A stretch of DNA of 60,150 nucleotides, counting the filler, from Jimgerdemannia flammicorona (lineage: Eukaryota), in the NCBI GenBank assembly GCA_003990765.1. It is 3 parts of 3 records of this genome, joined end to end, with 100 filler letters (N's around TTAATTAATTAA, not from the genome) between each part and the next. Parts side by side here need not be neighbours in the genome. Positions count along the whole stretch, not along the records: positions 20,089 to 40,075 come from RBNJ01001787.1; 2 more parts are not named here. The stretch is one strand, 5' to 3'. Both the position numbers and the translations under genes were made by a program. Below, piece by piece: positions 1 to 60,150 of the stretch (positions within the stretch are counted from its first letter, which is position 1; every line of letters starts with the position of its first letter). The notes under the pieces were generated by a model that was not told the DNA's origin, did not search any database, and was given only the letters and a program-made list of their open reading frames with translations.

Positions 1-3000
1 ACCCAAACCCCAACCCCACCACCAGCTATTTAAAATGTCCAACAGCAACCATTCCCACCATATCATCTTTTCACCAACCCTAATCTGACGCCCATCCTCA
101 AATACATGCACCTAATGCCCCGCCAACCCAACCCACATGGCCATGGCCCAACCAAGTATCAGCCATTCATCCCCAACCCCACCCACCAATCGCAGGCAAA
201 GCTCTCCCCATCTCCCCCCTCCCTCTCCTCCCCCAGCCCCCAACCCTAATCTGTCCATTACACGTCTCCAGAACTCCCCCAAAACCTCGCACTCGCCAAG
301 CCAATGTTCAGGCATTTGTACCACTCCTCCCTCCTGATCAACATTGAAGCAATCCTCGCACTCGAATACCCCACCATCCACCAAGTGACCAGATCAATAG
401 TTCAGCATCACGTTCCGCTGAAGGATCCACCACCACGCCAACCAGAACTTGGGGGGCAGCCACTGCCTCACCCTTTTGCTCCAAAGCCAGAGCCCATTCC
501 AATCCCACTCTTCCCCGATTCCAACCCTCTGCCAGGCTTCAGGCCACAGGTCGCCACCCAGGCCTCGCAGGCACTCCAGACCCTTGCCAAGCTGAAAGTC
601 CTCCACTGGAATACCACCCAAAAGAAGCCTGTCCCATCTCCACATCTGCAGTCCCCAAACCTCCTCAGCCTCATCACCTCGCCACTGAAGGCCTATTTTC
701 CTAGCTCCATCCACCACTCCCCACCAAAAGCCTGTAAACCGCATCCTCCAGCTCCCATCCATGGCCACCATTGCAAGCAGGTCGCCAGAGCCACCACGTG
801 GGGAGTATCGAGCCTCCCACAACCTCTGCATGAGTAGCACCCACTCCCGACCTCTAAGCTCACTCACCTGCCTTAGCCACCAGGCCCTCAGACACAAAAG
901 CCGCTTAGTAAAGTCCACTAAGCCCAGTCCACCTCTTTCCAAGGGCAGTGTGAGCACCTCCCAACCAACCTGGCTCTGCCACCCTCCCCAAATCCACAAC
1001 CTCGCCATCTTCAACAACCCCTTAACCACCCACGGTGGGAAATCCAAATGATATCCAACATACCATAGCTTTGGCATCCAGTACACATTCAACACCATCA
1101 CCCTTCCGGCAAGGGACATATGCCGACCTCCCCATCATATCAAGACATCGTCCCACTCCAGCAGTTTACGGTCCCACCATGCTCAGGGAAGAAGAGATCT
1201 GAACACTGAAAAGTAGATTCCCAAGTAGTGCACTGGTTTACCAGCCGGAACCACCATCCCAATAACATCACCTCCTACAATTCCAGCACCCAGCACCAGC
1301 GTCTCGCATTTGTGCCAGTTCAGTTTAGCACCAGAGCCCTGCTCATACCATTCCACTGTCCTCTGCAACTCCCCAACATCCCCTAAGGAACCCAGTCCAA
1401 CCACTATGTCATCGGCAAAGGCCCCCACCTTCCAGTTCACCCCCAAAATATCCAAACCTCCAATCTTCCACCGAATCCTGTCCAGTAGTGGCTCTAGGGA
1501 GAGAGCATACAAGATGGGTGACAAGGGGTCCCCTTGCGGCACCCCACGGCCCAGGGGGAAGGTCACCCCCCTGTGGCCATTGATGACCAATGCCACCTGA
1601 CTGTCCTCCAAGAGTCTGATCAATGAACCTCGGAACCCCGAGGGGATACCAATCCACTTCAGCACTCCTTCCAGCCAAATTCTCCGCACTCTATCATAAG
1701 CCTTCTCCTGGTCCTGAAACACCAATCTGCCGTCCACCCCTGTAGCCCGGGCACCTTCAATCACTCCATGAACCCAGGCCATCCCATCTCGAATCAACCG
1801 ACCACCGACAAACCCATGTTGCTCCAAACCAAGCACTTGCTGTACAATCTCTTGCAACCGCAACACCAAGATTTTCGTTACCAGTTTGCGGTCCATGTCC
1901 AGAAGCATGATCGGCCGCCAGTTCTTCCAATCCTCCCTCCTACCCTTGTTCTTATATAGCAAGGAGACCAGCCCCAAGCGCTGACCCCCAATCCAGGCAC
2001 CAGACCGAAGAACTTCATCGCACATAGCCATCATTTCCTCTAGTACCTCATGCACCCCTGTCATCTTCTGCCAAAAATCCCAGGGGAGTCCATCTTCTCC
2101 CGGGGCTATCCCTTTACTCGTAGAGGCCACTACTTTGCAAATCTCCTCGCCGCTCACCGGGTCCCCCAATGCCCCAAGTCCCATGGCAGGGTCCGGGTGC
2201 CAATCCCCCAGCTGCCTGTCAATGTCCTGAGCATCCAGTCCCCCTTCATCCTCACTCCAAAGGTTCCCCCACTGGGAACGCAATAGGCCCAAAATCGCCG
2301 GAGTCCCCACCACCAGCTCGCCATTCTCATCCAAAACTCCCTCCCACCGCTGCCTCATTCGTCGTGCTTGTAACAACCATGACAAGAACCTGGTAGGTCT
2401 CTCCCCTTCCTCTAGCCCCTGCCAGCGCAAGCGGGCCACCATCCCCTGCAACTGCTCCTCTTCCTCCCTCTGTAGCACCCCTTTGAGCTCCTCCACCTCC
2501 TGCCGGATCCTTGCAATATGCCAATCAGTCTCGGCCCTATCCTCCAGCACACCCGCCCATCTCACCATGAGCACCGCCAAATGCCACGAGGCCCACATCA
2601 CCCGCTGCCTTCGCTGAGCACACTTCCCTTTCCCCGCTTCTCTCCAATACCCCTGAGCCTTCACCTTCAACCTTCTCCAGCGGTCCCCAATCGCCAGCCC
2701 TTGATCCCGCCACCTGCCAATAACGCCAACCACCTCTGCTTTCCAACCCTCCCACAATGCCCTATCCTCCAACAAGGAAGAATTTAGCCGCCAATATCCA
2801 GGCCCATCCTCATTTCCCCTAAACCTCTCCTCTCCAAGCAACCCCCAGTGATCAGACCATGGACACCATATGACCCCCAACACCATCCAGACATCTGCTC
2901 CCCAATACTCCGCTGTGAGAACCCAGTCAATCCTAGAGCCCAGTCCTGCTGCCCAATGGGTATACACCTGCCAATTAGCCCAGAAGTATCTCCCTGAGTC

Positions 3001-3528
3001 CACTAAAGAACACAACCTTTCCGTCTCCAACCAGTCCGCCAACCCACCACTTTCCCCTCACATACCTCTCCCTCCATCAGTCCTGTCCAACTCCTTATCC
3101 CGTACCATGTTGAAGTCCCCTCCCATACAGTCTAACCCAACTTCTCCCAACAAACCAGCCTCTTTCAACCTGCGAATCCAATCCACTCTCTCCCCTCTCT
3201 CTGCTGGGCAGTAACAAGACCCAACCGTCAGCGAGCCCCATCCAGGCCTCTTCCATACTCCCCACACCACCCTTGACCCCCAATGTCCAATGTCCCCAAT
3301 GTCCCCCATCCCTTTCCGAATAAGAATACCCACTTTCCCCCTCCAAACCACTGTACCCCCCCATTCCTTAGTCCAATCCTGTAAATTCACATCTGCCTCA
3401 TACCAAACATCCTGTAACAAGAAGAGGTCCACATCCAGACCCCGAAGCCAACCAAAGATGTACTTCCTCCTAGCCGCCCCCCATAACCCATTAACGTTCA
3501 ATAAAAATATCCTTATTATACTGTTCAT
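1..3528 (-). pseudogene. LINE ORF2: APE endonuclease + reverse transcriptase + C-terminal CCHC region, several premature stops
   Basis: EN motifs LNVNG, LQD, GGDFN, SRIDW, SDH; RT motifs NWRPI, DQEKAYD, GVPQGDPLSP, AFADD, YLGI; C-terminal CEDC...H...C; split into ORFs 3058-3558, 1183-3042, 394-1119, 112-384. Confidence 0.92.
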
Positions 3529-3559
3529 ATTGAATAGAAATTGTAAAAGAGACCTCAAC

Positions 3560-5473
3560 CTATAATTCCATGCTCATCTCATCCCTCGCCAAGTCCAAGA
3601 GCCGCTCAGCTTCCAATTCACCCTCCGCAATATCCCAAGCATCCAGTGCCCTCAAGATTTCCTGACACTCCACCCTGTCCACCTCCTCCATATCCACCCT
3701 GTAATCCAAGCAGACTGCGCGCCACTTCTCTAGTCCCTTCCTCGAGTTCCACAAGACAAGTGCCCAGTCACTTGCAATCCTTCTAAGCTCCTCCTCTCGC
3801 TGATCATCAACCTGATTGACCGACTCCAGGAGGACAGCCAGGATCTCATTCCTCATCTTCCTCGGCACCTCTTCCCCATGTAGAATCTCCTCCCAATGCC
3901 TCTCCTCCATCACCCTGAAGTCCTCACCCCCCAGCTCCTCAGCTGCTACCCCTTCCAGGGTCTTCCACATCCACTTCTCCTCATCGACTGCCTCTGCCGC
4001 CCCCTGAGCAATCTGTCCCCCATCCACCTCGGGGTCCACCAGTGTGCTCCTCCTCACTGACTCATCCCACTCCTCATCTGGCACATCCATCAGCTCCTCC
4101 TCACCTCCTGCCCCATTTGGAACACTATACTGAGGGCGCCCTCCTTCTCCCATTTCAGTATCCACCTCCAAGTTATCCTCCTGCTCCTCCCCGACTCCAA
4201 TCTGAGCCCCACCCTGGGCCATCTCTCCCTCTTCAGCCCAGGCGCTCTCCCGCAACCCTGCAGCCCCCGCCCCAGAGCTTCCACCAGCCCCACCCCCACC
4301 CAACTTCGCTAACAACTCCTTCTGAATCTTCCTCCCCTGCAACTTCTCCCAGACCCCCTTCTCCATCCTAACCCTCTTCCCATCCACCTCCCCCACCACC
4401 ATCCTTGTCTCAAATTCCTTTCAGGCTAATCTCCTCCTTGCAACTGCCCCTTCCAGATCCTCCAGAGCCTCTAACAGATCCTCCTCCTCCTCCTGAGTCC
4501 CCTTCACCCTAGTGACCTTACACTCTACCGGTCCCCACCTCAGTGCTGCTGGCCAGTCCCTTGACTTCCCCATATTCTCCTTTCCAGCCAGTCGCACCCT
4601 GACATCGACGTCTCCAGTCCTGAGCTCCGTGCCCTCCCAGACCTTGAACCCAATATCCACAATCTCGCCATACTCCTTGATCGCCTCCACAACCAACTCC
4701 CTGGTCCTTTCCTTCGACACCATAGGGAGGTCCAACACTGTCAACTGTACCACCCGGGGGTCCCAGCGCATACACCGGGCCATAGAGACCACAACCCCGC
4801 CAACCATCACCCCCTTCTCCATGGCCACCAACAAGGCGTCCTCCTCCTCAAACCCCACCTCAACCCCTTCCTTTCCCCTCAAGAACTTCACCGATGCCGC
4901 TCCCTTAGCCTCCTGCACCACCAGCCCCAAAATCATTCTCGCCGTCACAGCCAAGCCTCGGAAGCACATCGTGACCGCGAATTTGGACCTCGACTTCTTG
5001 AGTAATGGGGCCGACACCATGCCTGTCACCCCATCCGCCAGGTCCCCGGGCCTCATGCCCCCTCCAAGTCCCAAATTGCCAACCACCATCACATCTGGAT
5101 TTTTTACCAGATCCCCAGTCACAGCCCCATCAGCAGTCACATCTCCAGCCCCTACTCCGGCCCCTTCCCTACCACCAGAAGCACTCTGGGGTGTATCTCC
5201 CTGACCCCCAGCAGTAGCCATCGATGCCTTCCCCAGTCCCAGCCAACTATCCAGCCCAGAAGCCATCTTCCCCATCCTGACCTTATCAGCAAAGGTCGAC
5301 CGCTCCCCTCCTCTCTGCCTCAGACCTCCCCTCCCTCTGCTGCTGGGGCCCTGGCTAGCCATAGAGGCCCCTGGCATCCCCAAACCATCTCCCCTCCTCT
5401 CCACCTGCTGCCAGCCAAAGGCGCCGTCACCCCCCTGGTCAGTACGCTCACCAGATCGATCATTGCCATCCAT
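3560..5473 (-). pseudogene. LINE ORF1 (~637 aa; RRM-like core, acidic C-terminus), one premature stop at 4421-4423
   Basis: ORFs 4421-5473 and 3560-4402 are in the same frame; the sister copy has Trp at the stop; lies directly upstream of ORF2. Confidence 0.88.
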
Positions 5474-5555
5474 GTTGTTAGTCGTCGGGCACCAAAAACA
5501 TTGTAAAAAGTGTTGTCTAAGTTTTGTGTCACCCGAATGTTACTGGTGCAAGGGA

Positions 5556-5855
5556 TGTCAGATCTTATTTATAGTATAGGATATATAAGAGATCCAACTT
5601 CTTACAAATAGATAATATTAATATAGTTTTTGTTATTATTAGCCTCAGATATAGTATTGAGCTTTTTTAATTTCACTGAAGATTCTATAGAGATATTTAC
5701 TGGCTTATATTTACTTATATTGAATAATTCAAGAATAGCATGAATATAAGTTAACTGTGAGAGGTATATGACATATATACTCCTATTATATATAATAAAT
5801 ATTTTAAAAGAAAGAGTGTATCACCCATATTAGTTATCTTGAATTCCTTATATAG
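5556..5855 (-). pseudogene. Heavily decayed Ty1/Copia reverse transcriptase relic (continues at 12549-~12700)
   Basis: Minus-strand reads KEFKITNMGD, YLSQLTYIHAILELFNISKYKPV and VGSLIY...IRSDI, matching Copia RT (F.MTD.G; LSQ..YI..IL..F; VGSLMY...TRPDI). Removing the Gypsy and one ATAG rejoins the frame as RVKEYLYKEFK. Confidence 0.75.
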
Positions 5856-6313
5856 TGTGATAGTATAGCTGAATTTGGAAGAAGGAAATAGGGAATAGAC
5901 ACTTGATCACACCCATTCCCAAAGTAGTATAGCTTTATAGTTAGCAGTCGCCGATTTCGACATTGTCTAAATTCTTAGACATTATCCAAATCGAATGTTC
6001 CGATTTAGTATAGCATTTAGACATTGTCCAAATGTTTTGACAATGTCCAAATGACTCATTTATTACTTAGCCACCCTCTCATAGCTAGCAAACTTGTATA
6101 AATAACCCAGTATCTTTGAGTGAATAAACCTCAGATCGAAATAGTTCAAAGCAAAGAGATAGCAAAGGAACTAGTAAGCCTGTGGGCAGATACACTTCGA
6201 ACTCACCCACCCTCCCCTGCAACTTCAAGAGACTCTGCGAGAGTCAGAACAGTCAAGTTTTCAAGATACAGAAATCCGACGTACTTCCAAGAGTAAGCAT
6301 CCACTATGTTACA
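5856..6313 (+). repeat. 5' LTR of Gypsy family 1
   Basis: TGTGA...TTACA; direct repeat of 12091-12548; contains AATAAA. Confidence 0.95.
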
Positions 6314-6316
6314 ACT

Positions 6317-6333
6317 TGGTGCCCATTGGCTGG
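6317..6333 (+). promoter_or_regulatory. Putative primer-binding site
   Basis: TGGTGCCCATTGGCTGG 3 nt after the LTR end (TGG complements tRNA CCA); cognate tRNA not identified. Confidence 0.6.
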
Positions 6334-6427
6334 TGATTCAAGACGAATCCCTCACTTTCAAGCTGAACAACGAACAACTGCCACTACCCAAACAACCATA
6401 CAAACCAAGCCCCAATACTCAGACAAG

Positions 6428-9400
6428 ATGGATATGAGACCACCAGTATTCTATGGATATACCTCAGATGAATCAATCATTACCTTCATTGACGATTTCG
6501 AGCAGTATGCTGCCGTAAGGACTCTGACAGCAGTACAGCAAGTAGCCCTCATGCCCTTTAGCCTACGAGGTCCTGCCAGAGCAGCATTCATAGCCGCAAC
6601 CCATGCAGGAAATGATGCGGATGCTATACTGACAGCACAGAAGACCTGGCTCTGAAATACATATTACACAGACGAGATCAAGCAAGCCCTGAAGGATCAG
6701 CTCAACACAACATGCCAAGGAATGAGCGAGGATCCAAACACATTCTATACCAGAATTCGATACCAGATAATCCTTGCAGATTATGCTGCTGCTATCTGAG
6801 ATCAAGTAGCCGAAGCAACTTTCATGAAAGGAGTCCATCCAGAAATAGCCATGGCCATCTGCTCATCACCAGTGATTCTGGATCTGCCACAAAAGGTCAC
6901 CTATGCTCAGCGATACTGGATAGCCAGACACCCATAAGACCATACAATGGAGAGAGTTACAGGAGTCAGAATTGAGGCACCCAAGGCAACCAGTGTGATC
7001 CCCACCACAATGATCAATCGAAACACACCTCAGCCAAAAGCTACCGAGCAGCAAAAGAGCAGCGACCCTATGGAGGAACTTGCCAAAAGGTTTGCTGAAA
7101 TGACTGCCCACCTAGGAGATATGGTAAAGGAAATCTGAGGAAGAGATCGCCGCCCTGTTCAGAAGTTTGCTGCCACCTCAGACAAGAAGAAAGGTACCTG
7201 CTATAGCTGTGGAGAAGAAGGCCACTACTTCTACGAATATATGAGCGAAACCAAATGCAAGGCTCAACCAAGCAATGCCACATGAAACAAGGAGCAGGCC
7301 AATACAATCACCTTTGAAGAAATCAGAGAATCTGATGAAGAGAAATGGGAGGCCTACCCTGCTCAGACCACCAGGAAGGATGTTCACAAAGAACCCTACA
7401 AGAGACCACCAGGAAGACCCAAGAAGAACCCAGTGGAAAAGCAGATGGAAACTGACACAGAAAGCCAAGCTGAAGAGATGGACCAGGATATCAAGCTGGA
7501 GCAAGCAGTTCAAGACATCATTCAAGGAACCACTCTAGCCAGTGAAGGAGAAAAAGAAAAGAAGCTTCGCAAAACCAAGACCTTCAAGTATGATATCTTC
7601 AAGGATCTCAGCCAACAAAAAGTCAATGCAACCTTTGGCCAGCTGGCAGAAATACCTACATTCAGACAGCAAATGAGATTCGGACTTGCCAAAACAACTA
7701 AGGAACAAGGATGAAAGATAACTGAGACCAACAATGTTCAAGAAGACTCAGGAGAAGAGAGTGAAGACAACTGCAAAACTTCTGCCTATGCAACTTGCCA
7801 AATTGAAGATAGAATCTTTGAAGCCATCATTGAGGGAGCAGGAGGATGTCTCCTCAGTAAGAAGGCAGCAGACCGCCTAGGTTGGGATGTGGAAGAAGCA
7901 ACTAAGCTAGTATTTGTCACAGCCGATGGCACAAGAGCCACACCTCTGGGAAAGATCCGAGATGTTCCCATCAAGATTGGAGGAGCAACAATCCCAGTAG
8001 ATGTAATTGTAACCAATGCCACTAACTATGACATCCTCATCAGCAATCAATGGCTTCACAAAGCCAAGGCAGTAATTGATCTCAATGCTCAGAAGATGCA
8101 GATCACCTACCGGGGACAGAAGATACAGATCTCCATCAATGTCAACAAAGGAGTCCTGCCCGATATGGAGGAAGAAGAGAGTGAGCAAGAGGAAGCTTAT
8201 ATGGTGACTACCCCAAAGAAGAAGAAAGTTGGATGGATGAGTGAAGAAGAATGGTGCAAGAAGATCACAGAAGGTTATGCCCCACAAGGAGTCTGTCCTT
8301 ATGGAATCAAGATGTACTGTATAGAGCATATCAATGATTGCTACCAGTGCATCATCGGAACCAGGAAGATCTACCAGGAAAGAAGCCAGAAAGCTCTCGA
8401 AAAACAGATCAGGGAAGAAGAGGAGGAGGAAGATGATGAACCACCAGCCCTCCTGGAGGACAGTGATGACAAAGAAGAAATCAAGGTCAAAATTCAAAAA
8501 ATCCACCCTGATGCAGTCTTGCCAGAATACAAGTCAGAAAATGCAGCCAGAATGGACATCGCTACAGTAGAAGAAACTGTACTTGAACCCCAGACAACCA
8601 CCCTACTTACAACTGGACTAGAGATGACCATCCCAAAGGATCATGTCGGGATTCTCAAGACAAGAAGCAGTCTGGCTAGAAGCGAAATCACAATTGAAGG
8701 AGGAGTCATTGATTCAGACTATACTGGAGAAATTCTACTCATTGCTAGGAACCACAATCCTACAATTCCATTCCCAGTCAAGAAGAAGGACCGATTGGCA
8801 CAGATGTTGATCTTCCCAATCATACAGCCAAGGATCCTAGAAGTCAAGAATCTGGAGGAAACGAAAAGAGGAAAGAAAGGATTCGGATCCACAGGAAGAG
8901 GAGCGTTTGCCAGCACCAAGATCACCGAACTCGAGCACAAGAAGGAGGAAAATATGAGCAAGCACAGTTACACCATTGGAGATGAATTCCCACTCAAGGA
9001 AGAACTCAAGAAAATACTCCACAAATTCGAGGATGTCCTTGCCATAGATTTCAAGGATATCAAGGGAAAGACCCCACACTACTATCATGAGGTAGATACT
9101 GGAGACACCGAACCAATTTATCAGAAAGCAAGACCTGTCCCGCCAGCCTACTGAGAGTGGCTCAGAGAAGAAATCAAGCAGATGGAAGAAGCCGGCATCA
9201 TCAAAGAAGCCAGTAGCCCCTGGTCTTCACCAGTTGTACTAGCCCCAAAAAAAGGAAGCAAACCTGGAGAATTTGCCCTAAGGCTCTGTATCGACTACAG
9301 AAAGCTCAATGCAGTCACCAAGAAGGATCGCCAACCACTGCCGCTCATCAGCAACATCCTTATAACACTGGGAGACGAAGCACAGTACTACAGCACCTTG

Positions 9401-10417
9401 GACCTATACTCAGGATTCCACCAAATCAGACTCACAGAAGTAGCAAGTGAAAAGTCAGCCTTCATCACCCCAGATGGAACCTATATCTACCTACGAATGC
9501 CATTCGGAATGTGCAATGCACCAGCAAGCTTTCAGCGAATGATGAACAAAATCTTCCACTATGACATGGGAAGATGGATGATGGTCTATGTTGATGATGT
9601 AATCATCTACAGCAAGACGGCTGAGGAACATCTGCAGCACATACAGTAGATAATGGAGAGACTAAGACAACATGGCCTTTATATCAAACCCAAGAAGTGC
9701 AAGTTTGCGGAAATCGAGATCTCCTATCTTGGTCATATCATCAATCGAGATGGAACACACATGGACCCCCTCAAGATACAAGCGGTAGCAGCATACCCAA
9801 GGCCCACTACTGTCACAGAAGCCCAAGCCTTCATGGGACTTGCCTCCTACTATCGCAGATTCATTAGAGGATTCTCCAACATCGCAGGCCCAATCTATGA
9901 ACTCAACAAGAAGGATACCAAGTTCCAGTGGACTGGCAGACAACAAAAAGCATTTGACGAACTCAAGGTTAGACTAACTCAGGCACCTATCTTCAGATGA
10001 CCCAATTGGACCCAGGAATTTATCCTTCAGATGGATGCAAGCACACAGGGACTAGGAGCAGTCCTAGCTCAAAAAGAAGACAAAAAGGAGTATGTCATTG
10101 CATATCTTAGCTGTGGAACCCAAGGAGCTGAAAAAGAATATGAATCCTATAAGTTGGAGTGCCTCGCAGTCATCTGGGCTGTGGAAAAGTTCCACTACTA
10201 TCTGGCCGGAAGACACTTCACCATCCAGACGGACCACTCAGCTCTCACCTGGCTACTGACAACTGGACAACCCAAGGGAATCTATGCCAGATAGATAATG
10301 AAGTTACAAGCCTATGATGTAACTATCATGTACCGCCCTGGAAGAACAAATTCCAATGCAGATGCTCTCTCACGGATACCTCGAACTACCTCCAACCAAC
10401 AAATCAATCATGAATAA
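6428..10417 (+). pseudogene. Gag-protease-dUTPase-RT-RNase H polyprotein in a single frame, interrupted by point stops
   Basis: ORFs 6182, 6947, 7433, 7889, 9182, 9653 and 10031 share one frame; knuckle CYSCGEEGH; degenerate protease site AIIEGAGG; RT SPWSSP, LCIDYRKLN, MPFG, YVDD; RH DAS, E.LAVIWA, TDH, ADALSR. Confidence 0.9.
8483..8900 (+). CDS. dut: dUTPase domain between protease and RT
   Basis: All five trimeric dUTPase motifs: AARMDI, KTRSSLA, GGVIDSDYTGEI, DRLAQML, KRGKKGFGSTG. Confidence 0.92.
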
Positions 10418-11602
10418 GAAGCTCTACTATGGAATTATCACATATCTGGGACAGCGAAAGATGCCCCAACATCTGGAAGAATAGACACAAACGATTATCA
10501 ACAGAACATGGAAACAATTCGAAACTGACAGAGAAACACTGAAGAAAGGAAAACTACTAGTCATACCAGAACATAAGAAGGAGCAAGCAATGAAATCAGT
10601 ACATGAACTTGGCCATCTAGGAGGAACGAATATATATGACAAGGCAAGAAGAACAATATGGTGGCCAGGGATGGAGGAAGATATCAGACAATTCGTCAAA
10701 ACATGCGACAAATGCCAGAAACAGAAACAAGACCAATGGAATCAAGCCCCAGGATCAGCACACATAGAACCAGTACCATTCGCCCATATCGCAATAGATG
10801 TAATCGGCCCTCTACCCTTGACTTTGACTGGCAACTGATACATCATCGTCATCGTAGACCTTTTTACAAAGTGGATAGAAGTGGGACTCCTTATGGAAGC
10901 CAATGCACAGTCAATCACCGATTTCTTCCACAAGGAAATCATCTGCCAGTTCAAGACCCCAACACAAGTAACTACAGATAGAGGAACCGAATTCGTGAAC
11001 CAGTTCTTCGAAGTTCTCTATAAGAAGTACAAGATTCAGTATATTCAGACTACAGCATATCACCCTCAAGGAAACGGACAAGTAGAAAGGACCAACAAAA
11101 CCCTCAAGAATATTATCGCCAAGATCTGTGATAACTATGAGAACTGGGATCACTATCTGCCAATAGCATTATCTGCTCTCCGGGATATCCGATCACAAAG
11201 TACCCACTTTACCCCTTGAGAAATGCTATTCGGAGAAGAATGTTCTCAAGGAACCCTATTATCCAATGGAGATGCTGTATGGAAACATGTGGATGTAGAA
11301 ATATGGAGACTACACCAAATCAGGAAGAAGGCTGAGGATTACATAACCAAGGCACAGACACTGCAACGGAGGAATGCGGAAAAGACCCACAAGCCCCTGG
11401 AGATTATCAAGATAGGAGACAAAGTCCTAGTGTATCGGAATATGGTAGAAGCTTCATGGTCACGAAAACTGGAGCCCAAGTGGGAAGGACCTTACCATGT
11501 GCAAGATATAAAAGGGACTACCTTTTGGCTACAAAAACCCTCAGGCACAATAATCCCACCACCATTCACCGAAACCGACTCAAGAAATATCATGGCCAGT
11601 AA
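10410..11602 (+). pseudogene. Integrase (HHCC, DDE core, GPY/F), in a different frame from RT-RH
   Basis: HELGH...CDKC; IAIDVIGPLP; TDRGTEF; YHPQGNGQVER; KLEPKWEGPY; C-terminal HRNRLKKY after an apparent 1-bp loss near 11555. Confidence 0.9.
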
Positions 11603-12053
11603 CAAAAGTACTACAATGGCACTCAAGATCACTAGTGCTGCCCAAAGAGCCATCAAAAGACAATGGCACACTACGGAGCCTCTGACCATAGAGCCATTCT
11701 ATGAGGATATTCAGAGTATTGTGCAGACTCATCTCTCTCGGATCTCGCACTTTAGAGCCTATCAATACTGGGCAGAATTCCAAGAGTACTTCAAGCTTGG
11801 ACAGGTGCTTAATCAGGATCCAGCAAAGACCAAGGAGGACTGGATTGCCAAGTATCAACTCTCTCACTCACAGATCACTATTCCCAAAAGGATCTACAAG
11901 TTATTCCGAGAAGATGAAGCAGCGATAGACCACCTGAGAGGAGTAATCCCTACTGACTTCGAGAAAGTGAGAAGACATCATTGGGAGACAGTCATGCAGC
12001 AAATTGCACAGTATAAGACCATACAGACCATTGAAGCCTGGGAGTTTGAATAG
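11592..12053 (+). CDS. Unknown accessory ORF3 (153 aa) between integrase and the 3' LTR
   Basis: Stop-free, ATG overlaps the integrase end (cATGGCCAGTAA); decayed homologues sit at the same position in Gypsy family 2. Confidence 0.72.
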   Translation: MASNKSTTMALKITSAAQRAIKRQWHTTEPLTIEPFYEDIQSIVQTHLSRISHFRAYQYWAEFQEYFKLGQVLNQDPAKTKEDWIAKYQLSHSQITIPKRIYKLFREDEAAIDHLRGVIPTDFEKVRRHHWETVMQQIAQYKTIQTIEAWEFE

Positions 12054-12090
12054 ATGCCTCAGGGATGAGACCATCCATTCAGGAGGAAGT

Positions 12091-12548
12091 TGTGACAGTA
12101 TAGCCGAATTTGGAAGAAGGAAATAGGAAATAGACACTTGATCACACCCATTCCCAAAGTAGTATAGCTTTATAGTTAGCAGTCGCCGATTTCGACATTG
12201 TCTAAATTCTTAGACATTATCCAAATCAAATATCCCAATTTAGTATAGCATTTAGACATTGTCCAAATGTTTCGACAATGTCCAAATAACTCATTTATTA
12301 CTTAGCCACCCTCTCATAGCTAGCAAACTTGTATAAATAACCCAGTATCTTCGAGTGAATAAACCTCAGATCGAAATAGTTCAAAGCAAAGAGATAGCAA
12401 AGGAACTAGTAAGCCTGTGGGCAGATACACTTCGAACTCACCCACCCTCCCCTGCAACTTCAAGAGACTCTGCGAGAGTCAGAACAGTCAAGTTTTCAAG
12501 ATACAGAAATCCGATGTACTTCCAAGAGTAAGCATCTGCTACATTACA
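12091..12548 (+). repeat. 3' LTR of Gypsy family 1
   Basis: Direct repeat of 5856-6313, preceded by PPT AGGAGGAAG (12081-12089). Confidence 0.95.
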
Positions 12549-15491
12549 ATAGGTATTCTTTAACTCTATTAAGCTTGCTTTTTGTTACAATAATGATTAT
12601 ATTATCAATATCTCTTATAGTTTAGGAAGATCTTGGATTTATAGTAGTAATTATTATAAAGGAGATTTAGAAAGTATTCTTTTATAGCTTTGATGAATTC
12701 TCTTATATATTTCTCATAAAAGTAGCTGCTAATTAATCTTTCAAATTCAGTTCTGATTCCTTGAGTATTGATTGTTGAGTATGATGAATGTGTTAAATAC
12801 TTCTTGAATAATTTCATTATTGAGTCTATTAAATTCCTCTTAGCTAGTATAGTTCTCAGTCTACTTAGTGATAATTCTATTGGTCTCTTTGGCTTGATTC
12901 TGGAGAGTAGCCAGAGTGAAGATATTATTTGATTATTATTGATAATATTGATGATATTGACTGATTTATCTATTATTTATAGTAGGTTTCTTGAGAAAAA
13001 CTTGCTTATAGTTAAGAGTAACTTCTACTATTACCAAATTGTAATAAAACTATATATTAATGAAATTAATATATTACAGATAATCATAGCTCTAAGTTCT
13101 GAGTTGTTATATGAAAGTGCTGGGTTCTAATTATCTGTTGCAGTAGTATAGTCCAAGTATTACTTTTGAGTTCTTTTGCTAGTAAAAGTGCTATACTTGT
13201 ATCTCAAGTTGATTAGACTCAGAATTATTAATAGGTCAGATCTGAGAGTTCTGTGATAAGAATACTACTTTATTTTTATATTCAGAGAAAATAGAGCTGA
13301 GATTAAAATACACTCAGTATAGAAGATATTTATATAGATTCAAAGCTATAACTAAATATATTATACTAGATATATCTATATATAGTTATACTATTATAAT
13401 ATACTAGCTCAATGAGGATAAATTACAAGATTGAAGCTACTATATAGATTGGCTTAAGCCCTCAGTTACTTTGTCAAAAAGCAATAAAATATTTAATGAT
13501 TTCTCTCAGAAATAGGTATAAGTTCTCTGTTTTATATAATATAAATAATTTGGGTGATTTTCTTATCAGGCAACAAGTTGGTAATTTGGTAAGTAATATA
13601 GATTCTTCTTGAATAGGCAAAGTGTCTATTGAGTGACCAATTCAATGAAGTAGAAAAGGGGGGATTATGAAGCGTAAAATGTAGAATATGTATAGGAGAT
13701 GAAGCAGGATAAGTTTGGCTATATGGAAGTATATGCCTCCAAGACCCGCCATTCGTATTAGTAAAGGGGGCCTTCTTTTATTATATACTACTAAAAGGGG
13801 ATGGGTGGGAGGGTTACGTGAACTGATTGTAAATACTAGTGACTAATTGCAACTTGGCATAGTATGTATATGCCTGACTAGCTGAGATGCAATGAATACT
13901 TAGTCGCTGGACAGATTACATTGTTACTAACTCGCATTAATGGTTGGCGTATTTTTAAAACACCACTAGCTAAGTTATCTTTGGCGTAGAAAGAGATAAG
14001 AAACTGCATGAAATGAGCTAAACTAAGTCCGCTAAGGGGAAATTGCATGATTGTTCCACATAATGTTAAGTGGCTCTCGGCCACTTTGCTGAAGTTTGAA
14101 TTGTATTCATAACTATATTAGACTTTTTGAAAATAACTCAGATGATATAGATCCTTTCTAAATTAGTAGACTACTTAAAAATAACACAGATGATGCAAAT
14201 TCTTTCTAAACTAGTAGACTGCTGACTTTGTCAGATAAGAGTATTAAAATACAATAGATATCTTCTTCAGGCTTAATTTGGTAAGCAGATCAAAAATGTA
14301 GCAGATAAGTAAAGTTATAAAGATTACTTTATTTATATAAACTGATTTATTTACTGCAAAGATACATCTTATACTAGACTAGCTTTATATAGACAGACTT
14401 GTCTTTTGCTTTGGTTTTCAGACTGAGATTTATTCACTCAAATCTCTGGGGTATTTTATATAGTTGTAATTACTATCTGATTGCTATGTAGCTAACTATA
14501 GATTGCTATTTCTGGTAATATTTAACTATTTCTATTGAGGACATAAATTACAAATTCTGATATAGTATACTAGCTAGAAATACTAATCTCAAGTTCTGAT
14601 ACAGTATACTAGCTAGAAATACTTTGTATTCTTATTTGACTATCTGAGTTATTTATACAAGTTGGTATAGTAGAGCAGTCCTAGTTATCTAGTATATCTG
14701 ATATAGTATATAGCTAAATTATAATAACTAATTTGAATGATAACTTGGTATATTTCTCTACTAACTTATCATATCAGCTTCCACTTAAGAATAGTCTGTC
14801 TTAGATTGTCCTTTAGTCATTATTTCAATATGAGTAGGTATCTTCTACATTAGCTCCTGTTCTATCATTTTCTTTAGTTTCAAAACTACTCTATTTTATG
14901 GACTTTTCTTCTTTGATGAATAATACCTCAATATGATAGATGATGCTTAGGTAGATAGCAGGGGTCATTCTTTAGATATCTCTAAGGCAAAATTGGATCT
15001 GGATTAATACTTTTACATTTTACTTACAGATAGTATAGAGTCTGTCTACTATAATGACATTTCTTCAGATGAGGCCTATAAGGTATCTATTATAGATATA
15101 CTCAGAGATTGAGAGATTTCAGTTATTCTTCAATAATATAGTATATCTATAGCTAGTAGATTTCTAGGAGTTGCTGGACTATAGTGAGGTTCTCTTAATA
15201 AATATAGATCAATTAAGAGTAGTTGTCAATAGTTTCTCTAAACTGGGGTAGGGGAATTAATAGGGCTTGGAGACAACTGAGGATAAGAGTCTGAAGGTAC
15301 TGATTAATTCTCTGAATTATTATGTAGAGATAGATATATCTTGAGATAATTAATATATACCAGAGTCCTTAGAGTATATCTATCTATACTTCTCATATAG
15401 ATACTTATTCCTCTAATATTTTATATAAGATAAGATTCTTCTCATTTAGACTCTAGTTTGGCAGCAAAGTTATTTTGATTATATACATATA

Positions 15492-16566
15492 TTTTTTTTC
15501 TTATAGTCACTCAGACTTCAATATTTATTAATAAATCTATATTAAACAATTCTCATACTACACTAATAACTCCACCCTCTCCTTCCCCTCCTATCTCACC
15601 CCAATATACTCTCTCTCTCCCACTCTCTCTCTCTTAAAAACTATCAGCCCATTAACTACCTCAACTCTCTCATTACTCCTTATAAGTCTCTTCCATCAGG
15701 TATTGATGGTGACTATTCTGAGGGCCTCACTCCTTCTATCAACTGGACAGAATATCTACTATTAATCTCTCTCACTATACCATCCTCTCTCTCAGAACCA
15801 TCTGTTTTCTATTCTTAAATACATATAGCCAGTATCTGGCCAACCTCATCCAGACTACTAATGCTCATCTAAGAGTGAGCCAACTATTACTAATATACCA
15901 TATCAACCTTTCTCTCAAGTCCCCTCATTGGTCGCCTTTCTCATTCTCTCATCTCTCTATTTCTAGGTAGCCTCTAATCATTATCTAGAAGTTCTCAAGA
16001 ATCTTGCAATCACTCAGCCAATGTTTAGACATCTGTATAAATCTCTTTTCATGCTCTATATTATACTCTTTACAATTAAAGACCCTCTTATTAACTAAAT
16101 ATCCTGAGTAAAAGTTCAACATGACATTCCTCCTCAAGAAATACCACTACATCACCCAAAACTTTGGAGAAAGCCACTACTGCACCTCAGTATTCTAAGA
16201 CCAGATGCCAGCTCAGTTTCATATCTCACCAATACCTGCTATCTGCCAGCCAACTGACTACAGATCCTGATCCACATCTCTCTAACACTCTACTTCAGCA
16301 CTAATGTTAAAGTTTATAATAAGAAACTAACCAACAGGAGTCTGTCCCATCTCTATATTACAGGTCTCCATAGTATCTCTTCCTTATTACTGTACTAACA
16401 TAGACTAATATAGTAAGTATCTTTAACTACTCTCCATTAGAATCTCTTATACCATAAGTGCCAGCTATCACTCAGTTCAGCCATTATCAATAAATTATCA
16501 AAAGAGCCCCTGGGGGAGAACCTTGTCTCTCAGACTCTCTGTATTAATAATATCCACCCACTACCC
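15492..16566 (-). mobile_element. 5'-truncated LINE copy (3' part of ORF2 + A-rich tail) inserted in the Gypsy integrase 3' end
   Basis: Homologous to the ORF2 C-terminus; ends GTGACTATAAG(A)n; degenerate ~19-bp TSD CAAAGTTATTTTGATTATA / CAAAGTTGGTTTGATCATA. Confidence 0.78.
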
Positions 16567-17159
16567 CAAAGTTGGTTTGATCATACTTCTCTAAACTAGT
16601 ACTTGATTTCCAATTTTAATCTTCTAATTCTTCTACTTCTAGTTATAGAACTTCTTTTGTCTTTCTTAAGTCTTAATTATCTGAGCTTAGGCTTAATAAT
16701 ATAATTGTTCTACCTTTTTGAAGAGGTCTCTAAGATTTCCATGATCAGCAGTTCTGGTCTTCTTAACAAACATTATTTCAAATAACTTTTATCTGATAGA
16801 AGTAGCAGAGGTATTCTGAATTTCCCATAGGATCTCAGATAAGTAGAGATCCCAGTTTGTAGAATTGACTTGGATAAGTTCTTTCTTAATTATCTAGTTC
16901 ATTTGTTCTATCATATCATTAGTTTGAGGGTAATACATATAATATAGTCTATATTAAGTAGAACTTGTAAATTTGAGTATAATTTATAATTATATTATTG
17001 ATGAATTCTGTATCTCAGTCAGAGATAAGTTCTTCTGCAGGTCTATATCTGAGTGTGAGACTATAGAGAAGACCAACAATAGTCAAGGTATCAGCAATTT
17101 CCATTGAGAAAGCTTTAGGCCATTTGGTCAGATATTCTATATATTTATTTCTTCTTTAT

Positions 17160-17574
17160 TGTAATGTAGTGGATGCTAAGGTGGGCAAGTATATCAGATT
17201 TCTTTATCTTGAATTCTTGTCTTCTTGACTTCCAGAGTCAGTAGTTCCTTGAGGCCAAATGTATTTAAAGAGGTAATCCCAAAAGTCCCTTTATTGGTAT
17301 ACTTGTTCTTTTTCTAACACTTTCGATCTGAGGTTTATTTACTCGAAGATACTGAGTTATTTATACAAGTTTGCTAACTATGAGATGGTGGCTAAGTTAT
17401 GAGTCATTTAGAAAATATCTAGGAACTTAGACAATGTCGAAATGCTATACTAAATCGGGACATTCCATTTGGACAATGTCTAGAAATTTAGACAATGTCG
17501 AAATGCTATACTACTTTGGGAATAGGTGTGATCAAGTATCTGTTCTCTATTTCGATTTCATACCATATATCACA
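17160..17574 (-). repeat. Solo LTR related to Gypsy family 1
   Basis: Reverse complement matches family 1 LTR blocks; TG...CA ends; 4-bp TSD TTAT (17156-17159, 17575-17578). Confidence 0.88.
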
Positions 17575-19119
17575 TTATATAACTAACAAAGGTCTAATAA
17601 TATCTACTTCTAATATTGTCTGGTAATATAATTAGTTATAGTAATATCTGATAGTTTTTTTTTCCTTGATACTTCTAGCAGGTATCATATTTTTTAAGTA
17701 TATTTCTGACTTATATTCTGAGATTGAGTCAATATTGATACATATATTGTTTATAACTTTTCTTCTATATTTACCTATCTTTGGTGGGCTTTCTGATATT
17801 CTTTTTGGATAAGATCTTTTTGTACTTTGACAGTTATAAGAACTTTCTTTAAGGTATAGTTTCTTGGTATACTCTTCCTTTAATTTATTGGAATTAGTAA
17901 AAAAGTACATCAGTATTGTTATGAACTTTTTCTACTTTGTAAATAATGGTAATTTTATAATTATATAAAATAAGAATCCAGTAGATTCCTTATAGTTAAA
18001 TAGCTATTTGAGAGTAGTATGGTCAGTTATCAAAGTGAATCTTTTTCTAATAAGCTAGTGTTTGAACAAAGTGACTGTCTATATAACTATAAGGTATTTT
18101 AGTTTAGTGCTGCTATAGTTAGTTTGCTATTAGTTAGTAGCTTGACTTGTATAAGCTATTACATAGTACTATTAGTTAAATTCTTTCTATACCAAGACTG
18201 CTTCAAGGCTATCTTTAGAGACATCTGTATATAAGATGAATAGTTTCTGTAGATTAGATTATATAAGAACTAATGTTGAGGTTATATAGTACATAAGTTC
18301 TCTAAAGGCTAATTCTTATAATTCTGTCTATTTTTAGGGTACTTTTTTCTTGAAAAAGGTTTAAATTAGAGCAGTGATTTAGGCAAAGTTCTTGATAAAT
18401 CTTCTATAATAGAATACTAGTATCAGAAATAATAGTATTTTCTTTAGAGTCTTAGATACCAGTCTATTAATCTTCTTAGTTTTCTTTGGGTCTACATGGA
18501 TTCCTTCTTTAAAGATAATAAATCTAAGGAATTTAAGTTTCTGTTTTCTAAAGTATATAAAAGACTTCTGCTAGATAGATATTATATTTCTATATTTATG
18601 CTATAATAGTATGATGAGTTATATGGTAGATTGCCATAGTCTATAGTAAAGATATTCTAGTATTTACATATAAAGGAGTTATACTAGTTGCTACTATTGC
18701 TGAGGTGTCAATTCTTCTTTAATATTAACAGAAGACTTTACTTTCTCCTGGATTGCAGAAAGATCTTATAAACTTCTCTATATATTCAATTGAGGTAGGG
18801 CACTAGATGATCTATAATGGTTTTTTTTTTTTTTTTTTTTTGCAGAATTAGGCTGTCTTAGCCTTAGTTGAATGCTTGAGAGTATACAGGATTTATCTTA
18901 TTAGAAAATATATATCTTTTTATATCCAGGTTCTTGATATTCTTATTGAATTCAAAGAAGAGATTTCTAGGATCAGGTAATGGGAAGATTTTGAAGATGA
19001 TCTGCTCTCCTGATTTTAAGATAAGGTTCTTATATAACTTGGCTGGTTGGTAGTATATATACTTATTGAGGAGTATTTTTCTTAAAGTAGTTGATCTGGA
19101 GAAGATATACTTCTTTTTT

Positions 19120-19510
19120 ATCTAAGCTTCTAAATTCTTCAGTTTGTCTTATGCCTTGAGTTAGTTTGGGGACCTCTTATAGTTAGAGAGTCTTAATCTT
19201 TATGAAGATTGTTTGTGCAATCTTTTGCTCTTTATAGATTTAGTTCTATTCTATACTACTATTATTCAGAATAATCCTAATTTCATCTATATATCTAGAG
19301 TCTATTCTTCCTTCTTCTATAGTTATTTCTTGTCTAGTAAGTCCAGATCTTAAGGTTAGTTAGATATAAGTTCATTTGGGTAACTATATAGCTAGTCTTA
19401 TACTAAGTACTATTATTCTTCCAGACTTGATAAATTTATCTCTAAGACTGTGAAAGTTATATTCTATATCTTTCTAATGAGCTTTTATTGGGAGTTTAGC
19501 CTTAAGATAT
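19120..19510 (-). pseudogene. dut: Hypermutated dUTPase domain of Gypsy family 2
   Basis: Reads AKLPIKAH*KDIEYNF...LRSGLTRQEITIEEGRIDSRYIDEI...KIAQTIF...RQTEEFRS, i.e. motifs 1-5 with G-to-A and C-to-T damage. Confidence 0.8.
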
Positions 19511-22442
19511 AGCAAGATATACTGGGCAACATATTTGCTGAGTTTGGATTATTCTTAAGCTGAGACTCCAGTAGATATAAATCTCTATGCTCTAAGGTTG
19601 AGGTATAGCCATCTGACTCTAGTAGAGAGGTCTTGGAGGTAATTGATTTCTCTTTTTTCTATAGAATCTAGGACTTCTATGAAGTTGATAGTATCTCCTA
19701 TCTATCCTTGATAGGTTTCATATCTGATGAGAGCTAGGATGTTATTTCCTAGATCATAGATCTTGAGAGCCCTTTTCTTTAGTTTTCTGGTCTAAATTCT
19801 TCAGATTTAGACTCTGTCATTTCCTCTCTTAAGTATATATATAGTAACTTTTTGGCTGAAATAAATATTCTGATGTAGACAGTCTCAGAAGTCTGGATGT
19901 TTTTTATAATTGCAATATCTCATTGCTTAAAAATATAGCTCTTAGTTATTAACTTCTTGCTATTTTGAAAATTAGTATCTATTTTTTTNNNNNNNNNNNN
20001 NNNNNNNNNNNNNNNNNNNNNNNNNNNNNNNNTTAATTAATTAANNNNNNNNNNNNNNNNNNNNNNNNNNNNNNNNNNNNNNNNNNNNAGATCCTTACTA
20101 CTAAACTGCACTGTCACCCCCCCTGAGGACCCCAACCCACCCACCATCCCTTCAGCAGATCCCCCAACAGCTCCTCTCACCTTGATACCTTCTCCTACAG
20201 CCCCAAACACCACCCCTCCTCAAATACAAAAAGCCAATATCCCACCAGTCCCACCCACACTGCTAACACCCACCCTACAGTGAGCCAGCTATCACTCACC
20301 CCACCCACAAGCCAAGATCTCAAGTCCTCCCAGTGGCCTCCCTCTCCTGCCGGCCTACTCCCCACACCCAGTCTATTCCCTATTTCTACCCAAAATTCCC
20401 CCAAAACCTCACACTCTCCCAACCAATGTTCTGGTATCTGCACATAACCCTCAGCTTACCCAACATTATAGCACTCCTCACAATCGAAACGGCCACCATT
20501 CACCAGGTGCCCAGTGCAGAAATTCAACATGACATTCCTCCACAGCATTCTCCACCATATCACCCAGAACTTGGGAGGAAGCCACCTCTGCACCTCTGCA
20601 CTCCAAGTCCAGATACCTGCCCAGTCCCACTCCTCACTGATCTCTGCTGCCTGCCAGCCACTTGGCCAAAGATCCTGGCCAAGACCCTGCTGATACTCCA
20701 CTCTATCCCCAATATCAAACATAACAAGTGGAGCACCCCCCAGGAGCAGACTCTCCCATTGCCACATACTAGGCCCCCACATCACCTCCCCCTCATCGCC
20801 TTGCCAGCACAGGCCAATCCGGTGTGCTCCATCTACCACTCCCCACCAAAAGCCCTTGAACTGCAGCCACTGAGTTCCATTCAACCCTACCAGAGAGAGC
20901 AGATCACCTGAGGACTCTTGGGGGGAGGTTCTCATCTCCCACACCTTCTGTAGCAGAGGCACCCAACCCCCTTCCTGCAGTTCAGCAGCTCTCTTCAACC
21001 ACCAGGCTTGCAAGCAGTGCAACCTCTTAGGGAAATCCACAAGGCCAAGACCTCTTCTGACCACTGGTGTTGCAAGAGTATCCCAACTGATCTGAGACCT
21101 CCTCCCTGCCCAAATCCAATCTCTAGCCACTTTCATCAGCCTCTTCACCACCCAAGCTAAGAAGTCTAGGTGATAGGCCATGTACTACAGCTTAGGGAAC
21201 CAGTATACATTCAGAGTTATTACCTACCCTGCCAGAGAAATATGGTGGCCTCCCCAACTTCGAAGGGCCTCTCCCCAAATGGTCACCCTGCTCTCCCACC
21301 ACACTTGTGGCAAGACAGAACCATATACAGAAAGGAAGATACCCAGATACTGCACCACCTCGCCAGTAGGGACAATTGTTCCAATGATATCTCCACCCAC
21401 TAGCCCATTCCCAAGCACTATTGTCTCACACTTATGCCAGTTGAGCTTTGCCCCAGAATGAGTCTCATACCATTCCACTGTCTCTCTAAGTGTCTTGACA
21501 TCCACTACAGACCCAAGTCCAACCACCATGTCATCAGCAAAGGCCCCCACCTTCCACACTATACCATATATAGAGAGCCCTGCCACCTTCTGGCGAATCC
21601 TATCCATCAGCAGCTCCAGTGAAAGGGCATAGAGGATAGGGGACAGAGGGCCCCCTGAGGCACTTCTCTCCCCAAGGAAAATGCCAGACCATAGTGACCA
21701 TTACACATCATTGCCATCTGACTACTCTCCAGCAGGTTCAACATAGAAGCCCAAAATCTTGGAGGAACACCAATACAATCCAAAACCTTGCCCAGCCAAA
21801 CTTGCTGTACTCAGTCATAGGCCTTCTCCTGGTCCAAAAAGACCAACCTTCCATCCAGTCCACAAGCCCAGGCCCCTTCAATGACTCCATGCACCCATGC
21901 AGTCCCATCTCTTATAAGTCTACCTCCAACAAAGCCCCACTGCTCCTCCCCTAGCACCTGTTGGGCAACTTTCTGCAGCCTTGCAACAATCACCTTAGTC
22001 ACCAGCTTCCTATCCATATCCAGAAGCATGATCAGTAGTGCTCTGAATGAATGGAGTTGATCCAGATGAGATTCGATTCAGATTCGTCATGTGATGGATT
22101 CGAATCAACTCAGATTGGTCTTGTGATCTGATCTGGATTGATCCATCTGGATTGACCCATCCGGATTGATCTATCCAGATTGAAATCTTTGGTGACCACC
22201 CTTTCTTTTGTTCATTTCACTCTTGTTTTTTTTTTTCTGCTACACTTTGGTGACATCACCCTTTCCTTTGTTCCCTCTCTTTTCTTTGTTCTTTTTCTTT
22301 GTTCTTTCCTGCCACATCACGAGCAAACAAAACAGCAGCTCTTAATTCATACATTGGTCCAGTCTACTCATTTTTCACCCTGCAATAATTATCAAAAGAG
22401 GGAGTATTTGAGGTGGAAATGCACTCTCTGCTGACAATGTTA

Positions 22443-24419
22443 GATTCTTTCTCATATGGACAGCACACAAGCTGCTCATCGAGAGCCAAAGGGGTGATGG
22501 CAGTAGTGGTGGTGATGGCAATGGTGGGGATGAGAGAGAATTCCGGCAACAACTCACGGCGGCCCTTCGGACCTCGGAATTCACAGACCTCACAGCTATG
22601 TATGCGGTAGCCTTTTTGGAGCAGCTGATAGTAGATATAGGTTGCTCACTCGGCCGCCACTTGTTTACTTGTGTTTATTTAAACTTCCCCAGTACAACCC
22701 AATTCACCTCGTGCTTTTCTTAGGGTCCACAGCTCTATGGCGAGATCTGCTGACTTTATTCACAACATCTGATCAAGATGAAGAAAGGCTGGTGGACGTT
22801 GCAGAGCATGCCTTTGGTGGCCAAGCTGTTGAGTCAATGCATCACGTGGCAGAGGTCTCAAAAGGAACAGAAGCAAGCCTTCATGAGCAATTCTTGTGCA
22901 ACTCATGCAACTCGTCAGCGTACAACTCATCAGCATACAGCTCACTCACTCATGCTCTTTTTCTGAAATACCCATCTCCGTGTTTTATTTAATTTCATTT
23001 TACATGGTCTCCCCTTAAAAAACACCCACACCCACATGCAACCTGCATGCAACCTGTCCGCATGCAACCCACCTGCATGCAACCCACCCACATGCAACCT
23101 GCCTGCAACCTGCCCACATGCAACCCACCTATACGCAACCCATCCACATACTTATCTTGGTCCCTCAGATCAGGGCTCAGTTCCATTGAAAAGGAGAGTT
23201 CAAAGTTATCCAAGTTCAACCACGTCTGGCGTCTGATCAAATAGAGAAATTTGAGGGCAAGATGTTCAGCATGAGCAGTACCAGCATCATCATCAAGGCT
23301 TGGGGGTCTACATTCAAATCAGAGCCAATTGTACTTGACCAAGGGGTCCATTGGCCAGCAGGAGTAACCAATGATGAAGAGAACCATATCTATATTAATG
23401 AATGTGGAGAGGTGGTTGCGATGGTGGTAAGGAACCTCTATGGTGACAAGCTTTGCTACCACATCAACAAGATTTGCGAGGATTGCATCAAATACCAGGT
23501 GGCAGGAAAGATGGGGTGAAAAAAGCAAGGAGGGGGGGTTTGGATGGGAATTGGATATACTGCAACACTAGCGAAGGGTGGGTTCCAGAGATCTGAAATC
23601 CCCTGCACTTGTCTCCCTTTTTTTTTTAACCCCTCCCTAGATAAATCACACTCTTCACCAACATACTCTTTTTGATACAATTCCAGGGATGCATAAGATT
23701 CTGTACCACTACAGGAACTTTAGAAGTGCCGTCGAAGAGCAAACTGCGCACAAGCACAACACGGCCTGTGCGGCAATGGCGGCTATGATCTGGGGTTCTT
23801 TGAGCAGATTGGTAGAGTGTATGGCAGGCCAGCTTGGTGGTGATCTCGGTACAGCTGTACATACATTCTTGGTGCAATTTAGCATGCCATATGAGGTAAG
23901 GAGCTCTGCTTTTTTGGGGTGCTGCAGCCCAGGGGGTTTCTGCGGCCCGGGGGGTTTCTGCCCCCCTGAACGCAAAAAGGACTGACTGGTTGCCATCTGT
24001 TTTGGCAGGTTTCCAAGCTGGGGCTCCTGGGGCTAGACCAAGGGCAGGCATCCACCAGCACAGCCTGGCAGTATGAGGTCCTGGGCCAAGGATTCACCCA
24101 ACCATATGCTCGCATCACATCAGGATATGTCAGACACAACCTTTCTCTGCTCATACACACAGATAACAATGTCACCCTGGTAATGTTTTACATCCCGGAA
24201 AGGAAGGGCCCAATCTGGGAGGATAGTGGTGGAGTCTGGTATGACCTCACCTATAGTTTCGGAGTCCCATTTGCAGCCAATACGGCCATCCTATTCCAAC
24301 CACACAATCACTATAGCACCGTTGCCTTCGAGGAGAGCTCGGACACAACAGTTGTCACACTCACAACGGATGATAGACTCATCAAGGCCTGGGACTGGCA
24401 GGTGGAGCAGTTTTTGTAA
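22443..24419 (+). pseudogene. Intron-containing cargo gene, putative TET/JBP-like 2OG-Fe(II) dioxygenase (two TGA stops; 5' start unresolved)
   Basis: Phase-consistent GT-AG introns 22855-23168, 23578-23686 and 23896-24008. Spliced product has GEVVAMVVRNL, GGGVWMGIGY, HxD (IHTD, 24156-24164), GGVWY, and TAILFQPHNHYST (distal His region). Confidence 0.6.
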
Positions 24420-24689
24420 GGGTTAGGCAATCTTTTGTAAGGGTTACATAGCCATTTTGTACAGGTTGGGCAGTCTTATGTAGGGGGGTGGGGCCGGGTG
24501 CCTCTTATGTAGCACTAGCTTAGCCGTTATGCAGGGCCCTACCAGCCCCTTGGCCCTGCTCTGTAATGCCACTGGTGCAGCACTGCGGCACAGGGCTGGG
24601 GTGCCCATGGGACCTGAACCAGTGACTTTGACCACCAGAAATGCCCTCTGACTATCAGAAGCACCCTCCAACTGCCAGAAGCACCCTCC

Positions 24690-25175
24690 ACCCTGGACTC
24701 CTTGGCAGCTTAGGGCTGCCCCTATGCCGCTGGTGAAGGGCCGCAAATTTTGCATGCTCTCTCTGCCTGCCTTGCCCATCCCAGACACTTGCAGCTTGGG
24801 GCTGCCCCTTGCTGCCAGTGGAGGGCCACAAATTTTTGTGCACTCCCTCCACTGACCCTGCACCCGCCAACCAACCCTGCCCACTGACCCGGGCACTGAC
24901 AGCTTGGGGCTGCTCCTCGCTGCTGGTGGAGGGCCACAAATTTTGCACACTCCCTCTGCCTACCCCCCTGACCTGGACACTTGTAGCTTGGGGCTGCCCC
25001 TTGCTGCTGGCAGAGGGCCGCAAATTTTGTGCACTCCCTCCACTGATCCACCCACCACCCACTGACCCACCAACCTGCCCACTGACCCACCCACCAACCC
25101 GGGCACTGGCAGCTTGGGGCTGCCCCTTGCTGCTGGCTGAGGGCTGCAAATATTGTGCGCTCCCTCCACCGCCAC
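24690..25175. repeat. Tandem array of ~6 imperfect units between the two convergent hAT genes
   Basis: Recurring CAGCTTGGGGCTGCCCCTTGCTGCTGG.GGAGGGCCRCAAATTTT...CACTCCCTC with CCAC-rich spacers. Confidence 0.85.
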
Positions 25176-25305
25176 CGCCAACTCCACCCAACTTTGGCTG
25201 CAAACTCCAGGCCGAGTCCTCAGGTTTTTTTTTCCTTTTTTATTATTTTGAAAGGTATTAAATATTCCACAAGGCCAACCAACTTATCCGCAGACCTGCC
25301 GAATT

Positions 25306-27960
25306 TTAGTGGCCTGAGCCCCACCAAGACTTCAGACACATACACACCCAGATTGTCTCAGCATTCAGCACACACCTCTTTGGGGCAATGAGGTCCACCC
25401 CACCTGAGAACACCTGCTCGATGGGAGTGCTGGAGGCAGGAATTGCCAAGTAGTCCCAAGCTATACCACACAGGCTGAGGAAGTCTGTTTGATGCAGCTG
25501 TACACCCCGGTGGGTAGAGCAGTGGTTAGATTAGTCAGTTAAATTGGTCCAACGCCCGCCTGACAACCCACCTTCCACCAGTTGAGTACCTCCAAGCCCT
25601 CCAGCAGGACCACGTGGTTGCTGGCGAGGTAAATGGTAAGTTTGTCTATTGATGGCAGCTCTTTCTCTGATGGCTCCCTCTTCCTCTTTCTGCCGAAGTA
25701 AATGTGAGATAGGAGGGATCCCTCAGCATATTCATCCAGACTTCAGCCGGAACCTTGCAGCGGTGTGTAGTTTTTCCAGTACACTTCAATTACAGCCTGC
25801 TTGGTTCTCTCAATGAAGTGCTGCTCCCTGCCCTGATCTTTATGTTATTGTAGCTTTAAGCATGGGTCCAGCACTGTTCGAAGAAAAGGAGAGTGAGTTT
25901 TTGCAGGGTTTCCTCTATTTTGGAAGAGGCAACAGCCACACACTGACATCGACATACCTGTACTGATTGAGTATACAGCAGTATCTGTTTGGGAGTAGTA
26001 TTTTCTAAGCTTGCTTAGAGCAACCTCTATGGCATCTCTCTGATCCGGGCTTAACCATAAATCACCGCAACCCTCCAGCCTGTCCTCGAGCTTGTCCTCT
26101 AGCCAGTCAATCAGAAGGTTATATACTGGTATCGCAGAGCTTATTGTCGGGGTCATTTGTTTGACTATATCCTTCGTACAATCATCGAAACACTGGCAGT
26201 TATATGTGGTGAGGTATTGTATTGTGCAGAGACAGACAAAATGAGTTTGGAGCCAGGGCAACCACTACTTACTTTCAAAACTCTGACAACATTCCTAAGT
26301 ATGTCCCACTCGCTTTCACCTAGAGCCTCAGCCCATATTTCCTTGTTGGCAGCCATCGTTGAATCTATTGGCTTTTTTTTTTTTTTTTTTTTTTAAAATA
26401 AATCTTCCATTATCTGAAACAGTTGCTTCAGCCAACCGAAGAAAAAAAGGATGCATACCACAGCAAACTCCAGCATGCACTGGATCATTGCAAATGTTGA
26501 GTTCCAATGCATACAGACGTCTAATATAAGCTCTTTCAGGGCTAAACTGATTGCCCTACACTGTGCAGTGAATTTGTCTCATCATTGTGGAGATGATCAG
26601 ACCGACACAACCAGTTTGCGCAGCTTGGAAATTATACTCAGGACCCCTCCTCTCTTGGATGTTTTATCTATGTGTGTAAGATAGTCCTGAATAGCGAGGT
26701 TCAGTACATGGGCCTGGCATCGCACATGGCAGCTTTCTGTACTGAAGGCCATGTTTTCCTGTTTGAGGCTGGCCACTAAAACTTGGAAAAATGTTGAGTT
26801 GTTTGTGGCATTGTCCATCATAATGGCCAAAATCTGTACTTGAAATATTTGGTTGACAAATTTATGTGAAAATAAGTAACCAATAAAATCTGGTTTAATT
26901 TAGGACCTCTCTCAAAATGCCAACCTGATGGCAAGCCCCCCTTTTTTACCTTGGTGGTGATCTCAAGCTCCCGGATACAACTAATAAAAGCATCTGCGAT
27001 GTTGTCTCCAGAATGAGGGCCAGCAAGTTTGATGAAGTCAAGGGTAAGAGATTTAAGCTGCCAATCGAGGTCAATCCAATGACCAGTAATGCCCAGAAAG
27101 TCAAGTCCTTCAGGACTGCTGACACTTGAAAAAATTGGAACGATACACAGAAGATTAGTATGGCCCCTGCACAAGAATGACACTATCTTCCTGAGTGGAT
27201 AGCCCTATATGGGCAAGTAATGCCCAGAAACGAAATTGCATTGGGGGATGTCCATGTGTTGATCGTAAATGAGATTTTGCCTGCTGAATTCTGCTTATTG
27301 AATGTGAGGTTAAATTGGTGAGCTCTTTTATATAATTCAGCTTGCAAAGGTCATGGTGCTACCCTTATTTTACCTGAAGTGTCTGGTGGAGATTGTCATA
27401 CTCCTTTCTATAGGCCTCCAGGACATCTTTGTGAATAGAATCGGTACTTGGCAAATATAAATCATACTTGAGGAGGCCAAAGATGCTATGTAATTGATCA
27501 CTCTCAATGGTTGTGAATGGCTGGTCTGTACACACAATCCAGCGAATGAGCTGATTTCGAAATTCTGCCGAAGAGTATGGCTAAATATTTTTGATTGAAT
27601 GGTGTTGTTGGTACAGAAATGGTCGGGCAATCGGATAAACGTACCCACCACAGCTTGGATGTCAATTTTATTTGTCTCCATGTTCTTTTTGATTTTGTCA
27701 GAGTGCTTGTCTTTTATGTGTCGATTCATGTTTGAAGTCATACCCCTAAGCATTTTGAACTTCTGGCTAGTGCAGTTCATGGGGGTGGATGAAACAATAT
27801 CATGTATATGTCAAAACAATATCATGTGTGTGACAAAACAAAGTGTCAATAGGTGTGTCTTAATTTTTTACCTGCAATAATTACAAACAACATCATCTCC
27901 TATCTTAGCATAATGTTGCCAGATTTTGGAGTGAGGATTGTATGGAAGGTGTGGAACTAT
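25306..27960 (-). pseudogene. Multi-exon hAT transposase
   Basis: BED finger SKIWQHY...CNYC / TSNMNRHIKDKH; TI(N)TWTSPN...FLGITGHWID; MDNATNN; HVRCQAHVLNL; WNST; dimerisation domain DYLAIPASSTPIEQVFS...KR..L..E...MCLKSW; disrupted by the U6 insert. Confidence 0.92.
27100..27215 (+). ncRNA. U6: U6 snRNA-derived retroposed insertion (pseudogene or chimera) with a 15-bp TSD
   Basis: Core AAAATTGGAACGATACACAGAAGATTAGTATGGCCCCTGCACAAGAATGACAC closely matches the conserved U6 core; 5' hairpin AGTCC-TTCA-GGACT; flanked by AGTAATGCCCAGAAA at 27085-27099 and 27216-27230. Confidence 0.88.
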
Positions 27961-28119
27961 CAGGGATGTTTGACTTGAAGCATCATCAGTACTGTGAACT
28001 GTTGAAGACTGATCTGTTGACATGTGTGTTTGTGTGTTTGCATATGCATATGTATGCGTGTGTATATATGTATGTGTGTGTGTTGTGTTGTGGACATGTC
28101 CAGCATATGAGTCATGTAG

Positions 28120-28500
28120 AAGATTTGGATTGGAGGATTCAGTTGAAGGATTTGGATGAGGATTTGGATTGAAGGATTCGAATTGGAGAATTCGAATTAG
28201 AGGATTTGAATTGGAGGATTCGAATTGGAGGATTTGAATTGAGTGATTTGGATTGAGTGATTCAGATTGAGTGATTCGAATTGAGTGATTCGGATTGGGG
28301 TGGTTCAGATGGGTGATTTGGATGGGTGATTCGGATGGGGCGATTCGGATGGGGTGATTCAGATTGAGTGATTCGGATTGAGTGATTCGGATTGGGGTGA
28401 TTCAGATGGGTGATTCGGATGGGGTGATTCAGATGGGGTGATTCAGATTAAATCTGAGTTGATTCAGATGGCTTCAGATTTGAGATTTAGATCAAACCGT
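28120..28500. repeat. hAT subterminal repeat array
   Basis: Many copies of GGATTCGAATT / GTGATTCRGAT[TG]G next to the right TIR; related repeats at 22060-22180. Confidence 0.85.
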
Positions 28501-31500
28501 CATGTGACAAATCGAATCTGGATTTGATTTGAATTGATTCATTCAGAGCACTAATGATCAGTCTCCAGTTCTTCCAGTCTTCCTTCCTCCCCTTATCTTT
28601 GTACAATAAGGCCACTAGCCCAAGGTCCTGCTCTCCCACCCACTCACCACTCTGAAGAACATGGTCACAGAGAGCAGCCATCTCACCCAACACTCCGGGG
28701 ACCTTCACCATCTTCTTCCAGAAGTCCCACAGTAATCCATCCTCCCCTGGTGCTATTCCAAGCTTAGTTGCTACAAGGATACTCTGGATCTCCTCTCCTT
28801 GCACTGGTAAGATCAAGTCACCTAGTCTGTCAACTTGTGGTGGCCCCCACTCCTCTAGCATGTCTACAATTGCCACCTCATCAGCACCCCCTTCTTCCTC
28901 ACTCTACAAACCCTGCCATCTCGCCTTCAGAACCCCTAATATTTGTTGTGTTCCATGCACCATGTCCCCATCAGCATCTAGGACCCCATCCCACCAATGT
29001 TGCACTCTCTTAGCTCTGAGGAGTCTCAATAAGTACCTAGTAGGCCACTCACCCCCCTCAAGTCCCTGCCACCATAGCCTATCTGCCATACCTCACATAT
29101 GAGTCTCCTCCTCCTCTCTCAACATCTGTTGTAGTTCCACTATCTCCAATTTTGCCTGCTCTATCCTCCAATCCTCAACCCTATCCAAAGTAAGCAAATC
29201 TGCCCAATCCATTTGCAATCTCCTCAGCCTGCTGGAAGCACACCTTGTGCACTTCCTCCTCTATCTTCCCACATCTCTACCAGCTTCTCCTCAATAGACC
29301 CTCACAGCCTCTTTCAATCTCATCCAACAGGCCCCCACAGACCAACCCTCATATCTCCAGGTACAGATCTTAGCCTGAATGTCCTCTGCCCAAGAGACCC
29401 ACAACCCCTTCTCGGCCAGCAGGGAGGAGTTAAGGCACCAATGTCTGGGTCCATCTCCACTCCCCCCAAACTGCCCCTGCCCCAAAAGTCCCCAGTGGTC
29501 AGACCACGGGCACCACTCCACCTCTAATGTCTTCCAAACATCAAAACCCCAATACTCAGCTGTCAAAATCCAGTCAATCCTAGTGCCCAGGCCATTCACC
29601 CAATGCATGTAGACCCTGATATTGCCCCACTGTGTTCTGCCTATATCTCCTAAGGAGCTCAAGTTCTCCACCTCCTCCCAAACATCCAGACCTCCACTTC
29701 TCCCCCCTGCATTCCTCCCTCCATCAGTTCTGTCAAGAAGCTGATCCTGAACCATATTAAAGTCCCCACCAAGAACATCGACCCCATCCTCCAAGAGTAT
29801 ACCCTCCTCCAGCAGCTCCTTAATCCATGCAATCCTCTCGCCCCTCACTGCTGGACAGTAGCAAGAGCCAACTCTCACCGACTCCCATCCTACCCAATGC
29901 CAATCTCCCCAAACCAATCTATCCCCCCAGCTTCTGATTCCCTCCAAATCACCTCTACCCTTTCTCACCAGAATCACCACTTTTCCAAACCAAGCAGTAG
30001 CCCCCCCCCCATTCCCTAGTCCATTCTATCTGATCATCCTCATCCTTACATCATATGGCTTGAAGTAAAAAGAGATCAGCCTCCAATCCCTTGAGCCAAG
30101 TAAAAATGTTCTTACACTACCCTGCTTCTCTCAATCCATTTACATTCAGAGAGAAAATATTGGTTGTACTGTTCATAGGAAAAAATATTATATAGTGATC
30201 CCATCCTCTACAAGTCTACATTCAGCTCCTCCTATCCCAAATCCAAGTCATGTTCAGCAGCTAGCTCTCTTTTGCCCACCTCTCTAGCCTCCAACCCTCT
30301 CAGAAGTTCTACCATAGCCCCATCTTCCCTCTCCTCAAAGTCCTCATGATACTCCAGACAGACCTCCTGCCAGAGCTGCAAACCATGATGCTCTGCCCAA
30401 CAGTAGGCCACCTGCTCACCAGTGACCACCACCAGCTCTGCCTTCCTTGCCTCATCAACCTCATATCCCTCCTCCTCTAGGAAGATTGCAAGAATCTCTC
30501 CCTTCAGTGCTTCCACTACTCCGTCGCCATGCAGAATCCGTGCCCAATGCTCCTCAGGCATTACCCACAGGTCCACCTCTCCCAATGCCTCTGCTGTGAG
30601 ATTATCCATCACCTTGCTCATCCACAACAAGTTCCCCACCTCCTTCCCTCCTGGAGTCCCCAGCCGCCCTGCGTCCAACATCGTAGTGTCAGCACCTACA
30701 CTGGCAGCCTCATCCCACTCCTCCTCAGGGACATCCACCAACTCATCCTTGCCAACTGCCACCACCTGGCCCCCTTTCGTCACATCAGGGACCCCAAAGT
30801 GCACTCACTGGGTTCCCTGCATCAGTATATCCTCTGTTGTCTCTCTCTTCCCAGCCAGGCCCCTCCTGATAAGAGAGGGGGGGGTGGCATCCATCTCTTG
30901 CTCCCAAACTTCGAAGGTGCCATCAGCAAATGGGTCCTTGCCCAGACTCTTCCCAGCCCCTGCCTCACTTGCCTCTACCTCCTCTCCTCCTTTGCTAGCC
31001 CAGATACTGGCTTTGATGCCTCCAGACTCCCTAGCTCCAACCACCTTCTTCGTCACCCCTCCTGTCATACTCACCAACAGCTCCCTCTGCCTCTTGCATC
31101 CCTGGGCCTGCTCCCACTGCTTTCTGTCAGTATAGATATGCTTCCCATCTACAACCTCCTGATGTGTTGACTTCTCATACAGCTTCCAGGATTTTGCCCT
31201 CCTCTCTACAGCACCACTCAACTCCTCCAGCGCCTCCAACAAGTCCTCCTCTCCTCTTCACTCCCTTTCACCCTCGACACCTTACAGACGAAGGCCCTCC
31301 ACATCAGCACCAAGGGCCAGTCACTTGTCTTCCCAGTGGCCTCCTTCCCTGCCAGCTGAATCCTGACATCAATATTGCCTATCCTGATTGTTGTTCCCTC
31401 TCACATCTGAAAGCCAATGTCCACCACATCACCATACTCTACCATCACCTCCTCCACTCTCCTCCTAGTCTCCACCTTAGTCACTGTGGGCACCCCCCTC

Positions 31501-32321
31501 ACCAGAAGCTACACCACCCTGGGGTCCCACCTCAAGTACCTCACCATAGAGACCGCCACCTCCCCAACCACCACTCCAGTCTTCAGGGCCTCGTCCAATA
31601 GGCCTGCCTCCTCAAAGCCCACCTCAACCCCCTCCAGGCCCTTCAAGAATTTCACTGAGGCCACCCCAGCCACCTGCTTCAAAATAAGCCCCAGGACCAT
31701 CCTCACCATCACTGCTAAGCCCTGGAAGCACAAGGTAGTCATGAACTCTGAAATCGACTTCTTGAGCAACGGGGTCACCGCCAGTCCCGTTACATCATCC
31801 GCCAGGTCCCCCTTCCCCTTTGGGAACCCCTGCCCCCCCTGGCCATCAGCTGTCACATCTCCTTTTTTTTCCTGATTCGCTGTCACGCCACCACCAGCAG
31901 TCCTGTCACTACCCCCAGCAGCTACTCCACTACCCCCACCTCTCACCAGTGAAGGCCCAGCTCCCCCACCATTCCCAGCCTTCTGCTTCCCCTTCCCACC
32001 TTTCTGTCCACTGCAGGCTCCCATCAGCCATCTCCCAGTCTGTAGCATATCTGCAAAGCTCCTTTCATGCTGCCCTCCAGTCCCCCCACCAGTGCCTCCT
32101 CCACTGCCCAAGCTGCCCTGCCCACTGGAGCCACCAAAAGAACCCATCCCCAGTCTATAACCTCTCCTGATATGCTGCCAGTCAAAGGCCCCAGGTCCAC
32201 CCAACCTAGTACATGTGCCGGCTTGCTTGCTGGTTGATATCTCCTTAATATCTTTCTCCAATAAACGATATGAAAGTGTGTTATAAAGTGTGTGTAACAT
32301 GAATTGTAGCGGAGAGAGATG

Positions 32322-35300
32322 ATGTCCAAAGCCAACTCTACATCTGCCATCTTCTTCCAGAAATCCCAAGATAGGCCATTCTCTCTAAGAGCTGTTCCAA
32401 GACTTGCTGTTGCCTAAATAATACATATCTCCCCACCTTGGACAGGTACTCTAAGATCTCTAAGGCCCTCTGCTGAATCTGGATACCAATTCTCCAGATG
32501 CTGTTCAATGTCCAGAACATCTTTCCCACCTTTCTCCTCACTCTACAAATACCCTTACCTCAAGCTCAACTGGTCTAAGATCTCTGGGGTTCCAACCACT
32601 ATCTTGTTAGCCTCATCTAATACTCCTTCCCACTGTTGCCTCACCCTCCTCACCTGAAGAAGCCTTGACAGGAACTTCATAGGTTACTCCCTCTCTTCTA
32701 TTCCCTACTATCTCAACTAGACTACTATATCCCTTATCTGCAGATCTTTCTCCTGTCTCAGCATTTCCTTCAGCTTCTCTATCTTGAGTTAGACCCACTG
32801 AACCCTCCAATCCCCCTCCTCTCCATTGTTCAGCAAATCAGCCCAGATCATTAACAACTTCTCCAATCTCTAAGAGACCCACTTTAATCAATTCCTCCTC
32901 TCATTACTCCTCATCTTCTCTACCTTTCCCCAGAATCTTTGAGCCTCTAATTTCAAATACTGTCACTGGTCTCCAATCTTCAGCCCCCTCACCCTCTAGC
33001 TAAGAATTCTGGAACTTATGTCTACTACCTATACATCTCACAATAAAGATACTCCCAGTAATGAGGTATTCAGATACTAATTTCCAGACCCCTCCCCACT
33101 TCCCCTGAATCTCCCACAATCCACCAGACTCTAATAGTCAGACCATGAGCACCAGATTGTCTCCAGAGGACTCCTGATATCAACTATGAGCAGTAGTGAT
33201 GGAGGCTGAAGTTGCTCAGGATGGGTGGTAGGACATAAAAGGAGTATTCCTTGGTTAGAGTCATAGAATGAGCTAGGACAGGGCCTCTTGAGAGGTGGCC
33301 AATTGGTTGGCAGGTAGCTGGGATTGGGGAGATATGAGAGTGAGGTCAGGTCTGGGGTTGAGCAGCTGCTCTATATCAGATAGTGTCTCCTCAGTATTGA
33401 GTAGTATGATGGCAGTTTTTGAGAAGGAATGTAATGATGAACTATTGGACAGACTGGATTGAGGTAGATAGTTGTCAGAATTGTGAGTGGTGTGCTGAAC
33501 TCTCTGGAGAGGTAGGGCAGACACCAGAGTATATCTTAGTGGTCTGCCCTAGAGTGGAAGGTTATTGGCAGAGCTTGGAGCAGTACTGGGGCTCTGGAGG
33601 AGAGAGACCAGGAGACTCTGTAAGTATGGTGGTCCAGAGGAGACTGGTGGGGTAAGTTGGTAATATTTGGAGTGGTATTGGTTGGATCTTGGGGGTGTGA
33701 GTCCTAATGATCTCATACTGGCAGTGGGACTTTGAGGGTCACTGTTGGATGGAGATTGGGAAGTTGGTGCAAGGGTGGTGGTATCAGAAGAGGCAGCAGG
33801 AGCTGGGGGCAGTGAAGAAGATACAAGATATTATTTTAGAGAGTCAGGGTCATTTGGTACTAGATGATAGAGGGGTGTAGTGAAAAGTTAGTATTGGCTA
33901 AATGATCTCTTGGAGTGTTAGTTAGTTTCTCTTAAGATGAGGTTATTAGTGATCAATGAGACTAGTAAATTATATATGGTTTTTATAGATCTGTTTTGGA
34001 AATAAAGAAGTTCAAGTAACTATAAAAAAAATAAAAAAAAGAACTCTAGACATCCTCACCCCAGTACTCTGCAGTTAAGATCCAGTGGATCCTTGAGCCC
34101 AACCCTACTATCTAGTGAGTATAGACCCTATGGTCTCCCCACCCAAGTCACTCAGCATCTACCAAAGAGCTCAATCTTTCAATCTCCTCCCAACCTTCTT
34201 CACCCCCACTCCTACCAGTCATCTCTCTCTCTCTATTAGTTCTGTCCAATAGCCTATCTTAAATCATCTCAAAGTCTCTACCCAAATAGTCAATCTCTAT
34301 CTTTGCTATCACTCCTGTATCTCAGAGTCCTTTTATCCACTCTACTTGCTCTCCCCTTTCCACTGAGCAATAATAAGACCCAACAGTTAAGAGGCTTTAG
34401 CCTAGCCTCTACCATACTCCCCACATCACTCTACTCTCCCAATGTCTAATATCTGCAATATCTCCTTTACCCTTTCTAACCAAAATGCCCACCCAGCTCT
34501 ACCAAACAGCCATTCTACTCCATTTCTTTGTCCAGTTCAGCATGTCTAAGTCTATATCACATTCAGTATTCTGTAGTAGAAAACGATTCACATCCAGCCC
34601 CTTTAACTAGCAGAAAATATTCTGATATCTTGCTGCACTTTATAATCCATTGACATTCAAAGATAGAATTCTAATAATACTATTTATATTGAATAATTGT
34701 TATGGAGAAATTCACCTACTCAATAATTTCATAATTACTATATCACTAGTGATATCCAGATTCCTCTCTGCCTCAAGCTCCTCAGCCTCCCCCTGCTGGA
34801 CATTCAGAGCTACCAAGATCTCCTGATAGTCCTCACTATCCACAGCTTCTAAGTTTGACTGATACTCCTTACACACTATCTACCACTTTACCAGTCCCTT
34901 CCTAGGGCCCCACAGGTAGGTTGTATGATCATTCACAATCTCCAGGAGCACTGCCTCTCTGTCACTATCTATCTCATACTCCTCTGCCTCTAACAGACCT
35001 ACTATCAGCTCATCTTGAAGCTTCTATATCTCACAGAACCTCTCTCCAGTATCTCTCACTAATTATTCAGAAGTCCACCTCACTCAACTCATCTGCAGCA
35101 ACATTTGTCAATGTCTTTCACAACTATCTCTCCTCTCCAATAGTCTCATCTACTCCTTGGACCACCTTCTGCCCCCCAGCTCCTTGACTGCTATCAGTAT
35201 CTACTCTTACTGACTCATTCCAGTCCTCCTCCAGCATATCCTGTAGCTCATCATTTCCCTCTTCCTCTATGGACATACTGTACTGAACTTAAGTCACCTC

Positions 35301-36748
35301 TACCATCACCTTGTCCTCAACTACTGTACCTTGTCCTGGGTCTCTCTCTGTTGCTGGGATCATCTTCATCACCATCTCCTTCTCTCTTACCCAAGTACTG
35401 GTCCTTAATCTAACTCTATTAGTAGTATTCCCCCCCTCTGGCTGCCCTCCCAACTTTGTCAGTAAATTATTCTGATGCTACCTCTCTTGTACCTTCTCTC
35501 AGACAGCCTGATCCAGCTACACTCACTTGGCATTCACTATATCTACTACTGTCTTAGCCTCAAACTCCTTCCAGATCAATCTTCTCTTCTCAATAGCCCT
35601 GACCAGGTTATTTAGTACATCTAGCAAGTCCTCTTTCTCCTCCAGTATCTCTCTGATCCTAGAGACCTTATACTTCACTAATCCCCACTTAAATACTATT
35701 AGCCAATCTCTTCCTTTTTTGATATTCTCCTTGTCAGCCAGCCTAACCCTGATATCTACATTCCCAGTCCTGAACTCTATATCTTCTCAGACTCATAAAC
35801 CAATATCCACCACATCCCTATACTCCTTGATAATGTTGACAATCAATTCTCTGACCTCCTCCTTCTTTACCATAGATACATATATTCACTATCACCAGCT
35901 ATATAACTCAAGGGTTCCAGTGTAAGCTCTGAGCTATAGAGATTACCATCCCTACTATAACCACACCTTTCTCCAATGCTCCCAACATCAACTCCTCCTC
36001 CTTAAACCACACCTCTACTCTATCTGGCCTCTTTAAAAACTTCACTGAGACAGCCTCTTTCACCTCATAGACCAGTAGCCCCAGAACCATTCTTGCTGTA
36101 ACCACTAAGCCCTAGAAGCACAATGTGATAGTGAATTTTAATACTGATTTCTTGAGTAACAGTACTGCCACCAGGCCCATTACATCATCAGCCAGATCTC
36201 TAGGCCTTGTACCCTATCTCTTTTTTTTTTTTTTTTTTTTTTTTTTTATAGTCACCTTGTGCTCTACCTCTGTTCAGCCCTACTATCAGTCATCATATCT
36301 GGATTTTTTTTCAGATTAGTAGTCTCCTCTCTATCAGCAGTCCTGCTCTCTCCAGCCAATATACCCCCAGCCCTGCTCCCACTTCTCCCTGGAGCCTCTC
36401 TATCAGACTCTGTAGCTCCCCCCTTCTTCTTATCACCCTGCAGCCAGGTCTCCAAGCCTGTTGATGAGTACTCAGCCTTGACCTTATAAGCAAAGCTCAC
36501 TCTTCTAGTCCCCAGTCTCTCAGTACTACTCTCTCCTCTTTTATATTTACCAGTTAGTGAGCCCAACAGACTTCTCCCCAAGCCATGACTCTTCTCTACA
36601 TATTATCAGTCAAATGTACTAGAGCTGCCCTGCCTAGTATACTCCTCCAATTTCTCATTAGTTGTAATAATATTATTACCTTTGCTCTACAAACTGTATT
36701 GAAAGTATTGTTAGAAGATTGTGTAATATGAATTATAAGAGAGAGATG
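32322..36748 (-). mobile_element. Older, decayed LINE copy D (ORF1, EN, linker)
   Basis: ORF1 remnant VTARMVLGLLVYEVKEAVSVKFLK; EN remnants; 5' leader CATCTCTCTCTT...ATTCATATTACACA. Confidence 0.78.
33182..34040 (+). mobile_element. 5'-truncated LINE 3' end inserted into copy D
   Basis: ORF2 C-terminal remnant RNVMMNY...CQNC...TPEY...C; AATAAA and ACTAT(A)n tail; degenerate TSD GGACTCCTGATATC / GAACTCTAGACATC. Confidence 0.72.
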
Positions 36749-36779
36749 AGTAGTAAATAAAGCCAGTCTCTAACATAAC

Positions 36780-37680
36780 TTTACCAAGAAAAGAGTGGAA
36801 GGAGGGGGGTATAATGGGAGCCAGGAGAGGGCCAGAGGGACCAGTAGAAGGGAAAGGGGCAAAGATCGAGCCATGGTTGAAGAAGATAGAGAAGAGGTGA
36901 GAAGACAACATATAGAAGGTAAGAAAAAAGGATGGACAAAGAACTTAGTGGAAATTGTATCAGCCATTAATTGCAATACAAAAGCATAGTTCTTATATAC
37001 AAAATATGATATTCCAAAAGAAAAGATGTACCACAATACAGAGTTAATCAAATTAGGAACCATATGATAGTTAGAGAAAAGAAGAGAGCCAATCCCAGTT
37101 GCAGGATAAAAATCACAAACAAATAAATCCAAATTGAGATTATAAAACATCCTGGCCCCCTCTGGGGTCTCATGCTTGCTCTGGGGTCTTGGTCTTCACT
37201 CTGCTCTCCTCTGCTGCCTTTGGCCCCTCAGCTTTACCTCAGGCTCACTACAGCTTACTCTACTTGACCTCACCCCTCACTCACACTCATCCCTCTGGGG
37301 TCGGCAGATGTTTTTTAATCTCAATTTGGATTGGTTTATTTGTAATTTTTATCCTGTACCTGGGATTGGCTCTCTTCTTTTCTCTGACTATCATGTGGTT
37401 CCTAATTCAGTTAACTCTACATTGTGGCACATCTCTCCTTTTGGGATGTTGTATTTTGTATATAAGTACTGTACTTTAGTGTGGCAATAAATAGCTGATG
37501 CAATTTCTGCTTTATTCTTTGTCCATTCTTTTTTCTTGCCTTCCACATGTTGTCTTCTTGCCTCTCCTCTGTCTCCTTCAACCTTGGCTCAGGCTTTGCT
37601 CCTTTCTCTCCTGCCAGTCTCTCTGGCCCTCCTCTGGCTCCTGTTGTGCCCCCTCCTTCCACTACTACTGCTTCTGCCTC
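36780..37680. repeat. Long imperfect inverted repeat (~370-bp arms, ~150-bp spacer)
   Basis: 36780-37152 is the reverse complement of ~37305-37680 (e.g. GAAGAGAGCCAATCCCAG vs CTGGGATTGGCTCTCTTC). Confidence 0.8.
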
Positions 37681-38072
37681 TGGGGCCCCTGCTGCTGATA
37701 CAGCCATAGAAGATGCTCTTCCTATTTCCCCCTCCGCCTGCTTCTCCTCTGCCAATGTGTCTTTTGACACCCGGGTTAGCATTGAACTATCGTGCCAAAG
37801 ATTCCCGACTCATTCATAATAAACGAAAGGTAACTTTCTCTATTTCATTCCTATCAGTCTATTGTGTAATAAATTTATACAGCAATGTTGATACTCTGTA
37901 CACGCGCTCGTGCCAAACTATGATGTGATGAGTTACGAGAGAATGCGAATCCATTCGTGCACAAGGGCTTCCGCTGTCAACTATTTCCTCCTCATTCTCG
38001 CCACGAAATCCTCCCCGAGGACTTCCACCGTGGACCTGCCCATCCCACCTTCCAAACTAATCAGCAGCTTCG

Positions 38073-38838
38073 TTACTTGTCCCTGGGATATTCTAGCTCT
38101 TCGTACTTTCGCTTTGCAGATGCCGACACCGTCTTGAGCGCGTCCAGAAACCTTATGTGCTCCTTCCTAAACACTTCGTGCGCGTTCTTCTTGCTGATGA
38201 TCCCAACATCCCATTCCGTCGTGACCCGGGCTAATGGTTCGCTGTATTTCCCGACATGTGGAGCCTTCGAGACTTCGGCAGGGTAGTAGACGAGTATTCG
38301 GAGAACACCATTCTTGCACAGATCCAGCACCTTTTTCACGACAGGCCCATTTCGATCCTCGTCATGTAACTTTCCATTGCTGTCCCGGTAAAAGAGGTGA
38401 GGATCGGTGGTACCCAAAGCGGCTTCCAGTCCGTAAACAGCCGACCGGAGCCGGACTTGAACGAAGACGGGCACGATATTGCCATCGCGGAACTTGATGA
38501 AGAAGGTAAGGTCCGGTTCAGCGAGGTTTTCGGGTATGAAGAATGCTGCGCGTGTGTTCGAATCATCAGTCATGTAGTCCTCGAGCTTGTAATCTACCGA
38601 GGCGATCTTGACGACAGGTACAATGGGAGAAGAGGATCGAATGATGGTGGCTGTTTGCCTGTAGAATTTTGGGAAATTCTTGATTTTATTCAGAAAGGGC
38701 AACTTGGCGACTATCTGGATATCCGTGGAAATGTGATATTCAGGTCAATATTTAAACTAAACAAGTGGGTTCATGGAACAGTGAATTGCTATACCTTGCT
38801 GCAATCGAACATTGCCACGAATTCTTCGGGCAAAAGTA
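38073..38838 (-). pseudogene. 3' fragment of a Crinkler (CRN)-type gene with a PD-(D/E)xK restriction-endonuclease-like domain
   Basis: FFIPENLAEPDLTFF...VFVQVRL...ALGTTDP..FY motif; one GT-AG intron (~38714-38793) joining LLPEEFVAMFDCSK|IVAKLPFL; CpG-rich; 5' part replaced by LINE sequence. Confidence 0.6.
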
Positions 38839-40070
38839 TACTCACTGGACTCCCTGCATGGGCACATCCTCTACCACCCTGCCCCTTGAAGCTGGACCCC
38901 ATCTCATAAGAGGCATAGGGGTCAGGAATGGCTCCCAGACCTCAAAGGTACCATCCACATAAGAGTCATGTCCCTTCTCCTCCTCTCCCACTTCTGGCCC
39001 CTTCTCTGTATTCTCACCATCATCATTGGCCCAGATGCTCTCCTTGGCTCCCCCCACAATTTCAATGCTACCAGTATTCTTTTTTGCTCTACTTTCCAGG
39101 TTTGCCAACAGCTCTCTCTGTCTCTTATGTCTTTGGGACCTTTCCCACCACCTCTTATCTATCTAAATCCCATTTCTATCTACTACTTCCAAATGTGTCA
39201 ACTCAACATATATGTATCTTCCAAGCCATAGCCCTCTGCTCCACAGCACCACTCAGCTCCTCTGGTGCCTCTAACAGATTCTCTTCCTCCTTCTCACTCC
39301 CCTTTACCCTAGACACTTTGCACAAGAAAGCCCCCCAGACCATCACTGAAGGCCAGTCCCTAGCCTTCTCAATAACTTCCTTCCCTGCTAACCGAATTTG
39401 AACATCTATATCCCCAGTCCTGAATGAGGTCCCCTCCCAGACCTGGAACCCAACATCAATCACCTCACCATACTCAGCCATAACTTCCTCAACTCTCCTC
39501 CTTGTCTCCTCAGTAGTCACCATGGACACCCCTTTTATCAGCAACTGCATCATCCTGGGGTCCCACCTCAAGCAGCATACCATCAGAATACACATCTCTC
39601 CAACCATCAACCCAGCCTTCAGCATCTCCTCCAATAGTCCAGCCTCCTCAAAGCCAACCTCCACTCCTTCCAGTCCCTTCAAGAACTTCATGGATACAGC
39701 TCTAGCCACCTGCTTAGCAATTAGCCCCAGCACTATTTTCACCATCACTACTAAGCCCCTGAAGCACAACATTACTGTAAATTCTGAGATTGACTTCTTG
39801 AGTAATGGGGCCACCATCAGGCCTGTTACACCATCTGCCAGGTCCCCTATCTATCCAAGCCCCATTCTCTCAGCCCTACCATCAGCAGTCATATCTGGAT
39901 TTTTTTCCAGATTGGCAGTCTCACTGCCATCAGCCATCACACTTGCCCCAGCCACTATACCTCTAGCTCTACTTCCCCTACTGCTAAAGGCTGCCCCCTC
40001 CTGCCCAGTTACTGTTGCTGCCTCCTTGCCCCTCCTCAGCCAGCCCTTTAGCTCAGATACCAGCTGTTCT
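38839..40070 (-). mobile_element. LINE ORF1 fragment
   Basis: ORF 39203-39817 APLLKKSISEFTVMLCFRGL... homologous to ORF1; ends at an assembly gap. Confidence 0.85.
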
Positions 40071-40175
40071 TTTTTNNNNNNNNNNNNNNNNNNNNNNNNN
40101 NNNNNNNNNNNNNNNNNNNTTAATTAATTAANNNNNNNNNNNNNNNNNNNNNNNNNNNNNNNNNNNNNNNNNNNN

Positions 40176-41607
40176 ATCCAACTTCTGCTCCCATACTTCA
40201 AAGGTACTGTCAGCATATGGATCCTTGTCCACATCTTCCCAGCCCCTGCCACAATCACCTCCACCTCCTCTCCTCCTTTGCCAGCCCAGACACTGGCTTT
40301 GACACCCCCTGACTCCTCCACTCCAACCAACTTCTCCTTCACCCCTCCTATCATACTTGCCAACAGCTCCTTCTGTCTCTTGCATCCCTGGGCCCACTCC
40401 CACTACTTCATGTCAGTATAGATATACTTCCCATCCACAACCTCCAGATATGTTGACTCCTCATATAGCTTCCAGGCCTTCGCCCTTCTCCCCACAGCAC
40501 CACTCAGCTCCTCCAGCACCTCTAACAAGTTCTCCTCCTCCTCTTCACTCTCTTTCACCCTCAACACCTTACGGATGAAGGCCCCCCACATCAGCACTAA
40601 GGGCCAGTCACTTGTCTTCCCTGTGGTCTCCTTCTCTACCAGCTGAATCCTGACATCAACATCTCTCATCTGGAATGTCATCCCCTCCCACATCTGAAAG
40701 CCAACATCCACAATATCACCATACTCTACCATCACCTCCTCCACCCTCCTCCTAGTCTCCTCCTTAGTCACCATGGGCACCCCCCTCACCAGAAGCTGCA
40801 CCACCCTGGGGTCCCACCTCAAGCACCTTGCCATGGGAACTACCACCTCCCTAACTACTACTCCAGTCTTCAGAGCCTCATCCAGTGGGCCCACCTCCTC
40901 AAAGGCCACCTCAACCCCCTCCAGACCCTTCAAGAACTTCACTGAGGCTGCTCCAACCACCTGCTTCAAAATAAGCCCCAGGACCATCCTCACCATCACT
41001 GCCAAGCCCTGGAAGCACAAGGTAGCCACGAACTTCGAGATTGACTTCTTGAGCAATGGGGCCACCACCAGTCCCATTACACCATCCACCAGGTCCCCCT
41101 TCTACATCGGGAACCCCTGCCCCCCCTGGCCATCAGCTGTCACATCTCTTTTTTTTTCCTGATTCACCATTATACTACCATCAGCAGTCCTGCCACTACC
41201 CCCAGCAGCTACTCCACTCCCTCCACCTCCCATCAGTGAAGGCCCCACTCCCTAGCATCCCCAACCTTCTGCTTCCCTTTTCCTCCTGCCTGTCCACTGC
41301 AGGCTCCCATCAGCCAACCCCCAGTCCTCAGTGTATCTGCAAAGCTCCTTCTCTGCTGCCCTGCAGCCCCCCACTAGCACCACCTCTACTGCCCAAGCTG
41401 TTCTGTCCACTTGAGCCACTGAAAGACCCCATCTCCAGTCTATACCCTCTCCTGACCTGCTGCCAGTTGAAGGCCCCAGGTCCACCTGACCTAGTATGCA
41501 TGTCAGCTTACTTCCTGGTTGATATTGCATTAATATATTTCTCCAATAAACTAGTTGAAAGTGTGTCAGAAAAGTGTGTGTAACGTGAATTGTAGTAGAG
41601 AGAGATG
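40176..41607 (-). mobile_element. LINE 5' half (ORF1 fragment with 5' leader)
   Basis: ORF 40403-41089 homologous to ORF1; leader CATCTCTCTCTAC...ATTCACGTTACACA. Confidence 0.85.
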
Positions 41608-42429
41608 ATATTTTGACTCAATTCAGTCACTGAGAAGGATGTCAATCCTTTGCTCAAAATTAATGATCTTTTTGACCAGCTACAAGATACCAGATACCTC
41701 AGCAGTATGGATCATTTTGTAGGATTCCACAAGATCCCCATAGACTTTAAGAACATTCAGAAAACATCCTTTCTTACTCTAGAAAAACTGTTTGAATACC
41801 TCTAAATGCCCTTTGGACTTTGCAATTCCCCTTCCACCTTCCAGAGAATCATGAAATCAGTCTATGCCCTCTTGATCTACCACTATCTAATTGTATACAT
41901 AGATGATTCCAACATCTATTCAGAAAATTTCAAGATATACCTACACTATCTAGAAGAATTCTTCAAGCACATCCACAAGAACCATCTGAGACTCAATGCC
42001 AGGAAATGCTACTTTGGAAAACAGAAACTTAGATTTCTTAGATTTATAGATTTAAAAGAAATCTATGTAGATTAAAGAAAATGAAGAAGATCAACAATTG
42101 GCCAATACTCAAGACTCTGAAGGAAATACTATCATTTCTGATACTAGTATTCTATATAGAAGGTTTTTCAAGGACTTTGCCCAAATTGCTGCTCCAATCT
42201 GAATCCTTCTCAAGAAAGGAGTACCTTATAAATAGATGGAATCACAAGAGAAAGCTTTCAAAGAACTCATGCACTGTATGACCATAGCACCAATCCTTGT
42301 TCAGCCCAATCTATAGAAGCCATTTATCTTATATAGAGATGCCCCAGCACCTTTCACCAGTAACATTCGGGTGACACAAGACTCAGACAACACTTTTTAC
42401 AACGTTTTTGGTGTCCGACAACTAACAAC

Positions 42430-44346
42430 ATGGACGGCAATGATCGATCTGGTGAGAATACTGGCCAGGGGGGTGACGGCACCTTTGGCTGGCAGCAGGT
42501 GGGGAGGAGGGGAGATGGTTTAGGGATGCCAGGGGCCTTGATGGCTAGCCGTGGCCCCAGTGGCAGAGGGAGGGGAGGTCTGCGGCAGAGAGGAGGGGAG
42601 AGGACGACCTTTGCTGACAAGGTCAGGATGGGGAAGATGGCTTCTGGGCTGGATAGTTGGCTGGGCCTGGGGAAGGCATCAATGGCTAATGCTGGGGGTC
42701 AGGGAGGTGCACCCCAGGGTACTTCTGGTGGTAGGGAAGGGGCCGGAGTAGGGGCTGGAGATGTGACTGTTGATGGGGCTGTGACTGGGGATCTGGCAAA
42801 AAATCCAGATGTGATGGCAGTTGGCAATTCGGGACTTGGAGTGGGCACGAGGCCTGGGGACCTGGCGGATGGGGTGACGGGCATGGTGTCGGCCCCGTTA
42901 CTCAAGAAGTCGAGGTCCGAATTCACGGTCATGATGTGCTTCCGGGGCTTGGCAGTAACGGTGAGGATGATTTTGGGGCTGGTGGCACAAGAGGCTAAGG
43001 GAGCAGCATCGGTGAAGTTCTTGAGAGGAAAGGAAGGGGTTGAGGTGGGGTTTGAGAAGGAAGATGCCTTGTTGGCAGCCATGGAGAAGGGGGTGATGGT
43101 TGGTGGGGTTGTGGTCCCTATGGCCCAGTGTATGTGCTGGGACCCCCGGATGGTGCAGTTGATGGTGTTGGACCTTTCCACGGTGTCAAAGGAAAGGACC
43201 AGGGAGTTGGTGGTGGAGGCGATCAAGGAGTATGGTGAGATTGTGGATGTTGGGTTCAAGGTCTGGGAGGGCACGGAGCTTAGAACTGGAGACGTTGATA
43301 TCAGGGTGAGACTGGCTGGAAAGGAGAATACGGGGAAGTCGAGGGACTGGCCGGCGGTGCTGAGGTGGGGACTGGTGGAGTGTAAGGTCACTAGGGTGAA
43401 GGGAACTCAGGAGGAGGAGGAGGACTTGTTGGAGGCTCTAGAGGACCTGGAAGGGGCAGTTGCGAGGAGGAGATTAGCTTGGAAGGAGTTTGAGGCCAGG
43501 ACAGTGGTGGGGGAGGTGGATGGGAAGAGAGTTCGGATGGAGAAGGGGGCCTGGGAGAAGATGCAGGGGAGGAGGATCCAGAAGGAATTGTTAGCGAAGA
43601 TGGGCGGGGGTAGGGCTGGTGGAAGCTCCGGGGAGGGGGCCGCAGGGTTGCAGGAGAGCGCCTGGGCTGAAGGGGGTGAGATGGCCCAGGGCGGGGCTCA
43701 GGTTGGAGTCGGGGAGGAGAGGGAGGATAACTTGGAGGTGGATACTGAAATGGGCGAAGGTGGGCGACCTCAGTATAGTGTTCCGAATGGGGCAGGAGGC
43801 GAGGAGGAGCTGATGGATGTGCCAGATGAAGAGTGGGATGAGTCAGTGAGGAGGAGCGTGCTGGTAGACCCTGAGGTGGATGGGGGGCAGATTGCTCAGG
43901 GGGCAGCGGAGGCGGTTGATGAGGAGAAGTGGATGTGGAAGACTCTGGAAGGGGTAGCGGCTGAGGAGCTGGGGGGTGAGGACTTCAGGGTGATGGAGGA
44001 GAGGCATTGGGAAGAGATTCTACGTGGGGAAGAGGTGCCAAGGAAGATGAGGAATGAGATCCTGGCTGTCCTCCTGGAGTCTGTTGAGTATCAGGTTGAT
44101 GATCAGCGAGAGGAGGAGCTTAGAAGGATTGCGAGCGACAGGGCACTTGTCTTGTAGAACTCGAGGAAGGGACTGGAGAAGTGGTGCGCAGTCTGCTTGG
44201 ACTACAGGGCTGATATGGAGGAGGTGGACAGGGTGGAGTGTCAGGAGATCTTGGGGGCACTGGATGCTCAGGATATTGCGGAGGGTGAATTTGAAGCTGA
44301 GCAGCTCTTGGACTTAGCGAGGGATGAGATGAGCATGGTATTATAG
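42430..44346 (+). pseudogene. LINE ORF1 (638 codons, one TGG-to-TAG stop at 44155-44157)
   Basis: 575-aa ORF continues in frame to TAG at 44344-44346; copy A has Trp at the stop. Confidence 0.88.
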
Positions 44347-44377
44347 GTTGGAATCTCTTCTACAATATCTACCCAAT

Positions 44378-47300
44378 ATGAACAGTACAACTAGGATATT
44401 CTCATTGAACATTAATGGGCTACAGGGGGCAGCTAGGAGGAAGTACATTTTTGGTTGGCTTTGGGATCTGGATGCAGACCTCTTCTTGTTACAGGATGTT
44501 TGGTATGAGGCAGATGTGGATTTACAGGATTGGACTAAGGAATGGGGGGTGCAGCAGTTTGGAGGGGGAAAGTGAGTATTCTTGTTCGGAAAGGGATGGG
44601 GTACATTGGGGACATTGGACATTGGGGGTCGCGTGTGGTGTGGGGAGTATGGAAGAGGCCTGGATGGGGCTCACTGACAGTTGGGTCTTGCTACTACCTG
44701 GCTGAGAGAGGGGAGAGGGTGGATTGGATTCGTAGTTTGAAAGAGGCTGGATTATTGGGAGAAGTTGGGTTTGACTGTATGGGGGGGGACTTCAACATGG
44801 TGCGAGATAAGGAGTTGGACAGAACTGATGGAGGGAGAGGCATGTGAGGTGAGAGTGGTGGATTGGCAGACTGGTTGGAGACAGAAAGGTTGTGTTCTTT
44901 AGTGGACTCAGGGAGATATTTTTGGGCAGATCGGCAGGTGTATACCCATTGGGCAGCAGGACTGGGCTCTAGGATTGACTGGGTTCTAACGGCAGAGTGT
45001 TGGGGAGTGGATGTTTGGATGGCGCTGGGAGTCATATGGTGTCCATGGTCTGATTACTGGGGGCTGCTTGGAGGGGGGAGGTTTGGGGGAAATGAGGATG
45101 GGCCCGGACATTGGTGGCTAAACTCTTCCTTGTTGGAGGATAGGACATTGTGGGAGGGTTGGGAAACAGAGGTGGTTGGTGATATTGGCAGGTGGCGGGA
45201 TCAAGGACTGGCAATTGGGGACCGCTGGAGGAGGTTGAAGGTGAAGGCTCAGGGGTATTGGAGGGAAGCGGGGAAAGGAAAGAGTGCTCAGTGAAGGCAG
45301 TGGGTGATGTGGGCCTCACGGCGTTTGGCGGTGCTCATGGAGAGATGGGCGGTTATGCTGGAGGATAGGGCTGAGGCTGATTGGCATATTGCGAGAATTA
45401 GGCAGGAGGTGGAGGAGCTCAAAGGGGTGCTATGAAGGGAGGAAGAGGAACAACTGCAGGGGATGGTGGCCCACTTGCGATGGCAAGGGCTTGAGGAAGG
45501 GGAGAGACCTACCAGGTTCTTGTCACGGTTGTTACAAGCACGACGAACGAGGCAGCAGTGGGAGGGAGTTTTGGACAAGGATGGCGAGCTAGTGGTGGGG
45601 ACCCCGGCGATTTTGGAAATATTGCATTCCCAGTGGGGGAACCTTTGGAGTGAGGATGAAGGGGGACTGGATGCTCTGGACATTGAAAGGCAGCTGGGGG
45701 ATTGGCACCTGGACCCTGCCGTGGGTCTTGGGGCATTGGGGGACCCAGTGAGTGGCAAGGAGATTTGCAAGGTAGTGGCATCTACAAGTAAAAGGACAAC
45801 CCCGGGAGAGGATGGACTCCCCTGGGATTTTTGGCAGAAGATGACAGGGGTGCATGAGGTACTAGAGGAAATGAGGGCTATGTGTGATGAAGTTCTTCGG
45901 TCTGGTGCCTGGATTGGGGGACAGCACTTGGGGCTGGTCTCCTTGCTTTATAAGACCAAGGGCAGGAGGGAGGATTGGAAGAACTGGCGGCCAATCATGC
46001 TTCTGGACATGGACCACAAACTGGTGATGAAGATCGTGGTGTTGTGGTTGCAAGGGATTGCGCAACAGGTGCTTGGATTGGAGCAATGTGGGTTTGTCGG
46101 AGGTCAGTTGATTCGAGATGGGACGGCCTGGATTCATGGAGTGATTAAAGGTGCCCGGGCTACAGGGGTAGATGGCAGATTGGTATTTCTGGACCAGGAG
46201 AAGGCTTATGATAGAGTGCGGAGAATATGGCTGGAGGGAGTGCTGAAGCGGATTGGTATCCCCCCAGGGTTTCGAGGTTCATTGGTCAGCCTTTTGGAGG
46301 ACAGTCAGGCGGCATTGGTCTTAATGGCCACCGGGGGGTGACCTTCCCCCTGGGCTGTGGGGTGCCACAAGGGGACCCCTTGTCACCCATATTGTATGCC
46401 CTTTCCCTGGAGCCACTACTGGACAGGATTCAGTATAAGATTGGTGGCTTGGACATTTTAGGGGTGAACTGGAAGGTGGGGGCCTTTGCTGATGATATGG
46501 TGGTCGGGCTGGATTCCTTGGGGGATGTTGGAGAGTTGCAGAGGACAGTGGAATGGTACGAGCAGGGTTCTGGTGCTAAACTGAACTGGCACAAATGTGA
46601 GACACTGATGCTGGGCACTGGGATTGTTGGTGGTGATGTTATTGGGATGGTGGTTCCGGCTGGTGAACCGGTGCGCTACTTGGGGATCTACTTCTCAGTG
46701 TTCGGATCTCTTCTTCCCCGGGCATGGTGGGACCATAAACTGCTGGAGTGGGGTGATGTCTTGATGCGATGGGGAGGCTGGCATATGTCCCTTGCCGGAA
46801 GGGTGATGGTGTTGAATGTGTACTGGATGCCGAAACTGTGGTATGTTGGGTATCATTTGGATTTCCCACCGTGGGTGGTTAAGGGGTTGTTGAAGATGGC
46901 AAGGTTGTGGATCTGGGGAGGGCGGCGGAGCCAGGTTGGTTGGGAGGTGCTCACACTGCCCTTGGAGAGAGGTGGACTGGGCTTAGTGGACTTTACTAAG
47001 CGGCTTTTATGTCTGAGGGCTTGGTGGCTGAGGAGGGCAAGTGAGCTTTGAGATCGGGAGTGGGTGCCACTCATGCAGAGGCTGTGGGAGGTTCGATACT
47101 CCCCACGTGGTGGCTCTGGTGACCTGCTTGCAATGGTGGCCATGGAAGGGAGCCAGAGGATGTGGTTTACAGGCTTTTGGTGGGGAGCGGTGGATGGTGC
47201 TAAGAAAATCGGCCTTCGGTGGCAAGGTGATGAGACCGAGGAGGTTTGGGGACCGCAGATGTGGAGATGGAACAGGCTTCTATTGGGTGGTGTTCTGGTG

Positions 47301-48038
47301 GAAGACTTTCAGCTTGCTGAGGGTCTGGAGTGCCTGCGAGGCCTAGGTGGAGACCTGTGGCCTGAAGCCTGGCAGAGGGTTGGAATCGGGGAAGAGTGGG
47401 ATTGGAATGGGCTCTGGCTTTGGAGCAAATGGGTGAGGCAGTGGCTGCCCCCCAAGTTCTGGTTGGCATGGTGGCAGGTCCTTCAGCGGAATGTGATGCT
47501 GAACTATCGGTCTGGTCACTTGGTGGACAGTGGGGTTTTCGAGTGCGAGGATTGTTTCAATGTTGGTCAGGAGGGAGGGGTGGTACAAATGCCAGAACAT
47601 TGGCTTGGCGAGTGTGAGGTTTTGGGGGAGTTCTGGAAATGTATTATGGACAGGTTAGGGTTGGGGGCTGGGGGAGGGGAGGGAGGGGGGAGATGGGGAG
47701 AGCTTCACCGGCGGTTAGTGGGTGGGGTTGGGGACAAATGGCTGACCCTTGATTGGGCCTTGGCTATGTGGGTTGGGTTGGCAGGGCATTGGGTGTATGT
47801 ATTTGAGGACGGGCATTGGGTTGGGGTTGGAGAGAAGGTGGCATGGTGGGAATGGCTGCTGTTGGACATTTTAAACAGCTGGTGGCAGGGTTGGGGTCTG
47901 GGTGGGGGGTACCACAGGAGTTTGGTGCAGTATATCTCCCAGAAGAGTGGTGGGAGGGTTCGGGTCATGGGTGATAAGGTGGTGCTTGGGCAGGGGGAGG
48001 TTGAGAGTGAGGGGTTGGGCCCCTGGGGCATTGGTTGA
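44378..48038 (+). pseudogene. LINE ORF2 (APE-RT-CCHC), with stops and frameshifts
   Basis: LNING, GGDFN, SRIDW, NWRPI, LDQEKAYD, GVPQGDPLSP, AFADD, YLGI, CEDC...EHWLGEC. Confidence 0.92.
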
Positions 48039-48105
48039 AGGGGTGGGTGTCATTATATTGTTGGTACTATAGACTTCGGTAATAAAGGGCAGTCCAAGAG
48101 ACTAT

Positions 48106-48136
<31 letters not shown>

Positions 48137-50965
48137 GAGATGCCTCCAATAATGAGAAGAATCTGACCAACAGTACTATATAATAGCTTATACAAGCTGA
48201 GCTACCAATCAGCAGCAAGCCAACTATGGTAATACCAAATTGGAATGCCTTGTAGTTATATGAGTAGTTACTCTGTTCAAGTATTATCTCATCAGAAAAA
48301 GGTTCACCTGGATAACTGATCATGTAGCCCTCAAATGGCTATTTAACTATAAGAAATCTACTGGAATATTTGTCTACTGGATCCTTATCCTCAAGAATTA
48401 CAAAATCACTATTATCCACAAAGCAGAAAAAGCTCACAACAATGTTGATATACTTTCACACCAACTCTAATAAATCAGAAGAAGGATGTATCAAGGAACT
48501 ACACCCTAAAGAAAGCTCCTCAGACCATCAAAACACAAGAAGATCTTATCTAAAAAGAATACCAGAAAGCTCACTAAGGATAGACAAATATAGAAGAAAA
48601 GATACAAACAATATATCAACATTAGCCTAATCTCGGAACACAAGTTCAAGACATACTCAAGAAATGTGACACCTGCCAGAAGTACCAAGGAAGGAAGAAC
48701 TATCAAGCACCACTACAACTAATTATACTATCAGATAATATCTTTCAGAGATGGGGAGTAGATGTTATTAGATCTCTACAAGTTATATCAAAAAGGAATA
48801 AACATATCCTTATGTTTGTAGAATATCTGACCAAGTAGCCTGAAGCTTTTCCAATTGAAATCACAGATACCTTTACCATCATAGACCTCCTCCATGAACT
48901 CACACTCAGATATAGACCTCTAGAAGAATTTATATCTGACTAAGTAATAAATTCATCATTAATATAATCATAAGTTATGCCTAAATTTACAAGATCCACC
49001 TTAAATAAACTACATCATACTACCCTCAGAGCAATGGTATGATAGAATGAATGGACCAAACCATCAAGAAAGGACTTGTCTGAGTCAATCCTACCAACTG
49101 GGACCTCTGCTTATCTAAGATCCTATGGAAAATTCAGAATACCTCTGCTGCCTTCACCAAACAAAAGCCCTTTGAGATGATGTTTGCTAAGAAAACCAGA
49201 ACTACTGACAATGTGAATCTCAGATATCTCTTCAAGAAGGTAGAATAGTTATATAATCAAGCATGAGTTCAGATCATCAAGGCCCAAGAGAGACAAAAGA
49301 AGTACTATGATCAGAAGCAGAAGGATCAAAAGATCCAGATTGGAGATTAAGTATTAGTTTGGAGAAGTATGATTGAAACCAACTTTGCTACCAAACTGGA
49401 GCCTAAATGAGAAAGATCTTATCTTATACATAGCATCAGAAGAACTAGCATCTATTTCAAAAGTATAGATAGATGAACTATGAAAATACTAGTATATATC
49501 AACTACCTTAAGATATATCTCTCCCCTTATTATGAATCAGACAATTGACCAGTATCTCCAGACTCTTATTCTGATTCATTACAGTCACTTCCAGTTTCCC
49601 TTCCACAATTTCTGCTAAGCCAATAGAATCTCCTTCAATGAATCCAGATCCATCAAGAGAACCTCACCTTGGTCAGACCTTTATTATAAGTCCACCAACT
49701 ATAGGCCTATTATGCAATTTGAGAATAGTTGCAGAACCTTCTGGCTGCAGACCTAATCTACATCAGGAACTCCACTGGCCTGATCTGGAAAAACATCACT
49801 ACTGTAGACAGACTGTATACAATCTATAAATAAAATATCCCAGCACTGATATAGGTACAATTCTCTCTGAATGATATATAAAACATGAGTCCTGCTACCT
49901 ACTGAAGTATCATCAACCATGTTGAGATCTTATTTTCAGCAGAAGAAGAAGAATCTGTTAAATAGAGTGACTCTGATCCAAATGAAGATAATGGGTCAGA
50001 TATTGATGTTGAAGATGCTTATATACATTAAAGTGATAACCAAAGGATAGTCTAAGGACAGACCATTCTTTAGTGGGGGCTGATGATGAGCAGCAGAATT
50101 ATACTACTGAAATTGTAAATTAGTTACATACTATATCTAGTATACTAAGCAACCAAGACTACCTTACTGCACCAATCTGTATAATTAGTCAGAGATATTA
50201 GAAAGAGTATATATACCAGTACCAGTCAGGTACACTATACTGAGTGAGTATACTGTATCTATCCAGTACACCATACTGTCAAGGTACACCTACCATAAAT
50301 AGCAATCTATAATTAGCAATATAGTAACCAGATAGTAACCACAACTGTATAAAATACCTCAGAGATAAGAGTGAATAAACCTTAGTCTGAAATTCAAAGC
50401 AAAAGACAAGTCTGTCTATCACACTTCAAGAGGACCTCTATAGCTACTGCTAGTAGATTGTGAGCTTACTTTCTACTCTAGTCCACTTTCTGATACAAAG
50501 AACAAGTCAATTTTTAGTTCACATGCCAGATAAGCCTGAAGGTTTGCTGCCAATGTTTAAGTGAAGAACTTTACTGCCTTTTGAAGTAAAATCTACCACT
50601 CAAGGAAGAGCCACCATTTTCAAGAAGTCTGCCATCATTCAAGTTATCTGCCATTTCCAGAGAGCCCGCTATTCTTGCCACAAGCCAGTCTTCTGATACA
50701 ACTTTGCAGTGGAACCAGTCCATCTGACATAACCCTGTGCAAATGAAGCCAGTCTTTGATGTAACTTGCCCAAGAATCTGTGATCTATGCCATCTGAGTT
50801 ATTTCCCAGAAGAGCCGATTCAGGAAGAATTCTCACCACCCGAGTTATTTTTCCATTCCCAGTAAGCCTGATTCAGAAAGAATCTGCAACATCCGAGTTA
50901 TCTACATCATCCAAGTCACCCGAGTTATTTGAAATCATCAAGTTATCTGATATTCCCAGAAGCCC

Positions 50966-50967
50966 CA

Positions 50968-51033
<66 letters not shown>
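50966..51033 (+). mobile_element. Near-solo poly(A) retroposition (CATCT + 63 A) inside an LTR
   Basis: Perfect 17-bp TSD GATATTCCCAGAAGCCC at 50949-50965 and 51034-51050. Confidence 0.85.
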
Positions 51034-51035
<2 letters not shown>

Positions 51036-51462
51036 TATTCCCAGAAGCCCACCAATTTGGGAGAATCCGCACTCAATCAAGTTATCCTGCCAAGATCGTC
51101 ATACAGAAATTGCATAATTTTAAGATTGTTGTATTACACAAGAGATCATCATGTAGAGATTATCATCAATCAAGAAGGAAACTGCTAAATTACCAGATCA
51201 CACCATATAAGGAATCTGTCATGCTACACTAAATCATCTGTCACACACATATACTTATAAATTGCTGCTACACCCAGAGAACCATCCCAAAAAAGAAATC
51301 AAGCACAGATATCCAGCTTTGACTATTATACCACTAAATACCAAGGACCTCATGAATTACAAGAACATTTTATTGCTTTTTGACAAAGTAACTGGAAGCT
51401 TAAGCCAAACTACATCAACTCCCAATCTTGTAATTTGCCTCCATTGAGCTGGACACATTACA

Positions 51463-52215
51463 ATAATTTTGACAGATATTGCATTTCTTAAATATATCTC
51501 AGACTTGTGCTCTGAGATAGAGCTAGTATTGATATATTATTCATAGCTTTTCTTCTTTATTCTTCTATCCTTGGTGGGTCTTCTGGTTTTCTTCTCAGAT
51601 GAGGTCTTCTTGTGCTTTGATGATTATAGAACTTCCTTTAAGGCATGGTTCCTCAATATATCCTTCTTCTGATTTATTGAAATTGGTGAAAATATACTCA
51701 AAATTATTGTTAGCTTTCTCTACTTTGTGAATAATGGTAATTTTATAATCCTATAAAAAAGGAATCCAGCAGACAAGAATTCTGATAGAGTTCTTATATA
51801 TAGTTGAATAGTTATTTGAGAGTAGTATAGTCAGTTATCAGAGTGAGCCTTTTTCCAATAAAATAGTCTTGAACAAGGTAACTACTTATATAACTATAAG
51901 ATATTCAAGTTTAATGCTACTATAGTTGATATACTGCTGATTAAATATAAGCTATTATATAGTACTATTAGTCAGGTCCTTCTTGGGCTAAGACTGCTTT
52001 AAGACTATCTTTGGAAGCATTTATGTACAGGATGAATGGCTTCTGTAGATTGGTCATATAAAGACTGATACTGTAGTTATATATACTTGAGTTCTCTGAA
52101 GACTAGTTCTTATAGTTCTATCCATTTATAGAATACTTCTTTCTTGAGAAGAGTTCAAATTATGTATAGTAGTAATTTGGATAAAGTTTTTAATAAATCT
52201 TCTAAAATTAGATAC
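51463..52215 (-). mobile_element. Gypsy family 2 RH/IN fragment
   Basis: Reverse complement homologous to 17650-18400 and 48150-48690 (PFILY..AS, KKCNICQ). Confidence 0.75.
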
Positions 52216-52518
52216 TTTTTTTTTTTTTTGTAAGCACTAGGCCTCTTTATTAACTAATCTATAATAAATATAAGGTCTTCATACTACACTGGTAGCTCCA
52301 GAAAATCGTCAGGCTTTATCTGATTTATAGACCAAAATATGACAGACTTCTCTTTAGGCTTAATCTGATAAACAGATCAAAATTGATAGACTTCTTTATA
52401 TCAGAAAGTAGTCTAGAGTGGAAAAGAAATGTAGCTATAATTTCTTAACAGTGGCTTATCAGCAGAAATATCTTCTATAATAGTATTATAATCTTTTCTA
52501 GATTAAGTGACTTTCTGA

Positions 52519-55500
52519 CATCTCTCTTTAGTAATATTCAGGTTACACAACCTTCGGGCAGTACTTACAACATCATTTTTGAAGAAAAGAGACTAGCAAC
52601 ATAGTGACCCATAAGTATTCTGAGGTGCATACTGGGCAGGGTGGCCCTATCACATTCAACTGGCAGTATATGAAGAGGGGCTCTGGCTTGGGGGGAAGTA
52701 TGAGGGGTCTGCTGGCAGGAGGATATAGAAGGGGAGGGAGCAGAGTTGGTGGACAGGGGATAGGGAGGGCAAGCTTCATAGATTTGATAAGGGAGAGATA
52801 GCCAGCATCAGGGCTGGAGGGCTGGCTAAGGAAGGGCAAGGAGACAGTAAAGACTGCAGGGTGTGGGGGAGCAGTCCTTGGTAGTGAGGGCAGTGGAGCT
52901 GGGGGTGAAGAGGCTGGGATGAGTATGATGGCTGATAGCAATAAGACTGTCAATCTGGAAAAAAATCCAGATATGACTGCTGATGATAGAGCTGAGAGGA
53001 TGGGGCTTGGATGGATAGGGGATCTGATGGATAGTGTAACAAGCCTGGTAATGGCCCCATTACTCAAGAAGTTGATCTCAGAGTTTGTGGTTACTTTGTG
53101 CTTCCAGGGCTTAGCAGTAATGATAAAGATAGTGCTGGGGCTAATTACTAAGCAGATGGCTGGAGCAGTATTCATGAAGTTTCTGAAGGGATTGAAAGAA
53201 TTAAATGTGGGCTTTCAGGAGGCTGGGTCATTGGAGGATATACTGAAGGTGGGGCTGACTGTTGGAGAGGTATGCATTCCAATAGTGTACTGCTTGAGGT
53301 GGGATCCCAGGGTGGTGCAACTGCTGGTGAAAGGAGTACCCATGGTGACTGCTGTGAAGATGAGGAGGAGAGTTGAGGAAGTCATAGCTGAGTATGGAGA
53401 AGTAGTTGATGTTGTGTTTTAGGTCTGGGAAGGGATCTCATTCAGAACTATACATATTGATGTCAGGATTCAGTTGGCTAGAAGGGAAGCTACTGAGAAG
53501 ACTAGAGACTGGCCTTCAGTGATAGTCTGGAGAGCATTCTTGTGCAAGGTAATAAGGATGAAGGGGAGTGAGGAGGAGGAAGAGGATTTGTTGGAGGTAC
53601 TGGAGAAGCTGAGTGATGCAGTGGAGTAGAGGGCAAAGGCTTGAAAGGAGTATGTAGAGTTGACACATTTGGAGGTAGTGGATGAAAAGCAGATCTGAGT
53701 AGATAAGGGACTGTGGGAAAGATCAGAAGGATGCAAGATGCAGCAGAGAGAGCTGCTAGCAAATCCAGAGAGTAGGGCAAAGAAGGATGCTGGTGGAATT
53801 GAGGACACTGGGGGAGCCAAGGTGAGTGTCTGAGCTGGTGAGGGTAGAGGGATTATAGAGAAGGGGCAAGGAGTGGACAAGGAGGTAACTGGCAATAATC
53901 TGTAGGCAGATGGTATGTTTGAGGTCTGGGAGGACTCCTCTACTCCTACTTCTCTTATCAGGCAAAGTCCAGCTTCAAGGGGCAGAGTCGAAGAGGATGT
54001 GCCCATATGGGGGGCCCACTGAGTTCACTTTGAAGTTCCTGAGGTAGAGAAAGGGGGATGAGTGGTGGCTGCTGGTGAGGATGAGCTATAGATGTTCTTG
54101 ATGAGGATTGAGATGAGATGACAAGTGTAGGGGCTGATATGTCAATGCTGGGGAGAGGGCAGCCAGTGACTCCTGGGGGAAAGAAGGTGGGAAATCTACT
54201 GTGGATATACCAGATGATGAATAAATTTATGGCTGAAGAGCTGAAAGAAGTGGACCTGAAAGTGATGAGTGATGAGTATTGGGTAAGGGTCATGTATGGT
54301 GATGGAGTGGTGGAGATATTGAAGGCAGAGGTACTTATAGTTTTTTTGGAAAAGAAAAAGTATGAGATTGATAAGGAGAGGAAGGCCAAGCTGGTGGTTG
54401 CTGCTAGTGAGTGGACCACATTCTGTTGGGCAGAGCATCATGGGTTGCAGCTCTGGCAGAGAGTCTGCCTGGAGTATTATGAGGATTTTGAGAGAATGGA
54501 GGATGGGGTAATAACTGAGCTACTGGATGGATTGGCAGCTATAAGGGCTGAAGAGGAGGAGGTGTCTGCTGAATACAACCTGGAATTGGCACTGGAGGAG
54601 ATAAATATAGAGTAGTAGAGGATGTGCTTGATATTTTATAACATTCCTTATATATAGTACAACTAACATTTTTTCTTTGAATGTGAATGGGCTATAAGAT
54701 TCATTTTGATGTTGGAATATTTTTGCTTGACTGAAGGGATTGGAAGCCAATCTCTTTTTTTGGCAAGATGTCAGATGTGAGAATGATTTGGATAGACTGA
54801 AATGGATGAATAAATGGAGTGGTGAGACAGTTTGAAAGGGCAAGGTTGGGATTCTGGTCCAGAGAGGCAGAGGGGAGATATGAGATATAAGGAGCTGGAA
54901 AGATAGACTGATTTGGGGAGAGTGGATATGTACAGGTTGGGAGCCAGTTACAGTGGAATCTTGCTACTGTCCAGCTGTGTGGGGTGAGCATATAGATTGT
55001 GTGAAGGGTCTTCAGAAGAGTTGGGCCCTTGTAGAGGCTGGAGAGGATGTGCTTGGCATGGACTTTAATATGGTTAGAGATGTATTGGTGGATAGAACTG
55101 ACAGAGAGCAGGGGGCTGAGGGTTGGAGTGAAGGTCTGGAGACATTGAAGGAAGTGGAGAGACTGAGTGTACTGGTGGATGCTGGCAGTGGATTTGGGGA
55201 TAATAAGAGGGTATATATATACTGGGCAAGTGGTCTGGAGACAAGAATTGACTGGGTTTTGATAGTGGACTGCTGGGGCTTAGATGTTTAGAAGTTACTG
55301 GAGGTTGAATGGTATCTATGGTCTGATTACTGGGGGTTGCTGGGATAGGGGCATTTTGGGGGAAGTGGGAATGAGCCTGGACATTAGTATCTCAATTTCT
55401 CTTTATTGAACAATAAGGTGCTGTGAGACAAGTAGGCTGAGGATATTTGGTAGTGGGTGGCAGGTTGGATACAGGAAGATGTCCTGGTTGGTGTCAGGTG

Positions 55501-56169
55501 GATGTGATTGAAAGAGACTGCTAGGGTCTATTGGGGTGAGGCTGGCAAGGTGGCCAGAAGACAGAAGAGGAGGAGGGTAATGTGGCTTCTGCTTGACTGG
55601 CTAGGCTTCTGGAAGATTGGGCTGGTCTGTTGGCCCTGGAGGGGGTGGAGAACTGAAGATTGATACAGATGAAAAAGGAGGTTGAAGAGTTGCAACAGGT
55701 ATTGTAGGAGGAAGAGAAGACACAGGTACAGAGTTTGGCAGTGTAGTTATATTGGTAGGGGTTGGAGGAAGGGGTGAGGCCATCTATTTCTCACAAGGGC
55801 CCTTCAGGCAAGGAGAGTTAAGCAGAGGTGGGAGGGGGTACTGAATGCTGATAGTTTACTGGTGTACCATATATAAGATATTCTCAGATTATTAAAGAAG
55901 AGGTGAAGTGGTTTGTGGAGTAAGAAGGAGGGTGGGGCTGATACTGCTGCCATTGACTATACTTTAGAGGATTGGCACCCACCATAAGTAGAAGGTCTGG
56001 GTATCTTGGTAATACTGGTATAGGAGGAGAAGATTCATCAGGTTCTTGCTGTGACTATACTAGATATGGCACCAGGAGAGGATAGTCTACCCTAGGACTT
56101 TTGGAAGAAGATGGTGAGAATCTTCAGAGTGCTGGAAGAGCTGATGGCACTTTGTGACTTGGTATAGTG
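52519..56169 (+). mobile_element. Decayed LINE copy (leader, ORF1, EN, start of RT), cut at 56169
   Basis: ORF1 remnants 52604-54615; EN GMDFN, TRIDW; many TGG-to-TAG/TGA stops. Confidence 0.85.
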
Positions 56170-58520
56170 CACTACACTTATACTCAACCTTTTTGCTACT
56201 CCTTTTTAATCTATTTAATAAAAAAAAAAAAAATCAGAAAATGATAGAATATTCTATCAAGTTTAATAAAATGAAGAGCTTTTTTAATTATTATATATAA
56301 TATTTTAATCAAAATAGTTTTTTTATTATTTTATAATAAATATTAAGACCAGTCACAATTTCAGCCTTAAATTAAAGCCAAATTATAAATTCTGGTCACA
56401 ATTTCAAAGCCAATAAAATATTAAATAAGAGCAAAATTATAACTAACTTTAGTAAATCATTAATAATCATATTATTTAAAAAAAAGCTCATCATTTAAAT
56501 AAAGTAGATAATATTTACTATTTAAATTTCTAATAATATATTTGTTTAATATGATCAATATAAAGGAGAAGAGATTTAAAAAATGTAAAGATCTATATTA
56601 AATAAGTAAAAAAATAATCTTCATTAAAATAATTTATATAATAATAAAAAAAAAAGCTCTTCAATTCATTAAACTTAATAGATTTTTCTATCAATTTCTG
56701 GTTTTTATTTTTATTTTATTAAATATATTAAAAAGGAGTAGCAAAAAGGAGTGACAAAAAATTTATAATAAGTTTAGATGCAATTATTAATTTGTGACTT
56801 AGTAATTTTGGCATTATTCTATGGCTAATGAATTGGCTGAATTCTCCTTCAAGTGAGCTTAAATCAATTACCAAAAGTGGCCTTGAATTGTGTTTACCTT
56901 TGTCAAATTTCCCTTTAAGTGACCTTGAATTAATTACCAAAATTAGCCTTGAATTGATTACCAAAAGTGGTCTTAAATTGTATTCCCAAGGTAGATCAAT
57001 CCATCTCCACCTTCCCTCACTTCCACTTGATCTATCTCAAGGAAGTGGGGAGGGAAGGTGGATTAGGTGGAAGTGGGTTGGGTAGAAGTGGGGGAGGGAG
57101 AAGGTGGAGGTGGATTGAGTGGAAGTGGGAGAAGGTAGAGATGGATCAATCTATCTCAGGAACATGATTTAAGGCCACTTTTGGTAATCAATTTAAGGCC
57201 ACTTGAAGGAGAATTTGGTGAATTCAGCAAAGGGAAATAATTTTGGTAATCAATGGCAAAGGGGAGCCATTCTACCCAATCCACCTCCCCCCACTTCCTC
57301 AAGATAGAGTGGAGGTGGATCGAGTGGAAGTGAGGGAAGGTAGAGGTGGATTGAGTGGATTGAGTGAAATTGAGGTCCTTCCCAACTTCCAATCAAGAAC
57401 ATAATTTAAGGATACTTTTGGTAATCGATTTAAGGCCAATTGAAGGAGAATTTGGAGAATTTGGCAAAGGGAAACAATTTTGGTAATCAATGGCAAAGAT
57501 GAGCCATTCCTTCTGATCCACCTTCCCCCACTTCCTTAAGGTGGAGTGGAGGTAAATTGAGTGGAATTGAGATCCTTTCCCACTTCCACTTGAGGACATG
57601 ATTTAAGGTCACTTTTGGTAATCAATTTAAGGCCACTTGAAGGAGAATTTGGGGAATTCAGCAAAGGGGAACAATTTTGGTAATCAATGGCAAAGGGGAG
57701 CCATTCCACCTGATCCACCTTCCCCCACTTCCACCTGATCCACCTCTCCCCACTTCCTCAAGGTGGAGTGGAGGTAGATTGAGTGGAAGTGGGGGAAGAT
57801 AGAGGTGGATTAAGTGGAATTGAGGTCCTTCTCCACTTCCACTCAAGAACATGATTTAAGGCCACTTGAAGGAGAATTTGGGGAATTTGGCAAAGGGAAA
57901 CAATTTTGGTAATTGATGGCAAAGAGGAGTCATTCCACCTGATCCACCTTCCCCCACTTCCACCTGATTCACCTCTCCCCACTTCCTTAAGGTGAAGTAG
58001 AGGTGGATTGAGTGGAAGTGGGAGAAGGTAGAGATGGATCAAGTGGATCAAGTAGAATTGAGGTCCTTTCCGAGAATATGATTTAAGGTCACTTTTGGTA
58101 ATTAATGGCAAAGGGGAACAATTTTGGTAATCAATGGCAAAGGGGAGCCAAAATTGTATAAGTGCAGTTTTGAAAGTGCAGTTTGAAGTGTGGTTTGAAG
58201 TGTGGTTTGAAAAGTGTGGTTTGAAGTTCAGTTTGAAGTGCCCTTTAAGTGGCCTTAAATTGATTACCAAAAGTGGCCTTAAATCATATTCACCTTTGCC
58301 TCAAGTGGTCTTAAATCAATTACCAAAAGTGGCCAAATTCTCCTTCAAGCTGTGCACTTTAAGCTGTGTACTTCAAGCCTCACTTAAAGCTACACTTCAA
58401 GCTATACTTCAAACTGAACTTCAAACTGAACTTCAAACTGCAGCCACACTTCAAACCACACTTCAAACCACACTTCAAACAGCACTTCAAACTGCACTTC
58501 AAACTGTACTTCAAATATAG
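56170..58520. mobile_element. Probable DNA-transposon terminus starting CACTAC, with AT-rich inverted repeats and a complex repeat array
   Basis: Abrupt LINE break at CACTAC; inverted arms 56188-56290 / 56650-56749; ~200-240-bp tandem units 57150-58150; TTTGAAGTGTGG / CCACACTTCAAA inverted arrays. The second terminus is not seen. Confidence 0.5.
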
Positions 58521-59296
58521 ATAATTCAAGTGTGACATCTATATTTTATTTCTAACTCAGCTATAAGATTGTTTGTCTGTCATTATTGTTAAAAATCTGT
58601 CTTTGATATCTTACATGACCAAGGTATATAATATATATTTTTTTCTGAGATGGGAGACGAGATGGGTGATGACATATGAGATAAGCAATGAGAGACAAGA
58701 CAGGTATAGGAGATGAGATGGGCAATGAGAAATAAGATAGATGATGGTTATGTCTATCTCTTTGCCCATCTTGTCTCCTATCACCCATTGTATTGTCACT
58801 CATTTCTTGTCTCATCTCCCATTGCTTGTCTTGTCTCCCATTGCTTGTCTTCTATTATTCATCTCATATCACATTTTTAGATGATCTTACTAAATTATTA
58901 AATTTATATTTTTTTTTAGTTATAAAAAAATGCCAAGACTATCTAAACAAACTCAGTACTTACAAAGTTTACAAAAAAGTAAACTTGAAGAAGAGATTAT
59001 AGGTAAATATTATTATATAAATATTATTAATTTTATAATATATTAATTACAACCCTAACTCTAATTATAATAAAGATGATGATGATAAGAGAGAAGAAGA
59101 AGAGGAAGATAATGAAGATAGTGAGGAAGAAGATAATGAAAGAGAAGAAGAAGATGAGAATGATGATGATGAAGATGATAATAATGAGGATGAAGATGAA
59201 TATGAAGATGAAAATACAGATGAAGATAAAGATAGAGATAAAGATAAAAAAGCTGATAATAGTTGGAAATGTCATATTATTGCACTTGATACTCAT

Positions 59297-59770
59297 ATGA
59301 AGAATTTAGAGAATCTATCTCTAAATTTTATTTCAAAATACATACATATATTACAATATATGTTATTTAGAAATAATAATAGAAGTGCTTCTCAAGCTAG
59401 TCATCTGATTGCAGAAAGTATCAACAAAGGCTTATACTATGTAAAGCATTTAAAAAGATGGATACAAAATTGGATTGACAATAGAACTCTTCTTATTTCT
59501 CAGCAAGGAAGACATATTAAGAAGAAAAGTCTTCTTAAAGATAAAAACATTAAACTTGTAGTTAAAACTTATATAGAAAATAATAAGTTTACTGTTACTC
59601 CAAAGTCTCTCAAAGAATATTTAGAAAAAGAGATTCTTTTGACATTAGCAAAATCTATACAAATTCATGGAGATACAGCAAAAAGATAGATGCTAAAGAT
59701 GGGCTATACTTATAGTAGGCACAGAAAAGTTCTTTATATTGATGGTTATGAAAGAGATGATGTTAAAGTA
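59297..59770 (+). pseudogene. N-terminal fragment of a fungal Tc1/mariner-like DDE transposase, cut by a LINE
   Basis: W...W...R.L..SQQGRH..KSLL.D; TA.R(W)..K.GY.Y..H.K..YIDG(Y)ERDDV; superfamily call is from recalled motif similarity only. Confidence 0.55.
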
Positions 59771-59784
59771 TCCCATCAAGCAAG

Positions 59785-60150
59785 CATCTTTCTCTGGTAA
59801 CATTCAGGTTACACAATCTTTTGGCAACACTTTCAATGCAGTTTCTGGTGACAAGCTACTAGTATTATGGCTACCAATGAGAATCCTGAGGTGTGTACTG
59901 GGCAGGGTGGCCCTGGAGCATTTGGATGGCAGCATGTGGGGAGAGGACCTGGCTTGGGGGGAAGCATGAGGGGCCTGCTGGCAGGAGGACATGGTGGAGG
60001 AGGAGGCAGGGCTGGAGGACAAGGGTCTGCCAGTGACAATGGGGGAAGATCTGGGTTCCTGAGCTTCACGGACAAGGTCAAGGAGAGTGGGTGGCCGGCT
60101 GGTAATAGAGCTGGTACTGCTGAGGGGAAGGGCAAGGCGAGCCTAGGGAG
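59785..60150 (+). mobile_element. 5' end of another LINE copy (leader + start of ORF1 at 59867)
   Basis: Leader CATCTTTCTCTGGTAACATTCAGGTTACACA; ORF1 start TGQGGPGAFGWQHV. Confidence 0.85.

Follow-up and report, generated by a model that had tools for sequence, protein, structure and literature searches.

What does the second gene of a hAT transposon encode when it lies beside the transposase? The element considered here is in DNA of Jimgerdemannia flammicorona; the window, the whole stretch that was analyzed, is 60,150 nucleotides (nts) long (filler included) and joins parts of three records end to end. According to the original prediction, the second gene encodes a TET/JBP-like nucleic acid dioxygenase. 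The question matters beyond this locus: transposons that bear their own DNA demethylation enzyme have a direct counterdefense against genome silencing, and TET-bearing transposons have so far been documented in rusts, mushrooms, and Pezizomycetes. We conclude that the region is probably a dead autonomous-type hAT with a four-exon cargo gene, whose family most likely consists of divergent TET/JBP-like Fe(II) dioxygenases with the DSBH fold.

The hAT element is 6,518 bp long (positions 22036 to 28553); its features are listed in Table 1. The 17 bp of the terminal inverted repeats (TIRs) were read from the printed arms; the pair of 24 nts reported by the tool, which includes bases of the target site duplication (TSD), is 96% complementary. 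The element is inserted in a LINE that resumes to the right of position 28561. When the flanks are joined with a single copy of the TSD, two LINE paralogs elsewhere in the window (positions 1289 to 2112 and 45802 to 46622; 68 to 69% identical to the flanks) align with them, and no gap interrupts the alignment at the junction. Thus, the element has the features of the hAT superfamily, namely, an 8-bp TSD, short perfect TIRs of 17 bp, and an empty site matching paralogs. Together with a hAT dimerization domain, these bear out the prediction of a hAT bounded by TIRs and a TSD. That domain, at the C terminus of the transposase remnant (positions 25306 to 25530, minus strand; PF05699; E = 1.5e-8; 34.7 bits against a cutoff of 21.4), is the sole part of the remnant that passes Pfam. 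The frames upstream of it, in the region of the RNase H-like core, gave no match in Pfam or the PDB. A WTS motif of the remnant is preceded by Asn, where the hAT catalytic core presumably has Asp. Among the 91 other frames of at least 110 amino acids (aa) in the window, all the Pfam matches above the cutoff were to retroelement domains.

Table 1. Features of the hAT element and its insertion site (positions in the window)
Feature	Position	Strand	Evidence or remark
LINE-type retroelement (RT), left flank of the hAT	20456-22027	-	RVT_1 matches at 21224-21700 and 21811-22077
Left TSD, ATGATCAG	22028-22035		Same 8 bp at 28554-28561
Left TIR, 17 bp, TAGTGCTCTGAATGAAT	22036-22052	+	Exact complement of 28537-28553
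Left subterminal 14-bp repeats	22131-22183		TRF, period 14, 3.8 copies
Cargo exon 1 (corrected), 25 codons from ATG	22808-22882	+	Peptide aligns with the P0004 N terminus and with the L001 exon preceding the same phase-0 intron
Cargo intron 1	22883-23168	+	Donor AT instead of GT (reads TTC, then ATGAGC); acceptor AG
Cargo exon 2	23169-23577	+	Translation; tblastn, P0004 residues 92-167 match 23355-23579
Cargo intron 2, GT-AG, phase 1	23578-23686	+	L001 intron at same position and phase; P0004 continuous across it
Cargo exon 3	23687-23895	+	tblastn, P0004 residues 167-227 match 23686-23895
Cargo intron 3, GT-AG, phase 0	23896-24008	+	L001 intron at same position and phase
Cargo exon 4 and stop	24009-24419	+	HxD codons at 24156-24164; Tyr at 24312-24314, the distal-His position of the relatives
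GC-rich tandem and dispersed repeats between cargo and transposase	24651-25240		blastn self-matches and TRF, 84-bp unit
hAT transposase remnant	25306-28401	-	Coding sequence broken up into at least 9 open frames
Right subterminal 14-bp repeats	28122-28449		TRF, about 20 copies
Right TIR, 17 bp, complement of TAGTGCTCTGAATGAAT	28537-28553	-	Perfect pairing with left TIR
Right TSD, ATGATCAG	28554-28561		Same 8 bp at 22028-22035

The cargo gene has four exons and lies within the TIRs of the hAT, convergent with the transposase remnant. This is the layout originally predicted for the second, intron-containing gene, but its 5′ part needed correction. Exon 1 had been placed at positions 22443 to 22854, followed by an intron at 22855 to 23168. 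Homology to P0004, an intronless relative of 374 aa, and to L001, a gene from a metagenome, puts exon 1 at 22808 to 22882 in another frame; we rejected the earlier exon. Of the three in-phase GT-AG introns that had been proposed, P0004 and L001 support introns 2 and 3 and the acceptor of intron 1, but not the intron 1 donor at 22855. Exons 2 to 4 align with P0004 throughout, as far as the C terminus. Splicing with the corrected exon 1 gives a product of 367 aa, whose identity is 27.7% to P0004 (347 aligned positions) and 28.3% to the spliced product of L001 (350 positions). All three intron positions and phases are common to the cargo gene and L001.

The window copy of the hAT and its cargo is dead. 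Exon 2 contains two in-frame TGA stops (23187 to 23189 and 23517 to 23519), both of which had been predicted, as had the protein motifs, all of which are present in the translated sequence. L001 has GT at the phase-0 position homologous to the intron 1 donor, and the loss of this donor was probably a CpG-to-CpA transition. The metal triad is broken: the HxD is kept, and the distal His is Tyr. That this Tyr is a former His had been a guess; in 6 of 6 aligned relatives (P0002, P0003, P0004, P0006, P0021, and L001) His-Gly is found where the window has Tyr-Ser, which bears the guess out. A further aligned member, P0016 of the P0006 cluster, has Tyr-Asp at this position. Because of the stops, the lost splice donor, and the change of His to Tyr, the window copy of the cargo is unable to act now. 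Exon 4 differs from P0002 at 24 residues; 13 of these differences can be explained by C>T or G>A changes in the window alone, and 3 by the opposite transition alone. The dead copy is thus of value because it leads to the family and to its intact members, P0004 among them.

The relatives make up a small, unannotated eukaryotic protein family with conserved introns. A phmmer search with exon 4 against 1,835,955,588 representative proteins gave five matches at E ≤ 0.001, all from metagenome or read assemblies. Four of these are relatives, P0002 (82% identity; E = 1.2e-67), P0003, P0004, and P0006. We set aside the fifth, P0005, a repeat protein with seven short matched stretches that looks like a repeat artifact. 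The 28 members of the P0006 cluster are spread over many contigs; some are truncated, and in some the His is changed to Tyr. In a word-index protein search, exon 4 matched none of the longer proteins, P0004 matched only P0021, and the family profile matched only P0004 itself; a PHROGs search gave nothing relevant. Scanning metagenome loci with the family alignment A3 gave four, L001 to L004. L002 contains stops despite its 99% identity to L001. L003 and L004, which were selected by pattern, have E values of 1e-3, and lack the HxD, were treated as chance matches. Neither a hAT transposase nor DNA resembling the window turned up in the four loci, which for L001 covers the rest of its 3.7-kb contig. 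A search of sequencing runs gave only small shares (0.13 and 0.05), in soil metagenome DNA runs of one study, and no RNA run. The family is so divergent that it escapes standard annotation: Pfam does not recognize it, and 1.84 billion representative proteins yielded only the five matches.

The residues expected of a metal site are kept in this family. HxD and a distal His, with 50 to 52 residues from His to His, are present in P0002, P0003, P0004, P0021, L001, and P0007; P0006 has HxN in place of HxD. In P0004 the putative triad would be His283, Asp285, and His335. The same spacing is found in NgTET1 (His229 and His279) and in CMD1 (His345 and His397) (PMC7854593), and in phage Cooper (positions 171 and 221).

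Searches with standard tools did not place the family. The original prediction would have had it match Tet_JBP or other 2OG-Fe(II) profiles, but there was no match at E ≤ 10 to Pfam Tet_JBP (PF12851), PF20515, or other 2OG families with any of four pieces of the window, P0004, P0002, P0003, P0006, P0021, or three L001 exons. In the PDB, neither the family profile nor P0004 had a sequence match, and P0021 matched only an antibody chain (E = 0.63). AlphaFold2 gave unusable models for P0004 (11-row alignment; mean pLDDT, 36.6) and P0021 (14-row alignment; mean pLDDT, 37.9).

Comparison of profiles was more informative. We aligned the family alignment A2 with A6, an alignment of 10 phage proteins, 9 of which match Pfam Tet_JBP, using hhalign. 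The probability was 92.1% (P = 6.3e-7; score, 55.3), and the metal residues were in register, HxD on HxD and distal His on His. The best profile-profile match of the family is thus to phage Tet_JBP proteins, of which Mycobacterium phage Cooper gp2 is an example; they share the HxD, a Gly-Gly region before the next strand, and a His-Gly-x-Thr motif, and Cooper has 50 residues from His to His. (In related phages, Cooper gp2-like proteins are annotated as oxidoreductase or thymidine hydroxylase.) There is no detectable pairwise sequence similarity between the cargo family and the phage Tet_JBP proteins. The hhalign support is moderate and varies with the Tet alignment used: the probability was 36.6% (score, 38.0) with a nonredundant set of 33 phage Tet sequences, 38.6% and 5.8% (scores, 36.9 and 27.4) with subsets of 8 actinophage and 2 marine proteins, and 0.2 to 30.9% with the 10 phage sequences taken singly. 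With other family alignments it was 62.0% (A5) and 78.8% (A3). When both phage Tet HMMs were run with filters off, 7 of 7 family sequences outranked every scoring reversed decoy; with the A6 HMM the best family score was 15.8 bits and the reversed decoys reached at most −0.8.

In the ESM Atlas, which is searched with a language model, the first match of P0004 (0.96; 209 of 256 features shared) was to a cluster with PF20515, the "Tet-like 2OG-Fe(II) oxygenase superfamily" of Pfam, on 15% of its members. A Tet_JBP cluster (label on 16% of members) ranked 11th at 0.91. The recognition value was 2142, below the 2300 reached by 91% of known families. All of the ten best family-bearing matches agree with the top one in family or clan, as is also the case for a third of shuffled proteins. 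Exon 4 alone scored no higher than 0.82, which is uninformative.

One canonical TET feature is missing. In TETs the Arg of a C-terminal Arg-x-Ser strand binds the C5 carboxylate of 2-OG (PMC7854593), and the phage Tet_JBP proteins keep this strand invariant. In each of the six distinct lineages read (window, P0002, P0003, P0004, P0021, and L001), the residue aligned with this Arg is Ser, Thr, or Ala, and after one variable residue comes Ser or Thr. Thus, the Arg is absent at that position, and the Ser/Thr two residues on is the sole residue of Arg-x-Ser that is kept. Co-substrate binding in the family must therefore differ from that of canonical TETs. Overall, the TET/JBP-like identity originally predicted has moderate support from sequence comparisons: the profile-profile match and the Atlas clusters favor it, and the empty Pfam and PDB searches, the unusable structure models, and the lack of the 2-OG-binding Arg at its aligned position count against it.

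Could the resemblance to Tet_JBP mean less than this? The cargo may belong to an unrelated family of unknown function, with an HxD...H and a weak Tet_JBP similarity that are coincidental or reflect a generic beta-strand pattern. The empty Pfam and PDB searches, the lack of a confident AlphaFold2 fold, the drop of hhalign to 36.6 to 38.6% with other Tet alignments, the Atlas recognition value under its calibration point, and the missing Arg would all fit. However, hhalign scores of 38 to 55 exceed those of all 100 column shuffles (maximum, 19.7), the reversed alignment (14.4), and two dioxygenase families, nine P4H-like PF13640 proteins (2.7%; score, 23.3) and AlkB as a single sequence (0.2%; score, 14.9). 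In addition, the metal residues are in register, the best Atlas matches agree in family or clan (with the caveat about shuffled proteins given above), and His, Asp, and His are kept across lineages that are only 28 to 48% identical. We therefore consider an unrelated family unlikely. If the cargo is a dioxygenase of the Fe(II)/2OG type, it might still act on a protein or small molecule instead of a nucleic acid; every branch of the superfamily has the HxD...H triad, and the missing Arg marks an active site atypical for TET. Yet the similarities to the P4H-like proteins and AlkB are far below that to Tet_JBP, the phage Tet profiles score only 26.6 to 28.4 against the P4H-like set and 38 to 55 against the cargo family, and the Pfam families among the nearest Atlas clusters are the Tet-like PF20515 and Tet_JBP. 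Such a substrate is very improbable.

A different doubt concerns not the biochemistry but the presence of the gene. The hAT may have captured all or part of a host gene by transduplication, in which case the cargo would be useless to the element and there by accident. The introns are host-like and conserved with L001, what is left of the 3.7-kb L001 contig has no match to a hAT transposase, just one copy with both hAT context and cargo was seen, and that copy has decayed. Nevertheless, the TIRs enclose a whole gene, ATG and stop included, and not a fragment, its relatives look multicopy and decay as repeats do (the 28 members of the P0006 cluster; the stops in L002), and in fungi 11 transposon lineages have captured whole TET/JBP genes (PMC12730594). 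We regard an accidental capture as somewhat unlikely and prefer the reading that the element carried a divergent TET/JBP-like dioxygenase as its own cargo.

Contrary to the original prediction, which knew of no TET gene on a hAT, Kojima 2025 (PMC12730594) describes TET+ hAT7 families in Puccinia rust fungi, hATs that have a TET/JBP-type dioxygenase gene besides the transposase. The window element shares with them a probable TET-type cargo on a hAT and a proposed role, escape from methylation-based silencing. The two differ in TSD length (7 bp in hAT7 versus 8 bp here) and in layout: in the three hAT7 families detailed in that paper (TET lineage P4), the TET gene lies upstream and is oriented like the transposase, whereas the window cargo is downstream and convergent. 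Judging from its lack of a Pfam Tet_JBP match and from phmmer matches solely in metagenome or read assemblies, the cargo is probably not of the rust "PU" type. The PE-type TET/JBP-like proteins of Pezizomycetes and Agaricales are, like the cargo, transposon borne and strongly divergent, and their similarity to TET/JBP was found only by HHpred (with weak E values) and by comparison of predicted structures; as described there, their hallmark is HxE, and the cargo family has HxD (PMC12730594). Neither a TET-bearing hAT with an 8-bp TSD nor any TET+ transposon of Mucoromycota was found in the literature searched, although the supplements of PMC12730594 may list further families. The locus would thus be an instance of the TET-like cargo arrangement in a different hAT lineage.

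For the missing Arg the closest parallel is CMD1 of Chlamydomonas, a TET homologue that uses vitamin C (PMC7854593). CMD1 has the TET fold and keeps HxD...H, but no basic residue in it serves to hold the 2-OG C5 carboxylate; the likeness is one of description, for CMD1 has an alignable Arg that points away from the site (PMC7854593), and the cargo family has none there. Because the Arg is absent at the aligned position, another co-substrate or binding mode is possible. Candidates for a basic residue in its place, if there is one, lie in a conserved Arg-Gly-Lys-x-Arg segment and in the Arg seven residues ahead of the HxD. If active, the family may show unusual co-substrate chemistry on DNA. We think it distinctly unlikely, but conceivable, that the cargo represents a fourth type of transposon-borne TET-like enzyme, on a canonical hAT with an 8-bp TSD and possibly outside the three fungal classes reported, that may use another co-substrate or mode of binding and could write a modification other than 5hmC.

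By analogy with the TET/JBP genes on fungal transposons, an intact copy of the cargo would oxidize a methylated DNA base, 5mC most likely. In this genome, with its strongly CpG-depleted repeats, such oxidation would work against silencing of the element by methylation. Across the window, the observed/expected ratio of CpG is 0.02 to 0.44; of the 14 stretches measured, 13 have a TpG/CpA ratio above 1.

The 6,518-bp unit that carries the cargo gene is inserted into a LINE reverse-transcriptase gene. Its two flanks were joined by script, with a single copy of the duplication retained, and aligned to two other LINE copies in the window (1289-2112 and the reverse of 45802-46622). The joined flanks ran gapless over the junction against both at ∼70% identity, which is empty-site proof of the insertion. 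Pfam RVT_1 matches lie on either side of the element's left end, and 14-bp subterminal repeats are present at its left and right ends. The minus strand of the element has a hAT dimerisation domain above the Pfam cut-off (PF05699, E 1.5e-8). Outside this domain, the transposase is broken up among many frames and has no Pfam or PDB match; we therefore call it a remnant. The hAT with a cargo gene that the original prediction described is a genuine structure, as seen in the terminal repeats, the target duplication, the empty site, and PF05699. Within the window there is no second copy of the hAT element or of the cargo gene.

Features of the element and its surroundings
Feature	Position	Strand	Description
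LINE copy	1186-5539	-	reverse transcriptase and endonuclease/exonuclease/phosphatase domain
LTR-retrotransposon pol region	7715-12050	+	aspartyl protease and dUTPase domain (E 5.3e-27) in one frame; then reverse transcriptase, integrase zinc-binding domain, integrase core
Joints between pieces	19989-20088, 40076-40175		paired 44-base N-runs around TTAATTAATTAA spacer
Target duplication	22028-22035 and 28554-28561		8 bp, identical copies, ATGATCAG; read from ends
Matching arms	22029-22052 / 28537-28560		from inverted-repeat search
Terminal inverted repeat	22036-22052, complement 28537-28553		17 bp, perfect, TAGTGCTCTGAATGAAT; read from ends
Corrected exon 1	22808-22882	+	25 residues from ATG, in another frame than first proposed; matches N-terminus of P0004 and exon of L001
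GC-rich repeats, ~84-100 bp	24651-25240		between 3' ends of cargo gene and transposase
LINE copy	42364-48035	+	reverse transcriptase and endonuclease/exonuclease/phosphatase domain
CpG-depleted stretch of last piece	48100-60150		extreme depletion, observed/expected 0.02-0.07
CDC45 match	59039-59686	+	below threshold (E 2e-5, 23.5 bits versus cut-off of 34); sole non-transposon Pfam match in window

Relatives of the cargo protein are few. With exon 4 as the query, phmmer found 5 matches at E ≤ 0.001 among 1,835,955,588 representative proteins, all of metagenome or read-assembly origin and none with a name beyond "hypothetical protein." These were P0002 (82% identity, E 1.2e-67), P0003 (48% identity), P0004 (374 amino acids [aa], intronless), P0006, and P0005; the last is a repeat protein with 7 short matched stretches and was discounted. 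A search with P0004 added P0021. A metagenome scan gave two loci, L001 and L002, which share 99% identity over 2,717 bp; L002 contains stops. Two other loci from the scan (L003, 2273-2470, and L004, 2186-2383; E ∼1e-3) lack the HxD, were picked by the search pattern itself, and are probably chance matches. A run of short GATTYGATT-type repeats at 3480-3620 of L001, ∼1.5 kb downstream of its TET-like gene, resembles the subterminal repeats of the hAT in the window and may mark one end of a related element. Neither a terminal inverted repeat pair nor a transposase was found on the short L001 contig.

In the proposed gene model, the motifs, both in-frame TGA stops, and introns 2 and 3 with their GT-AG ends are confirmed in the sequence. 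Exon 1, which had been drawn to 22854, finds no equivalent among the relatives and is replaced by an exon in another frame. From the first residues of exon 2 onward, the spliced product is collinear with P0004 as far as the C-terminus, through both splice junctions, and the corrected product has 367 aa versus 374 for P0004. Introns 1, 2, and 3 of the cargo gene in the window have counterparts in L001 at identical positions and phases, and the L001 counterpart of the corrected exon 1 ends just 5' of the same phase-0 intron. Because L001 shares this structure despite only 28% protein identity, the cargo gene is, on comparative sequence grounds, real and old, with its structure conserved. The intron 1 donor in the window is now AT (TTC|ATGAGC); a CpG-to-CpA change from TTC|GTGAGC would explain its loss.

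Direct searches did not place the protein. Pfam 2OG-superfamily families gave no match at E ≤ 10 to the window pieces or the relatives, and PHROGs gave no relevant match. Neither the cargo-family profile nor P0004 matched PDB sequences, and the sole PDB match of P0021 was an antibody chain (E 0.63). Two AlphaFold2 runs on shallow alignments gave mean pLDDT values of 36.6 and 37.9. In the ESM Atlas, where the recognition value for P0004 was 2142, below the tool's mark of 2300, the top cluster was from Basidiomycota (0.96, 209/256 shared features); 15% of its members carry PF20515, the Pfam "Tet-like 2OG-Fe(II) oxygenase superfamily." In 11th place (0.91) was a viral cluster with Tet_JBP on 16% of its members. 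The ten best family-bearing matches shared a common family or clan in 10 of 10 cases, a result that is also reached by a third of shuffled proteins.

We then compared three versions of the cargo-family alignment (A2, A3, and A5) with A6, an alignment of Mycobacterium phage Cooper gp2 (located with PF12851) and nine other phage proteins, 21 to 71% identical; nine of the ten have a Tet_JBP match. In the comparison of A2 with A6, the HxD motifs of family and phages coincide, as do the His-Gly-Thr of the family and the His-Gly-x-Thr of the phages.

hhalign comparisons of the cargo family with phage Tet_JBP proteins, and controls
Query	Target	hhalign probability	Score
A2	A6, 10 phage proteins	92.1%, P 6.3e-7	55.3
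A5	A6	62.0%	41.0
A3	A6	78.8%	40.8
A2	33-sequence phage set (from 80 viral contigs plus A6, non-redundant)	36.6%	38.0
A2	8 actinophage proteins	38.6%	36.9
A2	10 phage proteins, each as a single sequence	0.2-30.9%	15.0-34.1
A2	2 marine phage proteins	5.8%	27.4
A2 (control)	phage P-SSM2, 9 P4H-like paralogs (PF13640)	2.7%	23.3
A2 (control)	highest of 100 column shuffles	at most 1.1%	19.7
A2 (control)	E. coli AlkB, single sequence	0.2%	14.9
A2 (control)	reversed alignment	0.1%	14.4

For scale, the P4H-like set gives scores of 28.4 with the A6 phage Tet profile and 26.6 with that of the 33-sequence set. When the HMMER filters were switched off, each of the two phage Tet HMMs placed all 7 family sequences over every scoring reversed decoy, the window's own decayed exon being the lowest of the 7. 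The His-to-His spacing of the family (50 to 52 residues) is matched by Cooper gp2 and, from the residue numbers in the CMD1 structure paper (PMC7854593), by NgTET1 and CMD1. Taken together, the Atlas, hhalign, and spacing results make a TET/JBP-like dioxygenase fold likely for the cargo family. The TET-like reading proposed earlier is the best available, with moderate support from remote homology: the phage profiles match with HxD and His in register, but Pfam and PDB are silent.

The original prediction could not place the usual 2OG-binding Arg, and this caveat stands. According to the CMD1 structure paper, the C1 and C5 carboxylates of the 2-OG analogue are each bound by an Arg: Arg1261 and Arg1896 in TET2, and Arg224 and Arg289 in NgTET1 (PMC7854593). 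The phage Tet_JBP proteins have an invariant Arg-x-Ser strand C-terminal to the distal His. In a low-stringency hhalign alignment, the cargo-family residues at this place are Ser/Thr/Ala, any residue, and Ser/Thr in all 6 lineages read; therefore, the lack of Arg is a property of the family and not decay of the window copy. A conserved Arg-Gly-Lys-x-Arg segment and an Arg located seven residues N-terminal to the HxD are candidates to take its place.

The window copy is a pseudogene, because exon 2 has two in-frame TGA stops, the intron 1 donor is lost, and Tyr-Ser stands where six relatives show His-Gly, as expected from the suggestion that the Tyr was a decayed His. P0016, a member of the P0006 cluster, reads Tyr-Asp at the distal His-Gly, a decay of the same kind. 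That cluster has 28 members (P0016, P0017, and P0019 among them) on many metagenome contigs, including truncated forms of 63 and 67 aa; the many contigs, the truncations, and the Tyr-Asp change suggest a multicopy, decaying gene family. Exon 4 differs from P0002 at 24 residues. C>T or G>A on the window side is the sole explanation for 13 of these, and the reverse transition for 3; another 5 permit or require transversions, and the remaining 3 take more than one step. CpG observed/expected is 0.33 in the hAT element and 0.07 to 0.15 in the surrounding LINE (range over the window, 0.02 to 0.44); for TpG and CpA, the values are above 1 in 13 of 14 measured stretches. Low CpG with high TpG and CpA fits deamination of methylated CpG.

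Transposon-borne TET/JBP genes as a general phenomenon are already published. Kojima 2025 reports them in 11 DNA transposon lineages, with hosts in Pucciniomycetes, Agaricomycetes, and Pezizomycetes, and among them twenty hAT families in Puccinia (PMC12730594), contrary to the earlier statement that no hAT-borne case was known. The Puccinia families are named hAT7 because their target duplication is 7 bp, versus 8 bp here. One cargo type, "PE," is very divergent, with HxE, and its similarity to TET was seen only by HHpred and predicted-structure comparison (PMC12730594). Judged by the descriptions in that source, the element in the window also differs in that its cargo gene is convergent with the transposase, and the cargo is set apart by being HxD-type without Arg at the aligned position, by having no Pfam match, and by relatives found only in metagenomes and read assemblies.

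The window of 60,150 bases consists of three ∼20-kb pieces that may be nonadjacent in the genome; the hAT is in the middle one. Small shares of the region's words were found in soil-metagenome runs from one study. Pfam matches over the cut-off in the other long frames of the window are all retroelement domains. The two further LINE copies, 68 to 69% identical to the LINE hosting the hAT, retain CpGs where the LINE hosting the hAT shows CpA/TpG near the insertion site.

What the first reader, a model, noticed from the sequence alone, without database searches (positions are those of the whole stretch)
27085..27230. U6 snRNA-derived retroposon with a foreign hairpin tail: U6 chimera or candidate U6-derived SINE
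Seen: a 116-bp insert (27100-27215) flanked by a perfect 15-bp duplication of transposase coding sequence. It starts with G and a long 5' hairpin, then has the U6 core with variant ACACAGA (normally ACAGAGA) and AGT (normally AGC). After GACAC it does not follow the U6 3' ends I know and has no U-run or poly(A). It instead ends in two short hairpins (CTATC..GATAG; GCCC TATAT GGGC). Known: 10-20-bp TSDs mark LINE target-primed reverse transcription, U6/LINE chimeras exist, and SINEs are Pol III heads fused to LINE-recognised tails. Inference: this is a one-off template-switch chimera, a copy of a divergent native U6, or a member of a U6-headed SINE family.
Basis: partly seen in the sequence, partly recalled or inferred. 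Interest (0 to 1): 0.7.

Follow-up and report, generated by a model that had tools for sequence, protein, structure and literature searches.

The report
Mass-copied U6 RNA retropseudogene family
This insert is one of about 126 scattered DNA copies of the organism's own U6 splicing RNA in a likely fungal genome, likely pasted by a LINE retrotransposon enzyme and likely dead; its "foreign tail" is the normal end of the organism's U6 genes, so it is not a new SINE, though the copy number and the missing poly(A) tails are unusual.

Summary
The 116-bp U6 insert and its perfect 15-bp duplication are real. Three duplication-free U6 genes share an upstream promoter with the SRP RNA gene; two carry this same tail, the third a variant of its hairpin. 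The tail's first half pairs with this genome's U2 5' end (helix II). The ACACAGA change is private to this copy; AGT is C>T decay. The insert is one of about 126 retrocopies: 115 of 128 records have duplications, 83 of those 115 end in U6's own T-run, 3 in poly(A), none in a LINE piece. Mutations are 94% C>T/G>A with no subfamilies, so copies came straight from the genes. U1, U2 and SRP RNA gave 0, 2 and 1 clear retrocopies. Verdict: a U6 processed-pseudogene burst, unusual in scale and in its oligo(U) ends. The scan saw single members before on other DNA of this genome. Side lead: a gypsy family carries the same promoter (263 hits).

The parts
27085..27099 (+). Left copy of the 15-bp target-site duplication (hAT transposase codons F-L-G-I-T on the minus strand)
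27100..27215 (+). U6 snRNA retrocopy, RNA positions 1-116, five substitutions from gene L014 (27112, 27117, 27148, 27159, 27176)
27100..27123 (+). U6 5' stem-loop; starts at the gene's G+1
   Evidence: centroid fold; same start in 127 of 128 non-promoter records
27145..27151 (+). ACAGAGA box, with a G>C change found only in this copy
   Evidence: 1 of 120 copies has it; box intact in 106 of 120
27157..27159 (+). Catalytic AGC triad, decayed to AGT
   Evidence: C>T here in 7 of 120 copies; intact in 113 of 120 and in the genes
27190..27200 (+). U2/U6 helix II strand: first half of the supposed foreign tail
   Evidence: duplex with this genome's U2 5' end, 10 pairs, -15.4 kcal/mol; 4 of 2000 shuffles as good
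27202..27214 (+). Extra 3' hairpin GCCC-loop-GGGC, native to the U6 genes of this genome
   Evidence: same stem with three different loops in genes L014, L027, L053; absent from four type-B retrocopies
27216..27230 (+). Right copy of the duplication; its first 3 bases also match RNA positions 117-119 (junction microhomology)
25309..27810 (-). Broken hAT transposase gene that received the insert
42331..48144 (+). Near full-length broken LINE with poly(A) tail and 13-bp duplication; example of a candidate enzyme donor, not part of the insert

Best explanation
The insert is one of about 126 promoterless copies of the genome's own U6 snRNA genes, likely made by a LINE reverse transcriptase that used the finished U6 RNA directly as template, and likely dead. 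Shown: three U6 genes with a shared upstream element and a T-run terminator; the tail is their 3' end (U2/U6 helix II strand, a small extra hairpin, AAG, oligo-T); the copies start at G+1, end in or just before the oligo-T, sit between 14-17 bp duplications at unrelated sites, and differ from the genes almost only by C>T/G>A decay. Inferred: Pol III makes the RNA from the upstream promoter; a LINE endonuclease nicks a weakly preferred target; the free 3' end primes on the last bases of U6 (here by three matching bases, AGU) with no poly(A) added; the 120-nt template is copied to its 5' end; the copy lacks the external promoter and cannot breed, so each copy is a separate event from a gene.
For: Genes: L014, L027, L053 are the only U6 starts preceded by TTT (3 hits), lack duplications, and share about 70 bp of upstream sequence with the SRP RNA gene L075. 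Helix II pairing with U2 holds for all tail types, -14.0 to -16.7 kcal/mol. Copies: 106 exact tail-pattern and 102 exact core-pattern hits, controls 0; 115 of 128 non-promoter records have a duplication against 0-1 in ten flank swaps; 102 of the 115 are 14-17 bp; only 1 pair shares a flank. 396 of 423 substitutions in 120 copies are C>T/G>A, highest at CpG (0.25 per site per copy); 17 of 120 equal gene L014 over positions 1-110; shared-mutation counts match the permutation null (307 vs 327 pairs; 107 vs 110). No B-box-like motif in the 125 copies scanned or downstream of the genes. Clipped copies show more junction microhomology than chance (mean 1.54 vs 0.78, n=26, p about 0.001). Target sites are non-random (A at +3 in 64 of 107). 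LINEs with L1-like RT and 13-bp duplications are in the window.
Against: Which enzyme did it is not shown; the window's LINE ends in poly(A), whereas the U6 copies mostly do not. Microhomology in copies that reach the U-tract is barely above chance (1.0 vs 0.78, n=71, p about 0.05). Expression of the tailed U6 was not tested. The gene for the four hairpin-less type-B copies was not found, so the gene set may be incomplete in a 35,354-contig assembly. The sample leans to young, full-length copies: older or shorter ones are undercounted (183 candidates).
Confidence: 0.85

Rival explanations
1. A true U6-headed SINE: a U6 head joined to a LINE-recognised tail, with copies that are themselves transcribed and re-copied.
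For: High copy number, fixed 5' start, one dominant 3' end and independent duplications look like a SINE. The hairpin-bearing type A gives 124 of 128 records.
Against: The tail is in promoter-bearing genes and holds helix II. No tail-pattern hit lacked a U6 head except one cut by a contig end. No match over 10 nt between tail and the window's LINEs. No subfamilies. No B-box-like motif inside the copies.
Confidence: 0.05
2. Same retrocopies, but made by another enzyme: a non-poly(A) LINE clade, a Penelope-like element, or break repair that captures U6 RNA or cDNA.
For: The U6 copies end in T while U2 retrocopies L061 and L064 and the window's LINE end in poly(A), so two routes may exist. The target preference is not the T-rich L1 site described in PMC4476161 section 8.
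Against: Tight 14-17 bp duplications and a target consensus point to an endonuclease making staggered cuts, not to random break repair. Poly(A) U2 copies have duplications of the same size, and 3 U6 copies do carry poly(A).
Confidence: 0.2
3. A one-off template-switch or RNA-ligation chimera of U6 with another RNA.
For: Such chimeras are common in vertebrates (PMC4476161 sections 5, 9, 10), and this genome has an RtcB match (111 bits).
Against: The same tail is in at least 106 places and in the genes. Among 100 core-pattern loci none has a LINE piece between U6 and the duplication: 59 U-tract, 25 clipped, 3 poly(A), 3 genes, 10 with decayed or cut-off duplications.
Confidence: 0.01
4. The dispersed copies are working U6 genes.
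For: 17 of 120 equal the gene over positions 1-110.
Against: They lack the upstream element (core motif at the right place in 3 of 125) and decay at essential bases; this copy has lost both ACAGAGA and AGC.
Confidence: 0.02

Closest known systems
U6 snRNA processed pseudogenes of vertebrates (Doucet et al. 2015, PMC4476161; read: outline and sections 5, 8, 9, 10, 12; supplements not read)
   Same: Promoterless U6 copies with 10-20 bp duplications; 3'-clipped copies with junction microhomology made by 'template choice'; U6 among the most copied snRNAs.
   Different: In human the full-length 'alone' copies had no duplication, and retrocopies were chimeric, poly(A) or 3'-truncated (table 1). Here 83 of 115 end in U6's own T-run with a duplication, 3 have poly(A) and none is a chimera. 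Caveat: their automated 3'-truncated group (hundreds in cat, dog, ferret) could hide near-full-length copies. The target consensus is not TTTT/A.
Tailless retropseudogenes (Schmitz et al. 2004; seen only as cited in PMC4476161 and PMC4494074)
   Same: No poly(A), duplications, priming by short pairing with the nicked target.
   Different: Described as 3'-truncated and mammalian; most copies here reach the RNA's natural end, in a likely fungal genome.
SINEU of crocodilians (Kojima 2015, PMC4494074; read: passages and section 19)
   Same: Many dispersed snRNA-derived retroposed copies.
   Different: SINEU heads are U1 or U2; families have shared extensions or deletions and several master copies, which set them apart from a sum of retrocopies. 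None of that is found here.
Fungal U6 gene sets (Canzler et al. 2016, seen only as summarised in PMC5855946, passage in section 5)
   Same: A few true U6 genes per genome (3 found here; reported mean 2.3).
   Different: Reported maximum 20 copies among 145 fungal genomes; this genome holds about 129 U6 loci.
WEIRD/LINE chimeras of Magnaporthe grisea (PMC2104539; read: passages)
   Same: Fungal LINE machinery copying a non-coding RNA with 10-20 bp duplications.
   Different: Those are chimeras of an RNA stated to have no homology to U6.

Membership tests
snRNA processed pseudogene | Colinear with a native snRNA gene from +1 to the 3' end | tested here: met
   5 substitutions against gene L014 over 119 nt
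snRNA processed pseudogene | Lacks the gene's upstream promoter | tested here: met
snRNA processed pseudogene | Variable-length target-site duplication | tested here: met
   15 bp here; 115 of 128 records, control 0-1
snRNA processed pseudogene | Made by LINE ORF2 protein | not testable with these tools
   LINEs are present; the link is inferred
SINE / SINEU | Many dispersed copies with independent duplications | tested here: met
SINE / SINEU | Body or tail unrelated to the head RNA gene | tested here: not met
   tail is in genes L014, L027 and pairs with U2
SINE / SINEU | 3' end shared with a partner LINE | tested here: not met
   no hit over 10 nt against the window, which holds three LINEs; other LINE families were not compared directly, but every fetched tail-pattern hit with flank has a U6 head
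SINE / SINEU | Subfamilies or master copies other than the RNA gene | tested here: not met
   permutation test on 120 copies
SINE / SINEU | Internal Pol III promoter in the copies | tested here: inconclusive
   no B-box-like motif in 125 copies; A box not scanned; transcription not tested
U6/LINE chimera | U6 joined to a LINE or mRNA 3' fragment inside one duplication | tested here: not met
Spliceosomal U6 gene (for L014, L027, L053) | Intact ACAGAGA and AGC, helix II with U2, terminator T-run | tested here: met
Spliceosomal U6 gene (for L014, L027, L053) | Expressed and assembled into snRNPs | not tested
   no RNA holder listed

The most novel reading that the evidence does not exclude
A fungal retrotransposon enzyme has a strong, poly(A)-independent preference for U6 RNA and primes on its oligo(U) end, so the working U6 genes act as master genes of a SINE-like burst (about 126 copies against 0-2 for U1, U2 and SRP RNA): a caught-in-the-act stage between RNA gene and SINE. 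The lineage's extra 3' hairpin in U6 may be the handle the enzyme grips; against this, gene L053 has the hairpin and no copies, and four copies have no hairpin.
Probability: 0.3. Interest if true: 0.6.

Novelty: new variant of a known kind. Interest (0 to 1): 0.4.

Why it matters
It removes a false SINE and puts a number on something earlier notes treated as single events. About 126 independent insertions of one fixed 120-nt template are a ready data set for the target site, duplication length and priming rules of a fungal retrotransposase, and for C>T decay by context. Oligo(U)-ended, full-length copies bear on the open question of how LINE enzymes start on RNAs that have no poly(A). The genes also show an unusual U6 (extra hairpin between helix II and the U-tail) and an upstream, B-box-free promoter shared with SRP RNA, unlike yeast. 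Eight literature searches listed no paper on a fungal U6 retrocopy family or a U6-headed SINE; the library lacks most subscription journals, and a 2009 paper on a U6-derived repeat in primates (seen only as a reference in PMC11838501) was not held.

Tried and rejected
Expression: no RNA holder listed; no read evidence was obtained, so nothing is claimed on expression. Relatives: one metagenome scan with a tail-plus-hairpin pattern gave 1 hit, a chance match in a bacterial-looking gene with no Rfam family; the genome has no relatives in the genome search, so conservation of the hairpin in other species is untested. Idea that missing RtcB explains the lack of chimeras: rejected, an RtcB match is present (not checked for contamination). 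Idea that the insert's TGGGCA end was templated from the target's opposite strand: rejected, it is in the genes. Idea that the hairpin alone drives copying: weakened (type C gene with hairpin 0 copies; type B without hairpin 4 copies). The microhomology null counted one side only and was too lenient; one search corrects it and its figures are the ones used. Capture-recapture on the listed hits (100 tail, 95 core, 73 shared) gives about 130 and is a lower bound. Of 131 distinct records, 3 are genes; L160 and L173 are two halves of one site split between contigs and L188 may be the rest of gene L027, hence 'about 126'. Eight Pfam scans of short hAT fragments gave one hit.

Full report
Observation. 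The window shows a perfect 15-bp direct repeat at 27085-27099 and 27216-27230 around a U6 match of 67.2 bits. The target is a broken hAT transposase on the minus strand; the repeat is five whole codons and the frames on each side continue the same protein stretch. The insert as a whole folds no better than shuffles (z -0.66).

It is a family. A DNA search of the own genome (231 Mb, 35,354 contigs) scored 40 of 183 candidates and all 40 matched over 114-116 bases at 95-100%; the Rfam U6 search matched 48 of 48 scored. Exact patterns gave 106 hits for the tail and 102 for the core, reversed controls 0. I fetched the listed hits and obtained 131 distinct records. Three have an upstream promoter; 128 do not, and these stand for about 126 sites. 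127 of 128 begin at G+1 (the other is cut by a contig end); 115 have a duplication scoring 9 or more against 0-1 in ten flank swaps; 102 of these are 14-17 bp. Of the 13 without, 8 have a decayed repeat just behind the tail and 5 touch a contig end. One pair shares a flank. Many copies sit in the middle of LINE or gypsy DNA in either orientation, with both flanks continuing the host, so these elements are targets, not partners.

The tail is native. L014, L027 and L053 lack duplications, end in long T-runs and share about 70 bp of upstream sequence. The same upstream sequence precedes an SRP RNA gene (Rfam 135.7 bits; alignment), and a CCCAY motif 55-78 bases upstream plus a TATA-like box recurs before the U1 and U2 genes. 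They are the only U6 starts preceded by TTT. L014 and L027 carry the tail of the window copy; L053 keeps the GCCC/GGGC stem with another loop. The first half of the tail pairs with this genome's U2 5' end as helix II: -15.4 kcal/mol, reached by 4 of 2000 shuffles; the other tail types give -14.0 and -16.7. The tail has no hit over 10 nt elsewhere in the window, which holds three LINEs. Four copies of a hairpin-less type B exist, all with duplications; their gene was not found.

The odd motifs are decay. Against gene L014 the window copy has five changes. In 120 type-A copies 396 of 423 substitutions are C>T or G>A, with rates per site per copy of 0.25 (CpG), 0.075 (CpA), 0.035 (CpC) and 0.005 (CpT). 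The box change is in this copy alone, the triad change in 7. The other substitutions occur once, or twice in two cases. Pairs sharing 3 or more or 4 or more changes are no more frequent than in permutations (307 vs 327; 107 vs 110). The two loop variants match the two genes. This is the pattern of separate events from the genes, followed by what is likely methylation-driven decay, and not of copies breeding copies.

3' ends and mechanism. Of the 115 copies with duplications, 83 reach the U-tract (2-46 T, mode 4-5), 29 stop before or at it and 3 have poly(A). In the core-pattern subset, which is not chosen for the tail, the split is 59, 25 and 3, with 10 lacking a scored duplication and 3 genes. 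No chimera was seen. Clipped copies have excess junction microhomology (1.54 vs 0.78, n=26); U-tract copies hardly do (1.0 vs 0.78, n=71). The window copy is a clipped one with three shared bases. Target sites favour A at -3, -1 and +3 and T at 0. The window holds a poly(A) LINE with a 13-bp duplication and an L1-like RT. That LINE machinery made the copies is an inference from duplication size and target bias; the donor family is not identified.

U6 is singled out. U1 gave 3 matches of 41 scored, all with promoter motifs. SRP RNA gave 3 of 3: one gene, one diverged locus and one tailless copy with a 14-bp repeat. U2 gave 13 matches of 47 scored; of the 12 viewed, 2 are poly(A) retrocopies with duplications, 2 are unclear and the rest look like genes or tandem gene relics. 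These searches score only top candidates, so short fragments of these RNAs may be missed.

Comparison. The kind is known: U6 processed pseudogenes (PMC4476161, sections 5, 8, 9, 10, 12 read; supplements not read and may list near-full-length copies). The dominant form here, full length with its own oligo(T) and a duplication, is not one of the duplication-bearing groups in that paper's human table. SINEU (PMC4494074, section 19 and passages) is set apart by shared extensions and master copies, which are absent here. A review passage (PMC5855946) gives at most 20 U6 copies among 145 fungal genomes. Earlier notes of this scan describe single members in this genome and name an early-diverging fungus; I did not test the taxonomy.

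Verdict. Observation confirmed; chimera and SINE readings not supported; a U6 retropseudogene burst of unusual size and end structure, from U6 genes with an extra 3' hairpin. New variant of a known kind, interest 0.4. The search for the promoter also exposed a gypsy family with the same promoter in antisense at the integrase end, which may deserve its own study.

Noticed in passing
L072-L074, L076-L089, L091, L093, L098, L100, L101 (for example L086:1400-1705, G000:C12020): A gypsy family carries the full U6/SRP-type upstream promoter followed by a roughly 215-nt unit that starts with G, has a terminal stem, an internal B-box-like motif and a TTTT end. It lies antisense and overlaps the last codons of the integrase (rve). 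263 exact hits for the promoter-start pattern, control 0. No Rfam match (L086). A 67%-identical gypsy in L100 shows no such unit by eye. It may be a retrotransposon-borne Pol III gene, like adenovirus VA RNA (recalled). Transcription untested.
   Followed up: partly
L090:446-580, L092, L094, L095, L096, L097: At least six loci of a roughly 130-nt G+C-rich RNA gene behind the same promoter, ending in T-runs, with no Rfam match at E 0.1; fold not better than shuffles. Unidentified Pol III-type RNA family.
   Followed up: partly
L014, L027, L053, L075/L207, L210-L212, L058-L060: U6 and SRP RNA genes have an upstream element at about -66 and no B-box-like motif downstream; U1 and U2 genes share its CCCAY core plus a TATA box. 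This looks like the animal or plant snRNA promoter plan, not the yeast one. SNAPc subunits were not searched.
   Followed up: partly
L031, L032, L033, L203: Four retrocopies of a hairpin-less U6 type whose gene is not in the searches: either missing from the assembly or lost, which would make them fossils of an older U6.
   Followed up: partly
L182 and L185: Two U6 copies at the same site of one repeat family (92% shared flank) with different tails: repeated targeting or a copy carried along by its host.
   Followed up: no
L067-L069 (G000:C16254) and L065-L066 (G000:C1922): Clusters of diverged U2 genes with their promoters, three within 2 kb.
   Followed up: no
L213 (G000:C13472:3217-3741): RtcB-family match, 111 bits; most fungi are recalled to use Trl1 instead. 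Not checked for contamination.
   Followed up: no
window 28117-28471: Array of 13-15 bp repeats (GGATTCGGAT-like) upstream of the hAT gene, likely its subterminal repeats.
   Followed up: no
window 5856-12390: Gypsy-type element with 97% identical terminal repeats and a dUTPase beside the protease.
   Followed up: no
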